Below are positions 1 to 35,667 of a stretch of DNA of 35,667 bases, one piece after another. The DNA is taken from UHGV virus genome UHGV-0093623. The stretch is one strand, 5' to 3'. The notes under the pieces were generated by a model that saw nothing but the letters and a program-made list of their open reading frames with translations, did no database searches and was not told the DNA's origin. How positions within the stretch are numbered: the stretch's first letter is position 1; every line of letters starts with the position of its first letter. The DNA comes from a virus. The position numbers were made by a program, and so were the translations under genes.

Positions 1-167
1 GCTCAGGCTCCAGCAGGACACGCCCCTGCATAAACAGGGGCATCAGCTCTGAACCGGGTCTGAACAAGACGATCCCCATACGCGGGGCAATTTCAGGGGT
101 CAGCAGTGCTCTCACGGTCACCTCAGCGAACGGTATTGCATGAACGCAGGAGAAAAAAATTCAGCCA

Positions 168-425
168 TCACGCAGTAAACTCCTTCACCAGCGTTTCAAA
201 CTGGCTTACCTGTCCTTCCAGTTCCGCCACGCAATCCACCAGCTCATCCACCGCCTTTTGTGTGCGGTGTTTTGCCTGCAGCAGATCACTAAGCGCCGGA
301 GTAAGCTGCTTGCGGAGCGTATCTTTTTTCACGCTCGTTTTTTCCATCTGTTCAGCACAACGAAGCATCTCCTGCGCCTGCCGACGAAGTTGTTCCGGTG
401 AAACAGTGATTGTTCTGTTGTTCAA
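168..425 (-). CDS. hypothetical 85-aa protein, last gene of the replication operon
   Basis: ORF track; apparent TTG start overlapping the DnaB-like stop by 4 bp; no recognisable motif. Confidence 0.35.
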   Translation of the reverse strand: MNNRTITVSPEQLRRQAQEMLRCAEQMEKTSVKKDTLRKQLTPALSDLLQAKHRTQKAVDELVDCVAELEGQVSQFETLVKEFTA

Positions 426-1822
426 AATAAACGCTCCGTTTTACTGCCCGACATGCGGTTATTGCTGTATCTGCGCGGATTGCCCGGCGTCATGGGTGTG
501 GAAAGAACCCGGGCACTCTCCTGGTCCACAGGCAGAAAATGTCCGTTATGAAAACGCCGGTAAATGGTCCCGAGCGTGCCATTACGCTGTTTCGTGATGT
601 TGATTTCTGCTATGCCTCTGGCCTGAGTTTCCGGGTTGTATACCTCATCCCTGTAAAGCATCAGAATGATGTCGGCATCCGCCTCGATTTCCCCGGAGTT
701 TTTCAGGTCCGAGTTCATTGGGCGTTTATTGGGTCTGGATTCCACGCCGCGGGAGAGCTGGCTCAGAGCAATCAGCGGAAAACCGCCGGATTTTGCCAGG
801 CTTTTAAGTCCCTTTGAGATTTCCCCCACCGCAAGGTCGTGACGCCCCGTGCTGCGGGTTTTAATCAGGCCGAGGTAATCGACCACCACCAGCGCCGTTT
901 CCGGGTGTTTCATCCGGTGGTGCTTCGTGGTTGCACATATCTCATCAATGGTCAGGTTTGCCTGGTCCACCATCCAGATATTACGCCCCGTCATTCGTCC
1001 CACGCCCTGCGAGAAACGCGCCCAGTCTTCATCTTCAAAACGGGCAACAGACTTAAGACGGGATACCGGCATTCCACCGGCAGCAGACACCATACGTTCA
1101 CCAATCTGGATGTTCGCCATCTCCATGGTGAACAGAAGCACGCCATGCCCCTGCTCAGTCACCTTGTCGATGATGTCCAGCGCAAGTTCGGTTTTCCCCA
1201 TCGAAGGACGGGCGGCAATGAATACCAGGTCTCCGGGCTCCATACCGCCCGTTTTTGCGTCCAGTTCATCAATACCGGTCATCAGCGCCCTGGATTTCTC
1301 CAGTCCCTGATTGCGGCATTCAACACGGTCGACCACTTCCGGAAGGACATCATCAATGTGAACCGGCTGAATGACGCCCTTTCCGGTCGACAGTGAGGCC
1401 ATCATGTTCTGCGCATCCTTCAGGGCATCCTCGGCTGCTTCACAGGTATACGCATCACGTAAATTCTGTAATGCTTCAGTCAGTGTTTTTTCTGCATCAC
1501 GCAGTGCGGCATTGCGCCGCAACGCTGCGACATAGTGCTCCAGTGAAGACTTCACCCAGGTTTTGCGTCCGGTGTCGGTAATCACCGGGGCAAGTTCCGG
1601 CATCTCATTGCACAGCAGTACGGGGTCAATGACGCCGGATATGCGAGCCTGTCTGCAAATCCCCGCGTAAATATCCCGGTACTGACGCACAAAAAATACA
1701 TCCGCCGGAAGTGTGGCCAGAATATCCATCACTTCCGGATCGGCCCCACGCAGAAAAAACGCACCGATGACAGCGCCTTCCAGGTCATCGTTACGCCATG
1801 CCGGGGTGTTCTGGCTGGTCAT
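422..1822 (-). CDS. replicative DNA helicase, DnaB family
   Basis: 466 aa; Walker A-like IAARPSMGKTELALD; DnaB-like C-terminal region; ATG overlaps the upstream gene stop (ATGA). Confidence 0.88.
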   Translation of the reverse strand: MTSQNTPAWRNDDLEGAVIGAFFLRGADPEVMDILATLPADVFFVRQYRDIYAGICRQARISGVIDPVLLCNEMPELAPVITDTGRKTWVKSSLEHYVAALRRNAALRDAEKTLTEALQNLRDAYTCEAAEDALKDAQNMMASLSTGKGVIQPVHIDDVLPEVVDRVECRNQGLEKSRALMTGIDELDAKTGGMEPGDLVFIAARPSMGKTELALDIIDKVTEQGHGVLLFTMEMANIQIGERMVSAAGGMPVSRLKSVARFEDEDWARFSQGVGRMTGRNIWMVDQANLTIDEICATTKHHRMKHPETALVVVDYLGLIKTRSTGRHDLAVGEISKGLKSLAKSGGFPLIALSQLSRGVESRPNKRPMNSDLKNSGEIEADADIILMLYRDEVYNPETQARGIAEINITKQRNGTLGTIYRRFHNGHFLPVDQESARVLSTPMTPGNPRRYSNNRMSGSKTERLF

Positions 1823-2727
1823 GCGGCAACACCTCCGATACGAGAACGGTAGCTGGGCCAGTTAAACGACAACCAGTTGCGCCCGCCATCGGTGATCCTG
1901 TCGGCAATCCGGGGACTGATGAACGCCCACAATTCTTCCGGTGAAAGGTTGCTGATCAGGATAGTTGGCAAAATACCCTCATACCGGGCATTGATAATTT
2001 CCTGCAAAATGGCCATTTCAGCCGCACTGCCAAACTGAACGCCGACTTCGTCGACAATCAGCAAATCCAGTGACGCATAATGCTCAATGACGTCATCCGC
2101 TGTTTTTTCACTGTCATTCCGCCAGCAGTTTTTCACAGCCCGGGTAAGGCGCATCACGTCGGTGATCTCCACACTGGCCAGATAGTTACGGATGATGTGT
2201 TTTGCCATTGATACCGCCAGATGATTTTTCCCGGTACCGCAACTGCCGGTCATAACAAGACTGGTACCGTTCTCCAGCATATCTGGCCAGTTCTCCGCAT
2301 AGCGGCGACAGGCCGCAAGATTTCTGGCTGCGTCAGGATTAACCTCCAGATAATTATCAAACTCGCAGTCCCGAAAACGCAGAGCAATTCCGGCGTTATC
2401 AGTCAGTTCTTCCGCCTTGAGGGACGACAGTTCCATGGTCAAATCACTGGCCTCAGCGATCAAGCAGTCAGGGCAGCATGAAATTTTTTCTCTGTCCTCG
2501 CCATTACGATCGATCCACACCAGTATATGCGTACGATATTTACCGTGTTTTTCGCAATATCCGCGACCTTCACGCATCAGGCAGGAACGATAAGGCCATG
2601 GCTTTTCGCCCTTCTGAGCAAATGCAATCTCTGCCCGTAACTCATCCATTTCTGCCCGTAACTCATCCATTCGCGCCTGTAGTCTTGTTTGTTTCTCACG
2701 TTGGTCAATCGTCATCATCGCTGTCAC
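1819..2727 (-). CDS. DnaC/IstB-like AAA+ helicase loader
   Basis: 302 aa; Walker A GSCGTGKNHLA and Walker B LLIVDEVG; Cys-rich N-terminal region; start may be GTG at 2727 or the ATG 9 bp inside. Confidence 0.8.
   Translation of the reverse strand: MTAMMTIDQREKQTRLQARMDELRAEMDELRAEIAFAQKGEKPWPYRSCLMREGRGYCEKHGKYRTHILVWIDRNGEDREKISCCPDCLIAEASDLTMELSSLKAEELTDNAGIALRFRDCEFDNYLEVNPDAARNLAACRRYAENWPDMLENGTSLVMTGSCGTGKNHLAVSMAKHIIRNYLASVEITDVMRLTRAVKNCWRNDSEKTADDVIEHYASLDLLIVDEVGVQFGSAAEMAILQEIINARYEGILPTILISNLSPEELWAFISPRIADRITDGGRNWLSFNWPSYRSRIGGVAA
2629..2672. repeat. 21-bp in-frame tandem duplication (2 copies) inside the DnaC-like gene
   Basis: ctgcccgtaactcatccatt repeated back to back; encodes MDELRAE-MDELRAE. 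Confidence 0.7.
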
Positions 2728-2728
2728 C

Positions 2729-3721
2729 TCAGAATGTCAATTTGTTACTGGATTTACCGAATTTGTCAGACATGGCTCCCAGGCCAGCCAGGACATCGAC
2801 CTGTCGCTGTCGCCCACCTCCGTGAGCGGCTGGCTGTTGCCAGTAATCTTCGAAGTGACGATCGGGTCCAAAGAACGTCGCAGCCTGCTTCACGAACTGT
2901 GTGCCGGTATTTCCTGTAGCACGTACCCAGGCGGCATACCGCTTCACGCCATCAAGCATGGTCTCCGGTTTTATTCCCTCCCTGATACGGGCTTTCCAGG
3001 CTTTGAAGGCTGCTGACTTGGAATTGCCACCAGCACGTTTGGGATATTCCTGCCAGGCCTGTTCAAATTCCGGTGAATATTCCTGTCGGGCAGAACGCGC
3101 TGGCGCAGACGCGTCAGCGGATGCATCAATAGTGTTTTTAGTCTCCGTTGTAATCTCTGTAGTAATCTCTGTATTTGTATCAACATTCGGCGTATCCCCT
3201 GTTCCGTTATGACGTCGGGGGGTGTTCCGTTTTAACGTAATAGCTGTATCGCTGATTGCATTATTGCTGTTACTTTCTGGCGAAACAGAAGAAGGTGTGG
3301 TGATGGCCGCAATTGCCTGTGGGTTGATCCCGACAAACAAAATATTGCTGCATTTCACCCCATCGAGCATTTCCACCGTGCGTAAATCCAGAGTAATAAA
3401 CCCTGCATCGCGCAGACGCTTCAGCGCATCTGCGGTTTCCCTTTTCCCGAAACCAAACTGCTCAGCAAACGCCTGGTAGCTTCTTTGCAGTTTGTCGCCC
3501 TGAAAACGCTTGCGATATCCCAACAACGCTCCGGTGTGCTCATCCCTGACCTCTGTCGGGCGGTACCAGTAAACGATCTCTGAAAGCAGAGCGATAGCCG
3601 TCGCATCCGGACGCCCACTGGGTAGTCGAATATATTTCCACCAGTTCGCAGGTGTAACATTGCCGGAAATATTAATTTGACCAATAGCCATAACTTCCGG
3701 TGTGGGGGCGTAACGGCTCAT
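2729..3721 (-). CDS. phage replication initiator / replisome organiser (lambda O-like position)
   Basis: 330 aa immediately upstream of the loader and helicase genes; two-domain layout with a low-complexity linker carrying tandem DNA repeats; family call is by position and general resemblance. Confidence 0.6.
   Translation of the reverse strand: MSRYAPTPEVMAIGQINISGNVTPANWWKYIRLPSGRPDATAIALLSEIVYWYRPTEVRDEHTGALLGYRKRFQGDKLQRSYQAFAEQFGFGKRETADALKRLRDAGFITLDLRTVEMLDGVKCSNILFVGINPQAIAAITTPSSVSPESNSNNAISDTAITLKRNTPRRHNGTGDTPNVDTNTEITTEITTETKNTIDASADASAPARSARQEYSPEFEQAWQEYPKRAGGNSKSAAFKAWKARIREGIKPETMLDGVKRYAAWVRATGNTGTQFVKQAATFFGPDRHFEDYWQQPAAHGGGRQRQVDVLAGLGAMSDKFGKSSNKLTF
3146..3175. repeat. 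iteron-like tandem 12-bp repeat (gtaatctctgta x2) inside the initiator gene; candidate origin element
   Basis: perfect tandem pair encoding EITTEITT in the linker; lambda ori also lies inside O. Confidence 0.4.
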
Positions 3722-4017
3722 ACAACCTCCTTCCGCGGCATGAGAATTGTGTAGCCACGCGCAGGTTGTAGTCTGGCTTTTGCATCAATAGTAAGCGTTG
3801 CAATTTTTCGGATATGAAGATAACCAGCTCTTTCCAGTGCCAGGGTTTCCCTGAATATCGCTTGCTTAGAACAACAGCAGAAATCAGCAAGCACCTGATG
3901 ATCAATAACTCTCTCGCCTTCACCGTCTGAAGAACCCGACATCAAAACACGCAACATAATTAGGCGCTGAATCGGGTTATCGAAAGCACATCCGCACACA
4001 AACTGAAAACAGTTCAC
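3718..4017 (-). CDS. hypothetical 99-aa protein with probable HTH
   Basis: ORF track; apparent GTG start overlapping the upstream stop; 4-bp overlap with the initiator gene. Confidence 0.45.
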   Translation of the reverse strand: MNCFQFVCGCAFDNPIQRLIMLRVLMSGSSDGEGERVIDHQVLADFCCCSKQAIFRETLALERAGYLHIRKIATLTIDAKARLQPARGYTILMPRKEVV

Positions 4018-4238
4018 GCCACACCTCCCAGACGCTTAAACATTTTTCCAGACAGAAATACCGCCAGAGGGTAACTGATGGTGTAGCTACGCCCCTGTAG
4101 TTCGCACACGACTTTCTGGCTTTCAGCGTTGACTAGGCAAACCCGCAGAACGTGACCGTTGCTGGTGGCGAACCACTGCCCCACACGGGGGCAACGGTTG
4201 TATCGGTGATACAGGGAATTAACGATGTGGCGGATCAT
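4014..4238 (-). CDS. hypothetical 74-aa protein
   Basis: ATGA overlaps on both sides. Confidence 0.4.
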   Translation of the reverse strand: MIRHIVNSLYHRYNRCPRVGQWFATSNGHVLRVCLVNAESQKVVCELQGRSYTISYPLAVFLSGKMFKRLGGVA

Positions 4239-4429
4239 GGACGCACCTCCACCGTAGTTACGTATTTAACCGGGCTACCTTTCATTGAGATGGTTTCACA
4301 CATCTCTGCCGCTTTCAGTTCCGCTGTTTTTCTGGATTTATAGCGACGGTGCCAGACAGATACATCCGTGCGAACTGATACATCGTTTCTGTATTCCGTA
4401 GTGGAGATGATGATTTCGTAACTAATCAT
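4235..4429 (-). CDS. hypothetical 64-aa protein
   Basis: ATGA overlaps on both sides. Confidence 0.4.
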   Translation of the reverse strand: MISYEIIISTTEYRNDVSVRTDVSVWHRRYKSRKTAELKAAEMCETISMKGSPVKYVTTVEVRP

Positions 4430-4977
4430 GGGCGAACCTCCTTGTCAGAACCATTCAGCCTGGAATCAACAAGTGCAGCGCCAAAAACAGCATCACCAAC
4501 ACGGTCGTACAGTTTGCTAGCCAGCGGAGATTCAACGGCCTTAAGCATTGGATAAAGCTGGCTTGTCCAGATTTGATGGATTTCACGCAAATGCAGGTAT
4601 ACGCCTCTGGCGTTTCGTGCGACAGCTGACATATCAACCGCGTCAGCACCAGATAAATTCTTCTCCATCTGGTTAAAGGCGTTGATGTATGCCTCTTTGA
4701 ACCGGGCTGCACGTTTGCCAGTAAAGCCCATAGCAAGGAACGCGAAGCCATCGCGGGTGATTTGATAGCAAGGTAGTTTGCGGCCTGTGCAATCGGTGTA
4801 ATCACTGGGCTGAAAATTCAGCTCAGTGAATTCAACAGAGCACTCAAGCGTCTGGATTTTTTGAATAACGTTTTTGTGCTGCTTGCAGAAATATTCGGCA
4901 ACGACCAAAGAAGAGGTAACAGCCTTCCCATGGATAACATCAATTTTAGGGTGAGTTTGGGTAGGGGTGGTTGCCAT
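4426..4977 (-). CDS. Rha-family phage regulatory protein (start at internal ATG 4977; the ORF stays open to 5274)
   Basis: Rha-like motifs GKAVTSSLVVAEYFCKQHKNVIQKI and YQITRDGFAFLAMGFTGKRAARFKEAY; GAGGA 7 nt upstream of ATG 4977; upstream 100 codons are low-complexity. Confidence 0.7.
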   Translation of the reverse strand: MATTPTQTHPKIDVIHGKAVTSSLVVAEYFCKQHKNVIQKIQTLECSVEFTELNFQPSDYTDCTGRKLPCYQITRDGFAFLAMGFTGKRAARFKEAYINAFNQMEKNLSGADAVDMSAVARNARGVYLHLREIHQIWTSQLYPMLKAVESPLASKLYDRVGDAVFGAALVDSRLNGSDKEVRP

Positions 4978-5296
4978 AGTGACATCCTCATGTGCGAATT
5001 TTGAAAACTCACCACATGGGACGCCAATCACAGAGGTGGTGAGACGTACAGGGTTGGCGTAACCGGTCGCACATGACCCCGGCGCATCTTTCGATGCCCC
5101 TGCACGCCCCACCATAATTTGGATGTGAGGAAACGTGCGCAAAAAAACCGCTGAAGCGCGGTTATGCGCATGTGCGAATTTCAGGACGCCAATCCCGGCA
5201 CCCGCTTTATAAGGTGCGGAGACAGTGTAACGTCCCGAAATTGCAGAATCAATATTTGGTCTTGAAATGATCATATAGCTGCTGATATCTTTAGAA

Positions 5297-5382
5297 CTGT
5301 TCTTGGATGTTTCGGAGCCGTTTTATGCGAAACAGCTCCCCGTTATTGATGTTGAGTGAGCCGGGTTACTCCCGGCTTTTTT
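5297..5382 (+). ncRNA. candidate short antisense RNA (OOP-like) ending at the terminator
   Basis: weak promoter-like TTGAAA-N18-TATCTT near 5262-5291 plus the plus-strand terminator; no plus-strand CDS. Confidence 0.2.
5359..5382 (+). terminator. intrinsic terminator oriented for plus-strand transcription (gccggg-ttact-cccggc + T7)
   Basis: GC stem followed by 7 T on the plus strand; on the minus strand the run precedes the stem, so it is not a minus-strand terminator. Confidence 0.55.
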
Positions 5383-6090
5383 TCACCGCTGCCAACCAAT
5401 AACCTGAAATAACCCCATTTTCGGGTGATACCAGCGAGTCCCTCGCGGTTCTGCTTCCTCCATAACCCGATAAAAAGCAGCCATAAACGGTTCCACAGCA
5501 ACAATTGCGCGACGTGACAACAATCCGTCCGGCGTCATGAACTCATGGGTGTCTGTAGGAATCTGATAGGCGTTCACCAGATTGCGGCATTTATCATCTG
5601 ACAAACCGGTTTTTGCTTTCAGTTGGCGATATCCGGCATAGCCCTCACGAATAGTGCCCTTTTTAATTTGCTCGACTGTTTCAGCAACGTGGCTGACTTT
5701 TTCTTCCACCTGAGTGATCCGTTTCTGCTGACGAACTGCTTCAAGAGCCATCGCGGCAACCATTTCGATTTCGCTCATTGGCTTACGGATCTGTTCTTCC
5801 AGTTCGCGCCAGCGATCTACCAGGCGAGCAGTGAATTCAGGACAGAGCTGTGCGACGACAATGATGCTGTCGCGCTTACCTTGTTCTCCTTCAAACAGGT
5901 AATGCTCATATTGAACTTTAAAACCTAAGTTATTGATTCTTTCGGAAACCTCAATTTGAGGAGACCGGACAACGCCACCTTTGGCTAATGTTTCAATAGT
6001 GCGTTTCACATTGTCATGACGTTTACCCACCAGCTCTGCGATCTCAACGCTGGTCATGGATGCTTTGCCGTTAAAAATTGCGGTGTTCAT
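5383..6090 (-). CDS. Rha-family phage regulatory protein
   Basis: 235 aa; N-terminal SVEIAELVGKRHDNVKRTIETL motif; AGGAGA RBS. Confidence 0.8.
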   Translation of the reverse strand: MNTAIFNGKASMTSVEIAELVGKRHDNVKRTIETLAKGGVVRSPQIEVSERINNLGFKVQYEHYLFEGEQGKRDSIIVVAQLCPEFTARLVDRWRELEEQIRKPMSEIEMVAAMALEAVRQQKRITQVEEKVSHVAETVEQIKKGTIREGYAGYRQLKAKTGLSDDKCRNLVNAYQIPTDTHEFMTPDGLLSRRAIVAVEPFMAAFYRVMEEAEPRGTRWYHPKMGLFQVIGWQR

Positions 6091-6314
6091 TGTTGGTCTC
6101 CTGTGGGCTTGTCATCTTCTGTATTCGCTAGACTTGGGTGTGTATATGGAATGCTCGGATCCAGATGACAAAGAATGGCAACATCCTCCGGAACACCTCG
6201 CGTTTTCCACTTTCCAACACCTTGACTGCCACGAGGCCTTCCTTTCTTTGGGAACCTGCGACCAATAGCGGCATTGGTTTTAAATTGAAATTTTAATATT
6301 TCATAAAGGGTCAT
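6087..6314 (-). CDS. hypothetical 75-aa ORF in the cro position
   Basis: ATG about 30 nt downstream of the predicted rightward promoter; stop overlaps the Rha ATG (ATGA); protein is Lys/Arg/Gly-rich with no obvious HTH. Confidence 0.3.
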   Translation of the reverse strand: MTLYEILKFQFKTNAAIGRRFPKKGRPRGSQGVGKWKTRGVPEDVAILCHLDPSIPYTHPSLANTEDDKPTGDQQ

Positions 6315-6330
6315 TCTTTAGTCTCACACC

Positions 6331-6418
6331 AGATACTTTGTTATCCAACGATGTTAACCGCGGGAATCCAAAGTATCAAGAAATTCTGTTACTTTAGTAT
6401 CAACAGCCATGAGAGGAG
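6331..6418. promoter_or_regulatory. divergent early promoter/operator region (OR-like)
   Basis: minus-strand TTGATA-N17-TAACAT (plus 6374-6379 and 6351-6356); three copies of a GTATCA-core motif (6332-6340 inverted, 6369-6377, 6396-6404); cI RBS GAGAGGAG at 6411-6418. Confidence 0.5.
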
Positions 6419-6425
6419 AAGAAAA

Positions 6426-7082
6426 ATGAAGTCTTTAGGTGAACGTCTCATCAACGCACGGCAAAAAGCTGGGTTAACACAAGATGCGTTGGCTAAAAAA
6501 GCTGGGATCACCAGAGTTGCAATCAGTAAAGCCGAGCAAGGCCTTACAAAAAGTTTCAACGGTGACACCCTTTTTAAAGTTGCAGCTGCACTGCGGTGTT
6601 CACCGCAGTGGCTTCAGAACGGAGATGAAAAAGATAAGCATTGGGAAAATAATGTTAAGAGCTGCCCACAGAGAGACACAGCACACTCTTACCCTGTAAT
6701 TAACTGGGTTCAGGCAGGATTATTCGCAACTTCTGGTGATGACTACAACATGTATGATCAGGATAATTGGAGGCATTCTGTAAAATACGCTGGTGAGAGG
6801 GGGTTCTGGCTGGAAGTGCACGGAGACTCAATGACTTCGCCCGTAGGAATAACATTTCCTGAAGGAATGTCGATCCTTGTCAACCCAGATAAAGAAGTTT
6901 TTTCAGGGTGTTACGTCATCGCCAGAAAAAAATCCACCAATGAAGCAACATTCAAAAAATATATTTCTGACATGGGAAAGGCGTTTCTAAAGCCCCTTAA
7001 TCCACAATATCCAATCATAGAAATGGACAATGATTGCGAAATAGTAGGTGTTGTGGTTGATGCCAGGTGGGATATTTTCTGA
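6426..7082 (+). CDS. CI-like prophage repressor (HTH_XRE + S24 LexA-like peptidase)
   Basis: HTH LTQDALAKKAGITRVAISKAEQG; C-terminal GDSM and downstream Lys (ARKK); start chosen at ATG 6426 with RBS. Confidence 0.85.
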   Translation: MKSLGERLINARQKAGLTQDALAKKAGITRVAISKAEQGLTKSFNGDTLFKVAAALRCSPQWLQNGDEKDKHWENNVKSCPQRDTAHSYPVINWVQAGLFATSGDDYNMYDQDNWRHSVKYAGERGFWLEVHGDSMTSPVGITFPEGMSILVNPDKEVFSGCYVIARKKSTNEATFKKYISDMGKAFLKPLNPQYPIIEMDNDCEIVGVVVDARWDIF

Positions 7083-7108
7083 CCAGACACAAAACACAAA
7101 AAGAAACC

Positions 7109-7181
7109 AAAGTATCAAAAATCACTTGCCACACCTTGATACCTTAGTTACCATAAAACAAAGTTCGTAACTGAGGTATCA
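7109..7181. promoter_or_regulatory. OL-like operator/promoter region downstream of cI
   Basis: GTATCAA at 7112-7118, inverted TTGATAC at 7136-7142, GGTATCA at 7175-7181; TTGCCA-N17-TACCAT at 7126-7154. Confidence 0.4.
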
Positions 7182-7185
7182 TCTC

Positions 7186-7689
7186 ATGATCAATAAAGCT
7201 ACAACTCTTGACTGTCTCGAAGAACTGAAAAACCTCGGCAGCCTCATTACACTAATAGCAAAAGCAACACCTGATGCTACGCTCTCTAGCGATATAGAGT
7301 CATGCGCAGGACTGGCATGGGATATGACAAATAGCATATCCAGAAAGCTATCGTCAGCAATGCTTTTACAGAACAAAAATTCTGCAATCAACAACCGTCT
7401 TCGCACCCAACGCGAAGCCTGCGGCTTAACAACCGCCGAACTCGCCAGGCTGCTCGATCTCGATGAAGAAATTATCATCCAGTGGGAGAGCGGAGAGTAT
7501 GAACCAACTATCAGTATGCTTATCCCACTGGCAAATATTCTTGGCTGCGATCCGATGTGGCTGTTAACTGGTGAGGTTACTCCTCCGGAGCAACCAAAAA
7601 GTGAGGAGCAGCAACACCATGACGCATCTCAACAAGTTTGCCCCTTATCTCGCGAAGCTCTTCTGCGGAAGAACCAATACCAATGGTGA
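7186..7689 (+). CDS. HTH_XRE-domain protein (167 aa), first gene of the leftward operon
   Basis: HTH segment LTTAELARLLDLDEEIIIQWESGEYEPTISMLIPLANILGCDPMWLLTGE; GAGGT RBS; true start could be an internal Met. Confidence 0.6.
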   Translation: MINKATTLDCLEELKNLGSLITLIAKATPDATLSSDIESCAGLAWDMTNSISRKLSSAMLLQNKNSAINNRLRTQREACGLTTAELARLLDLDEEIIIQWESGEYEPTISMLIPLANILGCDPMWLLTGEVTPPEQPKSEEQQHHDASQQVCPLSREALLRKNQYQW

Positions 7690-7817
7690 CATAATCGCCG
7701 CTTCGCCCTTCAAGGTACATGCGAACATTTTTATCAATCATTGCGGAAACAGTCTCAATATGAAAACACTTCTGAGACTCGCTATATAGCAGAACATATA
7801 AGTCAGCTGAGGAAGCC

Positions 7818-8183
7818 ATGAAAAAGTTCGAAAACATAACTGTTCTCCATGTTGATGACTTTGATTATACAAACCCGGAACTTCTCCCGGAGGTTGTAAA
7901 GGCAATAGATGTTGCCGATATAGTGATTAGAGAAAAGAGAATTGTCAAAAACAGGCTCGCATGCACTTCAGGAGCAATGACAGAAACAACCTCACAGCAA
8001 GATAATTACGAAGGCATTTGTCTGGAGCCTGATTCATTTGCGGTAAATGTTTATCATTTATTGCATGCAACACAGGTATTACATATGTCCAGTAATCACG
8101 AAACGAAAACACTCGGCAGCGAAATTCTGAGTTTTGCATGTGAGTATACAAAAGCTGCTGCCGAAAAAGAATTAGCGCAATAA
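7818..8183 (+). CDS. hypothetical 121-aa protein
   Basis: GAGGA 4 nt upstream of ATG. Confidence 0.6.
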   Translation: MKKFENITVLHVDDFDYTNPELLPEVVKAIDVADIVIREKRIVKNRLACTSGAMTETTSQQDNYEGICLEPDSFAVNVYHLLHATQVLHMSSNHETKTLGSEILSFACEYTKAAAEKELAQ

Positions 8184-8377
8184 CAACAAATATGCCCTGA
8201 ACGTTTATTGCGGTTTTATCGCCGGGGATTGTTACAACCTTAATCCACAGGAGGCTTTATTGTGACTTTTATAAAGAATATGGCATCACACAAGACCGCC
8301 TGCCTTATTGCACAATACGGTGAAAATTACATGCATATTGCCTGCTTATTTCTGCGTAAAGCATACGGGAGATAATA

Positions 8378-8578
8378 ATGCATCAGAAAACAGCAGAACA
8401 CGAACAAACCAGAGTATTGCTGACCATCAAAAACGGGAAAGTAATATTCATTCGCCATGTTCATGACGATGAACTTGTAGGAACTCTTTCAACATTCCTG
8501 TTTATTGCAGAAAGGGCAGGATATGACGTTATTGCACCAGCAGATGAAGATGAAGATGAAGATGAAGATGAGGAATAA
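8378..8578 (+). CDS. hypothetical 66-aa protein with poly-acidic C-terminus (DEDEDEDEE)
   Basis: GGGAGA RBS; 5 nt before the next gene. Confidence 0.55.
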   Translation: MHQKTAEHEQTRVLLTIKNGKVIFIRHVHDDELVGTLSTFLFIAERAGYDVIAPADEDEDEDEDEE

Positions 8579-8583
8579 ATATC

Positions 8584-9165
8584 ATGCAATACGATGAATT
8601 CCAGGCTGAAGCAACAGCCAATGGTATACGAACTGGCAGTATGACGATTGATTATCACGACGCCATACGTCGTCTGGATGCCGGAGAATTCGATACTCCT
8701 AATGTGCGAGGTTTACGTATCCTTCAGTGTCTGGCGCAAGCCGACGAAGCAGGATTACTGGGTAAACTTCCGGTTGAGATGAAGGTTGCTCAGTGGCGAT
8801 GGTTGTATGTGACGACATTCATCAACGAAGAAGAAGACAAGAACGGCACAATTGATATCCTGAATGAACACGGAACAACTGAACACGCCGTGGTATATAA
8901 CGGGATGTATGGGTTTATGACGATATATCCCGGCCCCATTCGATTTGCCTTACAACAGTATATTGAATGGAATTTAATTCAAAAATACGGCGAAGCTGAA
9001 GGAATGGGAAGAGCGCTGTTTCTTTATCAGAAAATGCTCACTACTTCCCCTGATAAAGGTTTCATTCTTTCAGATATGGGTCGAGAAGGGCTTGAAATCC
9101 TTCTGGATGAAATTATTAACGAAATGAATACTCATGGCATGCAATCCGAAACAGATATTAAGTAA
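8584..9165 (+). CDS. hypothetical 193-aa protein
   Basis: GAGGA RBS inside the upstream gene tail. Confidence 0.6.
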   Translation: MQYDEFQAEATANGIRTGSMTIDYHDAIRRLDAGEFDTPNVRGLRILQCLAQADEAGLLGKLPVEMKVAQWRWLYVTTFINEEEDKNGTIDILNEHGTTEHAVVYNGMYGFMTIYPGPIRFALQQYIEWNLIQKYGEAEGMGRALFLYQKMLTTSPDKGFILSDMGREGLEILLDEIINEMNTHGMQSETDIK

Positions 9166-9175
9166 AAGGGACCAC

Positions 9176-9424
9176 ATGACCGTTATCGAGTATATCCAGG
9201 AAAATCCAGATTGCAGTAGAGAAGATATATCCCTCGCACTTGGAAGAAGCGCAACTTCTATCAGTAATGAATTATCACGGTTATTGTGGAATGGGTTAAT
9301 AGTACGAACTGGAGAAAAAAACAAAATGATTCTGTACTGCGTAAACAATCTGCCGTTTGGATACAGCAATCCCCTAAGTGTTATGTTCAACCAGTTACTT
9401 AAACAGGTAAGAAATGGCAACTGA
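9176..9424 (+). CDS. hypothetical 82-aa protein, possible winged-helix DNA binding
   Basis: AAGGGA RBS 5 nt upstream of ATG 9176. Confidence 0.5.
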   Translation: MTVIEYIQENPDCSREDISLALGRSATSISNELSRLLWNGLIVRTGEKNKMILYCVNNLPFGYSNPLSVMFNQLLKQVRNGN

Positions 9425-9731
9425 CTCACAACTAACCATAGAAACGGCCCTGAATGTCGGCCTGGCGCTCCTTGGTTATTTTTACATCGTGTTCTGCAGC
9501 GGACGGTGGCTGTCGCTGTTGTTCCTGAAAAAATGGAATAAACGCCGTAAGCAGGATGAACGCCAGAAGGCAATGAATGCGTTTTCCGAAGCCTTCGGAA
9601 TTGACGGCATGGAACCAGGGGATCCAGCTCGCGCAATCAGCAGAGGGGGTGTAGTAATCCTTGTATATCGGAGTGAAGAGAAAAATGACGATCACAAAAC
9701 AACGAGTAGAAAAAATCATATATCGCCATGA
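9414..9731 (+). CDS. hypothetical single-pass membrane protein (105 aa)
   Basis: hydrophobic segment ALNVGLALLGYFYIVFCSGRWLSLLF; overlaps neighbours on both sides. Confidence 0.4.
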   Translation: MATDSQLTIETALNVGLALLGYFYIVFCSGRWLSLLFLKKWNKRRKQDERQKAMNAFSEAFGIDGMEPGDPARAISRGGVVILVYRSEEKNDDHKTTSRKNHISP

Positions 9732-9999
9732 AATGGGACTGAACAGCGATGTCACTGCCGAAGAGGTTTATGACCTGGCTGTACTGGCGCTGAATTTATC
9801 AAATATCGCAAACCTGAAGCGATACGAGCTTGATATGGATGGTTGCGACTCGTGCGGTCAGGATTGTGGCGCAGATATGACTGAAGATCCTGATGGTGAT
9901 TATGTCCTGTTTGATGACGTGGTTAAGTTGTTTGAATTTGATACAACCACTCAAAAGTTAGAAATCCCGGCAAAGGAGGCTGCCAGTGAGCAAGATTGA
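9685..9999 (+). CDS. hypothetical 104-aa acidic protein
   Basis: ATG 9685 preferred over the TTG at 9661. Confidence 0.5.
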   Translation: MTITKQRVEKIIYRHEMGLNSDVTAEEVYDLAVLALNLSNIANLKRYELDMDGCDSCGQDCGADMTEDPDGDYVLFDDVVKLFEFDTTTQKLEIPAKEAASEQD

Positions 10000-10168
10000 C
10001 TATCAGGCACTGCGCGAGGCGGCGGAACAGGCAACGCAAGATGAATGGGTAGCATATATTTGCCGGGTCATAACGGCATTTATCCTGCGCGCACGTCTGA
10101 GGGTAGGCATTGCGGATACTTTATTGACTGGCCTGGCGTCTGTCAGGGGCGGGAGAGCATCAACATGA
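9986..10168 (+). CDS. Ea22-like N-terminal module, truncated (60 aa)
   Basis: GTG start preceded by AAAGGAGG; N-terminus MSKIDYQALREAAEQA parallels the gene at 10668; stop overlaps the next ATG. Confidence 0.45.
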   Translation: MSKIDYQALREAAEQATQDEWVAYICRVITAFILRARLRVGIADTLLTGLASVRGGRAST

Positions 10169-10671
10169 GCATCAGAACCTACGCAGTGAATTGCAATGAC
10201 GCATGGCTAAACACCGAAGGTGATGACATCTCCGGCTCATACGTTAAGTACAAAGACCATCAGGAAGTGGTTGCCGCTCTTGAGGCCAAGTGCGCGGCGC
10301 TGGCAGCGGAGAATGCGGGAATAAAGTCTGCAATTCCAGAATCACGGGATATTGAAGATGACAATGACAATATGGATGACGTATCTCTCGCGGAAGACTT
10401 CGGGTTCAATCATGCAATAGAACGGATGAGGAGACAGATACCTGAAACGCCAACCACTGATGCTTTCCTGGCTGAAGTCCGGGCGCAGGGGGTGGATGCT
10501 GCTATAGAAGCTGCAAAAAATCTGGTGGCCCAAGAATATGAGTATAAGGATTTCAAAGCGGCGCAGAGTGATTGCTGTATGTACCCTGGTTCAGACCTGG
10601 TAGGGAAGGTTGAAATGACTGAGTGGTTAGTTGACTTTGCTGCCCAGCTTCGCAAAGGAGGCAACCAGTGA
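10165..10671 (+). CDS. hypothetical 168-aa acidic protein
   Basis: ATG 10165 with GGGAGAG upstream; ATGA overlap with the preceding ORF. Confidence 0.5.
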   Translation: MSIRTYAVNCNDAWLNTEGDDISGSYVKYKDHQEVVAALEAKCAALAAENAGIKSAIPESRDIEDDNDNMDDVSLAEDFGFNHAIERMRRQIPETPTTDAFLAEVRAQGVDAAIEAAKNLVAQEYEYKDFKAAQSDCCMYPGSDLVGKVEMTEWLVDFAAQLRKGGNQ

Positions 10672-11333
10672 GCGAAATTAATTACCAGGCACTGCGTGAG
10701 GTGGCGGAACGTGCAATTCCAGCAATGGAACGCCTGTTAATGTTGCCAGCTGATGATGACTTGTTAAGTGAACAGGAACTTAAAGATTACGGTGTGGATA
10801 TTGATGCGCTCAACGCCTTCAAATTTCTGACCGGACCAGAAACCGTGCTGGCACTGCTGGATGAACGGGAAAGAAACCTGCAATACATCAAAAGCCGCGA
10901 TCAGGAGAACGAGGATATTGCGCTAACGGTAGGGAAGCTGCGTGTTGAGCTGGAAGCAGCAGAGAACAACCTTATTGATAGTGAATGCCATGTTGCTGAA
11001 CTGGAAGAAGCGCTACGCGATAAGCAGGCGTTACTTGAAGCCTCAGAAAAGCGCATAGCAGAACTGGAAGCACGGGAAATAAAACCAGCCAAAGGCGAAG
11101 TTCTTGTCGTTGTATCTGGTTTTACTGGTTGCGGAAAAAGCGCCATTGCCGGGGAAATAGAAATCGCGATGAAGGCTATTGGTGTACCGGTTAAGTGGAC
11201 TAATGGCGATGCAGAAAAGCGCATGACTGGCGCTGACTGGCTGACAGCGATTGAGATGTACAAACCAACTGTGCGCATCGTGGAAGTTAATGTGCCACGC
11301 GCCGCTGGCATTCGCATCAAAGGAGGTGAGTAA
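10668..11333 (+). CDS. Ead/Ea22-like protein
   Basis: GTG start with AAAGGAGG RBS; N-terminus MSEINYQALREVAERA; TVLALLDERE motif; coiled-coil centre. Confidence 0.65.
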   Translation: MSEINYQALREVAERAIPAMERLLMLPADDDLLSEQELKDYGVDIDALNAFKFLTGPETVLALLDERERNLQYIKSRDQENEDIALTVGKLRVELEAAENNLIDSECHVAELEEALRDKQALLEASEKRIAELEAREIKPAKGEVLVVVSGFTGCGKSAIAGEIEIAMKAIGVPVKWTNGDAEKRMTGADWLTAIEMYKPTVRIVEVNVPRAAGIRIKGGE

Positions 11334-11509
11334 TGCGTGTGGCATGTATCGGCTTGTTACCGTACCCGACTCGTTTTTGGGCTTCTGCGCTAATTGCAAA
11401 GCCACATGTCCTGATGGCTGACAACATCATCCCGGCACCAAAGCGCCGCCATACCGGTATTGCATCGGCACGACGAGCAGCAAAGAGACGCAGGAGAGCA
11501 AAACGATGA
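11333..11509 (+). CDS. hypothetical 58-aa basic protein
   Basis: not in ORF track (under 60 aa); AGGAGG RBS 6 nt upstream; TAATG and ATGA overlaps with flanking genes. Confidence 0.4.
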   Translation: MRVACIGLLPYPTRFWASALIAKPHVLMADNIIPAPKRRHTGIASARRAAKRRRRAKR

Positions 11510-11697
11510 AAAACCGTAAAGCAAAGATTCTGTTAGTTCGTAGAAACGCTCCTGGCGTCTGGCAGTGGGTGAGACTCAGCAACCGACGGATGGGGTTAAT
11601 GAAACATTACGGGATGATGGATTGTGGTTTTTGCAAAAAGCCCAGCGCGGCGCAAAACCGCTGGAAAAACCACTGTCGCATTAATAAGGAAAACTGA
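11506..11697 (+). CDS. hypothetical 63-aa Cys/His-containing protein
   Basis: AGGAGA RBS; ATGA overlap. Confidence 0.5.
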   Translation: MKNRKAKILLVRRNAPGVWQWVRLSNRRMGLMKHYGMMDCGFCKKPSAAQNRWKNHCRINKEN

Positions 11698-11698
11698 T

Positions 11699-11962
11699 AT
11701 GGCAACTTTGACAAAAAAAGAACAGGCATGGTTGAACGAATTACAGGACGTTCTTGATCGCTGCCCATCACCGAAAAAAATTGGTTTTTACACCATTGGC
11801 GATAAAAGCATTTACCTGTATGACCTGCGCCGCATGGATGAAATCATGGAGGCTCTTGATAATCGTTCGTCAATGGATTGGTGTGTTGCTGTCCATGATA
11901 TGAATGCAGGGTTTGATGAAAAGATTTTGTTCCCCTCATCAGTTGAAAGCACTGCGGGTTAA
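11699..11962 (+). CDS. hypothetical 87-aa protein
   Basis: ATG 11699 with AAGGA upstream. Confidence 0.55.
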   Translation: MATLTKKEQAWLNELQDVLDRCPSPKKIGFYTIGDKSIYLYDLRRMDEIMEALDNRSSMDWCVAVHDMNAGFDEKILFPSSVESTAG

Positions 11963-11972
11963 GGAGTAACAC

Positions 11973-12140
11973 ATGACCACTATTACCAAAGAACGTATTG
12001 AATTGTTCATTAAAAACCCGCTTGAAAACGGGCTTACCCGTGGTGAACAAATGGAACTGGCACGGATTGCGCTGGCATCGCTGGAAGCAGAGCCGGTTGT
12101 GTTCTGGTTTGAAAAATATCAAGAAGGGGCTACGGCATGA
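11973..12140 (+). CDS. hypothetical 55-aa protein, paralogous at its N-terminus to the next gene
   Basis: not in ORF track; AAGGAG RBS 6 nt upstream; MTTITKERI vs MTTFTREQL; ATGA overlap with 12137. Confidence 0.5.
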
Positions 12141-12481
12141 CGACTTTTACCAGAGAGCAGTTAATAGCTCACGCAGAGGAGACTATTGAAGCACAGAGAC
12201 TGTGCATACCGGGCACAATCGACCATGACATCATCCGCACATATAAGATGGATATTGCTGTTCTGGAAATCGCACTGGTATCGCTGGCAGCAGAGCCAGC
12301 CGGTAAATTGCATGAATACAAACCAGTGGGATATCAGCGTCTGGTCGATGAGTTAACCATGCTGGTAAAGCAGTTAACCTGGCAACTGAGGAAAGCGAAG
12401 CCAGACTGCAAATTACCGGATAAGGCGATGAGTTATCTGGAGCGGAACGGACTGATAAGCGTGGAGGATATTTTACGATGA
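12137..12481 (+). CDS. hypothetical 114-aa protein
   Basis: ORF track; ATGA overlap. Confidence 0.6.
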
Positions 12482-12561
12482 CCTGGCCTGAAGCATTAAC
12501 AACGGTAGGAATTGCGATGGCGGTGGCGCTGGTGGTGTATTCGATTTGCCGCTGGGGATAA
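12478..12561 (+). CDS. candidate 27-aa hydrophobic peptide ([27 protein letters not shown])
   Basis: ATGA overlap with the upstream stop; GGAGGA 9 nt upstream; single predicted TM helix. Confidence 0.3.
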
Positions 12562-12659
12562 AAACGGTTTGCGGGAAAAGGAGAGTTAAGTAGAATTGCA
12601 GCGGGTGCTTGAGGCTATCTGTCTCAGGCATGAACACCAAAAGGCAGATAGAGAAAAGC

Positions 12660-14510
12660 CCCAGTTAACATTACGCGTCCTGCAAGACGCTTAACATTAA
12701 TCTGAGGCCAATTTCATGCTAGACACATGTAGGTTAGCCTCTTACGTGCCGAAAGGCACGGAGAAGCAGGCTATTGTTAACACCAAGCTGTAATGTCCCC
12801 TTTGAACCATTCTAAAATGTCCCCAGACAATTCTCTGGGGGATTTTTCATGATCAAAGAGACTGTTACGATGAGTCATAAGGAACTCCACCGACTTCAGA
12901 TTATTCAGGAACAAGCTGCGGCACGCATTGGCATTTCTATTCGGCAGGTTAAACGTCTGGTGCAACGGTATAGAAATGAAGGGCCTTCTGCTCTGGTTTC
13001 CCACCGACGTGGAAAGCGTCCTAATAATTCCTTTTCTACTGAATTCAGAGCAACAGTAATTTCACTCCTCAAAGGCCGTTACGCTGATTTTGGACCTACG
13101 TTTGCGTGCGAAAAATTGCGCGAGATACACGGTTTATCTTTATCCGTTGAAACTCTCAGAAAGTGGATGATAGAAGAGGGGTTATGGCGTGAACGCCGTC
13201 GTAAAATTGCCCGTATATATCAACGCCGCATGCGACGACCATCTTACGGTGAACTGATCCAGATTGATGGCTCACCTCATGACTGGTTTGAAAATCGAGG
13301 CCCCAGATGTACACTGATCGTTTTCATTGATGATGCCACCAGTGCGTTGATGGCGTTGCGTTTTGTGCCTGCTGAAACAACCCGGGCTTACATGGAAACC
13401 CTCCGGGGTTACCTTAATGATCATGGCGTACCGCTCGCTCTCTACTCTGATAGACACAGTATATTCAGGGTAAATAACCCAGAGCGGGAAGGTGAGCTGA
13501 CCCAGTTCACTCGTGCGATAAAGACACTGGGCATCGAGCCAATCCATGCCAACAGCCCGCAGGCAAAAGGGCGGGTAGAGCGCGCCAATCAGACACTACA
13601 GGACAGGCTGGTCAAAGAAATGCGGCTTCAGAATATCAGTGATATTGAAACAGCAAATGCATGGTTGCCGACCTTTATTGAAGCCTATAACAACCGGTTC
13701 GCTACGTCGCCTCGTACTACTGATAATGCTCATCTTGATGTGCACCATTCTGAAGAGGAACTGGGTTATATCTTCAGCCTACAGGCGAAGCGCGTTCTGT
13801 CTAAAAATCTCACTTTCCAGTACAAAAGCAGTGCGTTTCAGGTACGCAGTGAGGGCCGGGGATATCGACTTAGGCATTCGGTTGTTACTGTATGCGAGAA
13901 CTTTGACGGTGAAATTAACGTTCTGTATGACGGGAAAGCGCTGGGCTGGGAAAAGTATGTTGATGGCCCGGAGCCTATACCACTGGATGATGAAAAGAGT
14001 GTCCATGAACGAGTGGATAATGCCCGTATTGATTTACGCTCAAAATACTATGTTAAACCTAAAGCTGACCATCCCTGGCTTACGCGCCGAACGCAAAGTC
14101 ATCAGCAAGTTAAGCCCCCGAAGTTACCTAAAAAGAAGCCTGATCCCGATAAAAAAGATTGAAACCAAGATCGATTCGGTTGAGTGCATATCCATTCATA
14201 GGGTAGATTCTTAAGTCGCGTTTCTGGTGTTCATTTTCGGGTGGTTTGTTACTTGTTTTACCGGGGATATGCCAGAAACGCGCTGAGTCAGTCTGGGCGG
14301 TGCGCGTAATGAGGCGTTATGGTAAATAGCCTATGCTAATGTCCGCTAAGAGCAAGAAGCGGAAGTTGGCAGTTTTGTGGACTGTCCCCACAAAAGTGAC
14401 TACAGAAATAGTTGCAATTCATAATTGATCATGGGTTGTCAGTTAAACTCGTGGCGATTTAAATAGACTAATTGGGAGTGCGTCCATTACTTATATCTTG
14501 TAATGTTAAC
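12660..14510. mobile_element. insertion sequence (approximate extent) carrying the DDE transposase
   Basis: candidate 12-bp terminal inverted repeat AGTTAACATTAC near 12663-12674 and its reverse complement near 14499-14510; boundaries not verified. Confidence 0.25.
12849..14162 (+). CDS. DDE-type transposase (N-terminal HTH + integrase-core fold), IS481/ISNCY-like
   Basis: 437 aa; N-terminal HTH region, central acidic residues in IQIDGSPHD and FIDDATS; family assignment tentative. Confidence 0.8.
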   Translation: MIKETVTMSHKELHRLQIIQEQAAARIGISIRQVKRLVQRYRNEGPSALVSHRRGKRPNNSFSTEFRATVISLLKGRYADFGPTFACEKLREIHGLSLSVETLRKWMIEEGLWRERRRKIARIYQRRMRRPSYGELIQIDGSPHDWFENRGPRCTLIVFIDDATSALMALRFVPAETTRAYMETLRGYLNDHGVPLALYSDRHSIFRVNNPEREGELTQFTRAIKTLGIEPIHANSPQAKGRVERANQTLQDRLVKEMRLQNISDIETANAWLPTFIEAYNNRFATSPRTTDNAHLDVHHSEEELGYIFSLQAKRVLSKNLTFQYKSSAFQVRSEGRGYRLRHSVVTVCENFDGEINVLYDGKALGWEKYVDGPEPIPLDDEKSVHERVDNARIDLRSKYYVKPKADHPWLTRRTQSHQQVKPPKLPKKKPDPDKKD

Positions 14511-14598
14511 TATCAGAAATGATACAAAGATAATATGTCTTTAAAGAAAAGGCTGATGGCGAAAAGTGGCCCGATGAGGGCCACAATACGGCTGTCAC

Positions 14599-14931
14599 TT
14601 AGACGTAAATATCAATGGTGCCAGCGGTATTTGTATCGTCTTTTTTCTCTTCTTTTTTATCAGGCTGAACTGTCGCGTCTTCATTCTTTTTCTCTGCCTG
14701 CTGCCTTAACAACTGCTCCAGTTGAGCCCAGAGGCTTTCAATTTGCTTCTGTACCAATGCAGCCATTTCTTTTTTCTGCTGTGTCGTCATCCCCTCTTCC
14801 GATGAGATTTTCCCAAGCTTTTCAGTCAGCACCTGAATTTGTCTTGTGATTTTGGCTATTTCTGATGTTCCTTCCGGGGCGGAGTTGTTTGAAATAACGG
14901 TTGAGGTATTTCCCTGAATTGTGACAGACAT
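14599..14931 (-). CDS. flxA: FlxA-like protein (110 aa)
   Basis: protein recognised as Qin-prophage FlxA-like; preceded by a consensus sigma-28 promoter. Confidence 0.8.
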   Translation of the reverse strand: MSVTIQGNTSTVISNNSAPEGTSEIAKITRQIQVLTEKLGKISSEEGMTTQQKKEMAALVQKQIESLWAQLEQLLRQQAEKKNEDATVQPDKKEEKKDDTNTAGTIDIYV

Positions 14932-14954
14932 AGATTTCTCCTTTTAAAAAAGCA

Positions 14955-14981
14955 CTATCGGCATGCACAAAAAAATCTTTA
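14955..14981 (-). promoter_or_regulatory. sigma-28 (FliA) class 3 promoter TAAAGATT-N11-GCCGATAG
   Basis: reverse complement of plus 14955-14981 matches the TAAAGTTT-N11-GCCGATAA consensus; sits about 25 nt upstream of the flxA ATG. Confidence 0.7.
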
Positions 14982-15133
14982 ATCGTATTTCTTGTGTCAT
15001 TAATTGTTTGATGTTCAGATTGTTTTCCTCGCGGGCTGGCGCGCCTCAGAAAGTAAAGCTTGTTGACAGGGGTAAACGTTCGGCAATAATTTTCTGCCGC
15101 ATGCGGGTGTTGCATAAAACGTGTTACGTTCCT

Positions 15134-15439
15134 TTATCGACAGGTCAGGTCACCGCTCACCCGCCGACGAGAAAGCAACACTGACATGCTAAAGCAAAAA
15201 ATAGATGAATAAGTTGAGTTGTGCATATGTAGCCTGACCGTCACAAAGTATATGGTGTCTGTACCAGTAAGATGATGGCCGGACTCTTTAAAAACGAGCT
15301 GACCTGCACAATACAGGATGGACTTAGCAATGGCTGCTCCTGGCACAAAGCGGACAGTGATCACCGTTCTTACGACTACTTTCTGACTTCCTTCGTGACT
15401 TGCCCTAAGCATGTTGTAGTGCGATACTTGTAATGACAT
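15134..15439 (-). CDS. hypothetical 101-aa protein (YdfV-like position)
   Basis: ORF track; position between flxA and relB as in Qin; no motif. Confidence 0.35.
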   Translation of the reverse strand: MSLQVSHYNMLRASHEGSQKVVVRTVITVRFVPGAAIAKSILYCAGQLVFKESGHHLTGTDTIYFVTVRLHMHNSTYSSIFCFSMSVLLSRRRVSGDLTCR

Positions 15440-15452
15440 TTGTAATTACAAG
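15427..15452 (+). promoter_or_regulatory. relBE operator/promoter inverted repeats
   Basis: cttgtaatgacatttgtaattacaag directly upstream of the relB ATG. Confidence 0.7.
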
Positions 15453-15463
15453 AGGTGTAAGAC

Positions 15464-15703
15464 ATGGGTAGCATTAACCTGCGTATTGACGATGAACTTA
15501 AAGCGCGTTCTTACGCCGCGCTTGAAAAAATGGGTGTAACTCCTTCTGAAGCGCTTCGTCTCATGCTCGAGTATATCGCTGACAATGAACGCTTGCCGTT
15601 CAAACAGACACTCCTGAGTGATGAAGATGCTGAACTTGTGGAGATAGTGAAAGAACGGCTTCGTAATCCTAAGCCAGTACGTGTGACGCTGGATGAACTC
15701 TGA
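15464..15703 (+). CDS. relB: RelB antitoxin
   Basis: 79 aa, MGSINLRIDDELKARSYA... recognised as E. coli RelB. Confidence 0.95.
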   Translation: MGSINLRIDDELKARSYAALEKMGVTPSEALRLMLEYIADNERLPFKQTLLSDEDAELVEIVKERLRNPKPVRVTLDEL

Positions 15704-15990
15704 TGGCGTATTTTCTGGATTTTGACGAGCGGGCACTAAAGGAATGGCGAAAGCTGGGCTCGACGGTACGTGAACAGTTGAAAAAGAAGCTGGTTGAAGT
15801 ACTTGAGTCACCCCGGATTGAAGCAAACAAGCTCCGTGGTATGCCTGATTGTTACAAGATTAAGCTCCGGTCTTCAGGCTATCGCCTTGTATACCAGGTT
15901 ATAGACGAGAAAGTTGTCGTTTTCGTGATTTCTGTTGGGAAAAGAGAACGCTCGGAAGTATATAGCGAGGCGGTCAAACGCATTCTCTGA
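15703..15990 (+). CDS. relE: RelE mRNA interferase toxin
   Basis: 95 aa, MAYFLDFDERALKEWRKLG... recognised as E. coli RelE; 1-nt overlap with relB. Confidence 0.95.
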   Translation: MAYFLDFDERALKEWRKLGSTVREQLKKKLVEVLESPRIEANKLRGMPDCYKIKLRSSGYRLVYQVIDEKVVVFVISVGKRERSEVYSEAVKRIL

Positions 15991-16061
15991 ACCAAAGCAT
16001 GACATCTCTGTTTCGCACCGAAGGTGACACTTCTGCTTTGCGTTGACAGGAGAAGCAGGCT

Positions 16062-16217
16062 ATGAAGCAGCAAAAGGCGATGTTAATCGCCCTGATCGTC
16101 ATCTGTTTAACCGTCATAGTGACGGCACTGGTAACGAGGAAAGACCTCTGCGAGGTACGAATCCGAACCGGCCAGACGGAGGTCGCTGTCTTCACAGCTT
16201 ACGAACCTGAGGAGTAA
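16062..16217 (+). CDS. hokD: Hok-family small membrane toxin HokD (RelF)
   Basis: 51 aa MKQQKAMLIALIVICLTVIVTALVTRKDLCEVRIRTGQTEVAVFTAYEPEE; not in ORF track (under 60 aa). Confidence 0.9.
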   Translation: MKQQKAMLIALIVICLTVIVTALVTRKDLCEVRIRTGQTEVAVFTAYEPEE

Positions 16218-16285
16218 GAGACCCGGCGGGGGAGAAATCCCTCGCCACCTCTGATGTGGCAGGCATCCTCAACGCACCCGCACTT

Positions 16286-16312
16286 AACCCGCTTCGGCGG
16301 GTTTTTGTTTTT
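16286..16312 (+). terminator. intrinsic terminator after hokD
   Basis: aacccgc-ttcg-gcgggtt followed by a T-run. Confidence 0.6.
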
Positions 16313-16433
16313 ATTTTCAACGCGTTTGAAGTTCTGGACGGTGCCGGAATAGAATCAAAAATACTTAAGTAGCGCGCAGGGATAAGAGGGATGGTCCCTT
16401 AAAGGGGAGAGCTAATTATCCGGAAGGATTCTG

Positions 16434-16685
16434 ATGATGAACATCGAAGAACTGCGTAAAATTTTTTGTGAAGATGGCCTCTATGCTGTGTGCGTTGAAA
16501 ATGGAAATCTTGTTAGTCATTACCGCATTATGTGTTTGCGAAAGAATGGGGCTGCGTTAATTAATTTTGTGGATGCTCGGGTCACGGACGGATTTATCTT
16601 GCGCGAAGGTGAGTTTGTCACTTCATTACAGGCATTGAAAGAGATCGGAATAAAAGCTGGCTTTTCTGCTTTTTCAGGAGAATAA
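16434..16685 (+). CDS. rem: Rem-like small protein (83 aa)
   Basis: position and length as Qin rem; weak recollection of sequence. Confidence 0.6.
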   Translation: MMNIEELRKIFCEDGLYAVCVENGNLVSHYRIMCLRKNGAALINFVDARVTDGFILREGEFVTSLQALKEIGIKAGFSAFSGE

Positions 16686-16751
16686 ACTCATCTACAATCT
16701 TGCGCGGGGCTGAACTCCCGCTGAGTAACACCGTGCCACCGGAGAAAACCG

Positions 16752-17030
16752 ATGGCACGCAACGCAAAATATTACAATTCTGATAATTCGCCCGTTCTTG
16801 CCTGCACGCACGGGCGGTATTCTCACGCATTCAAGTCTGAATGGTTCCGGCACCCTCCATGCACTGCAGAACAGGCCGAATGGCTGATTCATTCTTACCG
16901 CAGGCGCGGGTTCGAGGTTAAGAAAGCTCTCAGTCTCGACTATCGGCACTGGATAATCTCTGTCAGGCTGCCTTATTCCGAACGCCCACCACGTGCGTCC
17001 CGCACTTTCCAGCAACGGATCTGGAGGTAA
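16752..17030 (+). CDS. hypothetical 92-aa protein
   Basis: GGAGAAAA RBS; stop abuts the ydfU-like GTG start. Confidence 0.45.
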   Translation: MARNAKYYNSDNSPVLACTHGRYSHAFKSEWFRHPPCTAEQAEWLIHSYRRRGFEVKKALSLDYRHWIISVRLPYSERPPRASRTFQQRIWR

Positions 17031-17031
17031 C

Positions 17032-18081
17032 GTGCGGGTATTACTTAGACCTGTTCTGGTGCCTGAGCTTGGGCTGGTGGTCCTTAAGCCGGGCCGTGAA
17101 TCCATACAGATATTTCATAATCCTCGAGTGCTGGTGGAACCGGAACCAAAAAGCATGCGTAATCTGCCATCCGGAGTCGTTCCTGCCGTTCGCCAGCCGC
17201 TGGCGGAAGACAAAACATTGCTGCCGTTTTTTAGTAACGAACGGGTGATTCGTGCTGCTGGCGGCGTTGGCGCATTGTCCGACTGGCTATTACGTCATGT
17301 TACATCCTGCCAGTGGCCTAATGGCGATTACCATCACACTGAAACAGTCATTCACCGTTATGGTACCGGCGCAATGGTGTTGTGCTGGCACTGCGACAAC
17401 CAACTGCGTGACCAGACATCGGAATCACTGGAGCTGCTTGCTCAACAAAATCTGACAGCATGGGTGATTGACGTCATCCGTCACGCAATAAGCGGTACGC
17501 AGGAGCGGGAATTATCTTTGGCTGAATTATCCTGGTGGGCGGTCTGCAATCAGGTGGTGGATGCACTACCTGAGGCTGTATCGCGTCGTTCGCTGGGATT
17601 ACCAGCGGAAAAAATCTGCTCGGTGTACCGCGAAAGCGACATCGTACCGGGAGAGCAGACCGCCACCAGCATATTGAAACAACGCACAAAAAATCTTGCA
17701 CCGTTGCCTTACGCCCACCAGCAACAAAAATCACCACAGGAAAAGACGGTGGTAAGCATCACCGTTGATCCAGAGTCTCCGGAATCTTTCATGAAGCTGC
17801 CTAAACGTCGCCGCTGGGTTAAGGAGAAATACACACGTTGGGTTAAGACACAGCCGTGTGCTTGCTGCGGTATGCCAGCCGACGATCCGCATCATCTGAT
17901 TGGTCACGGGCAGGGCGGAATGGGAACAAAAGCACATGATCTCTTTGTGTTGCCTTTGTGCAGAAAGCATCACAACGAGCTGCATACGGATACAGTGGCA
18001 TTTGAAGATAAGTATGGCTCCCAACTGGAGCTGATATTTCGTTTTATCGATCGCGCGCTGGCAATTGGCGTACTGGCGTAA
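17032..18081 (+). CDS. ydfU: DUF968-type protein, YdfU-like (349 aa)
   Basis: GTG start with GGAGGT RBS gives 349 aa; Cys/His-rich C-terminus CACCGMPADDPHHLIGHG...CRKHHNELH. Confidence 0.7.
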   Translation: MRVLLRPVLVPELGLVVLKPGRESIQIFHNPRVLVEPEPKSMRNLPSGVVPAVRQPLAEDKTLLPFFSNERVIRAAGGVGALSDWLLRHVTSCQWPNGDYHHTETVIHRYGTGAMVLCWHCDNQLRDQTSESLELLAQQNLTAWVIDVIRHAISGTQERELSLAELSWWAVCNQVVDALPEAVSRRSLGLPAEKICSVYRESDIVPGEQTATSILKQRTKNLAPLPYAHQQQKSPQEKTVVSITVDPESPESFMKLPKRRRWVKEKYTRWVKTQPCACCGMPADDPHHLIGHGQGGMGTKAHDLFVLPLCRKHHNELHTDTVAFEDKYGSQLELIFRFIDRALAIGVLA

Positions 18082-18094
18082 GTGGAGAACGAGC

Positions 18095-18847
18095 ATGAAC
18101 CTTGAAGCCTTACCAAAATATTACTCCCCAAAATCTCCAAAATTGAGCGATGACGCTCCAGCGACAGGCACCGGTTGTTTAACAATTACGGATGTAATGG
18201 CAGCGCAGGGGATGGTGCAGTCGAAAGCACCACTTGGGTTGGCCTTATTTCTGGCAAAAGTTGGTGTTCAGGACCCTCAGTTTGCGATTGAAGGCCTGCT
18301 AAATTACGCGATGGCACTGAATAACCCGACATTGAACAAATTGAGTGAAGAAATCCGGTTACAGATTATTCCTTACCTCGTGAGTTTTGCCTTTGCTGAT
18401 TACTCCAGGTCTGCGGCAAGTAAGGCTCGCTGTGAGCATTGTTCAGGTACGGGATTTTATAATGTATTGCGCGAAGTGGTGAAACACTACAGACGCGGGG
18501 AATCTGTAATCAAGGAAGAATGGGTGAAGGAACTATGTCAGCATTGCCATGGTAAGGGCGAAGCCAGCACAGCGTGCAGAGGGTGTAAGGGTAAAGGGAT
18601 TGTTCTGGATGAAAAAAGAACCCGGTTTCATGGCGTACCGGTATATAAGATTTGTGGGCGTTGTAATGGAAACCGGTTTAGTCGTTTACCGACCACGCTG
18701 GCACGACGTCATGTCCAGAAGCTGGTACCAGACCTGACCGATTATCAGTGGTATAAGGGGTATGCGGACGTCATTGGTAAACTGGTAACAAAGTGCTGGC
18801 AGGAAGAAGCATACGCGGAAGCGCAATTGAGGAAGGTGACGAGATAA
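18095..18847 (+). CDS. quuQ: late-gene antiterminator Q-like (250 aa)
   Basis: Cys-rich zinc-binding region CEHCSGTG...CQHCHGKGE...CRGCKGKG...CGRCNGN; position before the lysis genes. Confidence 0.8.
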   Translation: MNLEALPKYYSPKSPKLSDDAPATGTGCLTITDVMAAQGMVQSKAPLGLALFLAKVGVQDPQFAIEGLLNYAMALNNPTLNKLSEEIRLQIIPYLVSFAFADYSRSAASKARCEHCSGTGFYNVLREVVKHYRRGESVIKEEWVKELCQHCHGKGEASTACRGCKGKGIVLDEKRTRFHGVPVYKICGRCNGNRFSRLPTTLARRHVQKLVPDLTDYQWYKGYADVIGKLVTKCWQEEAYAEAQLRKVTR

Positions 18848-18878
18848 ATGATTTTTGCTGAAGATGGCGACATGATGT

Positions 18879-18907
18879 TTGCATTTTTCAAAAAATATGG
18901 ATAAAAT
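18879..18907 (+). promoter_or_regulatory. candidate late promoter (PR'-like) TTGCAT-N17-TAAAAT
   Basis: sigma-70-like hexamers about 30 nt downstream of the Q stop. Confidence 0.45.
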
Positions 18908-18952
18908 TTTTTCAACGATGGGCTTTGTATACCCGACGTTAAGAAAAAGTAG

Positions 18953-18983
18953 AAAACCCGCTGATGAGCGGGTTTTGTGCTTT
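18953..18983 (+). terminator. intrinsic terminator (tR'-like)
   Basis: aaaacccgc-tgatga-gcgggtttt then gtgcttt. Confidence 0.55.
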
Positions 18984-19268
18984 AAATGGGGCAATGGTAA
19001 TGTTGAATCTCATCCCGGGACTCATGTCTGTTAACTTATTATTTAGCTGGTGACTTGGTTATTTGCCTGATGTTTAAAATGTTTTCTTCCAGTACAATGT
19101 CCCTAAACACAATGAGTCTGCTTATTATATTATTAGCAGAGCTATTACGGCCAAAGTACAGCATAAGCTTTTAAAGCCAATCAACCAGTCATCAAGACAG
19201 ACGGGGTTATTCATAAAAACTCTCCATGTGTGATCCGATGGGGCCTGAAATTAAAGCTTTAATATAGC

Positions 19269-19481
19269 TCATGAAAGGTAAACATTGGCAGCTGAAGGGC
19301 CACGCAGACCATTTATCCGGCAAAATTCCACGCGTAATCCGGTGGTAATTTCTTCTGCATCGCGGAGATTGAGCGCTGAAACATGAAGCTGGACATCGAT
19401 ACGACCATCGGATGGGGTGATAAGACCCTTGCCGCTTTTGCCGTCAAAGGTTTTGACAATTCCTGTCATTTTACGGGACAA
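19269..19481 (-). CDS. cspF: cold-shock-domain protein CspF
   Basis: 70 aa, CSD fold, [19 protein letters not shown]. Confidence 0.85.
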
Positions 19482-19781
19482 AAAAATTCCTTAATACTGA
19501 TAACTTGGCGCACTATACACACGTTCCTGAAGAAAGCTATAGTTTTTTGATGGGGTTGAAGATGGCTGGATGTCTAAAATAAACATTGCTTCATATGTTC
19601 AACTATGCGTTAATGATTGCGTCGGTTTGAAGAACAGACGATATACGAAGTAGTTTACTAAAGCAGTTCTCATTTCAGGTGTTATTCACTTATTCCTTCT
19701 TTGAGTCTCTCCAATTAAGTACGAAGTCGTTTCTGTTATGCAAACCATTTATGCCGAAAGGCTCAAGTTAAGGAATGTAGA

Positions 19782-19997
19782 ATGTCAAATAAAATGACTG
19801 GTTTAGTAAAATGGTTTAACGCTGATAAAGGTTTCGGCTTTATTTCTCCTGTTGATGGTAGTAAAGATGTGTTTGTGCATTTTTCTGCGATTCAGAATGA
19901 TAATTATCGAACCTTATTTGAAGGTCAAAAGGTTACCTTCTCTATAGAGAGTGGTGCTAAAGGTCCTGCAGCAGCAAATGTCATCATTACTGATTAA
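19782..19997 (+). CDS. cspB: cold-shock protein CspB
   Basis: 71 aa, [21 protein letters not shown]... with RNP motifs. Confidence 0.9.
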
Positions 19998-20277
19998 AAT
20001 TCATCGCTCGTCTGTATACGATAACGAAGAAGGCTGATGCCTGAGTAGAGATACGGACAGAGTAGTGAATATTGGATCTCTTTAATAAAAAGTAAGGAGG
20101 TCCAATACATGAAACAATGGCTAGCATATTTGGCAAAATCTTAATCAGGAAAAGTATGCTAACCATTGTGGTGAAGTGCAGGTTTGCTGCATGAATAGTT
20201 TTACAGCAGAAGCTAACTGCTGGCATGGCAAAACAAAGTGCGTAAGTGGATGACTCCCACAAAAAGCACCACAATCT

Positions 20278-20301
20278 CAAACCCGCTCAGGCGGGTTTTT
20301 T
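20278..20301 (+). terminator. intrinsic terminator
   Basis: aaacccgc-tcag-gcgggtttttt. Confidence 0.5.
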
Positions 20302-20360
20302 ATTATCTGCTTTAAATATATTATTAAAATATAAAAAATACTTGTTACTAATAAAATCAA

Positions 20361-20531
20361 TCAGGCTACAGCTTTAAGATTTGTCTGGAATACTTTGTTG
20401 CAATGAGGGCAGATCAAAAGGGCACCTTTTTGTACTCTTGAAAAACTGTGTTCTGACTCTTGGGTGCAGTTTGGGCAGGAACATTTAACGAGATAATTAC
20501 GGCGTGATTTTGAGTTTTTACGTTCTGACAT
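20361..20531 (-). CDS. small zinc-ribbon protein (56 aa from internal ATG)
   Basis: CxxC...CxxC (CPNCTQ...CPHCNK); AGGA 9 nt upstream of ATG 20531. Confidence 0.5.
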   Translation of the reverse strand: MSERKNSKSRRNYLVKCSCPNCTQESEHSFSRVQKGALLICPHCNKVFQTNLKAVA

Positions 20532-20750
20532 AGGCTTTTCCTGTATAAATGGCCGTATACAGTACACTAAATATGAAAACATTTCTCGTATTATTATTTT
20601 ATATATGACTTTCTTTCAAAATAATTACCCACATTTTTAATGTGTATGTTTTTTTAGCGCCGTTGAGAACAACGTGTGCTGTCAAAACTACCCCGTAGAC
20701 TCCGAGCTTTTCAAACATATTGCACCATCCGTGTACATCGGGGTGAGGAT

Positions 20751-20966
20751 ATGAAATCAATGGATAAGTTAACAACAGGTGTTGCCTATGGCACATCGGC
20801 GGGTAATGCTGGTTTCTGGGCATTGCAGTTACTCGATAAAGTAACTCCGTCACAGTGGGCTGCAATCGGTGTGCTGGGTAGCCTGGTTTTTGGCCTGCTG
20901 ACGTATCTGACAAATCTTTATTTCAAGATTAAAGAAGACAGGCGTAAGGCTGCGAGAGGAGAGTAA
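20751..20966 (+). CDS. essQ: class II holin (pinholin, S21-like) with dual start MKSM
   Basis: 71 aa; GAGGA RBS; two hydrophobic helices; adjacent to a SAR endolysin. Confidence 0.85.
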
Positions 20967-20970
20967 TCCA

Positions 20971-21278
20971 ATGACTCAAGACTATGAACTGGTTGTGAAA
21001 GGAGTCCGTAATTTTGAGAATAAAGTTACGGTAACTGTAGCCTTACAGGACAAAGAACGCTTTGACGGTGAAATTTTTGACCTGGATGTCGCCATGGACC
21101 GTGTTGAAGGAGCTGCGCTGGAGTTTTATGAGGCAGCAGCCAGAAGGAGCGTCCGGCAAGTCTTCCTGGAAGTAGCAGAAAAATTGTCAGAAAAAGTTGA
21201 GTCTTATCTGCAGCATCAGTACTCCTTTAAGATTGAAAATCCTGCCAATAAGCACGAGCGTCCTCATCATAAATATCT

Positions 21279-21282
<4 letters not shown>
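20971..21282 (+). CDS. ydfR: DUF1327-type protein, YdfR-like (103 aa)
   Basis: position between holin and endolysin as in Qin; length match. Confidence 0.7.
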
Positions 21283-22306
<1,024 letters not shown>

Positions 22307-22669
22307 GGTAATATTAAATCGGAACATTTACATCGCGGAATGTAAAATTTAAATAAAAAGGACTCTTCCATGAGCCAAAATTCCTGAAATCTTAAGGGTA
22401 AGATAAAAGGTCTTAATCAGAATGACACGTTTTATTAATAAATAAAGCTATTCTTTCATTGCTGTGTTTTTCTTTACAAAAGTAATCCTTGCTATGGGTG
22501 GTTAATCATGCGTTAATGGTGTTCTGGTTTGTTACAAATTTATCTGAAGCAGTCATTGTTATAATTTTATTATTTGTACCTCTTGAGATTTCCTTGTTGG
22601 TTTTTCTCTCTGATATTTTTTTTTCGGACCATTCTGCCCAAGGGCTAATTTCTTCAAAAGGTAATAATT

Positions 22670-22882
22670 ATGTCTAACAAAATGACTGGTTTAGTGAAAT
22701 GGTTTAACCCTGAAAAAGGTTTTGGTTTCATCACGCCGAAAGATGGCAGCAAAGATGTGTTTGTCCATTTCTCAGCAATTCAGAGCAACGATTTCAAAAC
22801 ATTAACTGAGAATCAGGAAGTTGAATTTGGTATTGAGAACGGACCTAAAGGTCCTGCCGCTGTTCATGTAGTGGCGCTTTGA
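22670..22882 (+). CDS. cspI: cold-shock protein CspI
   Basis: 70 aa, [21 protein letters not shown]... Confidence 0.9.
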
Positions 22883-23087
22883 GGTAGACAATATTACAAA
22901 CCATATTCACTTTAGATGCCCGTGTTGTCATGGTTCCCAGTATAGAACATCATCTTTTGATGTTTCTGACATGAATCCTTTCGGGGCAAAATGTATCTTT
23001 TGTAAATCAATGATGATTACATTTGATAATATTTCACAATACTTAAATGCCAGCCGTCTGTCGTTGGATTTAAAAAAGTGAAAATGA

Positions 23088-23109
23088 AGGCTCCTTCGGG
23101 AGCTTTTTT
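23088..23109 (+). terminator. intrinsic terminator
   Basis: ggctcc-ttc-gggagc then T-run. Confidence 0.5.
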
Positions 23110-23153
23110 GCTTGGTGTCTATTCGATGGGTACTCACATACTACGGTAACATC

Positions 23154-23384
23154 ATGAAAAAAATCATAGTTTTTTTTAACTCTGAACCAGCAGTGGTAGT
23201 GCCAGCGATGACTGGAGTTAACACCATCATGCGTGAATATCCAAATGGCGAAAAAACACACCTTACTGTAATGGCCGCAGGGTTTCCATCTCTGACCGGA
23301 GATCATAAAGTCATTTATGTAGCCGCGGATCGACATGTTACTTCAGAAGAAATTCTGGAAGCAGCAATAAGGCTCTTGAGTTGA
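23154..23384 (+). CDS. hypothetical 76-aa protein
   Basis: ORF track (ATG 23154 preferred); no clear RBS. Confidence 0.4.
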   Translation: MKKIIVFFNSEPAVVVPAMTGVNTIMREYPNGEKTHLTVMAAGFPSLTGDHKVIYVAADRHVTSEEILEAAIRLLS

Positions 23385-23555
23385 TTTGATGCTATTGCAT
23401 TGATAATTCAGGAAAATTCTCTTTGTCTGTTTGTGTAAAATTTAGACTATCGTATGTTGATTATTGCGATGTTTCATCTTATCTTTTACACGTTTGCACC
23501 ATATAATCGACTTACTGTGTAACTGGAAAGTCATAACAGACTAAAAGAGGAAATG

Positions 23556-23729
23556 ATGAATATTGAAAACTTAAAAACAAAAGCAGAAGCAGATATTTCT
23601 GAATATATAACAAAAAAAATTATTGAACTTAAGAAAAAGACCGGGAAAGAAGTTACCAGTATTCAGTTTACCGCACGGGAAAAAATGACGGGTCTTGAAA
23701 GCTATGATGTCAAGATTAATTTAATCTGA
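23556..23729 (+). CDS. gnsB: GnsA/GnsB-family small protein (57 aa)
   Basis: MNIENLKTKAEADISEYITKKIIELKKKTGKEVTSIQFTAREKMTGLESYDVKINLI; AAGAGG RBS; not in ORF track. Confidence 0.8.
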   Translation: MNIENLKTKAEADISEYITKKIIELKKKTGKEVTSIQFTAREKMTGLESYDVKINLI

Positions 23730-23880
23730 TGTATTCAATAATAAAATTTATCCATAAACCTCGTTTTTACGGGGTTTTGTTATATTTGAATGGTTCCGAA
23801 TATCTAAATCACAATTGTTGATGGTTTTTATTAAACCAATGCAGTCCGGCTCAGGAGTGAGAGAAGCCGGACGTTATGGT

Positions 23881-24291
23881 TTAGAGTGGTAAGATCTGTG
23901 TAGTTTTCTGGATGCTTTCAGTAAATAGTAATGAATTATCAAAGGTATAGTAATATCTTTTTTGTTCGTGGATATTTGTAACCCACCGAAAAACTCCTGC
24001 TTTAGCAAGGTTTCTTCTGTATTCCTGAAATGTGATCTCTCTGGATTTCAGCTTATTAGAGGTCGTTTCTATAAGATGCCTATCCTTTGAAAATTTGACA
24101 GACACAATGTTTTTTAGGCCCTTTAATAACACTGTATTATCATTTTTTAATACAATATGAACATTCTCTGTGGCTAAATAGTAAATGTAATGTGAGACAT
24201 TGTGACGTTTTAGCTCAGAATAAAACCATTGATAGTTTAAATCGTTTCGAACTTTATCAAATATTTGTTTAAAAATGACTACCTGATCCAT
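23881..24291 (-). CDS. ydfO: DUF1398-type protein, YdfO-like (136 aa from internal Met)
   Basis: length and position match Qin ydfO; weak sequence recollection. Confidence 0.6.
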
Positions 24292-24348
24292 AGATAAACC
24301 TTCCATGTGATATGAGGGGGCGTAGTCTGCACGATTATCTAAATTGCT

Positions 24349-24582
24349 TCAATCTGGTCTGACCTGTTTTCTGAGCAATTCAGTAATGTCACTCTTTTCT
24401 TTGTTTGCTTCAGGCGAAACTCTTTTTTCTGAGCACAGTCTCCGGCGGCAGGCTTCAATGACCCAGGCTGAGAAATTCCCGGACCCTTTTTGAACAAGAG
24501 CGATGTTAATTTGTTCAATCATTTGGTTAGGAAAGCGGATGTTGCGGGTTGTTGTTCTGCGGGTTCTGTTCTTCGTTGACAT
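24349..24582 (-). CDS. hypothetical 77-aa basic protein, possible ribbon-helix-helix DNA binding
   Basis: ORF track; basic N-terminus then TRNIRFPNQMIEQINIAL pattern. Confidence 0.45.
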   Translation of the reverse strand: MSTKNRTRRTTTRNIRFPNQMIEQINIALVQKGSGNFSAWVIEACRRRLCSEKRVSPEANKEKSDITELLRKQVRPD

Positions 24583-24781
24583 GAGGTTGCCCTGTATTCA
24601 GTGTCGCTGATTTGTATTGTCTGAAGTTGTTTTTACGTTAAGTTGATGCAGATCAATTAATACGATACCTGCGTCATAATTGATTATTTGACGTGGTTTG
24701 ATGGCGTAGATGCACGTTGTGACATGTAGATGATAATTATTATCATTTTTCGGGTCCTTTCCGGCGATCCGACAGGTTACG

Positions 24782-24793
24782 GGGCGGCGACCT
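24782..24793. other. cosN cohesive-end sequence GGGCGGCGACCT (lambda-type cos)
   Basis: ...caggttacg|GGGCGGCGACCT|cgcgggttttcgctatttatgaaaattttccggtttaaggcg matches the lambda end sequences as I recall them. Confidence 0.85.
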
Positions 24794-24970
24794 CGCGGGT
24801 TTTCGCTATTTATGAAAATTTTCCGGTTTAAGGCGTTTCCGTTCTTCTTCGTCGTAACTTAATGTTTTTATTTAAAATACCCCCTGAAAAGAAAGGAAAC
24901 GACAGGTGCTGAAAGCGAGCTTTTTGGCCTCTGTCGTTTCCTTTCTCTGTTTTTGTCCGTGGAATGAGCA

Positions 24971-25490
24971 ATGGAAGTCAACAAAAAGCAGCTGGCTGAC
25001 ATTTTCGGTGCGAGTATCCGTACCATTCAGAACTGGCAGGAACAGGGAATGCCCGTTCTGCGAGGCGGTGGCAAGGGTAATGAGGTGCTTTATGACTCTG
25101 CCGCCGTCATAAAATGGTATGCCGAAAGGGATGCTGAAATTGAGAACGAAAAGCTGCGCCGGGAGGTTGAAGAACTGCGGCAGGCCAGCGAGGCAGATCT
25201 CCAGCCAGGGACTATTGAGTACGAACGCCACCGACTTACGCGTGCGCAGGCCGACGCACAGGAACTGAAGAATGCCAGAGACTCCGCTGAAGTGGTGGAA
25301 ACCGCATTCTGTACTTTCGTGTTGTCGCGGATCGCAGGTGAAATTGCCAGTATTCTCGACGGGATCCCCCTGTCGGTGCAGCGGCGTTTTCCGGAACTGG
25401 AAAACCGACATGTTGATTTCCTGAAACGGGATATCATCAAAGCCATGAACAAAGCAGCCGCGCTGGATGAACTGATACCGGGGTTGCTGA

Positions 25491-25516
<26 letters not shown>
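24971..25516 (+). CDS. nu1: terminase small subunit Nu1
   Basis: 181 aa, MEVNKKQLADIFGASIRTIQNWQEQGMPV... recognised as lambda Nu1. Confidence 0.95.
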
Positions 25517-29197
<3,681 letters not shown>

Positions 29198-29217
<20 letters not shown>

Positions 29218-30517
29218 TCTCCCGCATATTGCCAGCATGGCCTTTAATGAGCCGCTGATGCTTGAACCCGCCTATGCGCGGGTTTTCTTTTGTGCGCTTG
29301 CAGGCCAGCTTGGGATCAGCCGCCTGACGGATGCGGTGTCCGGCGACAGCCTGACTGCCGGAGAGGCACCCGCGACGCTGGCGTTATCCGTTGATGATGA
29401 CGGACCACGACAGGCCCGCAGTTATCAGGTCATGAACGGCATCGCCGTGCTGCCGGTGTCCGGTACGCTGGTCAGCCGGACGCGGGCGCTGCAGCCTTAT
29501 TCGGGGATGACCGGTTACAACGGCATTATCGCCCGTCTGCAACAGGCTGCCAGTGACCCGATGGTGGACGGCATTCTGCTCGATATGGACACGCCCGGCG
29601 GAATGGTGGCAGGGACATTTGACTGCGCTGACATCATCGCCCGTGTGCGTGACATAAAACCGGTATGGGCGCTGGCCAACGACATGAACTGCAGTGCAGG
29701 TCAGCTGCTTGCCAGCGCCGCCTCCCGGCGTCTGGTCACGCAGACCGCCCGGACAGGCTCCATCGGCGTCATGATGGCTCACAGTAATTACGGTGCTGCG
29801 CTGGAGAAACAGGGCGTGGAAATCACGCTGATTTACAGCGGCAGCCATAAGGTGGATGGCAACCCCTACAGCCATCTTCCGGATGACGTCCGGGAGACAC
29901 TGCAGTCCCGGATGGATGCAACCCGCCGGATGTTTGCGCAGAAGGTGTCGGCATATACCGGCCTGTCCGTGCAGGCTGTGCTGGATACCGAGGCTGCAGT
30001 GTACAGCGGTCAGGAGGCCATTGATGCCGGACTGGCTGATGAACTTGTTAACAGCACCGATGCGATCACCGTCATGCGTGATGCACTGGATGCACGTAAA
30101 TCCCGTCTCTCAGGAGGGCGAATGACCAAAGAGACTCAATCAACAACTGTTTCAGCCACCGCTTCGCAGGCTGACGTTACTGACGTGGTGCAAGCGACGG
30201 AGGGCGAAAACGCCAGCGCGGCGCAGCCGGACGTGAACACGCAGATCACCGCAGCGGTTGCGGCAGAAAACAGCCGCATTATGGGGATCCTCAACTGTGA
30301 GGAGGCTCACGGACGCGAAGAACAGGCGCGCGTGCTGGCAGAAACCCCCGGAATGACCGTGGAAACGGCCCGCCGCATTCTGGCCGCAGCACCACAGAGT
30401 GCACAGGCGCGCAGTGACACTGCGCTGGATCGTCTGATGCAGGGTGCACCGGCACCACTGGCTGCAGGTAACCCGGCATCTGATGCCGTTAACGATTTGC
30501 TGAACACACCAGTGTAA
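29198..30517 (+). CDS. C: prohead protease / scaffold C (GTG start)
   Basis: GTG at 29198 preceded by GAGGAGGAG gives 439 aa starting VTAELRNLPHIASMAFNEPL. Confidence 0.9.
29912..30517 (+). CDS. nu3: scaffolding protein Nu3, in-frame internal start within C
   Basis: ATG at 29912 in the C frame (MDATRRMFAQKV...); arrangement known from lambda. Confidence 0.6.
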   Translation: MDATRRMFAQKVSAYTGLSVQAVLDTEAAVYSGQEAIDAGLADELVNSTDAITVMRDALDARKSRLSGGRMTKETQSTTVSATASQADVTDVVQATEGENASAAQPDVNTQITAAVAAENSRIMGILNCEEAHGREEQARVLAETPGMTVETARRILAAAPQSAQARSDTALDRLMQGAPAPLAAGNPASDAVNDLLNTPV

Positions 30518-30526
30518 GGGATGTTT

Positions 30527-30859
30527 ATGACGAGCAAAGAAACCTTTACCCATTACCAGCCGCTGGGCAACAGTGACCCGGCTCATACCGCAACCGCGCC
30601 CGGCGGATTGAGTGCGAAAGCGCCTGCAATGACTCCGCTGATGCTTGACACCGCCACCCGTAAGCTGGTTGCGTGGGATGGCACCACCGACGGTGCTGCC
30701 GTTGGCATTCTGGCTGTTGCAGCTGACCAGACCAGCACCACGCTGACGTTCTACAAGTCCGGCACGTTCCGTTATGAGGATGTGCTCTGGCCGGAGGCTG
30801 CCAGCGACGAGACGAAAAAACGGACCGCGTTTGCCGGAACGGCAATCAGCATCGTTTAA
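30527..30859 (+). CDS. D: head decoration protein D
   Basis: 110 aa [31 protein letters not shown]... Confidence 0.95.
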
Positions 30860-30878
30860 CTTTACCCTTCATCACTAA

Positions 30879-30901
30879 AGGCCGCCTGTGCGGCTTTTTT
30901 T
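30879..30901 (+). terminator. hairpin + T-run between D and E
   Basis: gccgc-ctgt-gcggc followed by 7 T. Confidence 0.5.
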
Positions 30902-30914
30902 ACGGGATTTTTTT

Positions 30915-31940
30915 ATGTCGATGTACACAACCGCCCAGCTGCTGGCGGCAAATGAGCAGAAATTTAAGTTTGATCCGCTGTTTCTGCGTCTCTTTTTCCG
31001 TGAGAGCTATCCCTTCACCACGGAGAAAGTCTATCTCTCACAAATTCCGGGACTGGTAAACATGGCGCTGTACGTTTCGCCGATTGTTTCCGGTGAGGTT
31101 ATCCGTTCCCGTGGCGGCTCCACCTCTGAATTTACGCCGGGATATGTCAAGCCGAAGCATGAGGTGAATCCGCAGATGACCCTGCGTCGCCTGCCGGATG
31201 AAGATCCGCAGAATCTGGCGGACCCGGCTTACCGCCGCCGTCGCATCATCATGCAGAACATGCGTGACGAAGAGCTGGCCATTGCTCAGGTCGAAGAGAT
31301 GCAGGCCGTTTCTGCCGTGCTTAAGGGCAAATACACCATGACCGGTGAAGCCTTCGATCCGGTTGAAGTGGATATGGGCCGCAGTGCGGCGAACAACATC
31401 ACACAGTCCGGTGGTACGGAGTGGAGCAAGCGTGACAAGTCCACGTATGACCCGACCGACGATATCGAAGCCTACGCGCTGAACGCCAGCGGTGTGGTGA
31501 ATATCATCGTGTTTGATCCGAAAGGCTGGGCGCTGTTCCGTTCCTTCAAAGCCGTCAGGGAGAAGCTGGATACCCGTCGCGGCTCTAATTCCGAGCTGGA
31601 GACAGCGGTAAAAGACCTGGGTAAAGCGGTGTCCTATAAGGGTATGTATGGCGATGTTGCCATCGTCGTGTATTCCGGACAGTACGTGGAAAACGGCGTC
31701 AAAAAGAACTTCCTGCCGGACAACACGATGGTGCTGGGGAACACTCAGGCACGCGGTCTGCGCACCTATGGTTGTATTCAGGATGCGGACGCACAGCGCG
31801 AAGGCATTAACGCCTCTGCCCGTTACCCGAAAAACTGGGTGACCACCGGCGATCCGGCACGTGAGTTCACCATGATTCAGTCAGCACCGCTGATGCTGCT
31901 GGCTGACCCTGATGAGTTCGTGTCCGTACAACTGGCGTAA
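30915..31940 (+). CDS. E: major capsid protein E
   Basis: 341 aa MSMYTTAQLLAANEQKFKFDPLFLRLFFRES... Confidence 0.95.
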   Translation: MSMYTTAQLLAANEQKFKFDPLFLRLFFRESYPFTTEKVYLSQIPGLVNMALYVSPIVSGEVIRSRGGSTSEFTPGYVKPKHEVNPQMTLRRLPDEDPQNLADPAYRRRRIIMQNMRDEELAIAQVEEMQAVSAVLKGKYTMTGEAFDPVEVDMGRSAANNITQSGGTEWSKRDKSTYDPTDDIEAYALNASGVVNIIVFDPKGWALFRSFKAVREKLDTRRGSNSELETAVKDLGKAVSYKGMYGDVAIVVYSGQYVENGVKKNFLPDNTMVLGNTQARGLRTYGCIQDADAQREGINASARYPKNWVTTGDPAREFTMIQSAPLMLLADPDEFVSVQLA

Positions 31941-31981
31941 TCATGGCCCTTCGGGGCCATTGTCTCTCTGTGGAGAAGTCC

Positions 31982-32377
31982 ATGACGAAAGATGAACTGA
32001 TTGCCCGTCTCCGCTCGCTGGGTGAACAACTGAACCGTGATGTCAGCCTGACGGGGACGAAAGAAGAACTGGCGCTCCGTGTGGCAGAGCTGGAAGAAGA
32101 GCTTGATGACACGGGCGACACTGCCGGTCAGGATACCCCTCTCAGCCCGGAAAATGTGCTGACCGGACATGAAAATGAGGTTGTATCAGCGCAGCCGGAT
32201 ACCGTGACTGATACGGCTGATCTGGTCACGGTTGTGGCACTGGTGACGCTGCATACTGATGCACTTCACGCCACGCGGGATGAGGCTGTGGCATTTGTGC
32301 TGCCGGGAACGGCGTTCCGTGTCTCTGCCGGTGTGGCAGCTGAAATGACAGAGCGCGGCCTGGCCAGAATGCAATAA
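31982..32377 (+). CDS. FI: DNA packaging protein FI
   Basis: MTKDELIARLRSLGEQLNRDVSLTGTKEELALRVAELEEELDD... Confidence 0.9.
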   Translation: MTKDELIARLRSLGEQLNRDVSLTGTKEELALRVAELEEELDDTGDTAGQDTPLSPENVLTGHENEVVSAQPDTVTDTADLVTVVALVTLHTDALHATRDEAVAFVLPGTAFRVSAGVAAEMTERGLARMQ

Positions 32378-32388
32378 CGGGAGGCGCT

Positions 32389-32742
32389 GTGGCTGATTTC
32401 GATAACCTGTTCGATGCTGCCATTGCCTGCGCCGATGAAACGATACGCGGGTACATGGGAACGTCAGCCACCATGACATCCGGTGAGCAGTCCGGCGCAG
32501 TAATACGTGGTGTTTTTGATGACCCTGAAAATATCAGCTATGCCGGACAGGGCGTGCGCGTTGAAGGCTCCAGCCCGTCCCTGTTTGTCCGGACTGATGA
32601 TGTGCGGCAACTGCGGCGTGGAGACACGCTGACCATCGGTGAGGAAAACTTCTGGATAGATCGTGTTTCGCCGGATGATGGCGGAAGCTGTCATCTCTGG
32701 CTTGGGCGGGGCGTACCGCCTGCCGTTAACCGTCGCCGCTGA
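32389..32742 (+). CDS. FII: head completion protein FII
   Basis: 117 aa. Confidence 0.9.
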   Translation: MADFDNLFDAAIACADETIRGYMGTSATMTSGEQSGAVIRGVFDDPENISYAGQGVRVEGSSPSLFVRTDDVRQLRRGDTLTIGEENFWIDRVSPDDGGSCHLWLGRGVPPAVNRRR

Positions 32743-32753
32743 AAGGGGGATGT

Positions 32754-33332
32754 ATGGCCATACAGGGTCTTGAGCAGGCCGTTGAAAACCTCAGCCGTAT
32801 CAGCAAAACGGCGGTTCCCGGTGCCGCCGCAATGGCCATTAACCGCGTTGCGTCATCCGCGATATCGCAGTCGGCGTCACAGGTTGCCCGTGAGACAAAG
32901 GTACGCCGGAAACTGGTAAAGGAAAGGGCCAGGCTGAAAAGGGCCACGGTCAAAAATCCGCAGGCCAGAATCAAAGTTAACCGGGGGGATTTGCCCGTAA
33001 TCAAGCTGGGTAATGCGCGGGTTGTCCTGTCCCGACGCAGGCGTCGTAAAAAGGGGCAGCGTTCATCCCTGAAAGGTGGCGGCAGCGTGCTTGTGGTGGG
33101 TAACCGTCGTATTCCCGGCGCGTTTATTCAGCAACTGAAAAATGGCCGGTGGCATGTCATGCAGCGTGTGGCCGGGAAAAACCGTTACCCCATTGATGTG
33201 GTGAAAATCCCGATGGCGGTGCCGCTGACCACGGCGTTTAAACAGAATATTGAACGGATACGGCGTGAGCGTCTTCCGAAAGAGCTGGGCTATGCGCTGC
33301 AGCATCAACTGAGAATGGTAATAAAGCGATGA
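32754..33332 (+). CDS. Z: tail completion protein Z
   Basis: 192 aa. Confidence 0.9.
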   Translation: MAIQGLEQAVENLSRISKTAVPGAAAMAINRVASSAISQSASQVARETKVRRKLVKERARLKRATVKNPQARIKVNRGDLPVIKLGNARVVLSRRRRRKKGQRSSLKGGGSVLVVGNRRIPGAFIQQLKNGRWHVMQRVAGKNRYPIDVVKIPMAVPLTTAFKQNIERIRRERLPKELGYALQHQLRMVIKR

Positions 33333-33724
33333 AACATACTGAACTCCGTGCAGCCGTACTGGATGCACTGGAGAAGCATGACACCGGGGCGACGCTTTTT
33401 GATGGTCGCCCCGCTGTTTTTGATGAGGAAGATTTTCCGGCAATTGCCGTTTATCTCACCGGCGCTGAATACACGGGCGAAGAGCTGGACAGCGATACCT
33501 GGCAGGCGGAGCTGCATATTGAAGTTTTCCTGCCTGCTCAGGTGCCGGATTCAGAGCTGGATTCGTGGATGGAGTCCCGGATTTATCCGGTGATGAGCGA
33601 TATCCCGGCACTGTCAGATTTGATCACCAGTATGGTGGCCAGTGGCTATGACTACCGGCGCGACGATGATGCGGGCCTGTGGAGTTCAGCCGATCTGACT
33701 TATGTCATTACCTATGAAATGTGA
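33329..33724 (+). CDS. U: tail terminator protein U
   Basis: 131 aa; ATGA overlap with Z. Confidence 0.9.
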
Positions 33725-33731
33725 GGACGCT

Positions 33732-34472
33732 ATGCCTGTACCAAATCCTGTAATGCCGGTGAAAGGTGCCGGGACCACCCTGTGGGTTTATAAGGGGAGC
33801 GGTGACCCTTATGCGAACCCGCTTTCAGACGTTGACTGGTCGCGTCTGGCAAAAGTTAAAGACCTGACGCCCGGCGAACTGACCGCTGAGTCCTATGACG
33901 ATAGCTATCTCGATGATGAAGATGCAGACTGGACTGCGACCGGGCAGGGGCAGAAATCTGCCGGAGATACCAGCTTCACGCTGGCGTGGATGCCCGGAGA
34001 GCAGGGGCAGCAGGCGCTGCTGGCGTGGTTTAATGAAGGTGATACCCGTGCCTATAAAATCCGCTTCCCGAACGGCACGGTCGATGTGTTCCGTGGCTGG
34101 GTCAGCAGCATCGGTAAGGCGGTGACGGCAAAGGAAGTGATCACCCGTACGGTGAAGGTCACCAATGTGGGTCGTCCGTCAATGGCAGAAGAACACAGTA
34201 CGGTGACGGCGGCAACCGGTATGACCGTGACGCCAGCCAGCGCTTCCGTAGTGAAAGGGAAGAGCACCACGCTGACCGTGGCATTCCAGCCGGAAGGCGC
34301 AACCGACAAGAGCTTCCGTGCGGTGTCAGCGGATAAAACAAAAGCTACCGTGTCGGTCAGTGGTATGACCATCACCGTGAACGGCGTTGCTGCAGGCAAG
34401 GTCAACATTCCGGTTGTATCCGGTAATGGTGAGTTTGCTGCGGTTGCAGAAATCACCGTCACCGCCAGTTAA
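33732..34472 (+). CDS. V: major tail tube protein V
   Basis: 246 aa from ATG 33732 (GAGGA RBS), including the C-terminal Ig-like region. Confidence 0.95.
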
Positions 34473-34487
34473 TCCGGAGAGTCAGCG

Positions 34488-34910
34488 ATGTTCCTGAAAA
34501 CCGAATCATTTGAACATAACGGTGTGACCGTCACGCTTTCTGAACTGTCAGCCCTGCAGCGCATTGAGCATCTCGCCCTGATGAAACGGCAGGCAGAACA
34601 GGCGGAGTCAGACAGCAACCGGAAGTTTACTGTGGAAGACGCCATCAGAACCGGCGCGTTTCTGGTGGCGATGTCCCTGTGGCATAACCATCCGCAGAAG
34701 ACGCAGATGCCGTCCATGAATGAAGCCGTTAAACAGATTGAGCAGGAAGTGCTTACCACCTGGCCCACGGAGGCAATTTCTCATGCTGAAAACGTGGTGT
34801 ACCGGCTGTCTGGTATGTATGAGTTTGTGGTGAATAATGCCCCTGAACAGACAGAGGACGCCGGGCCCGCAGAGCCTGTTTCTGCGGGAAAGTGTTCGAC
34901 GGTGAGCTGA
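34488..34910 (+). CDS. G: tail assembly chaperone G
   Basis: 140 aa. Confidence 0.9.
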   Translation: MFLKTESFEHNGVTVTLSELSALQRIEHLALMKRQAEQAESDSNRKFTVEDAIRTGAFLVAMSLWHNHPQKTQMPSMNEAVKQIEQEVLTTWPTEAISHAENVVYRLSGMYEFVVNNAPEQTEDAGPAEPVSAGKCSTVS

Positions 34911-35326
34911 GTTTTGCCCTGAAACTGGCGCGTGAGATGGGGCGACCCGACTGGCGTGCCATGCTTGCCGGGATGTCATCCACGGAGTATGCCGACTGGC
35001 ACCGCTTTTACAGTACCCATTATTTTCATGATGTTCTGCTGGATATGCACTTTTCCGGGCTGACGTACACCGTGCTCAGCCTGTTTTTCAGCGATCCGGA
35101 TATGCATCCGCTGGATTTCAGTCTGCTGAACCGGCGCGAGGCTGACGAAGAGCCTGAAGATGATGTGCTGATGCAGAAAGCGGCAGGGCTTGCCGGAGGT
35201 GTCCGCTTTGGCCCGGACGGGAATGAAGTTATCCCCGCTTCCCCGGATGTGACGGGCATGACGGAGGATGACGTAATGCTGATGACAGTATCAGAAGGGA
35301 TCGCAGGAGGAGTCCGGTATGGCTGA
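34488..35326 (+). CDS. T: tail assembly chaperone G-T fusion via programmed -1 frameshift
   Basis: slippery heptamer G-GGA-AAG at 34886-34892 in the G frame; the -1 frame opens directly into the T ORF (34892-35326). Confidence 0.8.
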
Positions 35327-35667
35327 ACCGGTAGGCGATCTGGTCGTTGATTTGAGTCTGGATGCGGCCAGATTTGACGAGCAGATGGCCAGAGTCAGGC
35401 GTCATTTTTCCGGTACGGAAAGTGATGCGAAAAAAACAGCGGCAGTCGTTGAACAGTCGCTGAGCCGACAGGCGCTGGCTGCACAGAAAGCGGGGATTTC
35501 CGTCGGGCAGTATAAAGCCGCCATGCGTATGCTGCCTGCACAGTTCACCGACGTGGCCACGCAGCTTGCCGGCGGGCAAAGTCCGTGGCTGATCCTGCTG
35601 CAACAGGGGGGGCAGGTGAAGGACTCCTTCGGCGGGATGATCCCCATGTTCAGGGGGCTTGCCGGTG
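35319..35667 (+). CDS. H: tail tape measure protein H, N-terminal fragment (truncated by window end)
   Basis: ATG overlapping the T stop; MAEPVGDLVVDLSLDAARFDEQMARVRRHF... Confidence 0.9.
   Translation, partial: MAEPVGDLVVDLSLDAARFDEQMARVRRHFSGTESDAKKTAAVVEQSLSRQALAAQKAGISVGQYKAAMRMLPAQFTDVATQLAGGQSPWLILLQQGGQVKDSFGGMIPMFRGLAG

Follow-up and report, generated by a model that had tools for sequence, protein, structure and literature searches.

A probable replication origin inside the initiator gene of an Escherichia coli lambdoid prophage, with 23-bp dyad repeats and a widely conserved 12-mer array

In RepA_N plasmids the origin of replication lies inside rep. The oriL of phage SPP1 lies within gene 38, which encodes the replisome organizer G38P, and this initiator gene likewise holds its own origin centrally; its N-domain is followed by repeats (GAAACGACA / GAAAAAGACAC), an AT-rich periodic stretch and a Phg_2220_C-type C-domain. 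Phage lambda and the lambdoid and Stx phages maintain four to six iterons and an AT-rich tract inside the initiator gene (PMC7466680, PMC5043065). A passage in PMC7466680, citing Dodson 1986 and Wickner & McKenney 1987, states that two lambda iterons along with the AT-rich tract are enough in vitro. Inside O, the annotated iterons of lambda stand 20-24 bp apart, and an A-rich tract comes after them. Short direct repeats are also found in E. coli oriC and RK2 oriV, where 12-13-bp repeats (the 13-mers) occupy an AT-rich region beside the initiator-binding sites. The exact sequence of these 13-mers matters, and not their AT content alone (PMC5043065).

The DNA analysed here is a stretch of 35,667 nucleotides (UHGV virus genome UHGV-0093623), referred to as the window, and it is an E. 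coli lambdoid prophage. Its initiator gene is 100% identical to NZ_CP195498 2057122-2058114 and is annotated in RefSeq as encoding a 'hypothetical protein', while the ORF matches PHROG 270 'replication initiation protein' with an E value of 5e-78. The initiator gene is followed by a DnaC-like and then a DnaB-like gene. The features of this region, in gene-sense order, are:

2729-3721, minus strand: replication initiator gene, 330 aa, WP_000092416-type, containing the candidate origin (ORF; PHROG 270)
3287-3721, minus strand: N-terminal winged-helix domain, aa 1-145, with a conserved L..YW helix (AF2 model, pLDDT 89.9)
3216-3238, minus strand: candidate iteron 1, 23-bp unit ACGTTAAAACGGAACACCCCCCG in gene sense (direct repeat D11, spacing 23)
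3193-3215, minus strand: candidate iteron 2, 23-bp unit ACGTCATAACGGAACAGGGGATA in gene sense (two mismatches to the consensus)
3138-3173, minus strand: 12-mer array, TACAGAGATTAC twice plus the degenerate AACGGAGACTAA, GC 0.36 (sequence read and TRF)
3120-3139, minus strand: A-tract and junction AAAAACACTATTGATGCATC, the end of the AT-rich stretch (sequence read; homology with type C and type D genes starts here)
2729-3128, minus strand: C-terminal domain, aa about 199-330, common to three further N-domain types (PHROG, BLASTP)
1819-2727, minus strand: DnaC/IstB-like helicase loader gene (PF01695, E 4e-14; PHROG 50)
422-1822, minus strand: DnaB-like replicative helicase gene (PF03796, E 8e-74; PHROG 19)

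Read in gene sense, a winged-helix N-domain is followed by two 23-bp dyad repeats, the 12-mer array and the C-domain, so that the origin-like features sit inside the initiator ORF between the N-domain (aa 1-145) and the C-domain (from about aa 199). The order of iterons and A-rich tract is that of lambda. A first-pass annotation of this DNA had placed a candidate origin at the position equivalent to that of lambda; the anatomy sustains this placement, with N-domain, dyad repeats, AT-rich stretch and C-domain in the lambda order, but the part of the proposal that took the 12-mers for iterons did not stand. The likeness to lambda-type origins extends to iterons that differ between phages beside a downstream part held in common, and to a short similarity between GAGACTAAAAACACTATT in the window and GACACAAAAGACACTATT just past lambda iteron 4 (15/18 by our own count). 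Several differences separate the two systems. The window protein has no Pfam Phage_rep_O match; two clear iterons are present where lambda has four; lambda uses P and the host DnaB, whereas the window encodes both a DnaC-like loader and a DnaB-like helicase of the phage's own; and the AT-rich side of lambda lacks a recognisable 12-mer tandem array, whereas the window has a conserved one. As at oriC and RK2 oriV, short direct repeats occupy the least stable DNA beside candidate initiator-binding sites, which is the arrangement of a DNA unwinding element (DUE). Unlike those 13-mers, to which it has no sequence similarity, the window array lies in a coding region, is conserved across phyla and unrelated iteron sets, and has an unwinding role proposed from sequence. 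SPP1 differs in that its N-domain lacks the L..YW helix. SPP1 oriL was also considered as an experimentally studied carrier of the array and was ruled out, as it has no TACAGAGAnTAC array.

Pfam and NCBIfam profiles run on the whole initiator found no family (Pfam E <= 0.01), and at E <= 1 the N-domain returned nothing from Pfam but a weak HTH_36 match, with no Phage_rep_O. Foldseek gave only weak winged-helix matches for the N-domain (TFE/TFIIE, E 7e-3; DnaD-N 2v79, E 0.03, TM 0.41-0.50), with no match at E <= 0.001 against the PDB. Because neither the profiles nor Foldseek at that threshold assigned a family, the domain is named simply a winged helix. The predicted N-domain resembles DnaD-N (PDB 2v79) over 131 aligned columns as a winged helix with extra elements, but that match is weak and no Pfam DnaD_N was found at threshold. 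Relatives of the initiator are annotated 'DnaD domain protein', and these annotations probably reflect their C-domains. Residues L46, Y51, W52, G64 and L103 are conserved in at least 90% of 66 array carriers. The N-terminal domain is presumed to be the iteron-binding module, and the C-domain, whose PHROG matches are 'DnaD-like helicase loader' and 'primosomal protein', is taken to bring in the helicase loader or the primosome. BLASTP gave 84% identity to the Stx-phage 'O' and 71% to phiP27 L17, in local alignments that include part of the linker, and the C-domain of the window is common to 80 IMG/VR loci.

The first-pass annotation had also reported a perfect tandem pair at 3146-3175 coding for EITTEITT. 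The pair is real, since identical 12-mers (gtaatctctgta in both cases) were read on the plus strand at 3150-3161 and 3162-3173, so that the reported coordinates frame it properly to within a few bases; tttgtatcaacattc follows directly at 3174-3188 on the same strand. The coding assignment is likewise correct and derives from the minus-strand translation of the 330-aa ORF at 2729-3721, in which the array, read on that strand as TACAGAGATTAC TACAGAGATTAC AACGGAGACTAA, codes for ..NTEITTEITTETKN.. in gene sense. Degenerate extra copies and an AT-rich flank had been suggested as checks, and both were found. A degenerate third 12-mer, ttagtctccgtt, occupies 3138-3149 with 8/12 positions matching (own count), and there are relatives with three perfect copies; TRF reports 2.7 copies at 3142-3173 with period 12 and score 50. 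The repeat sits at the GC minimum of the initiator gene (0.33), within a region of GC 0.33-0.36 at 3120-3179, and no other stretch of 40-80 bp in the replication cluster 422-4238 is less stable than the array. Across the whole 35.7-kb window it ranks in the top 1.5-2% for instability at 40 and 60 bp and at 6.9% at 80 bp. It is only moderately AT-rich (34-36% GC), and several less stable stretches occur elsewhere in the window. The 12-mer repeat is one of 13 TRF rows with a score of at least 30, and inside this window alone it is statistically unremarkable; its significance comes from comparison across relatives and phyla and not from window statistics. Allowing up to three mismatches, the 12-mer pattern matched 38 times in the whole window against about 19 expected, with no clusters beyond 3138-3173 and one two-mismatch site at 3237-3248. 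TRF also recorded a second in-frame perfect tandem repeat, at 2630-2671 in the DnaC-like gene.

The pair at 3193-3238 consists of dyad repeats (ACGTyAwAACGG) with a C/G-rich spacer, at 23-bp spacing. Candidate iteron 1 has one mismatch to ACGTTNNAACGT, and among seven relatives the sole substitution in that stretch falls in the spacer that separates the two units. Geobacillus PT9.1 and Acinetobacter IME-AB2 have 3-4 copies of the consensus ACGTTnnAACGT, and Bacillus Athena has it in a less complete form; all three are N-domain relatives. The pair fits this consensus, which suggests that these units are better iteron candidates than the 12-mers. The window has two clear iterons only, 23 bp apart. 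A phased degenerate core (yGrwACAr) was spotted by eye upstream of them and was dropped, because autocorrelation of the 130 nt upstream did not support its periodicity (best 20-25-nt value 0.346, reached by 256/2000 shuffles and not significant); only two iterons are therefore claimed.

Comparison with relatives separates the two kinds of repeat. Four N-domain types share the C-domain of the window, and each has its own ~23-bp repeats, then 12- or 24-bp direct repeats and then the conserved C-domain. The Stx-phage 'O' (type B) shows no N-domain homology and has 23-bp repeats of another kind, yet its 12-mer array is the same; megablast homology between the window and Stx phages runs through the array and stops exactly at 3172. 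Types C and D share the C-domain of the window and combine it with HTH_36-like N-domains, in which the YW helix is absent, and with other repeats; homology with the phiP27-type (type C) and type D genes begins at the A-tract, where matches end at 3131-3133 (query 403-405). The iteron-type repeats thus co-vary with the N-domain, and the downstream part is common to all four types. If functional, the array would mark a recombination joint for the exchange of initiator modules, as the Stx-phage homology ends exactly there. Among close relatives and near-identical prophages the array varies between one and three copies, one close relative having a single perfect 12-mer, and such variation is therefore tolerated.

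The linker of the initiator gene very probably holds the replication origin of the prophage. The anatomy, the co-variation pattern, the DNA-level conservation and the low duplex stability are observed; the origin function of this region, initiator binding at the 23-bp repeats and the role of the 12-mers as an unwinding or loading site are inferred. The full reading, in which 3120-3240 is the prophage origin with 23-bp iterons bound by the N-domain and 12-mers as the unwinding or loading side, is the one we favour and consider reasonably probable. The origin would be embedded in the linker in the fashion of lambda and would use two functionally different classes of repeats. The dyad repeats at 3193-3238 would be lineage-specific iterons bound by the winged-helix N-domain, and the 12-mer array at 3138-3173 with the A-tract that follows would form the AT-rich, easily melted side. 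The iteron-bound initiator would open the duplex at the array and A-tract, and the C-domain and the phage DnaC-like loader would place the phage DnaB-like helicase on the opened array. This result places the probable origin at 3120-3240 and divides it into the iterons, as the part that would confer specificity, and the 12-mer array, as a generic part. The array is open to synonymous recoding with the protein unchanged, which makes it a clean experimental handle.

The consensus of the array is WACAGAGAnTAC, in 2-5 copies. Behind unrelated iterons, TACAGAGAnTAC arrays are present in Stx phages and in Acinetobacter, Bacillus, Staphylococcus and Geobacillus phages, and likewise, with unrelated iterons, in plasmids, gut Firmicutes elements, cyanobacteria, Chloroflexi and CPR bacteria. 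The collections searched contain at least 140 isolated phages and at least 62 plasmids that carry it. The array pattern was scanned in genome_contigs and viral_contigs, with at least 120 matches in each. As about 70 chance matches are expected for a 17-base pattern in 596 Gb (own arithmetic), the raw genome_contigs count means little, and the argument is one of context, not of counts. Among the matches listed, periodic repeats lie immediately 5' of the array in 71/115 (genome_contigs) and 94/117 (viral_contigs), compared with 1.4% of random windows, and the period is 22-23 nt in 58/71 and 87/94 of these. The array of carriers starts 0-20 nt past the last iteron. In loci found by protein similarity alone (L092, L094, L095 and L098) the locus's own iterons are followed by the same DNA array, and 5/6 named phages among the protein-similarity relatives show this too. 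The carriers have the L..YW helix in common but at least five different C-domain families; those recognised by Pfam are DUF6017, Phg_2220_C, DnaB_2, DnaT and DnaA_N, and a Phg_2220_C-type C-domain was found in 10 carriers. Judged by these sequence comparisons, the array accompanies a large superfamily of mobile-element initiators with an L..YW winged-helix N-domain, regardless of which iterons or C-domains go with it. If functional, it would be a cis element of replication initiation with unusually strong conservation, standing as it does beside unrelated iterons in phyla from Proteobacteria and Firmicutes to cyanobacteria, Chloroflexi and CPR bacteria, and a simple sequence signature by which to locate origins in phages, phage-plasmids and integrative elements. 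Searches of open-access text with the motif strings of both strands, peptide versions and keywords returned no description of the motif; the string matches were unrelated primers or sequences, the keywords yielded background on lambda, Stx, Eru and SPP1, and the Eru paper contains no discussion of origins.

The conservation of the 12-mers is stronger than mere melting needs, which suggests specific recognition, and the label of a DUE may be incomplete. If the array is functional, this raises the question of what reads the 12-mer and why opening sites must keep it. One alternative to the favoured reading is that the array is a sequence-specific recognition element and not a passive melting region. 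It could be a single-strand motif caught by a conserved surface of the L..YW winged-helix domain, in the manner of DnaA-trios or of the DnaD recognition element of B. subtilis oriC, or the target of a factor that every bacterium possesses, such as helicase, primase or RNA polymerase. Near-identical 12-mers in E. coli as well as in Firmicutes, cyanobacteria, Chloroflexi and CPR bacteria, conserved at the nucleotide level, speak for such an element, as does the fact that the array tracks the N-domain superfamily and not any C-domain; types C and D, with the C-domain of the window but no YW helix, carry other repeats. However, the carriers differ in their helicase-loading systems, and the motif is absent from SPP1, a studied phage whose origin lies within the gene. 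We regard this alternative as unlikely in its own right, and it overlaps the favoured reading, since recognition and unwinding are not exclusive. A broader proposal is advanced tentatively, as a serious possibility that falls somewhat short of even: TACAGAGAnTAC arrays may constitute a sequence-specific, pan-bacterial element of origins and supply the 'opening or loading' half that the origins of a very large superfamily of phage, plasmid and integrative-element initiators with the L..YW winged-helix N-domain have in common. The array would be read at the DNA level, probably on one of its single strands, by a surface conserved in these initiators or by a universal replisome component, with only the iterons diversifying. 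If true, this would provide a direct origin marker in thousands of uncharacterised mobile elements.

The first-pass reading, in which the 12-mers are themselves iterons (that is, duplex binding sites of the initiator N-domain) and the origin is built on them, now appears distinctly improbable. The 12-mers are tandem, lie in the inter-domain linker, reach 3-5 copies in relatives and adjoin an A-tract, and the L..YW helix conserved in all carriers could in principle read a conserved site. Their sequence is nevertheless unchanged where the N-domains are not detectably homologous and the adjacent 22-23-bp repeats are wholly different, whereas defined iterons change along with their initiator. Nor is a 12-bp period in phase with the DNA helix (about 11 or 22 bp), while the adjacent repeats have the iteron-typical 22-23 bp, and one close relative makes do with a single perfect copy. 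The 'iteron-like' label was consequently withdrawn from a 12-mer that recurs beside the non-homologous type-B N-domain and dozens of iteron sets.

The remaining evidence concerns the level at which the array is constrained. Depending on the carrier, it is translated as TEITTE, QRLLQRL or YREY, and so in three reading frames, although this argument is weaker than it first looked because 64/68 iteron-associated arrays (among the matches listed) share the TExTTE frame. The array also occurs in non-coding or ORF-end contexts (L144, L189, L202 and the B. velezensis plasmid L225), among them intergenic DNA and a plasmid without the initiator ORF. Where the search pattern did not dictate the copies, their wobble positions are conserved (A.74, G.59, T.69), and one second codon position is free. 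GAG outnumbers GAA 30:2 in such copies, whereas GAG makes up 38% elsewhere in the same genes, and ACA accounts for 36/39 Thr codons in array copies against 28% elsewhere in the same genes; this codon test is partly circular, because a DNA pattern served to find the loci and slippage makes the copies of one array related to each other. The GC content of the array is 0.36 +/- 0.05, while that of the flanking DNA ranges from 0.21 to 0.65. The minority frames, the non-coding cases, the third codon positions beside a free second position and the constancy of GC together point to a constraint that acts on DNA, and they leave room for a protein-level contribution of the TExTTE frame used by 64/68 carriers. 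A purely coding linker would have free synonymous sites, a single frame and a location within ORFs only, from which the array departs on each count. That the array is a slippage-made low-complexity linker (TEITTEITTE) of no cis function, with any origin only in the neighbouring repeats or elsewhere, would agree with its polymorphic copy number, its hydrophilic T/E-rich main frame and the other in-frame perfect tandem repeat of the window, but is very improbable given the three frames, the occurrences outside initiator ORFs, GAG and ACA codons that run against the genes' own preference, a constant GC in genomes of 21-65% GC and the periodic repeats immediately 5' of so many of the listed arrays. 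Unrelated coding repeats do make up a minority of the matches, as in surface proteins with RDYDRD or TETTTE repeats (L110, L116, L127, L146, L172, L181 and L200).

The window is a lambdoid prophage of E. coli. The 330-aa gene that holds the repeats has a 100% match at NZ_CP195498 2057122-2058114, under the annotation 'hypothetical protein'. The first-pass annotation described it as an O-like initiator. This description is functionally right because the protein matches PHROG 270 and is followed in gene order by DnaC/IstB-like and DnaB-like genes. The protein does not belong to Pfam Phage_rep_O, and it has no match in Pfam or NCBIfam.

Gene order leftward from the repressor
6351-7082, LexA/CI-type repressor, start point for the leftward gene order
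Left of the repressor, minus strand, Rha/Ash regulators and small ORFs
3718-4017, minus strand, 99-aa ORF, PHROG 4617
2729-3721, minus strand, 330-aa initiator, PHROG 270 'replication initiation protein' (E 5e-78)
1819-2727, minus strand, DnaC/IstB-like loader, directly after the initiator
422-1822, minus strand, DnaB-like helicase, after the loader

The first 93 positions of PHROG 4617 ('replication initiation protein') are matched by the 99-aa ORF, which shares 4 nt with the start of the initiator gene and which RefSeq names 'transcriptional regulator' in one strain. Near its 5' end, the DnaC-like gene carries a second perfect in-frame tandem repeat (window 2630-2671, 21 bp x2, TCTGCCCGTAACTCATCCATT), which encodes MDELRAE twice and is unchanged in strain R14 (L002 1402-1443).

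12-mer array, plus-strand reading
3138-3149, third, degenerate copy, ttagtctccgtt, 8/12 match to the unit, just before the pair
3150-3161, copy 1, gtaatctctgta
3162-3173, copy 2, gtaatctctgta, directly followed by tttgtatcaacattc

TRF reported a 12-nt unit in 2.7 copies spanning 3142-3173. The minus strand of the array reads TACAGAGATTAC TACAGAGATTAC AACGGAGACTAA and translates to NTEITTEITTETKN inside the 330-aa ORF. The repeat sequence, coordinates and 'EITTEITT' translation of the first-pass annotation were all borne out by the plus-strand reading, TRF and the ORF translation, and the checks it proposed, for degenerate extra copies and an AT-rich stretch, returned the copy at 3138-3149 and a GC of 0.33 over 3120-3179, the minimum of the initiator gene. 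The array thus forms the AT-rich portion of the linker. Nearest-neighbour energies put the stability minimum of the replication cluster (422-4238) at the array for stretches of 40, 60 and 80 bp; compared with the entire window, it belongs to the least stable 1.5-2% for the two shorter lengths and to the least stable 6.9% for 80 bp. The window minima of the stability profile and its most AT-rich DNA lie at ~20300-24300, distant from the replication genes. In the window alone, the array is one of 13 TRF rows and statistically unremarkable. Two 23-bp units at 3193-3238 (GC 0.52) are better iteron candidates than the 12-mers. The window's ACGTTAAAACGG and ACGTCATAACGG show 1 and 2 mismatches to the iteron consensus of the N-domain's phage relatives, and matches this good are infrequent, with 0.31 per kb when both strands of the window are counted.

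Taken as a whole, the following model seems to us somewhat probable. Window 3120-3240 would be the origin; the winged-helix domain of the initiator would bind the two 23-bp units, the duplex would open at the adjoining 12-mer array and A-tract (3120-3173), the C-domain and the phage DnaC-like loader would put the phage DnaB-like helicase at the opened site, and early-operon transcription would pass through the site, as in lambda. The lambda iterons and AT-rich tract lie in mid-O, two iterons and the tract are enough for unwinding and in vitro replication, and the tract is strand-asymmetric (PMC7466680, PMC5043065). The annotated lambda iterons are spaced 20, 24 and 23 bp and followed by an A-rich tract, all within O, and the window-type layout (N-domain, repeats, AT-rich short repeats, C-domain) is the lambda arrangement. 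The repeats lie between N- and C-domains, as in O, in each of four N-domain types (A-D, below), in agreement with the lambda-equivalent position proposed for the candidate origin. SPP1 gene 38, an initiator gene studied for the origin it contains, has repeats and an AT-rich periodic stretch of its own and lacks the 12-mer motif. Window 3122-3139 (GAGACTAAAAACACTATT) matches lambda GACACAAAAGACACTATT (L091 520-537, just past iteron 4) at 15/18 nt, with the peptides TKNTI and TKDTI, respectively; this similarity is possibly an ancestral remnant of the AT-rich sides, or chance.

Origins placed in initiator genes and made of iterons and an AT-rich tract have been known since lambda (from 1979), and the layout here is of that classical kind. 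What we could not find described in the openly searchable literature, although a prior description is possible, is a sequence-conserved 12-mer array common to phyla and to unrelated iteron sets. A scan of one genome per species (596 Gb) with the pattern ACAGAGAnTACnACAGAGA gave at least 120 matches, a count that alone proves nothing because ~70 are expected by chance; the argument for breadth is carried by the sequence context of the matches and not by their number. In the 110 nt directly 5' of the array, direct-repeat periodicity of at least 0.45 identity was present for 71 of 115 matches listed, against 1.4% of 2,082 windows drawn at random from these loci; the period was 22 or 23 nt for 58 of these 71, and the upstream repeats vary between loci. 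Among the carriers are Pseudomonas, Acinetobacter, Marinobacter, Aeromonas, Yersinia, Serratia, Pantoea, Xenorhabdus, Photobacterium, Halomonas and Desulfuromonas, and further Bacillus, Clostridium, Lachnospiraceae, Pelosinus, Caldanaerobacter, Gracilibacteria, Fibrobacteres, Chloroflexi (Amarolinea, Thermanaerothrix) and the cyanobacterium Chlorogloeopsis. A smaller share of the matches fall in repeat stretches of unrelated coding sequences (RDYDRD or TETTTE proteins). In IMG/VR, 94 of 117 arrays among the matches listed had upstream periodicity (82 of the 94 at 23 nt). A 55-nt array query matched at least 140 isolated phages and 62 plasmids, almost always under genes named 'replication initiation O-like', 'DnaD-like', 'primosomal protein I' or 'replisome organizer'.

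When the N-domain alone (aa 1-140) was used as a protein query, the contigs of its relatives (72-43% identity) carried the same array DNA as the window, behind each one's own dyad repeats.

Arrays of N-domain relatives
L092, metagenome-assembled genome GCA_963593725.1, N-domain identity 72%, TACAGAGATTAC TACAGAGACTAC TACAGAGATTAA
L094, Arsenophonus nasoniae, N-domain identity 64%, TACAGAGACTAC TACAGAGATTAC AACAAAGAATAA
L098 and L095, gut-metagenome ParA/ParB elements, N-domain identity ~48%, L098 array TACAGAGAATAC TACAGAGAATAC GGAGGAGATTAC

In L098 and L095 the array is preceded by TACAAAAyTTTGTA repeats and reads QRILQRIRRRL and KYKEYYRKYRGDY. The initiator is split in the Firmicutes-type gut-metagenome contigs L095-L098, where the N-domain ORF stops just past the array and a separate DUF6017 ORF is next. 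TACAAAAyTTTGTA copy number varies among these contigs (~2 vs 5-6), shifting the array reading frame; they carry ParA/ParB, and a serine recombinase adjoins some. A second sample, chosen independently of the DNA motif by tblastn of N-domain plus linker against isolated phages, gave 3-4 dyad repeats of 22-23-bp period, then directly 2-4 copies of TACAGAGAnTAC, in five of the six phages examined (Geobacillus PT9.1 gp41, Acinetobacter qsb1, Acinetobacter IME-AB2 gp51, Bacillus Athena gp14 and Bacillus PM1 ORF9). The three closest have dyad repeats of the ACGTTnnAACGT type, and the sixth phage, Eggerthella LE2-3, has the array in degenerate form.

Such strong conservation of the 12-mer suggests a factor that recognises it, for example a conserved N-domain surface contacting it as single-stranded DNA, a rival reading that partly overlaps the model of opening at the array. 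A pure protein-linker role could appeal to the frame of the iteron-associated arrays, TExTTE in 64 of 68 (LQRLLQR 3, YRDY 1, besides the two Firmicutes frames of L098 and L095), but this preference can be explained by TExTTE being the array's most innocuous linker peptide. At locus L189 a stop codon lies within the array and the next gene begins 25 nt on, and at L144 and L202 the array is intergenic. The 8.4-kb mobilizable B. velezensis plasmid pBamNAU-B3a (NC_022531; L225 1400-1540) carries PM1-like iterons (CCTACAGGGAAAGA x3-4) and three TACAGAGATTAC, together with the first part of the sequence coding for the PM1 C-domain, but no initiator N-domain ORF; the segment is a copy of the origin alone or else the remains of a gene, and through it the plasmid could exploit, or interfere with, the initiator of a PM1-like phage. 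The copy adjoining the two pattern-matched copies shows conservation at its three codon third positions (A 0.74, G 0.59, T 0.69) and free variation at base nine, which is a second codon position (T.38, A.34, C.22). Glu codons there are GAG:GAA 30:2 (GAG 38% elsewhere in the same genes) and Thr codons ACA in 36/39 (28% elsewhere), a test not fully independent because a DNA pattern was used to select the scan loci and slippage relates the copies of an array to one another, a caveat mitigated by the protein-ascertained sample, which uses the same codons. Array GC is 0.36 +/- 0.05 across flanking GC of 21% to 65%. The non-coding arrays, fixed third positions, GAG/ACA bias and constant GC point to constraint at the DNA level and disfavour a linker role alone.

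No column is invariant in an alignment of 66 carriers; five N-domain positions (L46, Y51, W52, G64 and L103, window numbering) reach at least 90% conservation, as do the TExTTE columns. No Pfam model covers the carriers' N-domains. The window N-domain was confidently modelled as a winged helix with extra strands (pLDDT 89.9), with weak PDB matches (TFE/TFIIE winged helix, E 7e-3; DnaD N-domain 2v79, E 0.03, TM 0.41-0.50). Carrier C-domains represent five or more families (DUF6017 x11, Phg_2220_C x10, DnaB_2 x5, DnaT x2, DnaA_N x2). Types C and D have the window's C-domain with HTH_36-like N-domains lacking the YW helix, and other repeats. Judged from these sequences, the array goes with the N-domain superfamily and not with the helicase-recruiting domain.

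The 80 IMG/VR loci with the window's C-domain comprise the four N-domain types, each laid out in gene sense as N-domain, own repeats, short direct repeats and conserved C-domain.

Repeats of the four types
Type A (window), ACGTyAwAACGG-AACA-C/G-rich x2, 23 bp apart, then TACAGAGATTAC, 1-3 copies
Type B (Stx 'O'), CGCGGAnnnGGGAAAnCC x3-4, 23-bp period, then 12-mers of type A's family, 4-5 copies
Type C (phiP27, HTH_36), TCAGAWTCTGA x5, then AAAACATGATCCGCAAG x2, 24-bp period
Type D (L051), TTCACCAGGTGGTG-like x3, then GAACCAGTCAAW, ~3 copies, 12-bp period

The long repeats co-vary with the N-domain and the 12-mer does not: types A and B differ in N-domain and 23-bp repeats, yet the array is the same and DNA homology continues through it. 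Iterons normally behave in the opposite way. The 'iteron-like' label of the first-pass annotation was consequently abandoned, a pure iteron reading of the 12-mer is disfavoured, and the 12-mer is, on this comparison, probably not the specificity element of the origin.

Megablast against phages and E. coli genomes found the C-terminal part of the gene to be common to other initiator genes, window 2729-3172 to Stx-phage 'replication protein O' genes (92-94% identity) and 2729 to ~3131-3133 to phiP27 L17 and others. Protein alignments with Stx 'O' and phiP27 L17 were confined to the C-terminal part, with no detectable N-domain similarity. The homology breakpoints, 3131-3133 and 3172, are the exact ends of the 12-mer/A-tract segment, which therefore appears to be a recombination joint for N-/C-module exchange. 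In E. coli PU-1, AF6 and NCTC9112 (L005-L007), the N-domain, linker and most of the C-domain are as in the window; the last ~110 nt of the gene (~35 residues) differ, and PerC and methyltransferase genes are next, not DnaC-/DnaB-like ones. This joint difference suggests that the extreme C-terminus of the initiator is matched to its helicase-loading partner.

What the first reader, a model, noticed from the sequence alone, without database searches (positions are those of the whole stretch)
4978..5386. Unusual Rha intergenic region: long open extension, direct repeats and a plus-strand terminator suggesting an antisense RNA
The second Rha gene has a well-placed ATG at 4977, yet the frame stays open for another 100 low-complexity codons to 5274. 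That upstream stretch contains a direct repeat catgtgcgaattt at about 4989-5001 and 5169-5181. A strong hairpin with a T7 run (5359-5382) is oriented as a terminator for plus-strand transcription, opposite to the operon, and its T-run abuts the stop of the upstream Rha gene. A weak promoter-like sequence at 5262-5291 would give an RNA of about 85 nt, analogous in position to lambda OOP antisense RNA.
Basis: partly seen in the sequence, partly recalled or inferred. Interest (0 to 1): 0.5.

Follow-up and report, generated by a model that had tools for sequence, protein, structure and literature searches.

The report
Phage antisense-RNA switch guarding an antirepressor gene
The "odd intergenic region" is a known kind of phage RNA switch (the P1 c4 / P4 CI / Salmonella IsrK type) that sits on the minus strand and uses a small antisense RNA to block the ribosome-binding site of the downstream Rha-family antirepressor-like gene. 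It is not a lambda-OOP-like plus-strand RNA.

Summary
Rfam places a C4 antisense RNA at 5119-5032 (75 bits, cut-off 45) and an IsrK/a1b1 RNA with its own terminator at 5217-5141 (62 bits, cut-off 50).

The 13-nt direct repeat is the b1/b2 target pair. A second repeat (GATTGGCGT) is a1/a2. Both are complementary to two segments of C4, and b2 covers the Shine-Dalgarno of the Rha gene that starts at 4977.

Across about 200 related loci, the C4 b' loop, b1 and b2 change together in about 25 specificity types. C4 stems stay 99% paired, with 13 of 27 pairs showing compensatory changes. Phage P4 gives the same Rfam pattern.

The 99-codon extension matches Pfam Phage_ASH. In P4 that family lies over the CI RNA, so the match reflects a translated RNA gene. 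Even so, the frame is never interrupted in 103 variants, although variation shows no codon periodicity. Ribosomes may therefore read through it.

The plus-strand terminator (5358-5382) and promoter-like site are conserved in a lineage about 74% identical. Strand evidence is mixed and there is no homology to OOP, so this plus-strand RNA remains an unproven side feature.

The parts
5224..5252 (-). Predicted sigma-70 promoter of the module: -35 TTGATT (5252-5247), 17-nt spacer, -10 TACACT (5229-5224). The predicted start is G at 5217.
   Evidence: Read from the sequence. It scores 8 of 12, below the scanner's cut-off. TTGATTCT..N15..TACACTG is invariant in all related loci, and homology to them begins exactly here, at a mosaic boundary near 5255. 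Rfam isrK model position 1 aligns to 5217. No TSS data exist for this locus.
5141..5217 (-). IsrK-like / a1b1 RNA (called seqA in P4). It consists of a 5' hairpin (5217-5198), a hairpin presenting a1 (5197-5182, core GAUUGGCGU 5194-5186), b1 (5181-5166, core UCGCACAUG 5177-5169) and an intrinsic terminator (5163-5146 stem plus U7 to 5141).
   Evidence: Rfam isrK RF01394 scores 62.3 bits against a gathering score of 50. c4-a1b1 RF03163 scores 23.9 bits, below its gathering score of 46.7. The terminator was found and the fold is.
5032..5119 (-). C4-type antisense RNA. It has a 17-bp closing stem and two inner hairpins. The b' loop is UCAUGUGCGA (5076-5067) and a' is ACGCCAACCC (5060-5051). An AUG at 5115-5113 is in frame with the Rha gene.
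   Evidence: Rfam C4 RF01695 scores 75.1 bits against a gathering score of 45, E 5e-14, full length. MFE is -46.5 kcal/mol, z = -5.1. Across 73 unique homologues, 99.3% of pair cells are paired and 13 of 27 pairs show double compensatory changes.
5021..5029 (-). a2 target site (GAUUGGCGU), complementary to a' of C4.
   Evidence: Exact repeat of a1 (D2). Inverted-repeat relation to 5051-5060 (I5). Duplex -10.4 kcal/mol. a', a1 and a2 change together in L041.
4984..5001 (-). b2 target site (AAAUUCGCACAUGAGGAU), complementary to the b' loop. Its 3' end is the Shine-Dalgarno GAGGA (4989-4985) of the Rha gene.
   Evidence: Repeat of b1 (D1). 10-nt perfect complement to 5067-5076 (I2). Duplex -16.6 kcal/mol. 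A cognate b'-b2 run of 10-11 nt is kept in 26 of 29 b' hairpin types, against a non-cognate mean of 6.9.
4426..4977 (-). Regulated cargo gene: a Rha-family (Phage_pRha) regulator or antirepressor-like protein of 183 aa.
   Evidence: Pfam PF09669 at 113 bits, TIGR02681, PHROG transcriptional-regulator and anti-repressor families. In other C4 subfamilies the same position holds ORF6N or Bro-N+P22_AR_C antirepressor-type genes.
4978..5274 (-). 99-codon in-frame open extension, annotated elsewhere as 'ash family protein'. It overlaps the promoter, the IsrK-like RNA, C4 and a2/b2.
   Evidence: ORF. Pfam Phage_ASH scores 42.8 bits over residues 16-96, i.e. 5229-4987. No stop occurs in this frame in 103 of 103 unique variants. 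Variation shows no codon periodicity.
5262..5382 (+). Candidate plus-strand unit: promoter-like TTGAAA-18-TGaTATCTT (5262-5291), a hairpin region (about 5299-5357) and a terminator hairpin plus T7 (5358-5382). Its status is unproven.
   Evidence: Found; fold z = -3.1. It is present in 237 of 5426 E. coli genomes and is kept in a lineage about 74% identical. Strand signals are mixed. There is no Rfam hit and no OOP similarity.
5383..6090 (-). Upstream Rha/Roi-like gene (235 aa). The segment 5256-5400 travels with its 3' flank.
   Evidence: Pfam Phage_pRha at 40 bits. PHROG 63 anti-repressor Ant. Annotated as Roi in PhiR49_2. Linkage is shown.

Best explanation
The segment from about 5255 to 4975 on the minus strand is an immI-type antisense-RNA control cassette. 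It is the same kind as c4 with a1b1/a2b2 in phages P1 and P7, seqA-CI-seqC in satellite phage P4, and IsrK-STnc1160(orf45)-anrP in Salmonella Gifsy-1.

**Proposed mechanism**
1. A conserved promoter (TTGATT-17-TACACT) starts transcription near 5217.
2. Most transcripts stop at the intrinsic terminator (5163-5141). This yields an IsrK-like RNA of about 77 nt that displays a1 and b1.
3. Read-through transcripts contain the C4 RNA (5119-5032), which in P1 and P4 is cut out by RNase P.
4. Two exposed segments of C4, b' and a', pair with b2 and a2 just downstream. b2 includes the Shine-Dalgarno of the Rha-family gene at 4977, so C4 blocks its translation. By analogy with P1 and P4, this may also expose the transcript to premature termination.
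5. The upstream a1/b1 copy carries the same target sequences. It can pair with C4 in cis or in trans and so act as a competitor that relieves the block, as IsrK does for anrP.

**Shown and inferred**
- Shown here: family membership, the anatomy, the complementarities and their co-variation.
- Inferred from the characterised relatives: processing, the direction of regulation, and the antirepressor role of the Rha protein.
For: **Family membership**
- Rfam hits exceed curated cut-offs for C4 (75.1 against 45) and isrK (62.3 against 50), in the correct order and on the correct strand.

**Repeats and complementarity**
- Two direct repeats flank C4, and each has a reverse complement inside C4.
- All three window-wide copies of CATGTGCGA lie in this element.
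- Predicted duplexes range from -10 to -17 kcal/mol.
- b2 overlaps GAGGA, 7 nt upstream of the ATG.

**Co-variation across related loci**
- b', b1 and b2 change together in at least 25 specificity types. Cognate runs are 9-11 nt, against about 7 nt for non-cognate pairs.
- a', a1 and a2 change together in L041.
- C4 helices are 99.3% paired, with 13 of 27 pairs compensatory.

**Comparators and literature**
- Phage P4, whose immunity factor is the CI RNA, gives the same isrK + C4 + c4-a1b1 pattern.
- Other C4 loci precede ORF6N or Bro-N/P22_AR_C antirepressor genes. One class reproduces the Gifsy-1 45-codon ORF with the AUGA overlap.
- PMC4825925 describes IsrK, orf45, anrP and the processed STnc1160 RNA.
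- PMC3632133 states that IsrK and C4 are homologues of P4 seqA and CI, and that they occur in lambdoid prophages.
- PMC5499578 lists the P4 CI RNA among RNase P substrates related to 4.5S RNA and cites the report that the P1/P7 C4 precursor is an RNase P substrate.
Against: - There are no expression data for this locus. The promoter scores only 8 of 12 against consensus and was not called by the scanner.
- The c4-a1b1 model is below its gathering score (23.9 against 46.7), although isrK covers the same segment.
- The IsrK-like fold alone is not unusually stable (z = -1.7).
- The frame across the whole cassette is kept open, with start codons upstream of the promoter in many phages. A purely non-coding leader does not predict this.
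- The downstream gene is Rha-family, and its antirepressor activity is assumed rather than shown.
- In Gifsy-1 the published model stresses IsrK-induced refolding of the mRNA rather than C4 titration, so the exact logic may differ.
Confidence: 0.88

Rival explanations
1. A weak plus-strand promoter at 5262-5291 and the terminator at 5358-5382 produce an RNA of about 87 nt. This RNA is antisense to the operon transcript between the two Rha genes and acts like lambda OOP or P22 sar. At best this would be an additional feature next to the C4 cassette, not the explanation of the repeats or the open frame.
For: - The terminator is strong (8-bp stem with 6 G-C pairs, then T7) and is oriented only for the plus strand.
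- In a lineage about 74% identical, several features are all kept while the sequence between them diverges: -35 TTGAAA, the 18-nt spacer, TGn-TATyTT, the terminator stem and the T-run.
- Both lineages fold into the same two-hairpin shape on the plus strand (z = -3.1 and -5.4). The outer stem uses G.U pairs that are possible only on the plus strand.
- One A->G polymorphism keeps pairing only on the plus strand.
Against: - Promoter-like matches of this quality are at chance frequency.
- There is no Rfam family at E<=1 and no similarity to OOP (alignment score 16 against a shuffle mean of 15).
- Only two lineages exist, so covariation power is minimal.
- In the window lineage the inner hairpin is a continuous 10-bp stem on the minus strand, but is interrupted on the plus strand. 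Two G->A polymorphisms keep pairing only on the minus strand.
- The RNA would not cover any ribosome-binding site, since it ends about 24 nt from the 5274 ATG and stops at the Rha1 stop codon.
- The conserved -35 overlaps codons 3-4 of the conserved ORF start.
Confidence: 0.3
2. The region is simply protein-coding. The true gene is the 282-aa ORF 5274-4426, encoding an 'Ash' N-terminal domain fused to Rha. The repeats are then a repeated peptide (KFAHAH / KFAHED), and the RNA matches are incidental.
For: - Pfam Phage_ASH scores 42.8 bits against a cut-off of 26.
- PGAP and GenBank annotate the long ORF as 'ash family protein'.
- The frame has no stop in 103 of 103 variants, while the other frames carry 2.9 and 5.1 stops on average.
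- Random complementary 9-mer triples would keep the frame open only 47% of the time.
- Among 44 distinct b1-terminator-spacer segments, 0 have a stop in this frame, against 27 and 34 in the other two frames.
- SD+ATG starts lie 16-22 nt upstream of the module in independent contexts.
- Tandem copies overlap by ATGA.
Against: - Variation shows no third-position excess (0.209/0.209/0.218), whereas the adjoining Rha gene does (0.282/0.219/0.382).
- Changes follow RNA pairing, with three-way b'/b1/b2 co-variation and compensatory stem changes.
- Phage_ASH in P4 falls on the obsolete 'cI 137 aa' ORF exactly over the CI RNA.
- Other C4 subfamilies have the frame closed within 1-20 codons.
- In Gifsy-1 the nucleotide sequence of orf45 is conserved but the peptide is not.
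- In this window the 5274 ATG has no recognisable Shine-Dalgarno.
- Translation of the frame may well occur, but a folded Ash protein domain that replaces the RNA function is unlikely.
Confidence: 0.05
3. The direct repeats are DNA operators bound by CI or by one of the Rha proteins.
For: Two repeat pairs lie 165-180 bp apart near regulatory genes. Rha proteins carry winged-helix DNA-binding domains.
Against: - Each repeat has a third, inverted copy located in single-stranded loops of a structured RNA.
- The three copies co-vary with G.U tolerance, for example b1 UCAAUAUAG against b2 UCAACAUAG, both pairing with the same b'. This is an RNA-pairing signature, not a DNA one.
- The repeats have no dyad symmetry.
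Confidence: 0.03

Closest known systems
Phage P1/P7 immI region: c4 antisense RNA with a1/b1 and a2/b2 targets, then icd and ant (Citron & Schuster 1990; Rfam RF01695 and RF03163)
   Same: A structured antisense RNA of about 80 nt lies between two copies of a bipartite target. The downstream copy (b2) covers a ribosome-binding site ahead of an antirepressor-type gene. Many interchangeable specificities exist, as in P1/P7 heteroimmunity. The Rfam C4 model matches at full length.
   Different: No icd-like small ORF intervenes, so b2 masks the SD of the Rha-family gene directly. The cassette sits inside the early-right operon of a lambdoid prophage that also has CI/Cro. The whole cassette lies in an uninterrupted reading frame. 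The P1 sequence itself was not examined here; the comparison rests on Rfam and prior knowledge.
Satellite phage P4 immunity: seqA - CI RNA (seqB) - seqC
   Same: The same three Rfam matches occur in the same order and with similar scores: isrK 60.8, C4 74.9, c4-a1b1 44.1. Pfam Phage_ASH falls on the RNA region in both. Both carry an open frame running from the RNA into the downstream genes.
   Different: In P4 the CI RNA causes premature termination of the replication operon and is the sole immunity factor. Here a protein CI repressor is also present, and the cargo is a Rha protein. The P4 ORF does not span seqA, whereas here the frame spans the a1b1 RNA and its terminator.
Salmonella Gifsy-1 isrK-orf45-anrP locus (PMC4825925)
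   Same: The isrK model passes its gathering score. Shared features are a promoter, a short terminated sRNA, read-through into a C4-like processed RNA (STnc1160), and then an antirepressor-like gene. The AUG at the 5' end of C4 (5115) corresponds to the orf45 start.
   Different: In Gifsy-1, orf45 ends with a stop that overlaps the anrP start (AUGA), and AnrP has an ORF6N domain. Here the equivalent 46 codons run in frame into a Rha-domain gene with no stop, and the frame is also open upstream through the IsrK-like RNA.
Lambda OOP RNA and P22 sar RNA (cis-antisense RNAs in immunity regions)
   Same: Only the candidate plus-strand unit at 5262-5382 resembles these. It would be a short RNA with its own promoter and a strong terminator, opposite to the early operon and next to the gene that follows cro.
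   Different: There is no sequence similarity to OOP. The candidate would overlap only untranslated spacer, not a coding 3' end as OOP does or a ribosome-binding site as sar does. Its expression is unproven.

Membership tests
C4 antisense RNA (Rfam RF01695; P1/P7 c4, P4 CI) | Sequence and structure match the covariance model above the curated gathering score | tested here: met
   75.1 bits against 45, model positions 1-87 of 87, at 5119-5032 on the minus strand.
C4 antisense RNA (Rfam RF01695; P1/P7 c4, P4 CI) | A long closing stem plus two inner hairpins, supported by compensatory changes in relatives | tested here: met
   MFE -46.5 kcal/mol, z = -5.1. Across 73 unique homologues, 99.3% of cells are paired and 13 of 27 pairs are compensatory. 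The outermost pairs were fixed by the search pattern and are uninformative.
C4 antisense RNA (Rfam RF01695; P1/P7 c4, P4 CI) | Two exposed segments (a', b') complementary to a bipartite target (a2, b2) downstream, with b2 over a ribosome-binding site | tested here: met
   b' 5076-5067 pairs with b2 4997-4988 (10 nt). a' 5060-5051 pairs with a2 5029-5021. SD GAGGA at 4989-4985 lies inside b2.
C4 antisense RNA (Rfam RF01695; P1/P7 c4, P4 CI) | Excised from a longer precursor by RNase P, and represses the downstream gene in vivo | not testable with these tools
   Known for P1/P7 and P4; references are listed in PMC5499578. No expression data exist for this locus.
isrK / c4-a1b1 (Rfam RF01394, RF03163; P4 seqA) | Covariance-model match upstream of C4, carrying a second copy of the targets and ending in an intrinsic terminator | tested here: met
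   isrK scores 62.3 against 50 at 5217-5141. The terminator is at 5163-5146 plus U7. a1 and b1 repeats are. The narrower c4-a1b1 model is below its cut-off (23.9 against 46.7).
isrK / c4-a1b1 (Rfam RF01394, RF03163; P4 seqA) | Own promoter directly upstream, giving both short and read-through transcripts | tested here: inconclusive
   An invariant TTGATT-17-TACACT is correctly placed relative to model position 1. It matches consensus at only 8 of 12 positions, and no TSS data exist.
Pfam PF10554 Phage_ASH ('Ash protein family') | HMM match above the gathering score | tested here: met
   42.8 bits against 26, residues 16-96 of the extension.
Pfam PF10554 Phage_ASH ('Ash protein family') | Evolves as a protein, with codon-periodic constraint and a function carried by the polypeptide | tested here: not met
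   There is no third-position excess and variation follows RNA pairing. In P4 the family maps onto the CI RNA gene. The frame is nevertheless kept open, so translation as such is not excluded.
Lambda OOP-type antisense RNA | Homology to OOP | tested here: not met
   The local alignment score is 16, against a shuffle mean of 15.3 and maximum of 23.
Lambda OOP-type antisense RNA | A short transcript from its own promoter, opposite to the early operon, overlapping the 3' end of the preceding gene's coding sequence | tested here: inconclusive
   A promoter-like site and a terminator are present and conserved in two lineages. The RNA would stop at the Rha1 stop codon and overlap no coding sequence. 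Transcription cannot be tested here.

The most novel reading that the evidence does not exclude
In this lambdoid subfamily the whole RNA cassette (promoter, IsrK-like RNA with its terminator, C4, and a2/b2) is embedded in a reading frame that selection keeps free of stop codons, without conserving the peptide.

**Proposed mechanism.** Ribosomes that start upstream of the internal promoter read through the cassette. They start at 5274 here, and at strong SD+ATG sites or ATGA overlaps in relatives. These ribosomes load only on transcripts coming from PR. As they pass, they melt the terminator and the C4/target structures. This carries expression into an N-terminally extended Rha protein and on to the replication genes. 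Transcripts from the internal promoter are untranslated and instead yield the regulatory RNAs.

**Consequence.** The same DNA would work as an RNA switch in one transcriptional mode and as a translated spacer in the other.
Probability: 0.35. Interest if true: 0.6.

Novelty: new member of a known kind. Interest (0 to 1): 0.33.

Why it matters
- **Annotation.** The 'second Rha gene with a 100-codon extension', labelled 'ash family protein' in hundreds of E. coli genomes, is really a C4/IsrK antisense-RNA cassette controlling a Rha-family, probably antirepressor, gene.
- **Biology of Stx-type prophages.** These lambdoid prophages carry a second, RNA-based immunity layer beside CI/Cro. It comes in at least 25 interchangeable specificities, which could affect induction and cross-immunity among co-resident prophages.
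- **Database caution.** Pfam Phage_ASH tracks an RNA gene, not a characterised protein.
- **Possible new finding.** The frame across the cassette is maintained by selection. If confirmed, this would be a neat case of an RNA regulator and a translated frame sharing the same nucleotides.

Tried and rejected
- **OOP homology.** Lambda 38594-38694 was aligned to 5255-5390 and scored no better than shuffles.
- **Plus-strand small ORF.** The 31-aa ORF at 5307-5402 runs through the terminator hairpin and has no support, so it was dropped.
- **More lineages for the plus-strand unit.** A phage search found 9 records, all at least 99% identical. E. coli genomes and IMG/VR gave only two lineages. This is too few for covariation, and the polymorphisms conflict.
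- **IS-disrupted locus.** An IS-disrupted copy was uninformative.
- **Is P4 'Ash' the epsilon protein?** PMC8628076 says so, but P4 epsilon matches PF25738, while PF10554 matches the old cI ORF over the CI RNA.
- **BLASTP of Rha2 against cargo proteins of other C4 subfamilies.** There were no hits. The cargo differs, although it is always antirepressor-type.
- **Not run.** Structure prediction of the Ash region was skipped. A deep alignment would carry RNA-driven covariation, so the result would be hard to interpret.
Full report
**Context**

The window is a lambdoid prophage, 99% identical across this region to Escherichia phage PhiR49_2. On the plus strand lies a CI-type repressor at 6426-7082, with HTH_3 and Peptidase_S24 domains. 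On the minus strand lie, in order:
- a small cro-position gene (6314-6087), annotated Cro in PhiR49_2;
- a Rha/Roi-like gene (6090-5383);
- the questioned spacer;
- a second Rha-family gene (4977-4426);
- three small ORFs;
- replication genes.

**1. Observation**

- The minus-strand ATG at 4977 is preceded by GAGGA at 4989-4985.
- The frame stays open for 99 further codons, up to the ATG at 5274.
- The direct repeat lies at 4984-5001 and 5164-5181, with a 13-nt exact core.
- A plus-strand hairpin (5358-5378) plus T7 ends at 5382, next to the TGA of the upstream gene.
- A 9-of-12 promoter-like site lies at 5262-5291. Such matches are no more frequent here than in shuffles.

- A second exact repeat, GGACGCCAATC, occurs at 5019-5029 and 5184-5194.
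- Each repeat has a reverse-complement copy lying between the two direct copies, at 5067-5076 and 5051-5060.

CATGTGCGA occurs three times in the 35.7-kb window, all within this element.

**2. What it is**

An Rfam scan of 3500-7500 gave three minus-strand hits and nothing on the plus strand:

| Family | Coordinates | Score | Gathering score |
|---|---|---|---|
| C4 antisense RNA | 5119-5032 | 75.1 bits (full model) | 45 |
| isrK | 5217-5141 | 62.3 bits | 50 |
| c4-a1b1 | 5230-5178 | 23.9 bits | 46.7 |

C4 and isrK also pass their gathering scores in a whole-window scan.

Read 5' to 3' on the minus strand, the anatomy is as follows.
1. Promoter TTGATT-17-TACACT (5252-5224).
2. An RNA starting near 5217, made of a 5' hairpin, a hairpin presenting a1 (GAUUGGCGU, 5194-5186), b1 (UCGCACAUG, 5177-5169) and an intrinsic terminator (5163-5141).
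3. C4, with a 17-bp closing stem, the b' loop UCAUGUGCGA (5076-5067) and a' ACGCCAACCC (5060-5051).
4. a2 (5029-5021).
5. b2 (5001-4984), whose 3' end is the Shine-Dalgarno of the Rha gene.

C4 folds at -46.5 kcal/mol, z = -5.1. Predicted b'-b2, b'-b1, a'-a2 and a'-a1 duplexes are -16.6, -17.1, -10.4 and -16.9 kcal/mol.

**3. Comparative evidence**

A protein-pattern scan fetched 80 related loci, and a frame-blind nucleotide pattern on the C4 ends fetched about 120 more.
- Homology to the window begins at about 5255, exactly at the -35, in loci whose upstream sequence is unrelated. The cassette plus its cargo gene is therefore a mobile module.
- The alignment shows the C4 b' loop, b1 and b2 changing together.
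- Among 29 distinct b' hairpins, the cognate b'-b2 run is 10-11 nt in 26 and b'-b1 is typically 9 nt. Non-cognate pairs average about 7 nt.
- b1 often differs from b2 by changes that convert a Watson-Crick pair to G.U. This is a signature of RNA pairing, not of protein binding.
- a', a1 and a2 co-vary in L041.
- Across 73 unique C4 sequences, 99.3% of helix cells are paired, and 13 of 27 pairs show changes on both sides.

Phage P4, whose immunity factor is the processed CI RNA, gives the same three Rfam hits in the same order.

In other C4 subfamilies the downstream gene carries either an ORF6N domain or Bro-N plus P22_AR_C. One class reproduces the Gifsy-1 arrangement, a 45-codon ORF starting at the AUG in the C4 5' strand and ending in AUGA (PMC4825925).

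Barquist et al. (PMC3632133) already state that IsrK and C4 are the homologues of P4 seqA and CI RNA, and that lambdoid prophages carry such systems.

**4. Mechanism**

These steps are inferred from the characterised relatives, apart from the pairings, which are shown here.
- The internal promoter makes a short IsrK-like RNA and a read-through transcript.
- C4 is released from the read-through transcript. In P1/P7 and P4 this is done by RNase P (references in PMC5499578).
- C4 pairs with a2 and b2 and occludes the Shine-Dalgarno of the Rha-family gene, keeping this probable antirepressor off.
- The a1/b1 copy carries the same targets and can compete for C4. This matches the finding that IsrK supplied in trans switches on orf45-anrP translation.

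**5. The open frame**

The translated extension matches Pfam Phage_ASH at 42.8 bits (cut-off 26) over residues 16-96, which is the span from a1b1 to b2. In P4 the same family hits the obsolete 'cI gene product (137 aa)' ORF right over the CI RNA, while the real epsilon protein matches a different family. Phage_ASH therefore reflects translation of a conserved RNA gene.

Variation in the extension has no codon periodicity: mean minor-allele frequency is 0.209/0.209/0.218 by codon position. The adjoining Rha gene gives 0.282/0.219/0.382.

The frame is nevertheless not open by accident.
- In 103 unique variants of this 83-nt C4 subfamily, taken from both scans including the frame-blind nucleotide one, it has zero stops over 96 codons. 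The other frames average 2.9 and 5.1 stops.
- A random complementary 9-mer triple would keep it open only 47% of the time, yet about 25 types all do.
- Of 44 distinct b1-terminator-spacer segments, none has a stop in this frame, against 27 and 34 in the other two frames. The same holds within 11-12 clusters below 75% identity.
- In-frame ATGs with strong SD sit 16-22 nt upstream of the -35 in several unrelated upstream contexts. In other contexts the ORF begins more than 100 codons upstream; in cdtI, SfV and Lys8385Vzw its start overlaps the stop of the preceding gene.
- One contig has three tandem cassettes, each in a 219-220-aa ORF joined to the next by an ATGA overlap.
- Other C4 subfamilies have the frame closed.

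I read this as selection for ribosome transit rather than for a protein domain. That reading is the novel case, not the main claim. In this window the 5274 ATG lacks a visible Shine-Dalgarno.

**6. The plus-strand unit**

The segment 5256-5400 travels with the 3' end of the Roi-like gene and occurs in 9 phage records and 237 of 5426 E. coli genomes.

Only one diverged lineage exists, at about 74% identity. It keeps TTGAAA, the 18-nt spacer, TGn-TATyTT, the terminator stem and the T-run. It replaces the middle hairpin with a different sequence that still folds.

Strand evidence conflicts.
- For the plus strand: the outer stem needs G.U pairs that are possible only on that strand.
- For the minus strand: the inner hairpin of the window lineage is a better continuous stem there, and two G->A polymorphisms preserve pairing only there.
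- For the plus strand again: one A->G polymorphism in the other lineage does the opposite.

There is no Rfam match and no similarity to lambda OOP. The RNA would overlap neither a coding region nor a ribosome-binding site. It remains a plausible but unproven small RNA, or simply a terminator that blocks antisense transcription toward cro and cI.

**7. Verdict**

The finding is real, but its core is an instance of a known system that Rfam recognises above curated thresholds. It is a new, uncharacterised member with a Rha-family cargo, sitting in the early-right operon of a lambdoid prophage of the kind that also occurs among Stx-converting phages.

What lifts it above routine is the evidence that the cassette lies in a frame kept open by selection, together with the diversity of about 25 specificity types.

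Noticed in passing
window 19621-20013 and 22523-22909 (+): Two cspA thermoregulator 5'UTR matches (Rfam RF01766; 158.8 and 111.9 bits against a gathering score of 78). These imply two cold-shock-protein-like genes in the prophage.
   Followed up: no
window 12603-12775 (+): A sok antitoxin RNA match (RF01794; 110.5 bits against a gathering score of 59). This suggests a hok/sok-type type I toxin-antitoxin locus.
   Followed up: no
L112 9289-11266 (same contig as L041); L152 7843-8578: Three tandem promoter-a1b1-C4-a2b2-Rha(N-terminal) units lie 656 nt apart. Each has a different b' specificity and sits in a 219-220-aa ORF joined to the next by a 4-nt ATGA overlap. L152 carries two copies.
   Followed up: partly
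L205 (phage P4) 8168-8584 and 7888-8175: Pfam PF10554 'Phage_ASH' matches the obsolete P4 'cI gene product' ORF over the CI RNA, while P4 epsilon matches PF25738. A P4-satellite survey (PMC8628076) used PF10554 as its epsilon marker, so that marker actually tracks the CI/C4 RNA locus.
   Followed up: yes
window ~5255: There is a sharp mosaic boundary. Loci with unrelated upstream sequence become homologous to the window exactly at the -35 of the cassette promoter. Conversely, the 5256-5400 segment is found joined to cassettes of several different b' specificities.
   Followed up: partly
window 3718-4017 and 2729-3721 (-): A 99-aa ORF matches only the N-terminal 93 positions of a 223-position replication-initiation PHROG. 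It abuts a 330-aa O-like replication initiator with a 4-nt overlap. This may be a split or modular initiator.
   Followed up: no
L209 (E. coli ETEC4090) 1397-2443: An IS (integrase-core transposase) is inserted immediately upstream of the plus-strand -35-like TTGAAA. It separates the Roi-like gene and its 3' flank from the ash/Rha cassette.
   Followed up: no

Follow-up and report, generated by a model that had tools for sequence, protein, structure and literature searches.

Six copies of a 14-bp imperfect dyad lie in the two intergenic regions that flank the cI gene of a lambdoid E. coli prophage, and they are most likely the operators of its immunity switch, which is of the phiP27 type, read by the CI protein of the same cassette. 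The protein encoded in the cro position probably shares these sites with CI. The arrangement as a whole is very probably a standard lambdoid tripartite OR plus OL, with an operator specificity that is apparently undescribed in the searchable literature, in which (the phiP27 genome paper lying outside that scope) we found neither a description of phiP27-type operators or of the site sequence nor binding data. We here give coordinates for the six sites, their consensus (GAWAC-N4-GTWTC) and three candidate promoters. This immunity type is present in phiP27 and several Stx1a-/Stx2a-converting phages, and prophages of Klebsiella, Salmonella, Citrobacter, Yersinia, Photorhabdus and Providencia have related versions of it.

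The window, that is, the whole 35.7-kb stretch of DNA that was analysed, is a lambdoid E. coli prophage with an early region that is 94.7% identical to that of phage phiP27 and 83–84% identical to that of a group of Stx1a-/Stx2a-converting phages. A cI-type repressor gene of 218 aa (6426–7082, + strand; Pfam HTH_3 and Peptidase_S24) and a previously unannotated gene of 75 aa in the cro position (6087–6314, − strand) are divergent and 111 bp apart. The end of the 75-aa gene is overlapped by a Rha/Roi-type gene (5383–6090, − strand), with the replication genes further left, and on the other side a gap of 103 bp separates the end of cI from a 167-aa gene with a Pfam HTH_3 domain (7186–7689, + strand), the first gene of a PL-like operon. 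Given the gene strands around 6331–6418, the repressor is rightward and the lytic early operon leftward in window coordinates; the original prediction had set a ‘rightward operon’ opposite cI, and this part of it has to be reversed.

Between the divergent genes, three copies of a shared motif had been predicted, gatactttg at 6332–6340 (which is CAAAGTATC on the minus strand), caaagtatc at 6369–6377 and agtatcaac at 6396–6404, and all three words are present at these places. When the copies are aligned with their flanks they give a 14-bp imperfect dyad, G-W-W-A-C-N4-G-T-A-T-C, and the consensus of the sites is G-A-W-A-C-(A/T-rich N4)-G-T-W-T-C. The original remark was that they are not obviously palindromic 17-mers; their form is a 14-bp imperfect dyad instead. 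Site A, in the OR1 position nearest the cro-like gene (6332–6345; GATACTTTGTTATC), has an unchanged offset in 10 loci that represent 7 genera. Site B, in the OR2 position (6364–6377; GAATCCAAAGTATC), overlaps the -35 hexamer and spacer of a minus-strand promoter, and its CCAAAGTATCAA is invariant in all eight loci compared. Site C, in the OR3 position nearest cI (6388–6401; GTTACTTTAGTATC), overlaps a candidate cI maintenance promoter. Three related sites between the CI and Cro-position genes, overlapping the lytic promoter, support the tripartite operator that was originally proposed. A possible fourth OR site at 6310–6327 was rejected on account of its low score (1.9) and its lack of conservation in the Stx phages.

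A second set of three sites, absent from the original prediction, lies downstream of cI (7103–7180) and is OL-like. Site D (7103–7116; GAAACCAAAGTATC) is upstream of the -35 of a PL-like promoter and conserved in related loci, site E (7138–7151; GATACCTTAGTTAC) is in the spacer and -10 of the same promoter and invariant in four E. coli phages, and site F (7167–7180; GTAACTGAGGTATC) is downstream of the PL-like start, where it overlaps the ribosome-binding site of the 167-aa gene. Pooling of 76 half-sites gives (T/A)T-G-A-W-A-C, with G1, A4 and C5 in 93–99% of them, and the centre of the pooled sites is 88% A+T. In phage Stx2_12E129, site A is a perfect palindrome (GATACTTAAGTATC), which fixes the dyad form. 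Judged by its length, each 14-bp dyad would accommodate one dimer of a CI-type repressor with a helix-turn-helix of the 434/P22 type.

The minus-strand promoter of the original prediction, TTGATA (6379–6374)-N17-TAACAT (6356–6351), was also returned by a consensus scan. It is the putative PR-equivalent lytic promoter (6351–6379, − strand), its -35 sits inside site B and the AA flank of that site, and it would start near 6344 (−) and drive the cro-like gene, roi/Rha and the replication genes. All 10 related loci have TTGATA-N17-TAnnnT with a spacer of exactly 17 bp, the sequence of the -10 being variable. Relative to the putative start, site A spans approximately +1 to +12, with its centre at about +5.5, and the centre of site B is at about −26.5. 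The PL-equivalent promoter, TTGCCA-N17-TACCAT (7126–7154, + strand), would start near 7161 (+) and drive the 167-aa HTH_3 gene and the genes after it. The form TTGnnn-N17-TAnnnT is likewise found in 10/10 loci, with site E at the same position within it, and relative to the putative PL start E is centred at about −16.5, F at about +12.5 and D at about −51.5.

For cI, the candidate PRM-equivalent is an extended -10, TGtTACTTT (6387–6395, + strand), which overlaps site C in its left half and centre, so that C lies on the -10 of this promoter, and transcription from it may start near 6402 (+). TGnTACTTT is invariant in 10/10 loci, including the T immediately 5′ of site C, a base that is not conserved beside the other sites. 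It was chosen because it is the only -10 that places the start upstream of the ribosome-binding site in loci with a short leader. A cI promoter with site B at −42 was tried and rejected: there is no -10-like hexamer at 6400–6405, and in the short-leader loci the start would fall inside the ribosome-binding site. The putative PR and PRM starts are approximately 58 bp apart, and the centre of site B is about −31 to −37 from the putative cI start, compared with −42 in lambda. Hence, a lambda-style activating contact is doubtful, as is positive autoregulation of cI by such a contact, and the assignment of the cI promoter is uncertain; both this assignment and the specific role given to each site are tentative, with at best about an even chance of being right.

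The sites and their geometry are conserved well beyond E. coli. Homologues of the 75-aa protein (61–95% identity) were found in Klebsiella, Citrobacter, Salmonella, Yersinia, Photorhabdus, Providencia and Xenorhabdus, and every homologue locus compared has a divergent HTH_3+S24 repressor with the recognition helix (V/I)(T/S)RVAISKAE(Q/L)GLTK, the divergent cI/cro-like arrangement recurring in all related loci. In 10/10 loci (7 enterobacterial genera) the OR spacing is 32 bp from A to B and 24 bp from B to C, while the sequence between the sites diverges. The mean information is 1.81 bits for the half-site columns and 1.68 bits for the central four, against 0.84 bits for non-site columns. Of the OL sites, D and E are kept in all related loci, and F is present in the E. 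coli phages, Photorhabdus and Providencia but absent in the Klebsiella, Citrobacter, Salmonella and Yersinia loci. E. coli phages with the same cI have conserved sites. The cassette is present in 195 of 5,426 complete E. coli genomes (approximately 3.6%), never more than once per genome, and the same immunity cassette was found in Stx1a-, Stx2a- and Stx2e-converting phages; among deposited phages, the N-terminal domain of this CI is limited to phiP27 and a set of Stx1a/Stx2a phages. Distant CI relatives (28–45% identity), which have other HTH types at the N-terminus, lack the motif; they are of no use for footprinting but can be taken as a negative control.

The link to the repressor is seen in the heteroimmune phage PhiR49_2, for which blastn gives 99% identity to the window on either side, up to 6103 and from 7399 onward, with no match between. 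These mosaic breakpoints delimit an immunity cassette (6104–7398) that contains OR and OL, the cro-like gene and cI, and codons 1–71 of the 167-aa gene. In PhiR49_2 this segment encodes a Cro and a CI that are unrelated to those of the window; the phage is without a cluster of the GAWAC-N4-GTWTC motif and carries dyads of its own in the corresponding place, for example ATCAA-N7-TTGAT. Half-sites also vary with the recognition helix of CI, as seen in two relatives with an N-terminal domain of the same type. The CI of Serratia sp. Ag1 (helix SRMAISKIEMG, 51% identity) is accompanied by the half-sites TAAAC-N4-GTTTA and that of a metagenomic locus, L050 (helix SRVTISKIELG), by RTTTC half-sites, both in the same three-site layout, so that the covariation of helix and half-site rests on two variant specificities only. 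Taken together, the conservation across genera, the loss of the sites on cassette swap and the helix-linked change of the half-sites connect the sites with the immunity cassette and, within it, with CI. On a larger scale, window positions 1–12561 match PhiR49_2 at 96.5% on the opposite strand, the swapped immunity cassette excepted, and the adjoining 12.4 kb (12556–25000) match a different phage, PhiR42_1, at 99.7%. Both phages are from E. coli ECOR13, and the adjoining matches indicate a mosaic junction near 12560.

From its sequence, CI is a natural hybrid in which a DNA-binding domain of the 434/P22 type is joined to a C-terminal domain of the lambda type. The N-terminal HTH_3 domain, with a recognition helix of approximately TRVAISKAEQG, matches 434 Cro (E=1e-8), P22 C2 (E=1.4e-8) and the 434 repressor (E=2e-4). 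The C-terminal S24 autopeptidase is part of a match to lambda cI (3bdn) with E=9e-34 over residues 12–215, which covers the VQAG cleavage site, the GDSMT serine and the TFKK lysine. The predicted cleavage site is Ala97-Gly98, with Ser135 and Lys177/178, and A97, G98, S135, K177 and K178 are invariant among relatives. With the lambda-like C-terminal domain intact, RecA-dependent self-cleavage and dimer–dimer contacts are reasonable expectations.

The 75-aa protein in the cro position has no Pfam or NCBIfam match, but it is predicted to have an all-alpha Cro fold of the P22/N15 type. Its family has a basic loop of nine residues, FPKKGRPRG, between predicted helices 2 and 3, and the residues P22, G25 and R28 are invariant. 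Across loci with differing half-sites (GTATC, GTTTC) the protein is 61–95% identical and its SQGVGKW is invariant; in Serratia, the start of the Cro homologue (read by eye) accompanies GTTTA half-sites. Such conservation of Cro despite differing half-sites is unusual and is not predicted by strict Cro/CI co-specificity. The 167-aa protein is encoded by the first gene of the PL operon, the position of N in lambda, and PHROG 4836 labels its relatives ‘CII-like regulator’. The PhiR49_2 breakpoint at 7399 coincides precisely with the beginning of its HTH domain at residue 72, so its N-terminal 71 residues travel with the cassette and its DNA-binding domain is common to the heteroimmune phages. There is no terminator between cI and the 167-aa gene, which may therefore be read through from the cI promoter in lysogens.

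It is unlikely, but worth setting out, that the switch is wired differently from that of lambda, with overlapping back-to-back promoters, a cI promoter embedded in site C and a Cro that reads other bases than CI. Site B would then lie over the -35 region of the cI promoter, CI could not activate its own synthesis by the lambda contact, and cI expression would follow from relief of promoter competition together with negative autoregulation. The Cro-position protein, in turn, may recognise the A/T-rich centre, or the inner bases that the sites have in common, and not the positions that determine specificity.

That the sites serve a regulator other than CI appears improbable. The candidates are the Cro-like protein alone, which is encoded inside the same cassette and has a predicted DNA-binding fold; the 167-aa protein, which has an HTH_3 domain; and a host protein such as IHF, the consensus of which is WATCAANNNNTTR (core WATCAA), its first part being fitted by TATCAA. 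However, the Cro-like protein is nearly unchanged where the half-sites change, and it is the CI helix that changes with them; a Cro that shares the sites with CI is in any case part of the main explanation and not a competitor to it. As for the 167-aa protein, its HTH domain is encoded beyond the swapped cassette, and PhiR49_2, which is without the sites, has this domain at 99% DNA identity; this makes the protein an unlikely reader of them. A site for a host factor would not vanish with the cassette, and the IHF assignment was rejected on sequence as well: sites B, C and D have TATCAA without the TTR element, in place of which they have GAAATTC, CAGCCA and AAATCA, respectively.

Another reading, which we regard as very improbable, is that the repeats are promoter elements only, kept because several promoters are packed into these regions, and that no repressor binds them. 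GTATCAA is the reverse complement of TTGATAC, in which a -35-like TTGATA is embedded, and at site B the scanned promoter has this TTGATA as its -35. In addition, a candidate -10 falls on the middle of site C, and there is a -10 that overlaps with site E. Yet the same dyad is seen at sites A, D and F, none of which overlaps a -35 or -10 hexamer, and the partner half-sites GATAC, GTTAC and GAAAC are not promoter-like and are conserved nevertheless. Furthermore, all sites vanish with the cI/cro cassette, although a heteroimmune phage also needs promoters, and promoter function alone leaves the variation of the half-sites with the CI helix unaccounted for. Operators for CI, some of them superimposed on promoter elements, remain the preferred explanation for all six sites.

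Short words are a poor guide to the sites. In the window, AGTATC is not enriched (12 found versus 9.6 expected), and the raw enrichment of GTATCAA and of CAAAGTATC (1 mismatch) across the window is not significant. In simulations, a random window as large as this one is expected to have approximately 30 6-mers with three occurrences in 88 bp, and the expected number of 9-mers with three occurrences in 800 bp is approximately 1.1. Given that such clusters of short words are common by chance, the argument rests on the 14-bp dyad pattern and its conservation. The pattern GWWWMNNNNGTATC, a degenerate one that was written after the sites had been seen, has 6 matches versus 0.66 expected in 35.7 kb, a number reached by 0/100 shuffles, and its six matches are sites A–F, all in the two intergenic regions flanking cI (0.6% of the window). 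The original prediction had asked whether the motif occurs at similar density elsewhere in the window; it does so only at 7103–7180, which is the expected OL-like operator and not background.

As this pattern was defined post hoc, two less circular matrix tests were run. A matrix trained on A–C alone finds E and D as the best out-of-sample positions, with scores of 18.4 and 17.6, the next position scoring 11.2. With a symmetrised matrix built from six other genera, sites A–F rank 1–6 of approximately 35,650 positions, with scores of 11.3–21.7 (site D having the top score, 21.7) and the next position at 9.6, although some circularity remains in this ranking, given that the training sites in the other genera were chosen with the same consensus. 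Chance similarity of short A/T-rich intergenic words, for which the expected number of 6-mer and 9-mer repeats and the unenriched AGTATC would speak, is effectively refuted by the confinement of the structured pattern to so small a part of the window, by the externally trained matrix that puts A–F as its top six, and by positions and spacing that are fixed in 7 genera while the spacers diverge.

Further along the PR operon, downstream of cro-roi, the region 4975–5274 looks like an RNA-controlled antirepressor module of the P1 ImmI / Gifsy-1 isrK type. Rfam returns gathering-level matches on its minus strand to isrK (5141–5217) and C4 antisense RNA (5032–5119). These matches are inside an over-long ORF (4426–5274) with an N-terminal ‘Ash’ Pfam match that covers the same DNA, and the frame with the Rha domain (antirepressor-like) probably starts at the ATG at 4977. 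The 9-mer CATGTGCGA is repeated at 4989, 5067 and 5169. If the similarity holds, the antirepressor module would be a second layer of immunity control.

Some other features of the window were recorded along the way. In phiP27, an extra + strand gene, L13 (3803–4474; 223 aa, unknown function), is inserted between roi/Rha and the cro-like gene, whereas the two have a 4-bp overlap in the window. A G+C-rich hairpin with a run of seven T's after it (GCCGGGTTACTCCCGGCTTTTTTT; 5362–5385, + strand) reads as an intrinsic terminator; it adjoins the stop codon of the minus-strand roi/Rha gene, and there is no obvious + strand gene end there. At 12603–12775, 19621–20013 and 22523–22909 (+ strand) there are a sok antitoxin RNA, of a hok/sok-type module, and two thermoregulator leaders of the cspA type, the two leaders implying two cold-shock protein genes on the phage. 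A small ORF (8378–8578, + strand) ends in alternating Asp/Glu (DEDEDEDEDEE), and its DNA is a simple GA-rich repeat.

From the placement of the sites we infer how CI might bind them and in what order, and what part Cro may play. In the lysogen, CI on site A (at approximately +5) and site B (over the -35 and spacer) would block leftward PR, and this block would silence the replication genes as well as the cro-like gene, roi/Rha and the ant-like gene. Downstream of cI, CI on sites E and F, aided by D, would block the PL-like promoter. Through its lambda-like C-terminal domain CI would bind adjacent sites cooperatively, and at high concentrations it would occupy site C and so stop its own synthesis, the part played by OR3 in lambda. 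SOS induction would come from RecA-stimulated cleavage at Ala97-Gly98, and after induction the Cro-like protein would bind the same sites and turn down cI and the early promoters.

The control of induction in these Stx phages now becomes testable. In addition, the natural half-site series GTATC to GTTTC to GTTTA, with matching helix changes, offers material for the study of shifts in repressor specificity.

Compared with lambda, the divergent cI and cro genes around approximately 110 bp with three imperfect dyads, which overlap PR and the cI promoter, are alike, and so is the second three-site operator at PL, downstream of cI in its transcriptional direction. The C-terminal domain of CI is clearly homologous to that of lambda and has the Ala-Gly, Ser and Lys of the self-cleavage mechanism, whereas the N-terminal domain is of the 434/P22 HTH_3 type. 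The sites differ in length and sequence, being 14 bp (5-N4-5) with GAWAC here and 17 bp with TATCACC in lambda, and in their spacing, which is 32 and 24 bp here and 24 and 23 bp in lambda. In lambda the PR and PRM starts are 82 bp apart; here the putative starts are closer (approximately 58 bp) and site B is not at −42 of the cI promoter. Other differences are a cI leader with a ribosome-binding site, an OL–OR distance of approximately 750 bp instead of 2.4 kb, and a first PL gene that encodes an HTH_3 protein and not N.

With 434 and P22 the prophage shares a homologous N-terminal DNA-binding domain of CI, although the C-terminal domain is closer to lambda's than to that of either. The CI helix TRVAISKAEQG resembles the recognition helix of P22 C2, NVAISQWERS, the predicted Cro fold is of the all-alpha type of P22 and N15, and the 434 operator is likewise 14 bp long, with conserved outer bases and an A/T-rich centre. 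The half-sites differ, however, being GAWAC here, ACAA in 434 and TTAAG in P22, and the phages should therefore be heteroimmune. No 434 or P22 record is found among the phage records with this CI N-terminal domain.

The Stx phages 933W and H-19B are similar in that they have lambdoid early regions in which multiple CI operators control induction. The numbers of operators differ: 933W has three OR and two OL sites and H-19B has four OR sites (PMC8065619), compared with three OR and three OL sites predicted here. The repressors are different alleles, and among the phage records with this CI N-terminal domain there is none of 933W or H-19B. Conceptually, the switch described here adds nothing beyond the lambda paradigm, but it is useful for annotation and for work on the induction of Stx phages.

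Follow-up and report, generated by a model that had tools for sequence, protein, structure and literature searches.

Putative Operators and a Candidate Early-Left Promoter Downstream of the cI Gene of a phiP27-like Lambdoid Prophage

Introduction

In the window analysed here, a stretch of 35,667 nucleotides from virus genome UHGV-0093623, the stop codon of a cI repressor gene at 7082 is followed at 7186 by the ATG of a gene for a helix-turn-helix (HTH) protein, and copies of a short motif and a candidate promoter lie in between. The first-pass annotation read three GTATCA copies in this gap as a second, OL-like operator cluster. The question raised by the locus is whether the gap holds the operators and the promoter of an early-left operon and, if so, which of the motif copies are operators and which protein reads them. 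We propose that 7102-7181 is the early-left operator-promoter region (OL/PL equivalent) of a phiP27-like lambdoid prophage and put the probability of this reading at about 0.85; CI binding and repression are what we infer from the sequence. The OL-like reading is supported, in that it agrees with every computational test available. The two genes that border the gap are the following.

6426..7082, + strand: cI repressor gene; 218 aa, with an N-terminal HTH_3 and a C-terminal Peptidase_S24 domain (Pfam)
7186..7689, + strand: L10 gene, first of the early-left operon; 167 aa, XRE-type HTH

Results

A Bipartite Pattern in Both Gaps Flanking cI

The motif copies lie exactly where the first-pass annotation had placed them (GTATCAA at 7112-7118, inverted TTGATAC at 7136-7142 and GGTATCA at 7175-7181). 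The window-wide enrichment that it had suggested counting was not significant for bare GTATCA, with 19 copies against 13 +/- 3.8 expected and 7 of 100 shuffles reaching 19, whereas the clustering of copies beside cI was much tighter than chance would give. The two cI-flanking gaps, 214 bp in all, hold five of the 19, where 0.11 would be expected (Poisson P = 1.5e-7), and three fall in the 103-bp gap between cI and 7186 (P ~1e-5). Because the enrichment of the bare 6-mer is not significant, we relied on the clustering and on a bipartite pattern.

Repeat analysis revealed a longer site, of which each GTATCA makes up the right half. The copies are real, but the 6-7 bp word taken as the motif is just one half of a 14-16 bp pseudo-palindrome. 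Ideal palindromes occur in relatives (GATAC-TTAA-GTATC in L002, a Stx2a phage, and GATAC-TTTA-GTATC in contig L106), and the operator is therefore described as a pseudo-palindrome of 14-16 bp, (T)GATAC-N4-GTATC(A). Its half-sites are 10 bp apart centre to centre, one helical turn, as expected for an HTH dimer. The operator consensus of these putative CI sites is TGATAC-TTTA-GTATCA (16 bp). The degenerate form GWWWC-N4-GTATC has five matches in 35.7 kb, at 6364, 6388, 7103, 7138 (minus strand) and 7167, all of them in the cI-flanking gaps; 0.28 were expected, and 0 of 100 shuffles reached five. This confinement to both gaps bears out the earlier view that operator clusters stand on both sides of the repressor gene, as in lambda. 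Palindrome matches with at most one mismatch are likewise all within the two gaps, and one of them, GATACTTTGTTATC at 6332, joins the list as the sixth site once a single mismatch to the full palindrome is allowed. All three copies of the exact 8-mer AGTATCAA in the window lie in these two gaps. The sites are as follows.

6331..6402, no strand assigned: OR cluster in the cro-cI gap; sites 6331-6346, 6363-6378 and 6387-6402
7102..7117, + strand: putative operator S4, AGAAACCAAAGTATCA; about -59 to -44 of the predicted promoter; contains GTATCAA
7137..7152, minus strand: putative operator S5, TGATACCTTAGTTACC on the + strand; -24 to -9; contains TTGATAC
7166..7181, + strand: site S6, CGTAACTGAGGTATCA; +6 to +21; contains GGTATCA and the Shine-Dalgarno GAGG (7173-7176)

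The positions of S4, S5 and S6 relative to the promoter depend on the predicted start, which was placed near 7161 from the usual distance between a -10 hexamer and a start.

A symmetrised weight matrix, trained only on the three sites of the cro-cI gap (OR), was scored over about 35,650 16-mer positions. S4 and S5 were, in that order, the two best non-training 16-mers in the window, and S6 ranked 9-10. S4 and the OR site at 6364-6382 share 89% identity across 19 nt, and at the S4 position L106 carries a perfect GATACTTTAGTATC. The claim of an OL-like second cluster is upheld by these top matches to a matrix built from OR sites only, and by the retention of the architecture in relatives whose CI proteins are 86%, 68% and 51% identical. 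As to the three copies counted in that cluster, the first two fall within S4 and S5, while the third (7175-7181) belongs to the weakest operator candidate and is perhaps part of an RNA element. S6 fits GWWWC-N4-GTATC and is an inverted near-copy of S5. Two points speak against S6 as an operator, its poor OR-matrix score and its absence from L190, a relative described below. From its sequence, S6 may be a third operator, the 3' arm of a hairpin that hides the ribosome-binding site (RBS), or both. Since the left half-sites are degenerate (GAAAC, GTAAC, GAATC), affinities could differ widely.

In the OR cluster, the two sites nearest cI (6363-6378 and 6387-6402) are 24 bp apart centre to centre. 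A candidate cro promoter, TTGATA-17-TAACAT, lies on the minus strand with its -35 hexamer inside the middle site (6363-6378). With three sites, the cro-cI gap looks like an OR1/OR2/OR3 layout. A further candidate at 6311-6326, which covers the start codon of cro, had a high matrix score and was dropped; it is not conserved in L002, L003 and L106.

The Predicted Promoter

A promoter scan independently recovered the candidate promoter of the first-pass annotation, TTGCCA-N17-TACCAT (7126-7154, + strand), here called predicted PL.

7126..7131, + strand: -35 hexamer TTGCCA of predicted PL (promoter scan)
7149..7154, + strand: -10 hexamer TACCAT of predicted PL (promoter scan); predicted start near 7161

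Predicted PL matches the consensus at 9/12 positions. The scan returned about as many such matches in shuffled sequence; support for PL comes from conservation and position. We compared 29 distinct variants of the cI-to-L10 gap, drawn from phage records, IMG/VR contigs and one E. coli genome. The -10 hexamer TACCAT was invariant (29/29), and the -35 hexamer was TTGCCA, TTGCCC or TTGTCA. Such conservation of the hexamers, on the + strand and ahead of 7186, agrees with the earlier proposal that this promoter feeds the HTH gene. S5 fills the promoter spacer and overlaps the predicted -10 hexamer. Promoters occur at the same position in other immunity types (TTGACA-17-TAATAT in PhiR49_2 and TTGACA-17-TAACAT in phi467), and other immunity types of the phiP27-like group carry their own repeated palindromes there.

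Alternatively, the gap may hold no separate promoter. L10 would then be co-transcribed with cI from the maintenance promoter, and the motifs would be a distal anchor for looping or would have no function. The modest promoter match and the lack of a predicted terminator after cI fit this idea. It is contradicted by the invariant -10 and nearly invariant -35 hexamers of the 29 gap variants, and by PhiR49_2, a Serratia prophage and L190, in which a clear terminator follows the repressor gene and a promoter is nevertheless present at this position. Moreover, a hairpin predicted in the gap would block translation of L10 from a co-transcript. We regard the absence of a separate promoter as very improbable and retain the OL/PL reading, in which L10 would be served by PL.

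The Repressor and Its Neighbors

The alignment of CI with lambda repressor (3bdn, E = 8.7e-34) spans the full length of the protein, and the VQAG cleavage motif, GDSM serine and FKKY lysine of CI align with lambda CI. RefSeq annotates the cI product (WP_000838344.1) as a LexA family protein. The N-terminal HTH is nearest to the 434/P22 type (434 Cro, 1e-8; P22 C2, 1.4e-8), and the closest characterised repressors in the phage collection were P22-c2-like, with 44% identity to CI. Because CI is a full-length homologue of lambda CI, we assign the region to the OL/PL type. A perfect 10-nt inverted repeat with a 2-nt gap, CACTGCGGTG/CACCGCAGTG, is found at 6589-6610 within the cI coding sequence; it is not conserved in the Stx2a-phage relative L002.

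Gene order, read in the window and in the RefSeq strain CEA601S, is lambdoid. In CEA601S, Q, replication genes, Rha-family genes and the Cro-like gene are on one side of cI, and L10, small ORFs, xis and int on the other. The region is thus placed as an OL/PL region would be, on the side opposite cro/OR and directed away from cI toward xis/int. It contains at least two copies of the OR operator sequence, S5 overlaps the predicted core promoter, and the adjacent repressor is of the CI/LexA type, an HTH plus S24 self-cleaving protein by Pfam and by alignment with lambda CI. One feature, which is not strictly defining, differs: the first gene does not encode an N-type antiterminator with nutL. The protein at the Cro position (75 aa, 6087-6314, minus strand) has conserved counterparts next to the repressor in both L190 and the Serratia relative. 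It matched no Pfam or NCBIfam family, and its sole match was phrog_4749, of unknown function.

Conservation of the Gap and Co-variation with the Repressor

Among the 29 gap variants, 17 of 57 columns were variable in the operators and promoter hexamers as against 39 of 46 elsewhere (Fisher 1.6e-8). S5 is nearly invariant, and the DNA between the sites drifts. Sixty-nine IMG/VR contigs each contain a single copy of an 18-mer spanning S5 and the -10 hexamer. For 66 of these contigs the copy belongs to a PL region of this operator type and adjoins a cI or an L10 of this kind, and the remaining three matches are unrelated, with a different sequence context. Of 5,426 complete E. coli genomes, 197 carry the gap sequence, each in one copy. 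Several hundred E. coli genomes contain the region, which shares 96% identity with Stx2e phage phiP27. Three relatives, with CI proteins of decreasing identity, were informative.

L106: CI 86% identical; same recognition helix; same architecture with different filler DNA
L190: CI 68% identical; TRVAISKAE kept, with one change just after it; S4, S5 and TACCAT kept, S6 absent
Serratia sp. Ag1 prophage: CI 51% identical; helix SRMAISKIEMG; TAAAC-TTTA-GTTTA in both gaps

In L106 the promoter is TTGCCC-17-TACCAT, and S4 and S5 are kept. In L190 the downstream gene is just 27% identical despite the retained S4, S5 and TACCAT. In Serratia sp. Ag1, two copies of TAAAC-TTTA-GTTTA flank the -35 hexamer of TTGAAC-17-TACAGT. 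As judged from these comparisons, the operator sequence tracks the recognition helix, changing only in the relative whose helix changes substantially.

L10 and the Question of Another Regulator

The HTH of L10 was identified by Pfam (HTH_3, residues 72-126), and the conserved XRE-type region covers about residues 68-130; it is preceded by an N-terminal helical domain of about 65 aa. L10 belongs to phrog_4739, of unknown function, and its PHROG relatives are labelled 'CII-like'. Searches against Pfam, PHROG and NCBIfam gave no N-like match, and NCBIfam returned just a sub-threshold DicA-like HTH. L10 as an N-type antiterminator was rejected, given its XRE-type HTH and the lack of an N-like match. 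An AlphaFold2 model (mean pLDDT 68) consisted of a helical hairpin and an HTH and offered no functional lead. Members of the L10 family from at least six immunity types share a nearly identical HTH, but their N-terminal domains differ from one repressor type to the next. L190 encodes the N-terminal domain alone, with no HTH (27% identity, E = 4e-6). This pattern hints at an immunity-specific function of L10, which might for example modulate its matching repressor or the switch. The L10 relatives L121, L122, L123, L125, L127, L130 and L190 form a modular family, some members of which have a second HTH.

Two observations concern the sequence downstream of L10. Over its residues 69-115, the protein encoded at 7818-8183 (+ strand; L08) matches the N-terminal domain of the PhiR49_2 homologue of L10 (43% identity, E = 9e-10), PhiR49_2 being a phage of a different immunity type. 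The small helical domain therefore recurs within the early-left operon. A 66-aa ORF at 8378-8578 (+ strand) ends in a strongly acidic run, ADEDEDEDEDEE.

L10 has an HTH and is encoded directly behind the sites, and the Cro-like gene, like cI, diverges in the Serratia relative. The sites might thus be read by a regulator other than CI, either the 75-aa Cro-like protein alone or L10 acting on its own gene. Because the Cro-like gene diverges as well, co-variation alone cannot separate CI from Cro. Lambda Cro uses the operators of CI, so the Cro-like protein probably binds here also, and by this analogy we expect it to share the same sites. The HTH of L10 is almost identical across types in which the sequences at the S5 and S6 positions are completely different, so L10 cannot read S5/S6, and it was rejected as their reader. 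L190, which lacks the L10 HTH, still keeps S4 and S5. Furthermore, a site over the -10 hexamer of an early lytic promoter, beside a gene for a LexA-type repressor, is a classic repressor target. A reader other than CI is in our judgment improbable, and CI is retained as the putative ligand of S4 and S5 in the OL/PL reading.

A Predicted Hairpin Formed by S5 and S6

S5 and S6 are complementary at 15/15 positions, with one G.U and with their 4-nt spacers included, and a hairpin is predicted in RNA that crosses the gap.

7137..7181, + strand: predicted RNA hairpin; arms 7137-7151 and 7167-7181, 15 bp; 15-nt loop

The centroid structure has -20 kcal/mol (z -2.8). The 3' arm contains the L10 Shine-Dalgarno, and the loop contains the -10 hexamer and the predicted PL start. 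RNA of the length made from PL had no significant predicted structure. No terminator-like site was found in 7083-7185 by a built-in terminator scan or by our own scan, which was used because the built-in one missed a GCCGG..CCGGC-T7 terminator in L190. A comparison of 6200-7900 with Rfam returned no match. We rejected the idea that the hairpin is an intrinsic terminator, since no U-run follows it. Equivalent hairpins that cover the Shine-Dalgarno were found in L002, in L106 and in two immunity types of unrelated sequence. Four stem substitutions occur in the 29 gap variants, of which three lead to G.U and one to a mismatch, with no double compensatory change.

With no terminator predicted after cI, maintenance transcripts should enter the hairpin element; in these read-through transcripts the S5 and S6 RNA would pair and bury the L10 Shine-Dalgarno, leaving L10 untranslated. 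Transcripts from PL, starting within the loop, would have no 5' arm, and therefore they alone would be translated. The S5/S6 repeat could then act mainly as RNA. S6 would pair with S5 in cI read-through RNA and hide the L10 RBS, in a manner like that of IS10, but would be no working CI operator, and the OL operators would be S4 and S5. This reading overlaps the OL/PL reading and differs from it solely on S6.

Several findings argue for it. The 15-bp stem covers GAGG (7173-7176), the predicted PL start is in the loop, and the stretch from cI to L10 has no predicted terminator. Complementarity extends to the 4-nt spacers of S5 and S6 (with the one G.U), though operators need not share spacers. 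L190, with the same operator type and a terminator after cI, lacks S6. Among nine immunity-region types, strong hairpins over the Shine-Dalgarno were present in 3/3 without a terminator vs 1/6 with one (Fisher 0.048), although these types are not phylogenetically independent. In phi467 and PhiR49_2 the stems extend past the operator half-site, and CACC pairs with the Shine-Dalgarno GGTG. The three of four stem substitutions that give G.U pairs also fit. On the other side, two copies of any near-palindromic operator are complementary by construction, the 29 gap variants contain no double compensatory change, and the PL start is predicted rather than mapped. S6 is fully conserved wherever this L10 type is present, which fits an operator or a plain RBS constraint equally well. 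We consider S6 as mainly an RNA element a plausible minority reading, and one that leaves S4 and S5 as the operators of the OL/PL region.

The two functions might also be combined, with S5/S6 dual-coded: as DNA the repeat would bind CI around the PL start, and as RNA in the unterminated cI transcript it would silence the first PL gene. This is a tentative suggestion, which we think rather unlikely. If dual coding were true, the repressor mRNA itself would protect the lysogen against a gene that has to be kept silent.

Discussion

Our results fit the following model of the early-left region. In a lysogen, CI dimers would bind the 16-bp pseudo-palindromes S4 and S5, with S4 bound just upstream of the -35 hexamer. 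CI at S5 would cover the spacer and the -10 hexamer and exclude RNA polymerase from PL, and the two sites together would silence the early-left operon, from L10 through xis and int. With RNA polymerase kept off PL, the operon would stay silent until RecA-stimulated (SOS) self-cleavage of CI. S6 is possibly a weaker third operator. With three sites of the same operator type in the cro-cI gap, the switch has the two-sided layout of lambda.

A lambda-like layout is ordinary in itself. The operators of the phiP27-like family have not been described before in the literature searched. A search for phiP27 operators and for the site sequences, with the original phiP27 paper outside its scope, found no operator description, and no binding, footprint, reporter or start-site report was found for this immunity type. 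The consensus, the candidate PL and the site coordinates make the switch directly testable and homo-immunity predictable from sequence. Relatives of the window include Stx1a, Stx2a and Stx2e converting phages. The immunity type is common, and in Stx converting phages the control of early promoters governs induction and hence toxin release. If fold-back of the S5/S6 RNA proved true, it would be a compact way for a prophage to forgo a terminator after cI and keep its first lytic gene untranslated.

The surroundings of the early region were also noted. From inside the integrase gene (12849-14162) onward, about 13365-21500 is 99.9% identical to PhiR42_1, a Qin-like phage with flxA, ydfV, relBE, rem, ydfU, Q and lysis genes, so that the phiP27-like early region abuts a Qin-like late region. 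The PhiR42_1 record annotates just the 3' part of the integrase, as 'transposase'. The orientation at the early/late junction is unusual, with int followed by Q and the lysis genes on the same strand. This arrangement suggests nested or recombined prophages at the junction. The same early region is found at yecE in other genomes.

Comparison with Known Systems

Lambda OL has three 17-bp operators for the CI repressor and takes part in OL-OR looping, and lambda Cro shares the operators with CI. The region described here resembles it in having a homologous full-length CI, operator clusters on both sides of cI, a predicted PL that faces away from cI into the recombination/integration operon, and an operator that overlaps the core promoter. 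The 24 bp between the centres of the two best OR sites is also the OR1-OR2 spacing of lambda. In contrast to lambda, the putative operators measure 14-16 bp (GATAC-N4-GTATC), and no terminator is predicted after cI. The upstream site does not sit on the -35 hexamer but beyond it, and another site is placed past the predicted start, over the RBS. The OL and OR clusters are about 0.74 kb apart, against 2.4 kb in lambda, and there is no rexAB between them; in lambda, rexAB is co-transcribed with cI from the maintenance promoter. In lambda, P22 and 933W the first gene encodes an N-type antiterminator and is accompanied by nutL, whereas here it encodes an HTH protein.

Looping between the two clusters, over cI and through CI octamers, is possible to judge from the homology of the CI C-terminal domain to that of lambda CI. 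Phage 933W does not loop (PMC8136144), which means that C-terminal homology to lambda CI is insufficient for looping. Since the OL spacings are 35 and 29 bp centre to centre as against 24 bp between the two OR sites, lambda-like cooperative pairing is uncertain.

The 434 cI repressor has 14-bp operators, and P22 has a c2 repressor with its OL/PL. The present system is like 434 and P22 in its type of N-terminal HTH domain, in its short palindromes, each built from two half-sites around a 4-bp centre, and in a repressor gene directly flanked by OR and OL. It is unlike them in its half-site sequence and in a CI C-terminal domain closer to that of lambda CI, and its downstream gene is L10, whereas P22 has gene 24, an N analogue. 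In the Stx phages 933W, whose OL has two operators, and H-19B, operator counts per cluster differ from three (PMC8065619). The present prophage is likewise an E. coli lambdoid phage, and its clusters may likewise not all have three operators. It differs from 933W and H-19B in its immunity specificity, and in that operators were mapped experimentally there and are predicted from sequence here.

The predicted hairpin has its own precedent in the fold-back inhibition of IS10 and IS50, where sequestration of the RBS protects a gene from outside transcription. As in those elements, it would reach upstream of the gene's own predicted start, so only read-through RNA would hide the RBS. Unlike in IS10 and IS50, it is predicted from sequence, its arms are also operator-like, and the transcript that would enter it from upstream is the repressor mRNA.

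Follow-up and report, generated by a model that had tools for sequence, protein, structure and literature searches.

Downstream of the repressor gene in the virus genome UHGV-0093623 there is a train of six small plus-strand genes, at positions 7818-9999 of the window (the whole stretch of 35,667 nucleotides that was analysed), and the question is what a set of genes of this kind does for the phage. A sequence-only reading had listed products of 121, 66, 193, 82, 105 and 104 aa with ribosome-binding sites and tight spacing, had called the genes accessory and unannotatable, and had nominated the locus for a role in defence or anti-defence. All six ORFs are where that reading put them. Two further genes, here named s37 and anti86, were not on its list; the listed genes are referred to as g1 to g6. 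Our own reading, to which we give a probability of about 0.65, is that 7818-9999 makes up the promoter-proximal portion of an early-left (PL) operon in a lambdoid prophage of a common E. coli type, like phiP27 and the Stx1a phages, and that it is not one system but consists of two layers.

An early-left operon beside the repressor gene

Exact copies of TTGATACYWWRG number four in the entire window, and all of them fall within 6368-6403 (OR) or 7107-7147 (OL). The cro-cI intergenic region at 6332-6403 and the stretch 7103-7181 also have inverted and direct repeats in common. The second of these lies in the gap that separates the cI stop from the first PL gene, and there the promoter scan finds a PL promoter-like site, TTGCCA-17-TACCAT, at 7126-7154. 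Because the six genes lie immediately downstream of the cI operators and the PL promoter, we take them to be early-left operon genes. Spacing from g1 to g6 is small or negative, with a Shine-Dalgarno-like motif 4-11 nt upstream of each gene, and inside 7818-9999 we found no strong terminator, no intergenic space for promoters, and no RNA family in Rfam. The G+C content of 0.42-0.44 is below that of the flanks. Annotated relatives (PhiR49_2, Stx1a phages, and the SF-088 prophage) have cI, then these genes, then xis-int. Hence the co-oriented genes, the operators and promoter adjacent to them beside cI, and the xis-int end in intact relatives have the arrangement of a lambdoid PL operon.

The delayed-early PL genes of lambda are N, ral, sieB, cIII, ea10, kil, gam, bet, and exo. 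As in lambda, the operon in the window is a tightly packed run of mostly small genes from a cI-repressed promoter beside the repressor gene, and with OL and PL mapped next to cI, the earlier proposal that the train occupies the place of lambda N, cIII, kil, gam, and red holds. Unlike lambda's operon, it is made up of genes without sequence homology to lambda's, begins with an XRE-type HTH regulator and not with N, has neither a recombinase nor Gam, and contains a protein-coding gene in antisense. Scans of all genes against PHROG, Pfam, and NCBIfam gave no member of the N, cIII, Kil, Gam, Bet/Exo, SieB, or Ral families, in agreement with the earlier impression by eye that nothing resembles N, cIII, kil, gam, bet, or exo, and the PHROG scan gave no Abc homologue in the phage. 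Over all genes, the Pfam and NCBIfam matches were to HTH, wHTH, DUF4752, and Ea22 only.

The same PL genes occur at 89-99% nucleotide identity in phiP27, in the Stx1a-converting 'PPyecE' phages, and in PhiR49_2. Their counterparts there are annotated as hypothetical (L08, L10 and others). The operon of those phages ends in xis-int, whereas that of the window meets an ISNCY transposase, ORF 12849-14162, which equals the integrase of the relatives in length, and a Qin-type nin/late region. Since the prophage is rearranged and has no xis-int end, the locus may not follow the normal lytic programme in this strain.

Coding status and make-up of the genes

A chance origin of the ORFs, some or all of them being frames in the non-coding spacer of a decaying prophage, is a reading that the rearrangement invites, as does the PGAP annotation of SF-088, which has g1 only in a 68-aa short form and leaves out both s37 (annotated in PhiR49_2 and the Stx1a phages) and g4. 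It could also draw on the N-terminal half of g1, where close relatives differ by 0 synonymous and 4 non-synonymous changes, a number too small to judge. The conservation analysis refutes it, and we regard it as scarcely credible. In-frame pN/pS is 0.16-0.52 for the C-terminal half of g1 and for g2, g3, g4, g5, and g6 against relatives of 76-92% identity, and off-frame values, mostly about 0.5-2.3, are well over the in-frame value in most comparisons; the sole in-frame exception, and the only value above 1, is g2 against relative L004, at 1.09 on five substitutions. For s37, three comparisons give 0.19-0.26. Full-length homologues exist in other genera at 31-68% identity, among them those of g1 and g3 at 31-46% in prophages of Citrobacter and Salmonella, AF2 gives confident models, and all six genes belong to existing PHROG families. 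The pattern of substitution thus indicates that the six ORFs evolve as coding sequence under purifying selection, not as chance frames.

Table 1. Features of the PL region, with coordinates in the window and the basis of each assignment
Feature	Coordinates	Strand	Basis or family
OL operators (three TTGATAC-N5-GTTAC-type sites) and PL promoter-like site	7103..7181		repeats, motif matches, promoter scan
XRE-type HTH regulator, first PL gene, 167 aa	7186..7689	+	Pfam HTH_3, 3.8e-11
anti86, 86-aa antisense gene	7577..7837	-	conserved; GGAGA SD 7 nt before ATG at 7837
g1, 121 aa	7818..8183	+	PHROG 5451; C-terminal half matches PHROG 4587
s37, 37-aa basic micro-protein	8262..8375	+	GTG start, AGGAGG RBS, pN/pS, tblastn
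g2, 66 aa, pI 4.4	8378..8578	+	PHROG 340, E = 1e-23
g3, 193 aa, pI 4.6	8584..9165	+	single-domain alpha/beta protein, orphan family
g4, 82 aa, stand-alone winged-helix protein (MarR-like)	9176..9424	+	PHROG 1687 'MarR family', E = 8e-24
g5, 105 aa, DUF4752 single-pass membrane protein	9414..9731	+	Pfam PF15944, 125.8 bits
g6, 104 aa, pI 4.1	9685..9999	+	PHROG 3126
Two Ea22-like genes (first frameshifted, 9986-10671; second 10668-11333)	9986..11333	+	Pfam Ead_Ea22

The HTH regulator has an N-terminal helical domain followed by the HTH_3 domain, and it matches PHROG 4739 and 4836 ('CII-like regulator') as well as a DicA-like NCBIfam model under its cut-off. Past about residue 130 its tail is read through the antisense gene, the pN/pS in the tail frame is 1.14, and a 138-aa variant exists that has no tail. 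The antisense gene, anti86, overlaps that tail and the start of g1, and the overlap with g1 is 20 nt in all 40 loci in which both starts could be aligned. It accompanies only the long form of g1, being present with 39 of 47 long forms and with none of 29 short ones. The orientation of anti86 fits a moron, and the promoter-like sequences seen for it are only weak. Neither a structural match nor a significant PDB match to the profile of its family was found. A GIY-YIG nuclease identity for anti86 was considered and rejected; it calls for the GIY...YIG motifs with a conserved Arg and Glu together with significant similarity in fold or profile, a combination that anti86 does not show.

Gene g1 encodes a conserved N-terminal domain (residues 1-47), kept in homologues down to 31-44% identity, and a C-terminal helical domain (about 60-121). 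The C-terminal domain aligns by hhalign with the N-terminal domains of HTH regulators at a probability of 92.9% and E = 3.7e-7, which makes it paralogous to the corresponding domain of the HTH regulator encoded upstream. This relationship is visible at the profile level only; pairwise BLASTP between g1 and the HTH protein of the window is not significant. The resemblance is to the N-terminal domain of CII-like or DicA-like regulators (PHROG 4836). A comparable partial likeness is seen in g2, a small beta/alpha domain with a poly-Asp/Glu tail, whose core weakly matches the C-terminal part, about 45 residues, of the phage antirepressor families PHROG 4792 and 2379 (E = 1.5e-6 and 1e-3). Unlike those regulators and antirepressors, g1 and g2 have no DNA-binding or Bro/KilA-N/ORF6N parts; as stand-alone single domains, they would be partners or decoys at most. 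The tail of g2 is encoded by a 6-nt tandem repeat at 8542-8571, given by TRF as AGATGA x5, and variants in tail length run from 60 to 66 aa.

In relatives, a g2-like gene directly precedes and overlaps a gene with a ParE-like toxin domain (PF24732, 4e-20), which in phages KPP5665-2, CharmingMan, and phi467 sits between the g2-like gene and g3. The window has no ParE_like gene, and g3 starts 5 nt after g2, an arrangement that is not that of a ParDE-like type II toxin-antitoxin pair. The idea that the relatives' ParE-like gene has its dedicated antitoxin in g2 was rejected for want of consistent pairing: Aeromonas phage AsXd-1 has the PF24732 gene and no g2 match, and Citrobacter, Salmonella, and this window have g2 with no ParE-like gene.

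Phages of Klebsiella, Aeromonas, Citrobacter, Salmonella, and E. coli carry versions of the micro-protein s37 that tblastn aligns at 53-68% identity, and the C-terminus, KKAYG[RK], is conserved among them. The confident model of g3 drew no structural relative from the libraries searched, Pfam finds nothing informative in longer proteins that include a g3-like region, and PDB searches with the g3 sequence, the g3-family profile, and the g1 sequence gave no significant match.

The sequence-only reading had recognized one winged-helix-like gene and one gene with a single TM helix, and these prove to be g4 and g5. Gene g4 starts at an internal ATG of ORF 9134-9424 and aligns to the C-terminal half of the PHROG 1687 profile; its Pfam scores are 21.4 bits to MarR_2 (cut-off 27), 20 bits to HTH_24 (cut-off 21.9), and 14.1 bits to MarR (cut-off 24.6). 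Full-length MarR proteins are dimeric and about 140 aa long. Like them, g4 carries a wHTH core, but at half the length it is without the dimerisation helices. Since it is so short and scores below the MarR and MarR_2 gathering cut-offs, we call it a wHTH protein and not a canonical MarR. Gene g5 passes the DUF4752 gathering threshold of 27 bits, covering positions 2-84 of the 84 in the profile; its Kyte-Doolittle 19-residue maximum of 1.67 lies at residues 12-30, followed by KKWNKRRK, and the gene shares 11 nt with g4 and 47 nt with g6. Gene g6 starts at an internal ATG of ORF 9661-9999. It has an N-terminal helical module common to EaA-type proteins, matching PHROG 3323 and PHROG 60 as do ORFs 11973-12140 and 12137-12481, and an acidic, Cys-rich C-terminus. 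The Ea22-like genes that follow match Pfam at 2.4e-13 (first) and 5.4e-33 (second), and PGAP labels the first 'frameshifted' in strain SF-088.

A fixed backbone and a variable cargo

Among 73 related IMG/VR loci, g1, s37, g2, and g3 are each present in all 73, g4 in 48, g5 in 42, and g6 in 32. The order g1-s37-g2-g3 is also kept in Citrobacter and Salmonella, and s37-g2-g3 in Klebsiella, Aeromonas, and other E. coli phages, the Aeromonas phage having no g2 match. The train therefore consists of an invariant backbone, g1, s37, g2, and g3, and a variable cargo, g4, g5, and g6. The description of the genes as accessory does not suit g1 to g3, which with s37 are fixed across genera.

The cargo has the character of the ORFan cassettes in the ea and nin regions of P22 and lambda (Ea22, EaA, exo-xis region genes). 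The likeness extends over g5, g6, and the genes following them, and it lies in the EaA-type N-terminal module of g6, the Ead_Ea22 domain of the genes after g6, occurrence at both PL and nin positions, and overlapping junctions. In O157:H7 OK1, a g5-g6-ea22 cassette is found downstream of the replication genes, a nin-type position. Phage records with g5 number 135, including VT2-Sakai, P22-like phages, and mEp043, and those with g6 number 63, some of them virulent Salmonella siphoviruses with 72-86% identity. The block of g1, s37, g2, and g3 differs from such cassettes in being fixed and unshuffled.

Of 5426 complete E. coli genomes, 1468 (27%) have parts of the train, as do Stx-converting phages, and contigs by the hundreds to thousands carry the identical proteins under the label 'hypothetical protein'. 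All of the families are already catalogued as hypothetical, in PHROGs and one Pfam DUF, and the genes are ordinary in kind. To call them unannotatable was an overstatement, given six PHROG families, a Pfam DUF for g5, and the wHTH assignment of g4; it is true that homology allows no function to be assigned.

Candidate roles in the lytic programme

In our proposal, transcription of the train would run rightward from the cI-controlled promoter at about 7126-7154, presumably once repression lifts. The first layer would be a vertically conserved backbone, made up of the HTH regulator, anti86, g1, s37, g2, and g3, that fills the place of N, cIII, kil, gam, and red in lambda; the second would be horizontally shuffled cargo, with g4, then g5 with g6, then the Ea22-type genes. 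The products are small and mostly acidic, with no recognisable catalytic motifs, and we infer that they bind other macromolecules in the early or lytic phase, the mode of binding and the targets being equally conjectural. Most likely, the N-terminal domain of the HTH regulator is what g1 pairs with or competes for, and g1 would tune the regulation of the PL operon or of lysis-lysogeny together with the antisense anti86. Most likely also, s37, g2, and g3 serve in host takeover and fill in functionally for the Kil/cIII/Gam class, and g4, g5, and g6 would be dispensable cassettes of the ea/nin type. The roles proposed for g1, s37, g2, and g3 are read from gene position, from size and charge, and from conservation. 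On the whole, the genes most likely encode regulators of the lytic cycle and binding proteins for host takeover. A bolder version, which we put forward tentatively, has here an N-less start of a lambdoid PL operon, in which a new control module (the XRE regulator, g1, and anti86) is joined to an s37/g2/g3 set, for host takeover or anti-defence, that replaces cIII, Kil, and Gam.

An anti-defence island, where the early acidic proteins g2, g3, and g6 would inhibit or decoy restriction, RecBCD, toxin-antitoxin, or abortive-infection systems, appears rather unlikely to us. It would account for the early-operon location, the pI of 4.1-4.6 of these three proteins, the repeat-driven length variation of the g2 acidic tail, and the occurrence of g6 in virulent phages, and it is consistent with the lack of Gam and Abc homologues in the phage and with the ParE-like gene that adjoins g2-like genes in relatives. 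However, that pairing is inconsistent, the g1-s37-g2-g3 block is invariant and not hypervariable, and g1, g3, and anti86 match no solved anti-defence protein by sequence, nor g3 and anti86 by structure. None of the peptide strings taken from g2, g3, g5, g6, s37, and anti86 turns up in the 39 supplementary files searched from a phage accessory-gene screen. Literature searches on lambdoid early-operon anti-defense found no relevant paper, nor did those on DUF4752, the phiP27 L08 gene, six WP accessions, and PhiR49.

Protection of the lysogen, by g5 blocking DNA entry as a superinfection exclusion protein or by anti86 as a moron expressed in the lysogen, is improbable. Several exclusion proteins are single-pass membrane proteins like g5, anti86 opposes PL, which fits expression separate from the lytic operon, and the G+C content is low relative to the flanks. 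Yet g1 to g6 lie downstream of cI-bound operators with no room for the promoter and terminator that a moron has of its own, the ends of g5 run into the genes on either side, the backbone is conserved and not swapped, and g6 is found in virulent phages, where there is no lysogen to protect. PADLOC-DB v2.0 gave no significant match for g1, g2, g3, g5, g6, s37, or anti86, and the matches of g4 and the HTH protein were confined to generic HTH/wHTH segments of the RmrA, CasR, and CARF models. These same observations speak against the defence role nominated from the sequence, and the locus looks like a weak lead for defence discovery.

For the two-layered PL operon, the point of interest is that the backbone g1-s37-g2-g3 is fixed and is not swappable cargo, which shows which genes to prioritise in understanding an early programme that runs with no N or Red. 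The paralogy of g1 with the regulator and the overlapping antisense gene anti86 provide two concrete and testable hypotheses. If the control-module reading were true, a block conserved from Escherichia to Aeromonas would contain at least one new regulatory mechanism and at least one new family of host-targeting proteins.

Coding signal and two additional genes

The six plus-strand open reading frames (g1 to g6) that the sequence-only reading listed, with good ribosome-binding sites and tight spacing, are all found where it placed them. A purine-rich Shine-Dalgarno-like motif precedes each one, and the junctions are tight or overlapping, by 11 nt at g4/g5 and by 47 nt at g5/g6. Measured against relatives with 76-92% nucleotide identity, in-frame pN/pS is 0.16-0.52 for the g1 C-half, g3, g4, g5 and g6, and 0.27-0.47 for g2 in two comparisons, the third g2 value of 1.09 resting on five substitutions; shifted frames mostly give about 0.5-2.3. 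Full-length homologs of g1 and g3 with 31-46% identity are present in Citrobacter and Salmonella prophages. The conservation analysis rules out chance ORFs, and g1 to g6 are real genes.

Genes of the train, with occurrence among 73 IMG/VR loci that have a g3 relative (67-100% identity) and enough flanking DNA
Gene	Coordinates	Strand	Product	Loci
anti86	7577-7837	-	86 aa; matches PHROG 6104 along full length	36/73
g1	7818-8183	+	121 aa	73/73 (at least C-half)
s37	8262-8375	+	37-aa basic micro-protein between g1 and g2; GTG start, AGGAGG RBS	73/73
g2	8378-8578	+	66 aa	73/73
g3	8584-9165	+	193 aa	
g4	9176-9424	+	82 aa	48/73
g5	9414-9731	+	105 aa	42/73
g6	9685-9999	+	104 aa	32/73

Two genes, s37 and the antisense anti86, had been missed. 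s37 has a pN/pS of 0.19-0.26 and 53-68% identity in Klebsiella, Aeromonas, Citrobacter and Salmonella phages, across which its C-terminus KKAYG[RK] is invariant, and it is also conserved in Escherichia. The minus frame of anti86 has a pN/pS of 0.23 (30 synonymous and 24 non-synonymous changes); over the same bases, the plus-strand "tail" of the HTH regulator ORF scores 1.14. On one side anti86 overlaps this tail, and on the other the first 20 nt of g1, an overlap identical in all 40 IMG/VR loci with both starts aligned. Its homologs in E. coli, E. albertii, Salmonella and Citrobacter are 58-97% identical, and the overlaps are kept with a 121-aa g1-like gene in Salmonella and Citrobacter prophages that have different repressors. 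In IMG/VR loci, anti86 is found only alongside the long g1 (39 of 47 long forms versus 0 of 29 short forms). It carries no annotation in phage PhiR49_2 or in strain SF-088 (PGAP).

Operon position and the rearranged prophage

The cI-type repressor gene (S24/LexA-type) at 6351-7082 has the same operator motif clustered on both sides. Four exact copies of TTGATACYWWRG occur in the 35.7-kb window, all within 6368-6403, between cro and cI, or 7107-7147, just past cI. The motif recurs in weaker form at 6332-6345 and 7167-7181, and a promoter-like TTGCCA-17-TACCAT is at 7126-7154. Therefore, the genes rightward of 7186 are the PL (early-left) operon, whose first gene is the XRE-type HTH regulator. 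The proposed location, where lambda has N, cIII, kil, gam and red, is thus correct, and the gene order of relatives agrees: g1-g6-type genes lie between cI and xis-int in Escherichia phage PhiR49_2 (99.3% identity), Stx1a-converting "PPyecE"-type phages (89%), phiP27 and the yecE prophage of strain SF-088 (99.5%). g1 to g6 belong to a cI-controlled leftward operon, with no space for a promoter or terminator of their own.

The window's PL operon does not itself end in xis-int. The sequence switches at about 12556 to an ISNCY transposase gene (12849-14162), ydfW, flxA, relBE, hokD and rem, and then to a plus-strand Qin-type Q/lysis/terminase/head region that continues to 35667. Because the operon runs into this plus-strand late region, the early region is inverted relative to the late genes. 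The prophage is rearranged and probably defective; at least 80% of the junction stretch 11300-14600 is covered in 0 of 5426 complete E. coli genomes. The rearrangement leaves gene identity unchanged and may affect expression in this strain.

The window has several further elements. The Ea22-like gene at 9986-10671 (+) is broken by a frameshift into a 60-aa ORF (9986-10168) with the canonical MSKIDYQALREAAE start and a remainder in another frame (10045-10671); PGAP marks the same gene as frameshifted in SF-088. Rfam sok, the hok/sok antitoxin RNA, matches at 12603-12775 (+) with 110.5 bits (gathering score 59), just 5' of the transposase gene. C4 antisense RNA (5032-5119, minus strand, 75 bits) and isrK (5141-5217, minus strand, 62 bits) match inside the 5' part of a Rha/antirepressor-like gene at 4426-5274, a pattern suggestive of a c4-ant immunity element of the P1/P7 type on the prophage's PR side. 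Matches to the cspA thermoregulator at 19621-20013 (+, 159 bits) and 22523-22909 (+, 112 bits) lie in the Qin-type late region and are presumably the 5' UTRs of cold-shock genes of cspB/cspI type.

Families, fixed core and mobile cassettes

Scans of Pfam, PHROG and NCBIfam match no gene to a lambda-type PL function, in line with the lack of resemblance seen by eye, and none of the genes matches an NCBIfam family. That no function could be assigned is likewise borne out: the existing PHROG families into which all of the genes fall (5451/4587, 340, 1515, 1687, 667 and 3126) have none assigned, and public names are "hypothetical protein" throughout, save for g4 ("MarR family") and g5 ("DUF4752"). 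These two are the winged-helix-like gene and the single-TM gene of the sequence-only reading. g4 is a stand-alone winged helix scoring under the Pfam MarR cut-offs, and g5 (Pfam DUF4752, 125.8 bits) is a single-pass membrane protein with a basic stretch past the helix. g6 has an N-terminal helical module common to EaA-type proteins further down the operon. The pI is 4.1-5.0 for g1, g2, g3 and g6.

g2 is a 50-residue domain, also found C-terminally in two antirepressor PHROGs, and then a poly-Asp/Glu tail, for which five perfect copies of AGATGA (8542-8571, plus strand) code. Tail length varies between strains: the databases have forms of 60, 62, 64 and 66 aa that are set apart solely by how many Asp-Glu units they contain, which is what in-frame slippage of the repeat would produce. 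In g1, conservation of the N-terminal domain (1-47) extends to homologs with 44% overall identity, and in Stx1a phages the C-terminal helical domain also forms a protein of 66-68 aa by itself. Pairwise BLASTP of g1 against the window's own HTH regulator is not significant; by hhalign, the g1 C-domain matches the non-DNA-binding N-terminal domain of HTH regulators encoded as the first PL gene (probability 92.9%, E = 3.7 × 10−7), and at this profile level g1 is shown to carry a copy of it. Proteins of the wider g3 family almost invariably end in ...P-x-x-H; in the window's clade the end is ...QSETDIK (9139-9165) and the terminal His has been lost.

Citrobacter and Salmonella prophages retain the order HTH/anti86/g1...s37...g2...g3, and s37...g2...g3 is retained in the distant phages Klebsiella KPP5665-2 and E. 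coli CharmingMan and phi467; in Aeromonas AsXd-1, s37 and g3 are present and no g2 match was found. Several of these relatives contain additional inserted families, namely PHROG 1737, PHROG 1886 and a gene with the ParE_like domain (PF24732), and most have an ORF6N or Bro-N antirepressor next after g3. g5 is known from 135 phage records (VT2-Sakai, P22-like phages and mEp043 among them), g6 from virulent Salmonella siphoviruses such as LPST10 (72-86% identity), and a g5-g6-Ea22 cassette lies 3' of the replication genes, in nin-type position, in E. coli O157:H7 OK1. The train thus does not form one multi-gene system: it combines a fixed core with mobile cassettes in a mosaic. The label "accessory" fails for the train as a whole, g1-s37-g2-g3 being fixed in 73/73 loci. 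Of 5426 complete E. coli genomes, 1468 contain some part of the train and 117 contain at least 80%.

The ParE_like toxin-domain gene (E = 4 × 10−20; 72-73 aa), absent from the window, follows the g2-like gene and precedes g3 among relatives from Klebsiella and others from E. coli (L007 2874-3092, L009 2870-3091, L010 3196-3417), and it shares 29 nt with the end of that g2-like gene. AsXd-1 also has a copy (2846-3067 of its locus), with no g2-like gene found there.

Proposed roles

g1 to g6 have no homology to known defence, anti-defence, recombination or lambda early functions. The candidate defence locus finds no evidence, since PADLOC models return only generic HTH/wHTH matches. A dedicated anti-defence island would suit the early position, the acidic proteins and the occurrence of g6 in virulent phages, yet it lacks homology support and fits poorly with the invariance of the core, and we consider it unlikely.

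As the general picture we favor a PL-operon backbone with cargo, at a probability of about 0.65; each gene role below, taken singly, is much less probable. The genes would be expressed in PL fashion upon induction or infection, and small size, acidity and absence of catalytic motifs suggest binding as the mode of action of their products. g1, together with its co-occurring anti86, may modulate the HTH regulator, the shared domain serving as partner or decoy. s37, g2 and g3 might be host-takeover factors in the Kil/cIII/Gam niche of a lineage without those genes, and g4, g5 and g6 would be dispensable ea/nin-type cassettes. The genes add copies to hypothetical families that are already catalogued, and their operon is of a known kind; the points of interest are the conserved triad of regulator, antisense gene and g1, and the g3 family, a structural orphan.

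Follow-up and report, generated by a model that had tools for sequence, protein, structure and literature searches.

Introduction

Two consecutive genes of a prophage-like viral genome begin with nearly the same sequence, and the first of them reads as a short frame followed by a longer one in another frame. Does the repeated block mark a joint at which genes have been exchanged, and are the two frames behind its first copy one damaged gene or two genes? We addressed both questions in UHGV virus genome UHGV-0093623, a stretch of 35,667 nt hereafter called the window. All positions are those of the window; the two genes, their reading frames and the motifs described in them lie on its + strand.

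The genes belong to the Ead/Ea22 family (PF13935). Ea22 proteins consist of a short N-terminal segment, a central coiled coil and a variable C-terminal domain (PMC10834534), and their genes are mosaics in which the amino-terminal segment and the coiled coil are held in common while the C-terminal domains are unrelated (PMC10834534, PMC7093339). A C-terminal K/RGE motif is also common to Ea22 proteins (PMC7093339). Experiments on Ea22 of lambda and of Stx phages revealed a tetrameric protein with pro-lysogenic activity (PMC7093339, PMC10834534).

Results

A repeated start module heads two tandem Ea22-like genes

The block is a 65-nt direct repeat (9970-10034 and 10652-10716), the copies of which align without gaps at a spacing of 682 nt, with 54 of the 65 positions identical (83%). 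By a binomial estimate, about 8e-14 pairs as good (on the order of 1e-13) would be expected anywhere in the window. A degenerate 45-nt pattern of the module matches the window twice only, at the two copies themselves, and never in 100 shuffles; no third copy was found in the window with up to three mismatches allowed. Each copy comprises the Shine-Dalgarno sequence AAAGGAGG (9972-9979 and 10654-10661), a GTG start 6 nt further on (9986 and 10668) and codons 1-16 of one of two tandem genes, named here gene 1 and gene 2. The two products open with the peptides MSKIDYQALREAAEQA and MSEINYQALREVAERA. Hence the module encodes an N-terminal helix with the consensus MS(K/E)I(D/N)YQALRE(A/V)AE(Q/R)A, which is also present in lambda ea22. 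The first-pass annotation had pointed to a near-identical block with a GTG start and a shared N-terminal peptide at the head of two genes, and the alignment of the copies agrees with it in each respect.

Beyond codon ~17-21, genes 1 and 2 are unrelated in DNA and barely related in protein. Within the coding part of the module, 10 of the 12 identical residues have identical codons in the two-copy alignment, which is only moderately more than expected. Protein constraint on the N-terminal helix, and not recombination, could account for much of the conservation of this part. On the 5' side of the GTG, 14 of 16 nt are identical between the copies, although in each copy they encode the tail of another upstream protein, read in another frame. 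Upstream of gene 1, this tail belongs to a hypothetical gene (9685-9999; WP_001300189.1 in relatives), the final 30 nt of which overlap copy 1 in another frame; in copy 2, the first 20 nt double as the C-terminus of gene 1 (RKGGNQ, then stop). The sequence AAAGGAGG occurs three times in the window, every time at the boundary of an Ea22 gene, a number that is not significant in itself (9 of 100 shuffles reach three). When 91 nt around each copy were folded, shuffled versions gave the more stable structures in both cases (z = +1.42 and +1.10), so that no conserved hairpin or riboregulator is indicated.

Gene 1 reads as a single gene interrupted by a one-nucleotide deletion

Gene 1 (9986-10671) appears as a pseudogene in the window, with its family domain split over two frames. 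PF13935 positions 1-25 match the 60-aa ORF (38.8 bits), and positions 24-138 match the frame that is open from 10045 (51.3 bits). The repaired gene, represented by the L003 allele, gives a single match to positions 1-138 (102.2 bits; the gathering score that defines membership is 27 bits). Intact alleles such as those of L003 (WP_033877702.1) and L006 (WP_000034225.1) are one T longer than the window and encode a single protein of 228 aa in 687 nt. Allele alignments place the lesion at 10059-10061, where the window has TTT and intact alleles have TTTT, the frame being lost after codon 25 (ATT, 10058-10060). The truncated 60-aa frame (9986-10168) retains the authentic Ea22 N-terminus as residues 1-25; the following residues 26-60, up to the stop at 10166-10168, are read out of frame. 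From an internal Met whose ATG overlaps the premature TGA (ATGA), the 168-aa ORF (10165-10671) covers what are residues 61-228 in the intact protein. Its frame is already open from 10045, as a 208-aa ORF, and the frame changes ~105 nt before the ATGA junction is reached. Judged by these alignments, gene 1 is a single Ea22-like gene broken by the loss of a T from a T4 run, the ATGA overlap looks incidental and the 168-aa ORF would be the remainder of the original frame read from an internal Met. We infer that the broken gene is non-functional.

The suspicion of a frameshifted Ea22-like paralogue, voiced in the first-pass annotation, is therefore upheld by PF13935 running across two frames and by T4 alleles that read through; the comparison with intact Ea22-like genes that it proposed identifies 9986-10671 as one frameshifted gene. 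It had also correctly described a first frame ending after 60 codons, followed by a 168-aa ORF in another frame with an ATGA junction, but the change of frame occurs at 10059-10061 and not at the ATGA.

The missing T might instead be a sequencing or assembly error, gene 1 being intact in reality. Long-read assemblies often contain single-base homopolymer errors, which could also account for the extra lesions of L004 (in a G5 run) and L005. However, a run of three or four nucleotides is a weak error hotspot, and the identical 91-nt haplotype of the window occurs in 7 independently sequenced complete genomes, which may be related to each other and so amount to few independent observations. In addition, one of these genomes, SF-088, agrees with the window at 99.8% over the 1,959 flanking nt, which argues for an inherited allele. 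The SF-088 pseudogene (AN203_RS10140) and others share the gene 1 sequence and the delta-T lesion identically, with no difference in gene 1. An error at this position is thus very unlikely.

Broken alleles are a minority and arose by more than one lesion

Haplotypes were typed in 5,426 complete E. coli genomes; ~234 E. coli loci contain the 92-nt stretch concerned. The intact form was found in 144 records, a +TG form in 34 and the window type in 7-8, so that broken alleles together make up roughly a fifth (~42 of ~186 typed records). All five phage records that hold the gene 1 stretch carry the intact form. The +TG lesion (10111-10112; TG in the window and in intact alleles, TGTG in L002, L005 and L007) falls at codon ~43 and is independent of delta-T at codon 25. 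L004 and L005 have additional downstream indels in gene 1, as expected for a decaying gene.

PGAP treats this locus inconsistently. In SF-088, AR_0372 and strain 700462, the sequence identical to the window's is marked as an Ea22-like pseudogene, 'frameshifted', while two 'ead/Ea22-like family protein' genes are called in L002 and L007. Such calls would suit two genuine, maintained genes coupled by termination-reinitiation at the ATGA, which is how PGAP annotates O55:H7 RM12579. Broken alleles are not rare in the census, and both delta-T and +TG end at one TGA, with the overlapping ATG preceded by GGGAGAG. The common stop is nevertheless trivial, because both lesions shift into the same wrong frame, and the two-gene calls of L002 and L007 stem from +TG, not from the window's lesion. 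Furthermore, the short ORF is out of the gene's frame at residues 26-60, which have no Pfam match, PF13935 continuing in the other frame, and in two of the six broken alleles sampled the 168-aa ORF is itself frameshifted again. Most alleles have the single 228-aa ORF, which is also the sole form in phage records. Conservation of both ORFs as separate intact genes across relatives, the outcome that the first-pass annotation had named as speaking against it, was thus not observed. Two maintained genes are highly improbable. The RefSeq 60-aa and 168-aa "Ea22-like" proteins (WP_001300192.1 and WP_000027851.1) are fragments of one 228-aa gene, a matter of little importance beyond annotation hygiene.

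Gene 1 alleles of 685, 686, 687, 688 and 689 nt coexist among near-identical prophages, and one lesion lies in a homopolymer. This could be expected if gene 1 were toggled by a programmed change, either ribosomal frameshifting or phase variation of the T run. Yet the length classes arise at four sites (the T run, TG/TGTG, the G5 run and a non-repeat T) rather than at one variable tract, and the T3/T4 tract is far shorter than known contingency tracts; the locus was rejected as a phase-variable homopolymer. It was likewise rejected as a programmed ribosomal frameshift site: positions 10050-10065 (GCA TAT ATT TGC CGG) hold no X XXY YYZ slippery heptamer, the module region has no unusual RNA structure, and the frameshift is not conserved, most relatives being in-frame and the lesions differing by lineage. 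A programmed change is extremely unlikely.

Gene 2 is intact and lies in the early leftward operon

Gene 2 (10668-11333) encodes an intact Ead/Ea22-like protein of 221 aa (PF13935 1-139, 114.9 bits) and is, of the pair, the closer to lambda Ea22, with 45% identity over aa 1-148 (E 4e-31). It aligns with lambda Ea22 residues 1-115, the N-terminus and coiled coil, and diverges after. The coiled coil itself is suggested by weak coiled-coil-type Pfam matches. Gene 2 thus displays the three-part Ea22 architecture: an N-terminal segment, a predicted coiled coil and a variable C-terminal part. Its DNA is ~99% identical to the Ea22 gene of phage PhiR49_2. A further mosaic joint lies within it, at 10959/10960: SF-088-type prophages are 99.8% identical to the window up to 10959 and unrelated beyond, the window departing from them only downstream of this position, so that the C-terminal part of gene 2 has been exchanged relative to the SF-088-type gene.

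At its 3' end, gene 2 has a conserved boundary, CGCTGGCATTCGCATCAAAGGAG (11303-11325), which codes for ...AGIRIKGG and matches the 3' end of lambda ea22 exactly. This boundary holds the Shine-Dalgarno sequence AAAGGAGG (11319-11326) of the next ORF, which starts with ATG at 11333. The C-termini are ...IRIKGGE in gene 2, ...IRIKGE in lambda Ea22 and, as a variant of the K/RGE motif, ...LRKGGNQ in gene 1, each followed by the stop. In both window genes, the codons of the K/RGE-type motif double as the next gene's ribosome-binding site, AAAGGAGG. No NCBIfam family was found for either gene, and searches of solved structures (PDB) with gene 2 and repaired gene 1 returned low-complexity and coiled-coil noise only.

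The window carries a cI-like HTH+S24 repressor (6351-7082), a DnaB-like helicase and, upstream of the Ea22-like genes, DUF4752. In near-identical prophages the operon runs on to the excisionase (xis) and integrase (int) genes; in the window it breaks off at ~12561, ahead of an ISNCY transposase. By gene content, both genes are assigned to the leftward early operon of a lambdoid prophage, equivalent to the lambda exo-xis region. They occupy the Ead/Ea22 location, from the immunity/recombination genes to xis-int.

The start module behaves as a recombination joint

Although 2,229 records match window positions 9850-10150, only 30 of them cover at least 80%. For the region around copy 2, the corresponding numbers are 1,950 and 298. 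In sampled E. coli records, the matches break at the module: around copy 1, all 44 internal starts fall within it and 42 of the 55 internal ends at 10005-10040; around copy 2, all 47 internal starts fall at 10629-10676 and 33 of the 36 internal ends at 10687-10722. Breakpoints at a conserved island are partly inevitable, as alignments end only where similarity ends. Gene 1 is itself segmental, only 52 records covering at least 80% of it. The module is not the unique recombination site of the region, joints being found also at 10959/10960 and within gene 1.

In ~2,000 E. coli genomes, the module heads otherwise unrelated Ea22-like genes with diverse neighbour genes. PhiR49_2 and S1-ISR-02-A are exactly 682 nt shorter at this locus; they have no gene 1 cassette and a single hybrid module, which is copy-1-like until CAGGCACTGCG, a stretch that is the same in both window copies (10004-10014 and 10686-10696), and copy-2-like beyond. 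In pGF60-C, two further switches occur within the module. The features of cassette exchange are found here: a conserved block amid unrelated sequence, breakpoints at its edges, hybrid copies and presence or absence of a gene bounded by the repeats. The mosaic joint or recombination scar proposed at first reading is supported by the hybrid modules, the exact 682-nt difference and the endpoints at the module edges.

The block might have been kept only for its N-terminal helix and strong ribosome-binding site, recombination making no particular use of it. Its coding part, which matches PF13935 positions 1-25, is conserved also in lambda ea22, whose Shine-Dalgarno region differs, and the lack of structure in its RNA would suit a region where translation starts efficiently. 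On the other hand, the 14/16 identity 5' of the GTG spans the tails of different proteins in different frames, and the hybrid modules and the exact 682-nt cassette difference show exchanges inside the block. Such constraint is compatible with the explanation preferred below as the reason why the block is conserved; as a complete account it is refuted by the hybrid modules and is unlikely.

Discussion

On the sequence evidence, the locus very probably consists of tandem Ead/Ea22 paralogues whose shared start block serves as a recombination patch, gene 1 having been frameshifted separately, that is, of ordinary mosaicism plus decay. Hundreds of Ea22-like genes that otherwise diverge begin with this block, which would on that account offer a patch of shared homology. 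There, homologous recombination by host RecA or a phage Red/RecET-type system may join varied upstream genes to varied Ea22 bodies and delete or add whole cassettes. One crossover between the two copies of the window would remove exactly the 682-bp gene 1 cassette and leave a hybrid module of the PhiR49_2 / S1-ISR-02-A type; the event might instead have been an insertion. Separately, an ordinary mutation has removed a T from the T4 run, and gene 1 is now read in the Ea22 frame up to codon 25 only and ends at the stop at 10166-10168.

Lambda Ea22 is among the closest known counterparts. Lambda ea22 opens with the same GTG-AGC-GAA-ATT-AAC...CAGGCACTGCGTGA block and closes with the same ...GGCATTCGCATCAAAGGAG, both window genes pass the PF13935 threshold, and the location in the early leftward operon is shared. 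In contrast to lambda, the window has two tandem copies instead of one; gene 1 is alike only in its first 21 residues and is frameshifted; and the C-terminal domains of the window genes are unrelated to the solved lambda Ea22 C-terminal domain and match nothing in the PDB. The pro-lysogenic function was demonstrated with lambda and Stx-phage Ea22.

Conserved boundary (linker) sequences and module exchange in lambdoid phages were reportedly described by Susskind & Botstein in 1978 and by Clark et al. in 2001 (both cited in PMC3029335). In mycobacteriophage Island3, a ~50-bp repeat flanks an inserted gene (PMC3029335). The window resembles these boundary sequences in having a short conserved block at gene boundaries amid unrelated sequence, and in the presence or absence of a whole gene bounded by repeat copies, with a hybrid repeat in the shorter genomes. 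It differs in that its block is mostly coding: it specifies the N-terminus of the family's domain instead of lying between genes as a linker, so that constraint on the protein accounts for at least part of its conservation.

Two independent early frameshifts, present in about a fifth of the alleles and leading to the same TGA overlapping an ATG with a plausible ribosome-binding site, could suggest that the breakage of gene 1 is selected. Resident prophages would then be under selection to lose the N-terminal domain, yet would still make, through reinitiation, a 168-aa product of coiled coil and C-terminal domain, or else a 60-aa N-terminal peptide able to disturb Ea22 oligomers, while the 5' module and the 3' '...IRIKGG/AAAGGAGG' boundary would form a dedicated system for exchanging Ea22 effector domains. 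We regard this as quite improbable and favour ordinary mosaicism and decay.

Ea22 mosaicism, exchange at short shared sequences and prophage gene decay are all well established and already known. What this locus adds is a clean, base-resolved example of how, through a conserved N-terminal coding block, Ea22 cassettes can be lost, gained and newly combined in lambdoid prophages and P1-like phage-plasmids, an example that is useful for studies of the exo-xis region.

A repeated start module in two tandem genes

The window carries two tandem Ead/Ea22-like (PF13935) genes, gene 1 (9986-10671) and gene 2 (10668-11333), which the first-pass annotation had described as opening with nearly the same block. 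This pairing holds over a 65-nt ungapped direct repeat, 9970-10034 (copy 1) and 10652-10716 (copy 2), with a spacing of 682, 54/65 identical positions and a GTG start in both copies. Each copy of this module is laid out as AAAGGAGG, a 6-nt spacer, the GTG start and 16 codons, the encoded peptides being MSKIDYQALREAAEQA (copy 1) and MSEINYQALREVAERA (copy 2). A degenerate 45-nt pattern of the module matches just these two sites in the window, with 0 matches in 100 shuffles, and by the binomial about 8e-14 equally good repeat pairs would be expected across the whole window.

Beyond the first ~17-21 residues, BLASTP found no likeness between gene 1 and gene 2. In its N-terminal segment and coiled coil, gene 2 aligns with lambda Ea22 (45% identity, E 4e-31), whereas the gene 1 match to lambda Ea22 is limited to the first 21 residues. 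Lambda ea22 opens with the same coding block as the module, but its ribosome-binding region differs. Around the module, the RNA shows no more structure than shuffled controls, and if anything less. The module must owe part of its conservation to constraint acting on the N-terminal helix and on translation initiation.

Exchange within the module

In phage PhiR49_2 (PV340570.1) and in E. coli S1-ISR-02-A, the upstream gene and gene 2 are found as in the window, without gene 1, and the region is shorter by exactly 682 nt. Their single module is a hybrid, copy-1-like up to ...AGCAAGATTGACTAT and copy-2-like from ...TGAGGTGGCGGAACGTGCAATTCC; the switch therefore lies within an 11-mer common to both copies, CAGGCACTGCG (10004-10014 and 10686-10696). 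A single crossover between the two module copies of the window would give exactly this arrangement. The history may also have run in reverse, with the gene 1 cassette inserted by two exchanges. Besides the switch within the 11-mer, two additional switches within the module are seen in the P1-like plasmid pGF60-C: in one, gene 1 is preceded by another upstream gene and a third variant of the first half; in the other, a copy-1-like first half leads into a different gene 2.

Searching E. coli with 301 nt centred on copy 1 gave 2,229 matching records in 2,071 genomes, just 30 of the records with at least 80% coverage of the query. Sixty records were sampled evenly: of the internal alignment starts, 44 in number, every one fell inside copy 1 (36 at 9970-9975), and 42 of 55 internal ends fell at 10005-10040, with the proviso that an alignment can only stop where similarity stops. 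Copy 2 showed the same endpoint behaviour. The genes neighbouring the module in E. coli are many and varied, including DUF2737, DUF7446, TraR/DksA, DUF1627, Lar and YfdS. Together, the hybrid modules, the exact 682-nt difference and the clustered breakpoints uphold the suspected recombination scar: they show that exchange happens within the repeated block, which acts as a mosaic joint. The papers of Susskind & Botstein (1978) and Clark et al. (2001) are the classic lambdoid accounts of module exchange. Phage module exchange at short shared sequences is well known, including gene insertion flanked by ~50-bp repeats (PMC3029335).

The module is not the sole joint in the region. Over 9001-10959 the window matches SF-088-type prophages at 99.8% identity, and beyond that point they are unrelated to it, which places a sharp joint inside the coiled coil of gene 2, at 10959-10960. 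PhiR49_2 is ~99% identical over 10652-11992; the left part of the window is thus SF-088-like and its right part PhiR49_2-like, with 10652-10959 common to both. Gene 1 is itself segmental: it has some match in 1,105 E. coli records, with at least 80% coverage in just 52, and its segments (nt ~1-335, 312-505 and 458-687) are found separately, beside differing partners, in other prophages and P1-like plasmids.

A frameshift in gene 1

As first noted, gene 1 reads as an ORF that stops after 60 codons (9986-10168), followed in another frame by a 168-aa ORF (10165-10671) whose ATG overlaps the TGA as ATGA (10165-10168). Positions 1-25 of the 139-position PF13935 profile (Ead_Ea22) match residues 2-26 of the 60-aa ORF, and positions 24-138 match the other frame, open from 10045. 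As the profile passes between frames at positions 24-25, the frame change lies near 10060 and not at the ATGA junction. In the near-identical E. coli prophages of BEC1-S17-ESBL-09 and NMBU_W05E18, gene 1 is 687 nt long and its product is one 228-aa "ead/Ea22-like family protein" (WP_033877702.1 and WP_000034225.1, respectively); the intact protein gives one unbroken PF13935 match (102 bits). Within the first 200 nt, the sole difference from the window is ...GCATATATTTTGCC (T4) versus ...GCATATATTTGCC (T3). Frame is lost after codon 25 at TTT (10059-10061), which puts the change upstream of the ATGA junction by ~105 nt; the two frames differ as first described, and only the place of the change moves. 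The split profile and the intact alleles bear out a frameshifted Ea22-like paralogue, and 9986-10671 is one gene with a 1-nt deletion. In SF-088, AR_0372 and strain 700462, which have the identical sequence, PGAP already labels it a "frameshifted" Ea22-like pseudogene.

Prophage loci L002, L005 and L007 bear a second lesion, independent of the first: TG has become TGTG at the equivalent of window 10111-10112. These are the records that PGAP annotates with two genes (61 and 168 aa). L004 has one additional downstream indel, and so does L005. Haplotype queries of 91-94 nt covering both lesion sites were searched against 5,426 complete E. coli genomes, where ~234 records hold the stretch. At ≥99% identity, the intact haplotype (T4/TG) was found in 144 records, T4/TGTG in 34 and the window haplotype (T3/TG) in 8, of which 7 are listed at 100%, all chromosomal. 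All five phage records with the stretch, P1-like phages included, have the intact form. From these counts and the intact phage records, the window frameshift is a rare yet recurrently observed allele of a normally intact gene; with 144 intact records against 8, the two ORFs are not conserved as separate genes. Phase variation was rejected, as the tract is too short and length variants arise from four different sites, and so was programmed recoding, the slippery heptamer being absent.

RefSeq treats the broken gene unevenly: some genomes have it as a pseudogene ("frameshifted"), others as WP_001300192.1 plus WP_000027851.1. Annotation of the locus equivalent to window 9986-11150 is inconsistent (L001 3387-4554, L002 3387-4557), and the downstream Ea22-like gene is annotated from two start codons (L001 4126, L002 4072), the later of which omits the conserved GTG start module.

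Operon setting

Both genes belong to the leftward early operon of a lambdoid prophage, with DUF4752 immediately upstream, a cI-like HTH+S24 repressor at 6351-7082, and a DnaB-like helicase and a Rha-like gene on the opposite strand. In relatives, the operon continues with excisionase and then integrase; none of the genes that come next there (DUF4222, excisionase, integrase) turned up in any part of the window. Homology to reference prophages ends at 12561, an ISNCY-family transposase gene follows (12849-14162, 455.7 bits), and long ORFs lie downstream on the same strand (e.g. 641 aa at 25491-27416). The prophage arm at 12561-14162 may be disrupted or rearranged.

Two adjacent small ORFs, 11973-12140 (MTTITKE...) and 12137-12481 (MTTFTRE...), have similar starts and share 26-29-nt repeats (12052-12094 and 12264-12297, spacing 203-212); they may form a second tandem paralogue pair in the operon. 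A GATGAA-type trinucleotide/hexanucleotide repeat (8533-8576) encodes the acidic tail DEDEDEDEDEE that ends a 66-aa ORF (8378-8578).

Gene 2 and the Ea22 family

The C-terminal domain of gene 2, just ~75 residues long, has a Walker-A-like motif, GFTGCGKS (residues 151-158, window 11118-11141). Its matches with APS kinase and AAA P-loop families are weak and below threshold (E 0.06-0.13 for Pfam models, 0.004-0.1 for those of NCBIfam). Ea22 of PhiR49_2 and of P1-like phages has this domain too.

The family and its behaviour are already known, and the pseudogene is already flagged in public annotation of identical sequence. Ea22 proteins comprise an N-terminal segment, a coiled coil and a variable C-terminal domain; their genes are mosaics with a common amino-terminal segment (IPR025153), and the proteins are described as pro-lysogenic and as ending in a K/RGE motif (PMC10834534, PMC7093339). 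The last 23 nt before the end of gene 2, CGCTGGCATTCGCATCAAAGGAG (11303-11325), are identical to the lambda ea22 3' end, although the C-terminal domains differ. What encodes the published K/RGE motif is the next gene's ribosome-binding site, AAAGGAGG (in the window within 11303-11326, and likewise at 10652-10661 and 9970-9979). The motif may therefore stem from the signal for translating the downstream gene, or from a boundary sequence at the 3' end, and not from a function of the protein.

Follow-up and report, generated by a model that had tools for sequence, protein, structure and literature searches.

Small, apparently coupled genes of a lambdoid prophage end in a conserved 27-codon reading frame for a predicted single-span membrane peptide

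In phage lambda, the exo-xis or ea region lies between early functions and xis-int and contains short genes on the same strand (orf60a, orf63, orf61, orf73, ea22, ea8.5); the genes eaA-eaI of P22 belong to the same kind of region. These genes are non-essential for growth and can influence the lysis-lysogeny decision (PMC7093339, PMC6213356, PMC3824215). The literature also reports an influence of the region on lysogenisation and prophage induction, which matters for the release of Shiga toxin. One paper on Ea22 mentions neither the term 'transmembrane' nor an ORF downstream of ea22 (PMC7093339). Lambdoid prophages further carry the small, single-span hydrophobic toxins of the Hok/Gef type. Lambda Kil and KilR of the Rac prophage are short proteins from an early operon that the lysogen keeps silent, and it is typically in such operons that lambdoid phages keep their host-killing functions. 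Kil-type inhibitors (Kil, KilR) are soluble cytoplasmic proteins and not transmembrane peptides, and the annotation of E. coli Rac KilR names FtsZ inhibition as its only function. Outside the phage world, inner-membrane proteins of less than 50 amino acids such as KdpF, AcrZ, MgtS, PmrR and CydX consist of a single hydrophobic helix, are routinely missed by annotation and typically act by binding larger membrane proteins. The class has been reviewed (PMC12648545).

Here, we analyse a window of 35,667 nucleotides, the virus genome UHGV-0093623, in which six small cistrons encoding 58, 63, 87, 55, 114 and 27 amino acids follow each other on the plus strand at 11333-12561. As in the exo-xis/ea region, they are preceded by Ead/Ea22-like genes: one at 10045-10671 (plus strand; PF13935, E = 2.4e-13, 51.3 bits), the stop of which overlaps the next GTG start, and a 221-aa gene at 10668-11333 (plus strand; PF13935, E = 5.4e-33, 114.9 bits; phrog_250). 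The latter shares one base of its TAA with the ATG of the first micro-gene, so that the junction reads TAATG with a 1-nt overlap. PF13935 matches only these two genes and none of the six micro-genes. From 5' to 3', the junctions of the train are TAATG, ATGA, a 1-nt gap, a 10-nt gap, ATGA and ATGA. The initial annotation had described every start as overlapping or abutting the previous stop, which holds at four junctions and nearly so at the two with 1-nt and 10-nt spacers. Each cistron has a Shine-Dalgarno (SD) sequence, and the ribosome-binding stretches upstream of the six starts are, in train order, aaaggaggtgagtaATG, caggagagcaaaacgATG, taaggaaaactgatATG, taaggagtaacacATG, gaaggggctacggcATG and gtggaggatattttacgATG. 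Junctions and SD sequences support the earlier description of the train as translationally coupled small genes. Neither a promoter-like site nor a convincing terminator is found on the plus strand inside the train, and promoter-like sites are missing on this strand across 9500-13000. The six genes seem to share a single transcript and to be coupled in translation, and the region is a lambdoid prophage block of the mosaic 'ea / exo-xis' kind, made up of accessory early genes.

The five larger products are already known as hypothetical phage proteins with PHROG families and RefSeq WP_ entries, and scans of all six train proteins against Pfam, NCBIfam and PADLOC yielded nothing above threshold. 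In contrast to the exo-xis/ea region, the 58-, 63-, 87- and 114-aa proteins do not match any solved structure by sequence: a phmmer search of all PDB chains (E <= 10) returned chance matches only, and these four proteins have no sequence similarity to the solved exo-xis structures of lambda (Orf63, Ea8.5, Ea22 C-terminal domain). The 58-aa gene (11333-11509, plus strand) is preceded by the SD sequence AGGAGGT at a distance of 7 nt and encodes a protein that is hydrophobic in its N-terminal half and has a tail rich in Arg and Lys (ARRAAKRRRRAKR). It matches phrog_13831 over its full length (E = 2e-41), corresponds to a 177-nt CDS in RefSeq (WP_000797289.1) and was found by tblastn in 67 phage records, among them 933W/Sakai-type phages. 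In the latter, query residues 1-43 are aligned over 108 nt and not 129 nt; both are multiples of three, and these alignment coordinates are consistent with an in-frame length difference. The 63-aa gene (11506-11697, plus strand) starts in an ATGA overlap onto the 58-aa gene and encodes a basic protein with Cys and His residues (CGFC...HC). It matches phrog_1380 (E = 4e-38) and has a RefSeq homologue (WP_000797279.1), while Pfam and a sequence search of the PDB gave no match.

The ATG of the 87-aa gene (11699-11962, plus strand) is at 11699, and reading from 11700 leads into stop codons. Its product (phrog_1714, E = 6e-51) is a conserved stand-alone domain with homologues, likewise of 87 aa, in Escherichia, Salmonella, Klebsiella, Enterobacter, Edwardsiella, Pectobacterium and Tatumella. 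The AF2 model has a mean pLDDT of 86.6 and the order alpha-beta-beta-alpha-alpha-beta; a Foldseek search against the PDB returned no match at E <= 0.001 (best E = 1.1, TM-score 0.22). The homologous loci of Klebsiella, Edwardsiella and Salmonella contain no recognisable copy of the 27-aa peptide. At the Edwardsiella locus, an unrelated hydrophobic ORF of 31 aa is located directly 5' of a xis-like gene.

A closer relationship to the ea genes is seen in the 55-aa gene (11973-12140, plus strand; SD sequence AAGGAG). Residues 1-44 of its product are 86% identical to the N-terminus of P22 EaA (tblastn against eaA), and the sequence comparison identifies the gene as a stand-alone N-terminal module of P22 EaA-type proteins followed by 11 unrelated residues. 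It matches phrog_3323 (E = 1e-19) and phrog_60 and has a RefSeq entry (WP_000207997.1). As PHROG matches and RefSeq entries exist for both, the 55-aa and 58-aa ORFs, which fell below a 60-aa cutoff and had been proposed as genes from the sequence, are real. The 114-aa gene (12137-12481, plus strand) joins an EaA/Ea22-type N-module to a C-module and contains the SD sequence of the 27-aa gene within its last codons. Its product matches phrog_660 (E = 8e-43; RefSeq WP_000206826.1) and has 238 homologues, of which all with a named source organism belong to the Enterobacteriaceae; this set is shallow, and C- and N-modules form a mosaic in it. The P22 EaA N-module is weak in the 114-aa protein, where it is seen by BLASTP to the 55-aa protein (E = 1e-5, 33% identity over the first 41-54 residues) and through PHROG profiles matched by both proteins (phrog_60, 660, 3323 and 5117). 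Moreover, a natural recombinant (P0066) joins the 55-aa to the 114-aa protein at the common hinge ...IALASL(A/E)AEP. BLASTP, common PHROGs and the recombinant bear out the proposal that the 55-aa protein is an N-terminal relative of its neighbour. Fusions of the 55- and 114-aa genes (P0036, P0037) and the single fusion of the 114- and 27-aa genes (P0046) are rare frameshift products. Clusters at 90% identity that hold the 27-aa peptide together with DUF551 proteins proved to be artefactual chains via partial ORFs and not true fusions.

The five larger genes are hypothetical phage genes of a routine sort. Some value lies in the widespread, well-conserved and mostly unannotated ORF of 27 codons at the end of the train (12478-12561, plus strand). 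A pattern search retrieved 201 copies with 58 unique nucleotide sequences and 35 unique peptides, and all 35 peptides are 27 aa long. The length of 27 codons is also constant in lineages at 59-96% amino-acid and 68-85% nucleotide identity, including those found by tblastn at 59-78% identity. The frame is hence conserved in homologous regions, which is one of the points on which the initial annotation had let the peptide stand or fall. Among eight tblastn-ascertained sequences, pN/pS of the 27-aa frame is 0.44; it is 0.48 when the codons fixed by the search pattern are left out. The remaining two forward frames reach 0.91 and 1.59. Differences between the window and PhiR12_4 are concentrated at the third codon position (5/4/15 by position), and substitutions replace hydrophobic by hydrophobic residues, with a mean BLOSUM62 score of +0.41 versus -0.48 in the antisense frame. 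As pN/pS is also low in the wobble-sharing antisense frame (0.37), the strand of the gene is assigned from start, stop, SD sequence, module boundary and residue-level conservation. An antisense ORF at 12473-12640 was considered as a gene and rejected: most variants leave it open, which the shared wobble position would predict, but its start and length are inconsistent and its substitutions non-conservative.

The translation signals of the 27-aa ORF are conserved as well. Its SD sequence comprises at least a 4-mer in 41 of 41 distinct upstream contexts and a 5-mer in 38 of them, and of the 191 copies with sufficient flank, 181 have a start codon that overlaps or directly follows an upstream stop. 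The overlap, either ATGA or TGATG, is kept after 91 different upstream proteins. Intactness is a circular argument for the 120 loci derived from the pattern, as these were chosen for an intact ORF. In 80 loci chosen via the upstream protein, about seven copies have lost the intact ORF: four loci carry a 1-nt deletion in codon 2, and the others have W3stop, a frameshift or a lost stop. The W3stop copy (locus L031) retains an intact upstream gene. The gene is therefore dispensable. One further copy (L060) carries an in-frame duplication of 6 nt. Taken together, the 27-aa ORF is very probably a real gene, which is under purifying selection and usually unannotated.

The gene is found by tblastn in 95 phage records, including 933W and VT2-Sakai, and in 1631 of 5426 complete E. 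coli genomes (~30%) with up to seven copies per genome; the taxonomic range of the family is based on phage, IMG/VR and E. coli collections. None of 11 phage records inspected (among them 933W, Min27 and ArgO145) and none of three RefSeq prophage copies annotate it, and a few GenBank genomes call it 'hypothetical' or 'prophage protein'. A literature text search and the supplements of an EHEC translatome paper gave no match to the peptide strings, and the annotation table of the E. coli K-12 Rac prophage lists no named small protein at the equivalent position. With its SD sequence embedded in the upstream gene, its fixed length and its boundary at the stop codon, the gene provides a clean test case for the annotation of small ORFs.

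Homology between copies ends exactly at the stop codon of the 27-aa gene, downstream of which at least eight unrelated contexts occur. These comprise hok/sok, DUF4222-xis-int, other genes and several sequences with a hairpin and a T-run that look like intrinsic terminators. On the upstream side, the SD sequence lies within the final codons of the preceding gene, whatever that gene is, and one and the same variant of the 27-aa peptide occurs behind LISVEDILR-type and behind DUF551-type genes. The gene behaves as an autonomous module of 'SD + 27 codons' that has been spliced behind many Ea22/EaA/DUF551-type genes. The order Ea22, Ea22, 58, 63, 87, 55, 114, 27 recurs 5' of xis-int in PhiR49_2 and strain BEC1-S17-ESBL-09, and the 87/55/114/27 part is found at a nin-type position in MCJCHV-1. 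Unlike the exo-xis/ea genes, the block can thus be positioned either in the leftward early operon just 5' of DUF4222-xis-int or in the nin-type region between replication genes and Q.

The peptide itself is strongly hydrophobic, with a GRAVY of +1.13. Residues 6-24 form a 19-residue hydrophobic core with a mean Kyte-Doolittle hydropathy of 2.16, which is flanked by Trp at positions 3 and 26. E5 and R25 are the only charged residues, resulting in a net charge of zero without a charged or amphipathic tail. The core and the conserved frame agree with the earlier view of a conserved single-span hydrophobic peptide, as far as prediction goes, and the predicted peptide lies within the range of small single-span inner-membrane proteins (at most 50 aa with one bilayer-long segment). 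It differs from KdpF, AcrZ and the other members of this class in that it has no sequence relationship to them, is phage-borne and is the coupled last cistron of a train. The best NCBIfam match is KdpF (TIGR02115), which at E = 0.12 and 12.5 bits is below the cutoff of 26.85. A helical-moment conservation test detected no conserved helix face (permutation p = 0.37), and a specific helix-helix interface is accordingly unsupported by the conservation pattern of the peptide.

We consider it probable on balance that the train is an accessory early block of a lambdoid prophage and that its last cistron is a genuine 27-codon gene with a product that acts as a small inner-membrane modulator. Ribosomes that terminate on the upstream gene would reinitiate at the overlapping ATGA and synthesise the 27-aa product, which would insert into the inner membrane as one helix. 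According to the positive-inside rule of thumb, the acidic MxWP(E/D)A end would be periplasmic and the conserved C-terminal Y-S-I-C-R-W-G would be placed at the cytoplasmic interface. By analogy with bacterial proteins of less than 50 aa, the peptide would most likely bind and modulate a membrane protein of the host or the phage early in lytic development. If it has a membrane target, a tractable factor of 27 residues would be added to the exo-xis/ea region. A more far-reaching proposal, which we regard as speculative and unlikely in its full form, is that the peptide is a dedicated membrane effector on a portable 'SD + 27 codons' cassette directed against a specific host inner-membrane protein. 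Such an effector would be common to a large part of the lambdoid pool of E. coli, Shigella and Salmonella including Shiga-toxin phages, and might bias the lysis-lysogeny decision, the efficiency of induction (and hence Stx release) or superinfection exclusion. A protease, a transporter or a division component would be candidate targets, and the exo-xis/ea region, itself poorly understood, would then contain a factor that has been overlooked.

The initial annotation was reminded of small membrane toxins or Kil-like peptides, a likeness that is not backed by the present data, as a family match and a type I architecture are both lacking and the ORF is a coupled last cistron. A membrane-damaging or division-blocking toxin would cause depolarisation or a growth stop upon derepression of the early operon, similar to Hok/TisB or Kil. 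The small size, the pronounced hydrophobicity and the single span of the peptide are compatible with this, as is the location of its gene in an early operon not expressed in the lysogen. Moreover, ~40% of the copies in hand are located directly upstream of a hok/sok locus, including those in the window, 933W and MCJCHV-1. This association is not obligatory, as DUF4222-xis-int, terminators or other genes follow elsewhere. In the window, the sok match starts at 12603 and belongs to the neighbouring locus, whereas the 27-aa ORF shows no promoter of its own, no structured leader and no antisense RNA. Its RNA fold is no more stable than that of shuffled sequences (z = +1.1), and no Rfam family is found within 12478-12561. 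In comparison to Hok, the peptide has half the length and is without a Pfam match, a mok-type leader ORF, a sok antisense RNA and a fold-back leader; it is translated by coupling in an operon, often without hok nearby. The only Pfam match at E <= 1 is DUF883_C with 14.5 bits versus a cutoff of 27, and scans with NCBIfam and PADLOC gave nothing relevant for toxins. Similarity to Kil or KilR is not seen in the Pfam scan either, which presumably includes the lambda Kil model, and the peptide is dominated by its hydrophobic core. The prediction of an almost exclusively transmembrane peptide is at odds with the FtsZ inhibitor that KilR is annotated to be and with the soluble nature of Kil-type proteins in general. 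The zero net charge, the missing charged or amphipathic tail and the tolerance of genomes for up to seven copies further speak against a poison. We hence regard a toxin as unlikely, and a pore-forming poison seems less likely than a modulator.

Alternatively, the peptide might serve as membrane anchor or small subunit of the upstream Ea22/EaA/DUF551 protein, with translational coupling providing a fixed proportion of the two. The overlapping or abutting stop in nearly all copies is in line with such a pairing, and about two thirds of these copies follow a protein with the common EaA-type N-module. The 91 distinct upstream proteins, however, include unrelated architectures, for example the 121-aa DUF551 proteins without the N-module, a 131-aa Cys-rich/coiled-coil protein (933W-type) and a coiled-coil protein (phi467). 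Moreover, identical peptide variants pair with different upstream proteins, and conservation at the junction resides in the stretch of nucleotides with the SD sequence and not in a protein domain. These data render a dedicated partnership distinctly improbable.

Conserved coupling, together with a next ATG only 5 nt past the stop of the 27-aa ORF in the DUF4222 context, could also mean that the mere act of translation matters, with the ORF relaying ribosomes to the next gene or guarding the mRNA from Rho. It is very hard to reconcile this with selection on the amino-acid sequence and a length fixed at 27 codons; furthermore, in many phages a terminator-like hairpin or a convergent gene directly follows, which leaves nothing to relay to. 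Finally, the ORF might be no gene at all, and its conservation would then stem from a function of the DNA or RNA, for instance as a linker for recombination, as an RNA structure or as an upstream element that serves the hok promoter. In favour of this, the 3' end of the 27-aa ORF is a recurrent recombination joint and the hok leader starts 42 nt downstream. The idea is scarcely credible given the codon-periodic variation with conservative replacements, the copies found without hok, the unremarkable fold, the empty Rfam result and an antisense ORF lacking a consistent start or length.

This neighbour outside the train is a type I toxin locus that had been missed by the initial annotation. The hokD/hokW-type 5' regulatory leader (12603-12775, plus strand) was identified as Rfam RF01794 'sok' over the full model (110.5 bits, E = 9e-26). 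The block with the 27-aa gene appears to be a recombination bridge between prophages, and the window is a chimera joined at the stop codon of the 27-aa gene. The hok gene in the window has lost its start codon at 12774/12775 by insertion of an ISNCY element, and the alignment with intact hokD (MCJCHV-1) and hokW (933W) diverges after ...GCAGGCTAT. The gene for the ISNCY-family transposase of this interrupting element (437 aa; 12849-14162, plus strand) is evident from the ORF listing, and Qin-like prophages contain the identical insertion annotated as 'ISNCY family transposase'.

The six short + strand ORFs directly follow two Ead/Ea22-like genes on the same strand (10045-10671 and 10668-11333; Pfam PF13935, E = 2e-13 and E = 5e-33, respectively) and form a typical mosaic 'ea/exo-xis' module (for literature context see PMC7093339, PMC6213356, PMC3824215). 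The initial annotation described them correctly as tightly coupled. A Shine-Dalgarno sequence (SD) lies 7-10 nt 5' of the start codon in all six. Its further statement that every start overlaps or abuts the previous stop holds for four junctions: the 58-aa ORF (11333-11509) is joined to the preceding gene by TAATG with a 1-nt overlap, and the 63-aa (11506-11697), 114-aa (12137-12481) and 27-aa (12478-12561) ORFs by ATGA. However, the 87-aa (11699-11962) and 55-aa (11973-12140) ORFs stand behind spacers of 1 nt and 10 nt. Neither a promoter-like site nor a convincing terminator is found on the + strand inside the train.

The terminal 27-aa ORF very probably represents a genuine gene. It is unannotated in 11/11 phage records and 3/3 RefSeq prophage copies inspected; a few GenBank genomes label it 'hypothetical' or 'prophage protein'. 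A tblastn search recovers it in 95 phage records at 96% to 59% amino-acid identity, including 933W, VT2-Sakai, Min27, ArgO145 and phi467. A degenerate-pattern scan of IMG/VR together with loci fetched via the upstream gene gave 201 copies with 58 distinct nucleotide sequences. All 35 distinct peptides are 27 aa long, so the frame is kept, and follow the consensus M-[TSN]-W-P-[ED]-A-[FLI]-x-x-x-G-x-[AV]-x-A-x-A-[LF]-x-x-[YF]-S-I-C-R-W-G. As the search pattern fixed some codons, pN/pS was recomputed on free codons only (0.48) and on eight tblastn-ascertained sequences (0.44), against 0.91 and 1.59 for the remaining two forward frames, with the caveat that the wobble-sharing antisense frame is also low. 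Neither start nor length nor context is consistent for this antisense frame. Differences fall mostly on third codon positions (e.g., 5/4/15 against PhiR12_4), and replacements are conservative (mean BLOSUM62 +0.41, compared with -0.48 in the antisense frame). Neither an RNA structure nor an Rfam family was found over the ORF.

An SD precedes the 27-aa ORF in 41/41 distinct upstream contexts, and the ATGA or TGATG overlap is retained behind 91 different upstream proteins, whose last codons encode the SD (...VEDILR*, ...PPQEVNQ*). Because a GGAGG-type SD is encoded at many loci by the C-terminal residues of unrelated upstream proteins (...QEVNQ*, ...VEDILR*, ...GVEVK*), e.g., at 12458-12477 of the window, the ribosome-binding site constrains the final codons of the gene before it and appears to travel with them. 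About seven broken copies among 80 loci chosen via the upstream protein indicate that the gene is dispensable.

Homology ends exactly at the stop codon of the 27-aa ORF, which is followed by at least eight unrelated sequence contexts; in the one E. coli genome that spans most of the region, the match terminates at 12561. Of 5426 complete E. coli genomes, 1631 carry the 84-nt ORF, at 3105 places in total and up to seven per genome. Among the copies, 163 lie on E. coli plasmids behind DUF551 genes, for example NZ_CP063155.1 (69295-69378; 96 kb) and NZ_CP191571.1 (102 kb); some of these could be phage-plasmids, given their size. The 27-aa ORF has another small hydrophobic ORF right after it in some phages, and small membrane ORFs appear to gather at the end of this operon. 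Locus L097 (IMG/VR UViG_2690316115_000011, 10510-10615) carries a 34-aa hydrophobic ORF, MSDDISLAMEGALAVIAVVGVYCLVVFLMDRLGN, with its own strong SD directly 3' of the 27-aa ORF. At the equivalent position in an Edwardsiella hoshinae prophage (L219, 5468-5563), the last ORF before a xis-like gene is a 31-aa hydrophobic ORF with an SD, MKPDHYIALARLLKAAFLLHCFPFLLALLWR, which is unrelated to the 27-aa family in sequence.

The peptide is almost wholly one hydrophobic helix (residues 6-24, mean hydropathy 2.16) with Trp at positions 3 and 26 and E5 and R25 as the only charges; by the positive-inside rule its C-terminus is predicted to be cytoplasmic. Its cistron closes an early accessory operon, which lies either before DUF4222-xis-int or in a nin-type region before Q; in both positions the peptide should be made early after induction or infection. 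Our best inference is that the product would be a small inner-membrane protein working by contact with a larger protein in the membrane; testing for a conserved helix face gave a negative result (p = 0.37). A role as partner subunit of the upstream protein is weakened by the diversity of the upstream proteins and by the occurrence of an identical peptide variant behind different ones. The initial annotation likened the peptide to small membrane toxins or Kil. This less probable reading fails on every feature tested: there is no family match in Pfam, NCBIfam or PADLOC, the ORF lacks a promoter, leader or antisense RNA of its own, and its association with hok is optional rather than fixed. A translation-only relay is contradicted by selection at the residue level and by terminator-like hairpins directly 3' of the ORF in many phages. 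The gene represents a new, unnamed family, and neither peptide-sequence nor Ea22-paper text searches found a mention of it in the literature. Its kind is well known, namely small single-span membrane proteins that phages carry and annotation overlooks. The gene is modestly interesting for its prevalence and presence in Stx phages, and not surprising in kind.

The five larger ORFs are routine phage genes that databases already list, with hypothetical products. Each has a full-length or near-full-length PHROG match (phrog_13831, 1380, 1714, 3323 and 660 for the 58-, 63-, 87-, 55- and 114-aa proteins), and RefSeq copies of the block label all five 'hypothetical protein'. Sequence searches returned no Pfam, NCBIfam or PADLOC match for the five and no PDB-chain match for the 58-, 63-, 87- and 114-aa proteins. 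The two ORFs below 60 aa (58 and 55 aa), proposed earlier from their ribosome-binding sites, are borne out by an SD at both starts and by their presence in PHROG and RefSeq. A total of 67 phage records contain the 58-aa ORF; among those of the 933W/Sakai type, the same query residues align over 108 nt vs 129 nt, consistent with an in-frame length difference. Its protein ends in an arginine-rich stretch, ARRAAKRRRRAKR, which we take to resemble arginine-rich RNA-binding motifs. The 87-aa protein is a stand-alone domain conserved across Enterobacterales, and it keeps its full length in genera ranging from Escherichia to Edwardsiella, Pectobacterium and Tatumella. AF2 models it with confidence (mean pLDDT 86.6), and the PDB offers no structural neighbor, suggesting that it may be a new small fold.

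The 55-aa ORF is 86% identical to P22 EaA over the first 44 residues. A diverged copy of this N-module (BLASTP E = 1e-5; PHROG profiles in common) is joined in the 114-aa protein to a different C-module, and P0066, a natural 101-aa recombinant, combines the 55-aa N-module with the 114-aa C-module at the hinge ...IALASL(A/E)AEP. Thus, the 55-aa protein was rightly called an N-terminal paralogue of its neighbor, and both genes carry the mosaic EaA/Ea22-type leader module. Recombination seems to have recurred at this hinge across the whole EaA/Ea22/DUF551 mosaic family. Rare frameshift fusions (P0036, P0037, P0046) link 55+114 and 114+27.

On sequence grounds, the window prophage is a chimera. 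Positions 4000-12561 match the pL-type early/ea region of strain BEC1-S17-ESBL-09, where the train leads into DUF4222-xis-int, and 12556-20000 match a Qin-type nin/Q/lysis region (ISNCY, ydfW, relBE, hokD, ydfU, Q). These two regions are the window's best genomic matches and meet at 12556-12561, where the 27-aa ORF has its stop codon. Many ExPEC genomes carry a nin-type copy of sub-block 11684-12700 at 99.9% identity. The simplest explanation is probably recombination between resident prophages via the common 87/55/114/27 block.

Starting 42 nt past the 27-aa stop codon, a hok/sok-type regulatory leader (12603-12775, + strand) matches Rfam 'sok' RF01794 over its full length (110 bits). Aligned with intact hokD (strain MCJCHV-1) and hokW (933W), the window is identical up to ...GGAGAAGCAGGCTAT, beyond which it departs into an ISNCY-family element; the 437-aa transposase ORF of this element lies at 12849-14162 (+). 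This places the insertion inside the hok start codon (break point 12774/12775, within 12562-12848), and the type I toxin gene is thereby inactivated. Many E. coli strains carry the identical interrupted locus in Qin-like prophages.

Follow-up and report, generated by a model that had tools for sequence, protein, structure and literature searches.

An intact transposon in a split hok locus, unrelated to the nearby joint between two Escherichia coli prophage halves

Why do two prophage halves lie back-to-back in the stretch of DNA studied here, and has the DDE transposase gene near their meeting point anything to do with it? The window (the whole stretch analysed, 35,667 nucleotides) is an entire short-read metagenome contig of SPAdes style (ena:ERZ827524 NODE_842, coverage about 10.9), and the joint that it contains may therefore exist in no cell. 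The window consists of two E. coli prophage halves whose arms read away from each other:

1-12561, with minus-strand replication genes and a plus-strand repressor followed by plus-strand pL-side accessory genes: left arm, the early part of a lambdoid prophage that we call prophage A
12556-35667, late genes on the plus strand: Qin prophage (right arm)

The window does not follow the canonical map of a single lambdoid prophage: pL-side genes lead into the nin/Q/late region, the replication genes point the opposite way and int/xis are absent. As to gene content, the initial annotation is borne out. Genes for DnaB, the DnaC-like ATPase and Rha-family regulators are on the minus strand; the plus strand carries the late and lysis genes and the lambda-type genes for head and tail, as well as relBE-hokD, Q and nohA/terminase. 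The gene tables covering the window contain no integrase and no exo/bet/gam, and both the DDE transposase and flxA are found where they had been placed. Its proposal of two juxtaposed prophages stands insofar as parts of different prophages are joined, the left one without its int/xis end; the part assigned to an insertion sequence (IS) does not stand.

The left arm contains the following features:

422-1822, minus strand: DnaB-type replicative helicase of prophage A (NCBIfam TIGR00665, E = 2.8e-92; Pfam DnaB_C)
1819-2727, minus strand: DnaC-like ATPase
6351-7082, plus strand: cI/LexA-family repressor (HTH_3 and Peptidase_S24), the divergent point of prophage A
up to 12481, plus strand: pL-side accessory genes after the repressor

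Positions 1-7571 are 99.9% identical to the yecE-integrated prophage of BEC1-S17-ESBL-09, and 9500-11871 match six isolate copies with zero mismatches. All six copies go on into a gene module that we call M and then into DUF4222-xis-int. In isolates prophage A continues through DUF4222-xis-int to yecE, and it is this continuation that is missing from the window. The same order surrounds the 221-aa Ea22-like protein, for which nine of nine other distinct contexts run canonically into DUF4222-xis-int. Prophage A has at least two attachment sites (yecE and mlrA). Homology to it stops at 12561.

The right arm was assigned to Qin because its genes run in the same order as in the Qin prophage at rspB-ydfJ and its sequence is highly identical, the contig itself having neither an att site nor host flank. 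Positions 12556-31002 form a single 18.4-kb alignment, 99.6% identical and with the same gene order, to Qin of SCU-172, and this order also matches the K-12 region intK/ydfW-ydfX-flxA-ydfV-relB-relE-hokD-rem-ydfU-quuQ…. Unlike Qin, the window has, in place of the int-xis-exo-dicB-dicA/dicC-replication region, the early genes of the other prophage with reversed polarity. It differs from the usual Qin also in having module M just upstream of the hok leader, instead of the usual Qin sequence. Could this gene order be native to one functional phage? Nothing beyond the contig itself speaks for this, the two arms match two different complete prophages of canonical order at 99.6-100% identity, and the hybrid has diverging arms and no int/xis. 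The reading is already contradicted and we give it practically no weight.

The place where the two arms meet is determined by module M and by two haplotype switches:

11695-12561, plus strand: module M (867 bp), with ORFs of 87, 55 and 114 aa and a 27-aa membrane ORF (12478-12561)
11765-11871: switch interval 1, from the prophage A haplotype to a nin-type M haplotype (107 bp of exact identity)
12643-12710: switch interval 2, within the hok leader, from an AREA_486-type to a Qin-type haplotype (68 bp of exact identity)

M sits in the pL operon in prophage A, and many lambdoid prophages have it in their nin region. Of ten contexts of its 114-aa protein, nine are nin regions followed by hok and one is a pL operon followed by DUF4222-xis-int; M and hok are colinear in 241 complete genomes. 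Qin-like prophages carry M just upstream of hok, in the opposite sense relative to phage polarity as compared to prophage A. Judged by these alignments, the meeting point of the prophage halves is inside the shared 0.9-kb module M, away from the transposase. In the mismatch maps, L017-L024 show no mismatch as far as 11871 and L005 shows none from 11765 onward, which marks switch interval 1 as the sole topologically anomalous joint. By the same kind of comparison switch interval 2 is an ordinary colinear mosaic joint, and its hybrid leader together with the IS end is present also in an independent metagenome contig (L028). The contig thus combines three haplotypes, and both switches are clean and fall in exact-identity stretches longer than a typical k of 55. 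An illegitimate joint at 12556-12560, based on a GGAYAA microhomology between prophage A and Qin, was considered and dropped, AREA_486 and 240 other genomes being colinear there. A scan of contigs with the sequence of 12543-12587 gave a single match, a 1.8-kb contig wrongly binned into a 'Segatella copri' MAG; this contig carries M and the start of the hok leader and is uninformative on the hybrid.

To the right of M lies a hok locus that has been opened by a transposon:

12561-12774, plus strand: hok/sok leader (sok/mok region), cut off from its hok ORF (Rfam hit and colinearity)
12760-12774, plus strand: left copy of a 15-bp target-site duplication, GGAGAAGCAGGCTAT
12775-16048, plus strand: IS1202-family (ISEsa1-like) transposon of 3,274 bp, in the order IRL, tnp, flxA, ydfV, relB, relE, IRR
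12775-12804, plus strand: left terminal inverted repeat, TGTTAACACCAAGCTGTAATGTCCCCTTTG
12816-12824: second AATGTCCCC box
12849-14162, plus strand: transposase, 437 aa, ORF intact
14599-14931, minus strand: flxA, a passenger gene of the transposon (Pfam FlxA, E = 2.3e-14)
15134-15439, minus strand: ydfV, a passenger gene (annotation of homologous loci)
15464-15703 and 15703-15990, plus strand: relB and relE, a type II toxin-antitoxin pair at the right end of the transposon
16019-16048, minus strand: right terminal inverted repeat, …GCTTTGCGTTGACA
16049-16063, plus strand: right copy of the 15-bp target-site duplication
16062-16217, plus strand: hokD ORF, the other half of the split hok locus (Pfam HOK_GEF, E = 1.2e-23)
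16049-35667, plus strand: rest of Qin, with rem, ydfU, Q (ydfT), csp, lysis, nohA/terminase, portal, capsid and tail genes (annotation, Pfam)

The leader contains a full-length match to the sok model (RF01794 in Rfam) at 12603-12775, with 110.5 bits against a gathering score of 59 (E = 2.4e-25), and AREA_486 and PRO_A-1490 have intact hok loci with which the leader is colinear. The hokD gene is 97.7% identical to the hok ORF region of AREA_486. The hok leader and the Hok ORF are separated by a 3.27-kb insert, and so the hok locus is split. The duplicated GGAGAAGCAGGCTAT takes in the hok Shine-Dalgarno sequence and runs as far as the second base of the start codon. In uninterrupted hok loci this 15-mer is present in a single copy and the order of the flanks is the same as around the insertion.

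The inserted element is complete. Its tips are TGT…ACA (12775 TGTTAAC… and …GTTGACA 16048), and the best inverted match to the left 30-mer in the 35.7-kb window is the one at 16048, with 22 of 30 positions as compared to 18 of 30 for the runner-up. The ends are conserved in plasmid and phage copies. Inner right ends near 14392 (which would give an ISEsa1-like length) and 14511 match the left end poorly, and a repeat search of 12300-14700 for IS ends near the transposase gene gave weak pairs only. The transposase scores 455.7 bits against NCBIfam NF033594 transpos_ISNCY_2 (cut-off 250), covering profile positions 7-365 of 368. Pfam HTH_29, HTH_32 and HTH_28 are above cut-off and rve_3 is slightly under it (24.3 bits versus 26.5). 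As compared to the 446-aa plasmid form, the 437-aa protein lacks 9 residues, in frame, within its N-terminal HTH region. Close copies of the element are named 'IS1202-like element ISEsa1 family' by PGAP, and the identical transposase protein is recorded in 1,052 blocks of the assembly collection. K-12-style annotation splits the ORF into an 'ISNCY pseudogene' and ydfW, the latter being the 3' end of the transposase in K-12. Both relBE proteins are recognised by Pfam (RelB, E = 1e-32; ParE_toxin, E = 2.2e-13), and in plasmid copies with different cargo the right end has identical RelB and RelE; flxA is also inside a plasmid copy of the transposon. The type of transposase, the terminal inverted repeats, the target duplication, the empty site and the signs of mobility agree with an element of the IS1202 family.

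At least 781 complete E. coli genomes have the identical insertion with identical flanks as part of Qin. Since the element is standard in Qin and its flanks are undisturbed, the transposon is not the maker of the joint. It is an intact, standard resident of Qin in the translation-initiation region of hok and is unrelated to the joint of the prophages. An inversion or deletion with the IS end as its breakpoint, as the initial annotation had suggested, draws on the fact that the DDE transposase is at most 300 bp from the end of prophage A homology. Against this, the breakpoints are 65-1,010 bp left of the IS end, both ends of the element and a perfect 15-bp duplication are preserved, and the flanks are the two halves of one hok locus. 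Nor is the junction bounded by the IS, because both haplotype switches lie left of the transposon end at 12775 and a complete hok/sok leader comes in between this end and the end of prophage A homology at 12561. An intact IS with target duplications and unchanged flanking synteny is precisely what the initial annotation had named in advance as speaking against its reading. Having been refuted in this way, an IS-caused rearrangement is left with a probability close to nil.

What then has produced the joint? We consider an assembler mis-join, i.e. a chimeric path through the repeat M between prophage A and a Qin variant in the same sample, the most likely cause, with a likelihood only slightly above even. 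In such a case prophage A and the Qin variant, both carrying M, would have been present in one sample, and the path of the assembler would have crossed between them at M. The pL operon of prophage A would then switch into the nin/late region of Qin at 11765-11871, about 0.9 kb left of the transposon. This reading is favoured by the combination of a whole short-read contig at about 11-fold coverage and a join seen nowhere else. In none of 5,426 complete E. coli genomes is 11500-16000, or 9500-13300, covered to 80% or more at a single locus. Among IMG/VR contigs none combines the A-specific left flank with nin-type M alleles as compared to four with canonical alleles, so few that the power of the IMG/VR comparison is low. 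Among the contexts of the exact transposase, the Ea22-like protein and the 114-aa protein, the hybrid is seen only in the contig of the window itself. M leading directly into the interrupted hok (hok'::Tn) does occur naturally, but in a colinear nin context (L028, L063, L092). Both switches, at 107 and 68 bp of exact identity, exceed the usual k. The contig thus has the marks of an assembly chimera, namely a short-read assembly, a switch in an exact repeat at least as long as k and a join without support in independent assemblies.

Some observations fit a mis-join less well. As 150-bp reads or read pairs can normally span an exact repeat of 107 bp, SPAdes would in most cases either find the right path or end the contig there, and a passage through the repeat may reflect genuine read support. 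There is one clean crossover, as opposed to the patchwork of alleles that collapsed bubbles might give. Moreover, recombination between prophages is a real and well-known process. Some probability, clearly lower than that of the mis-join, goes to a real joint. In this case about 340-355 kb would have been inverted in the source strain by RecA-type recombination between two M copies, one in prophage A (integrated at yecE) and the other, inverted relative to it, within the nin region of a Qin variant. Such an event should yield this hybrid and a reciprocal one carrying both integrases. Three complete genomes (AR_0372, 98198 and OZ501684) contain both arms, about 340 kb apart and on opposite strands; their M copies would therefore be inverted repeats, and recombination between them would give exactly this joint. 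A natural Qin-like variant has M directly upstream of hok'::Tn, the single crossover is in 107 bp of identity inside a homology of about 98.8%, and the assembler did pass through the repeat. On the other side, the joint is absent from the 5,426 complete genomes and from IMG/VR, and its source is a lone low-coverage metagenome contig. Qin and yecE, we assume, are on the same replichore beside the terminus, which would make the inversion intra-replichore and probably costly. It is important to note that a chimera and an inversion predict an identical contig sequence, and the sequence alone cannot choose between them.

The same joint would also result from a deletion between nearby, oppositely oriented prophages with M as direct repeats, with loss of the prophage A int/xis genes, of the Qin early region and of the DNA lying between the two. 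Other layouts are conceivable as prophage A has more than one attachment site. In every examined genome with both arms, however, the two prophages have the same orientation at a distance of about 340 kb and their M repeats are therefore inverted, which argues against a deletion; a loss of about 340 kb would presumably also take essential genes. We regard this origin as very improbable.

If a mis-join is the cause, as we prefer, or if prophages have recombined once more, the joint as originally posed is ordinary and the IS is not involved. In both prophage-mediated inversions and repeat-induced chimeric contigs the switch falls, as here, in near-identical sequence common to two lambdoid prophages. 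A caution follows from the fact that small accessory modules like M sit in leftward operons of some lambdoid prophages and in rightward operons of others, so that seemingly impossible flips of polarity can arise in cells or in assemblers. Were the joint real, it would represent an inversion of about 350 kb near the terminus via a small accessory module in opposite operons of two prophages.

The transposon could matter more than the joint. The 'intK/ydfW pseudogene' region of Qin is the left end of a complete transposon, the right end of which is relBE, and the hok locus around it is split. Phage and plasmid copies of the relBE transposon occupy the same position in no fewer than three distinct hok genes, and 619 plasmid records gave hits to the element. 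The plasmid hok insertions carry differing 15-bp duplications, and one copy outside hok has only a 6-bp repeat. Cargo types seen are flxA/ydfV, cytochrome b with a CDF transporter, and ncr nickel resistance. We propose, with about equal weight for and against, a candidate IS1202-type transposon family (IRL-tnp-variable cargo-relBE-IRR), previously undelimited, that would insert in one orientation into the hok Shine-Dalgarno/start-codon region with a 15-bp duplication, cutting hok from sok/mok and placing it behind relBE. A handful of junctions suggests that hok may be a target. A literature search, partly swamped by word-start matches, found no earlier description of the relBE transposon or of hok targeting. 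Such a transposon could be a concrete mechanism for the spread of relBE between IncF-type plasmids and prophages. If the proposal is true, the classic relB-relE-hokD (relF) operon of E. coli would owe its origin to insertion into hok, and the preference for hok would be a new target specificity in this transposase family.

With the IS1202 family (the ISNCY 'IS1202 group'; ISEsa1, ISKpn21-type tIS) the element shares an ISNCY_2-type transposase with N-terminal HTH domains; its rve-type core is putative, being just under the cut-off as rve_3. It also shares 5'-TGT…ACA-3' ends and a second internal box resembling a transposase-binding site. Duplications of 15-17 bp are known in one subgroup of the family and passenger genes occur (PMC10132070; bioRxiv 10.1101/2022.12.17.520857); the 15-bp duplication of the element falls in this class. 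ISEsa1 itself is 1,609 bp long and has no detectable duplication (PMC10132070). The relBE unit differs from it in being at least 3.27 kb, always terminated by relBE, variable in cargo and repeatedly found at one hok position. Elements of the ISAjo2/ISAba32 type target dif/pdif (XerC/D) sites (PMC10132070). They have the same transposase family and likewise insert in an oriented, position-specific manner beside a short conserved sequence, but in our case the apparent target is the hok Shine-Dalgarno/start-codon region and not a Xer site, and the duplication is 15 bp as compared to 5 bp.

A further parallel is in K-12, where hok loci inactivated by IS insertion and a relBEF (relB-relE-hokD) operon are said to have been described by Pedersen and Gerdes in 1999 and by Gotfredsen and Gerdes in 1998. 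There too a mobile element parts hok from sok/mok, and the relBE transcript serves for hokD as well. According to PMC6379469, Ramisetty and Santhosh (2016) described an integration of relBE into an ancestral hokD locus. The window differs from K-12 in what is preserved. In K-12 the leader is gone, as is the left part of the transposase; the window keeps the leader, both ends of the element and the duplication, and with these preserved the inserting element can be delimited.

The sequence is that of a complete metagenome contig (ena:ERZ827524 NODE_842_length_35667_cov_10.872038; 100% identical over the compared window 668–21333). It comes from a short-read, SPAdes-style metagenome assembly with about 11x k-mer coverage, and every structural claim drawn from it is affected by this origin. 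The gene content and strand layout described in the initial annotation are borne out by gene tables and profile matches, and the gene tables covering the window contain neither integrase nor exo/bet/gam. The features are as follows.

422–1822, minus strand: DnaB helicase
minus strand: DnaC/IstB-like ATPase, several small ORFs and two Rha-family regulators
from 6351, where the plus-strand genes begin: LexA/cI-type repressor
to 12481, plus strand: second HTH protein, DUF4752, three Ead/Ea22-like genes and small ORFs
10668–11333: Ea22-like protein of 221 aa
11695–12561: module M, a shared small-ORF module of 867 bp (ORFs of 87, 55, 114 and 27 aa), followed by the hok/sok leader
12849–14162: DDE transposase (ISNCY_2, 455.7 bits)
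3' of the transposase gene: flxA (minus strand), then ydfV, relB, relE and hokD
16062–16217: hokD, the hok ORF of Qin
after hokD, plus strand: Qin series rem-ydfU-Q-csp-lysis-nohA-terminase-portal-capsid-tail

The left arm (1–12561) is the early region of a lambdoid prophage, here called prophage A. Positions 1–7571 are 99.9% identical to the yecE-integrated prophage of E. coli BEC1-S17-ESBL-09, and 9500–11871 shows zero mismatches to six isolate copies of prophage A. The 221-aa protein has nine other distinct contexts, and in each of them the plus-strand operon runs on through M, DUF4222, xis and int to host yecE/yecN or mlrA. These canonical contexts identify the plus-strand genes of the left arm as a true leftward (pL-side) operon, the int/xis end of which is missing from the window. 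The stretches 10960–11694 and 7572–7730 are missing in BEC1-S17-ESBL-09, the closest complete-genome copy, and are found in other isolate copies (no mismatches in the compared part, 10960–11694); this patchiness is ordinary mosaicism inside the pL operon. On the right, 12556–31002 forms a single 18.4-kb alignment (99.6%) to the Qin prophage of E. coli SCU-172, which has the canonical order int-xis-exo-dicB-dicA/dicC-replication-nin-transposase-flxA-relBE-hokD-Q-lysis-late genes.

Homology to prophage A extends as far as 12561, and that to Qin sets in at 12556. An illegitimate joint at the GGAYAA found there is ruled out by the nin region of a lambdoid prophage in E. coli AREA_486, which is colinear with 11684–12774 at 99.3% and crosses 12556–12561 without a break, as is also the case in 241 complete genomes. 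By mismatch mapping the sequence is of prophage-A type as far as 11871, of AREA_486 (nin) type over 11765–12710 and of Qin type from 12643, three haplotypes in all. Given these overlapping limits, the switches fall within two exactly identical stretches, of 107 bp (11765–11871) and 68 bp (12643–12710). The second switch is ordinary colinear mosaicism that is found elsewhere too. In ERZ506132 NODE-2229, an independent metagenome contig, M is followed without interruption by the same hybrid leader and the left part of the transposon, and the region upstream of M is of nin type; three IMG/VR prophage contigs are arranged similarly. The topological oddity is confined to the first switch, which leads from the A-specific pL context into M.

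The four small ORFs of M have no Pfam or NCBIfam match. In the assembly collection its 114-aa protein is found in 17,296 blocks; among the ten contexts shown, nine are nin regions ahead of hok and one is the pL operon of prophage A. The module is extremely widespread and occupies either the leftward operon or the nin region in different lambdoid prophages, which gives co-resident prophages a stretch of homology in inverted orientation. JAJXBQ010000377.1, a contig of 1.8 kb assigned to a 'Segatella copri' MAG, is 99% identical to E. coli prophage M and the first part of the hok leader; it is almost certainly a piece of Escherichia phage placed in the wrong bin.

Transcription of M runs away from the immunity region and toward int in prophage A, but toward Q and the late genes in nin regions. 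Because of this opposite sense, a crossover or an assembly-graph path via M fuses the pL operon to the late region, which is exactly the layout of the contig. A and Qin are separated by about 340 kb, with the arms on opposite strands, in three complete genomes having both; an origin by deletion is incompatible with this arrangement. A joint formed in a cell would therefore need an inversion of roughly 340–355 kb between inverted M copies. We rank such a real inversion second and regard it as possible rather than probable. The main arguments against it are that the joint is unique (0 among 5,426 complete genomes and none in IMG/VR, where power is low, as the control pattern found only four canonical contigs) and that the inverted segment would presumably lie inside one replichore adjoining the terminus. 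The alternative is that the assembler mis-joined the two prophages through repeat M and produced an A/Qin hybrid contig. Since the contig is a short-read metagenome assembly, we favour a mis-join, with modest confidence, as the most likely cause; the main point against it is that reads or read pairs normally span a 107-bp repeat. At the level of the contig the proposed juxtaposition of prophage parts is real; its most likely source is an assembly artefact, failing which an ordinary inversion by homologous recombination.

The hok leader is present in full: the Rfam sok model matches 12603–12775 over its whole length (110.5 bits), and this match and the similarity to intact hok loci break off at exactly the same point. 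The 15-mer GGAGAAGCAGGCTAT is present at 12760–12774 and 16049–16063 and is single copy in uninterrupted hok loci. Just inside these repeats lie TGTTAACACCAAGCTGTAATGTCCCCTTTG and the inversely oriented TGTCAACGCAAAGCAGAAGTGTCACCTTCG, which agree at 22 of 30 positions; no other site in the window pairs as well in inverted orientation with the left end (runner-up 18/30). The duplication and inverted ends thus delimit a mobile unit of 3,274 bp (12775–16048) containing the transposase, flxA, ydfV, relB and relE. The Qin-type transposase ORF is open (437 aa) and differs from the 446-aa plasmid form (homologous locus L105, 6075–7415) by an in-frame loss of 9 aa (SINRHITQE) from the N-terminal HTH region and by one substitution. 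RefSeq annotation splits this open ORF into an incomplete pseudogene and a separate gene, ydfW. Elements of 3,274 bp and of about 3,301 bp both occur in prophages, and at least 781 complete E. coli genomes have the identical insertion with its flanks. The initial annotation had regarded the junction as IS-bounded and possibly IS-caused. [quoted passage not shown] This refutes an IS-associated cause: the joint is not bounded by the IS and was not produced by it.

The left-end region of the element is found in 619 plasmid records (Klebsiella, Enterobacter, Citrobacter, Salmonella and others). Recurrence was followed at 12775–16048 of the window and at homologous loci L041, L105, L106, L107, L070 and L099. 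A K. michiganensis plasmid copy carries a cytochrome b gene, a CDF transporter and identical RelB/RelE, with GGAGAAGAAGCCATG on either side, inside a different hok gene. On an E. roggenkampii IncF plasmid, a copy carrying flxA-ydfV-relBE sits in an R1-like hok gene with GGAGAAGAAGGCCAT as its flanks and, to the left, a fragment of mok (annotated DUF5431). The site recurs in a C. freundii plasmid, there with cargo of the cytochrome b/CDF type, and a K. pneumoniae plasmid copy contains ncr nickel-resistance genes (ncrABCY). A hok-type leader lies directly left of the element in 58 of the 59 IMG/VR contigs that have the left end. L070 (IMGVR_UViG_2912051188_000002, 1345–4645) is a complete 3,301-bp copy at an unrelated non-hok site with a 6-bp repeat, CGCCTT; this could reflect two insertion modes or a chance repeat. 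In L099 (IMGVR_UViG_2534681836_000019, element 712–4011) a different hok-like leader (…GGAGGGGCTATGATG) is on the left and Qin hokD on the right, a pattern expected after recombination between copies in different hok loci.

In at least three different hok genes, of a prophage and of IncF-type plasmids, the insertion occupies one position, Shine–Dalgarno sequence to start codon, in the same orientation and with a 15-bp duplication. In every hok case the duplication starts at the Shine–Dalgarno GGAG, and the transposase has the orientation of hok, into which relBE reads. One shared position in different hok genes points to at least three independent insertions, i.e. a site preference, and this small number of junctions suggests that the relBE transposon may target hok specifically. 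Insertion ahead of hok would explain the origin of the relB-relE-hokD operon.

No description of a relBE transposon recurring in hok genes was found in the literature searched; integration of relBE into an ancestral hokD locus is noted in a passage of PMC6379469 that cites Ramisetty & Santhosh 2016. The element is a member of a known IS family, and its extent, cargo and apparent hok preference were previously undelimited. [quoted passage not shown] The element described here has the same 5'-TGT/ACA-3' tips, and its 15-bp duplication falls within that class.
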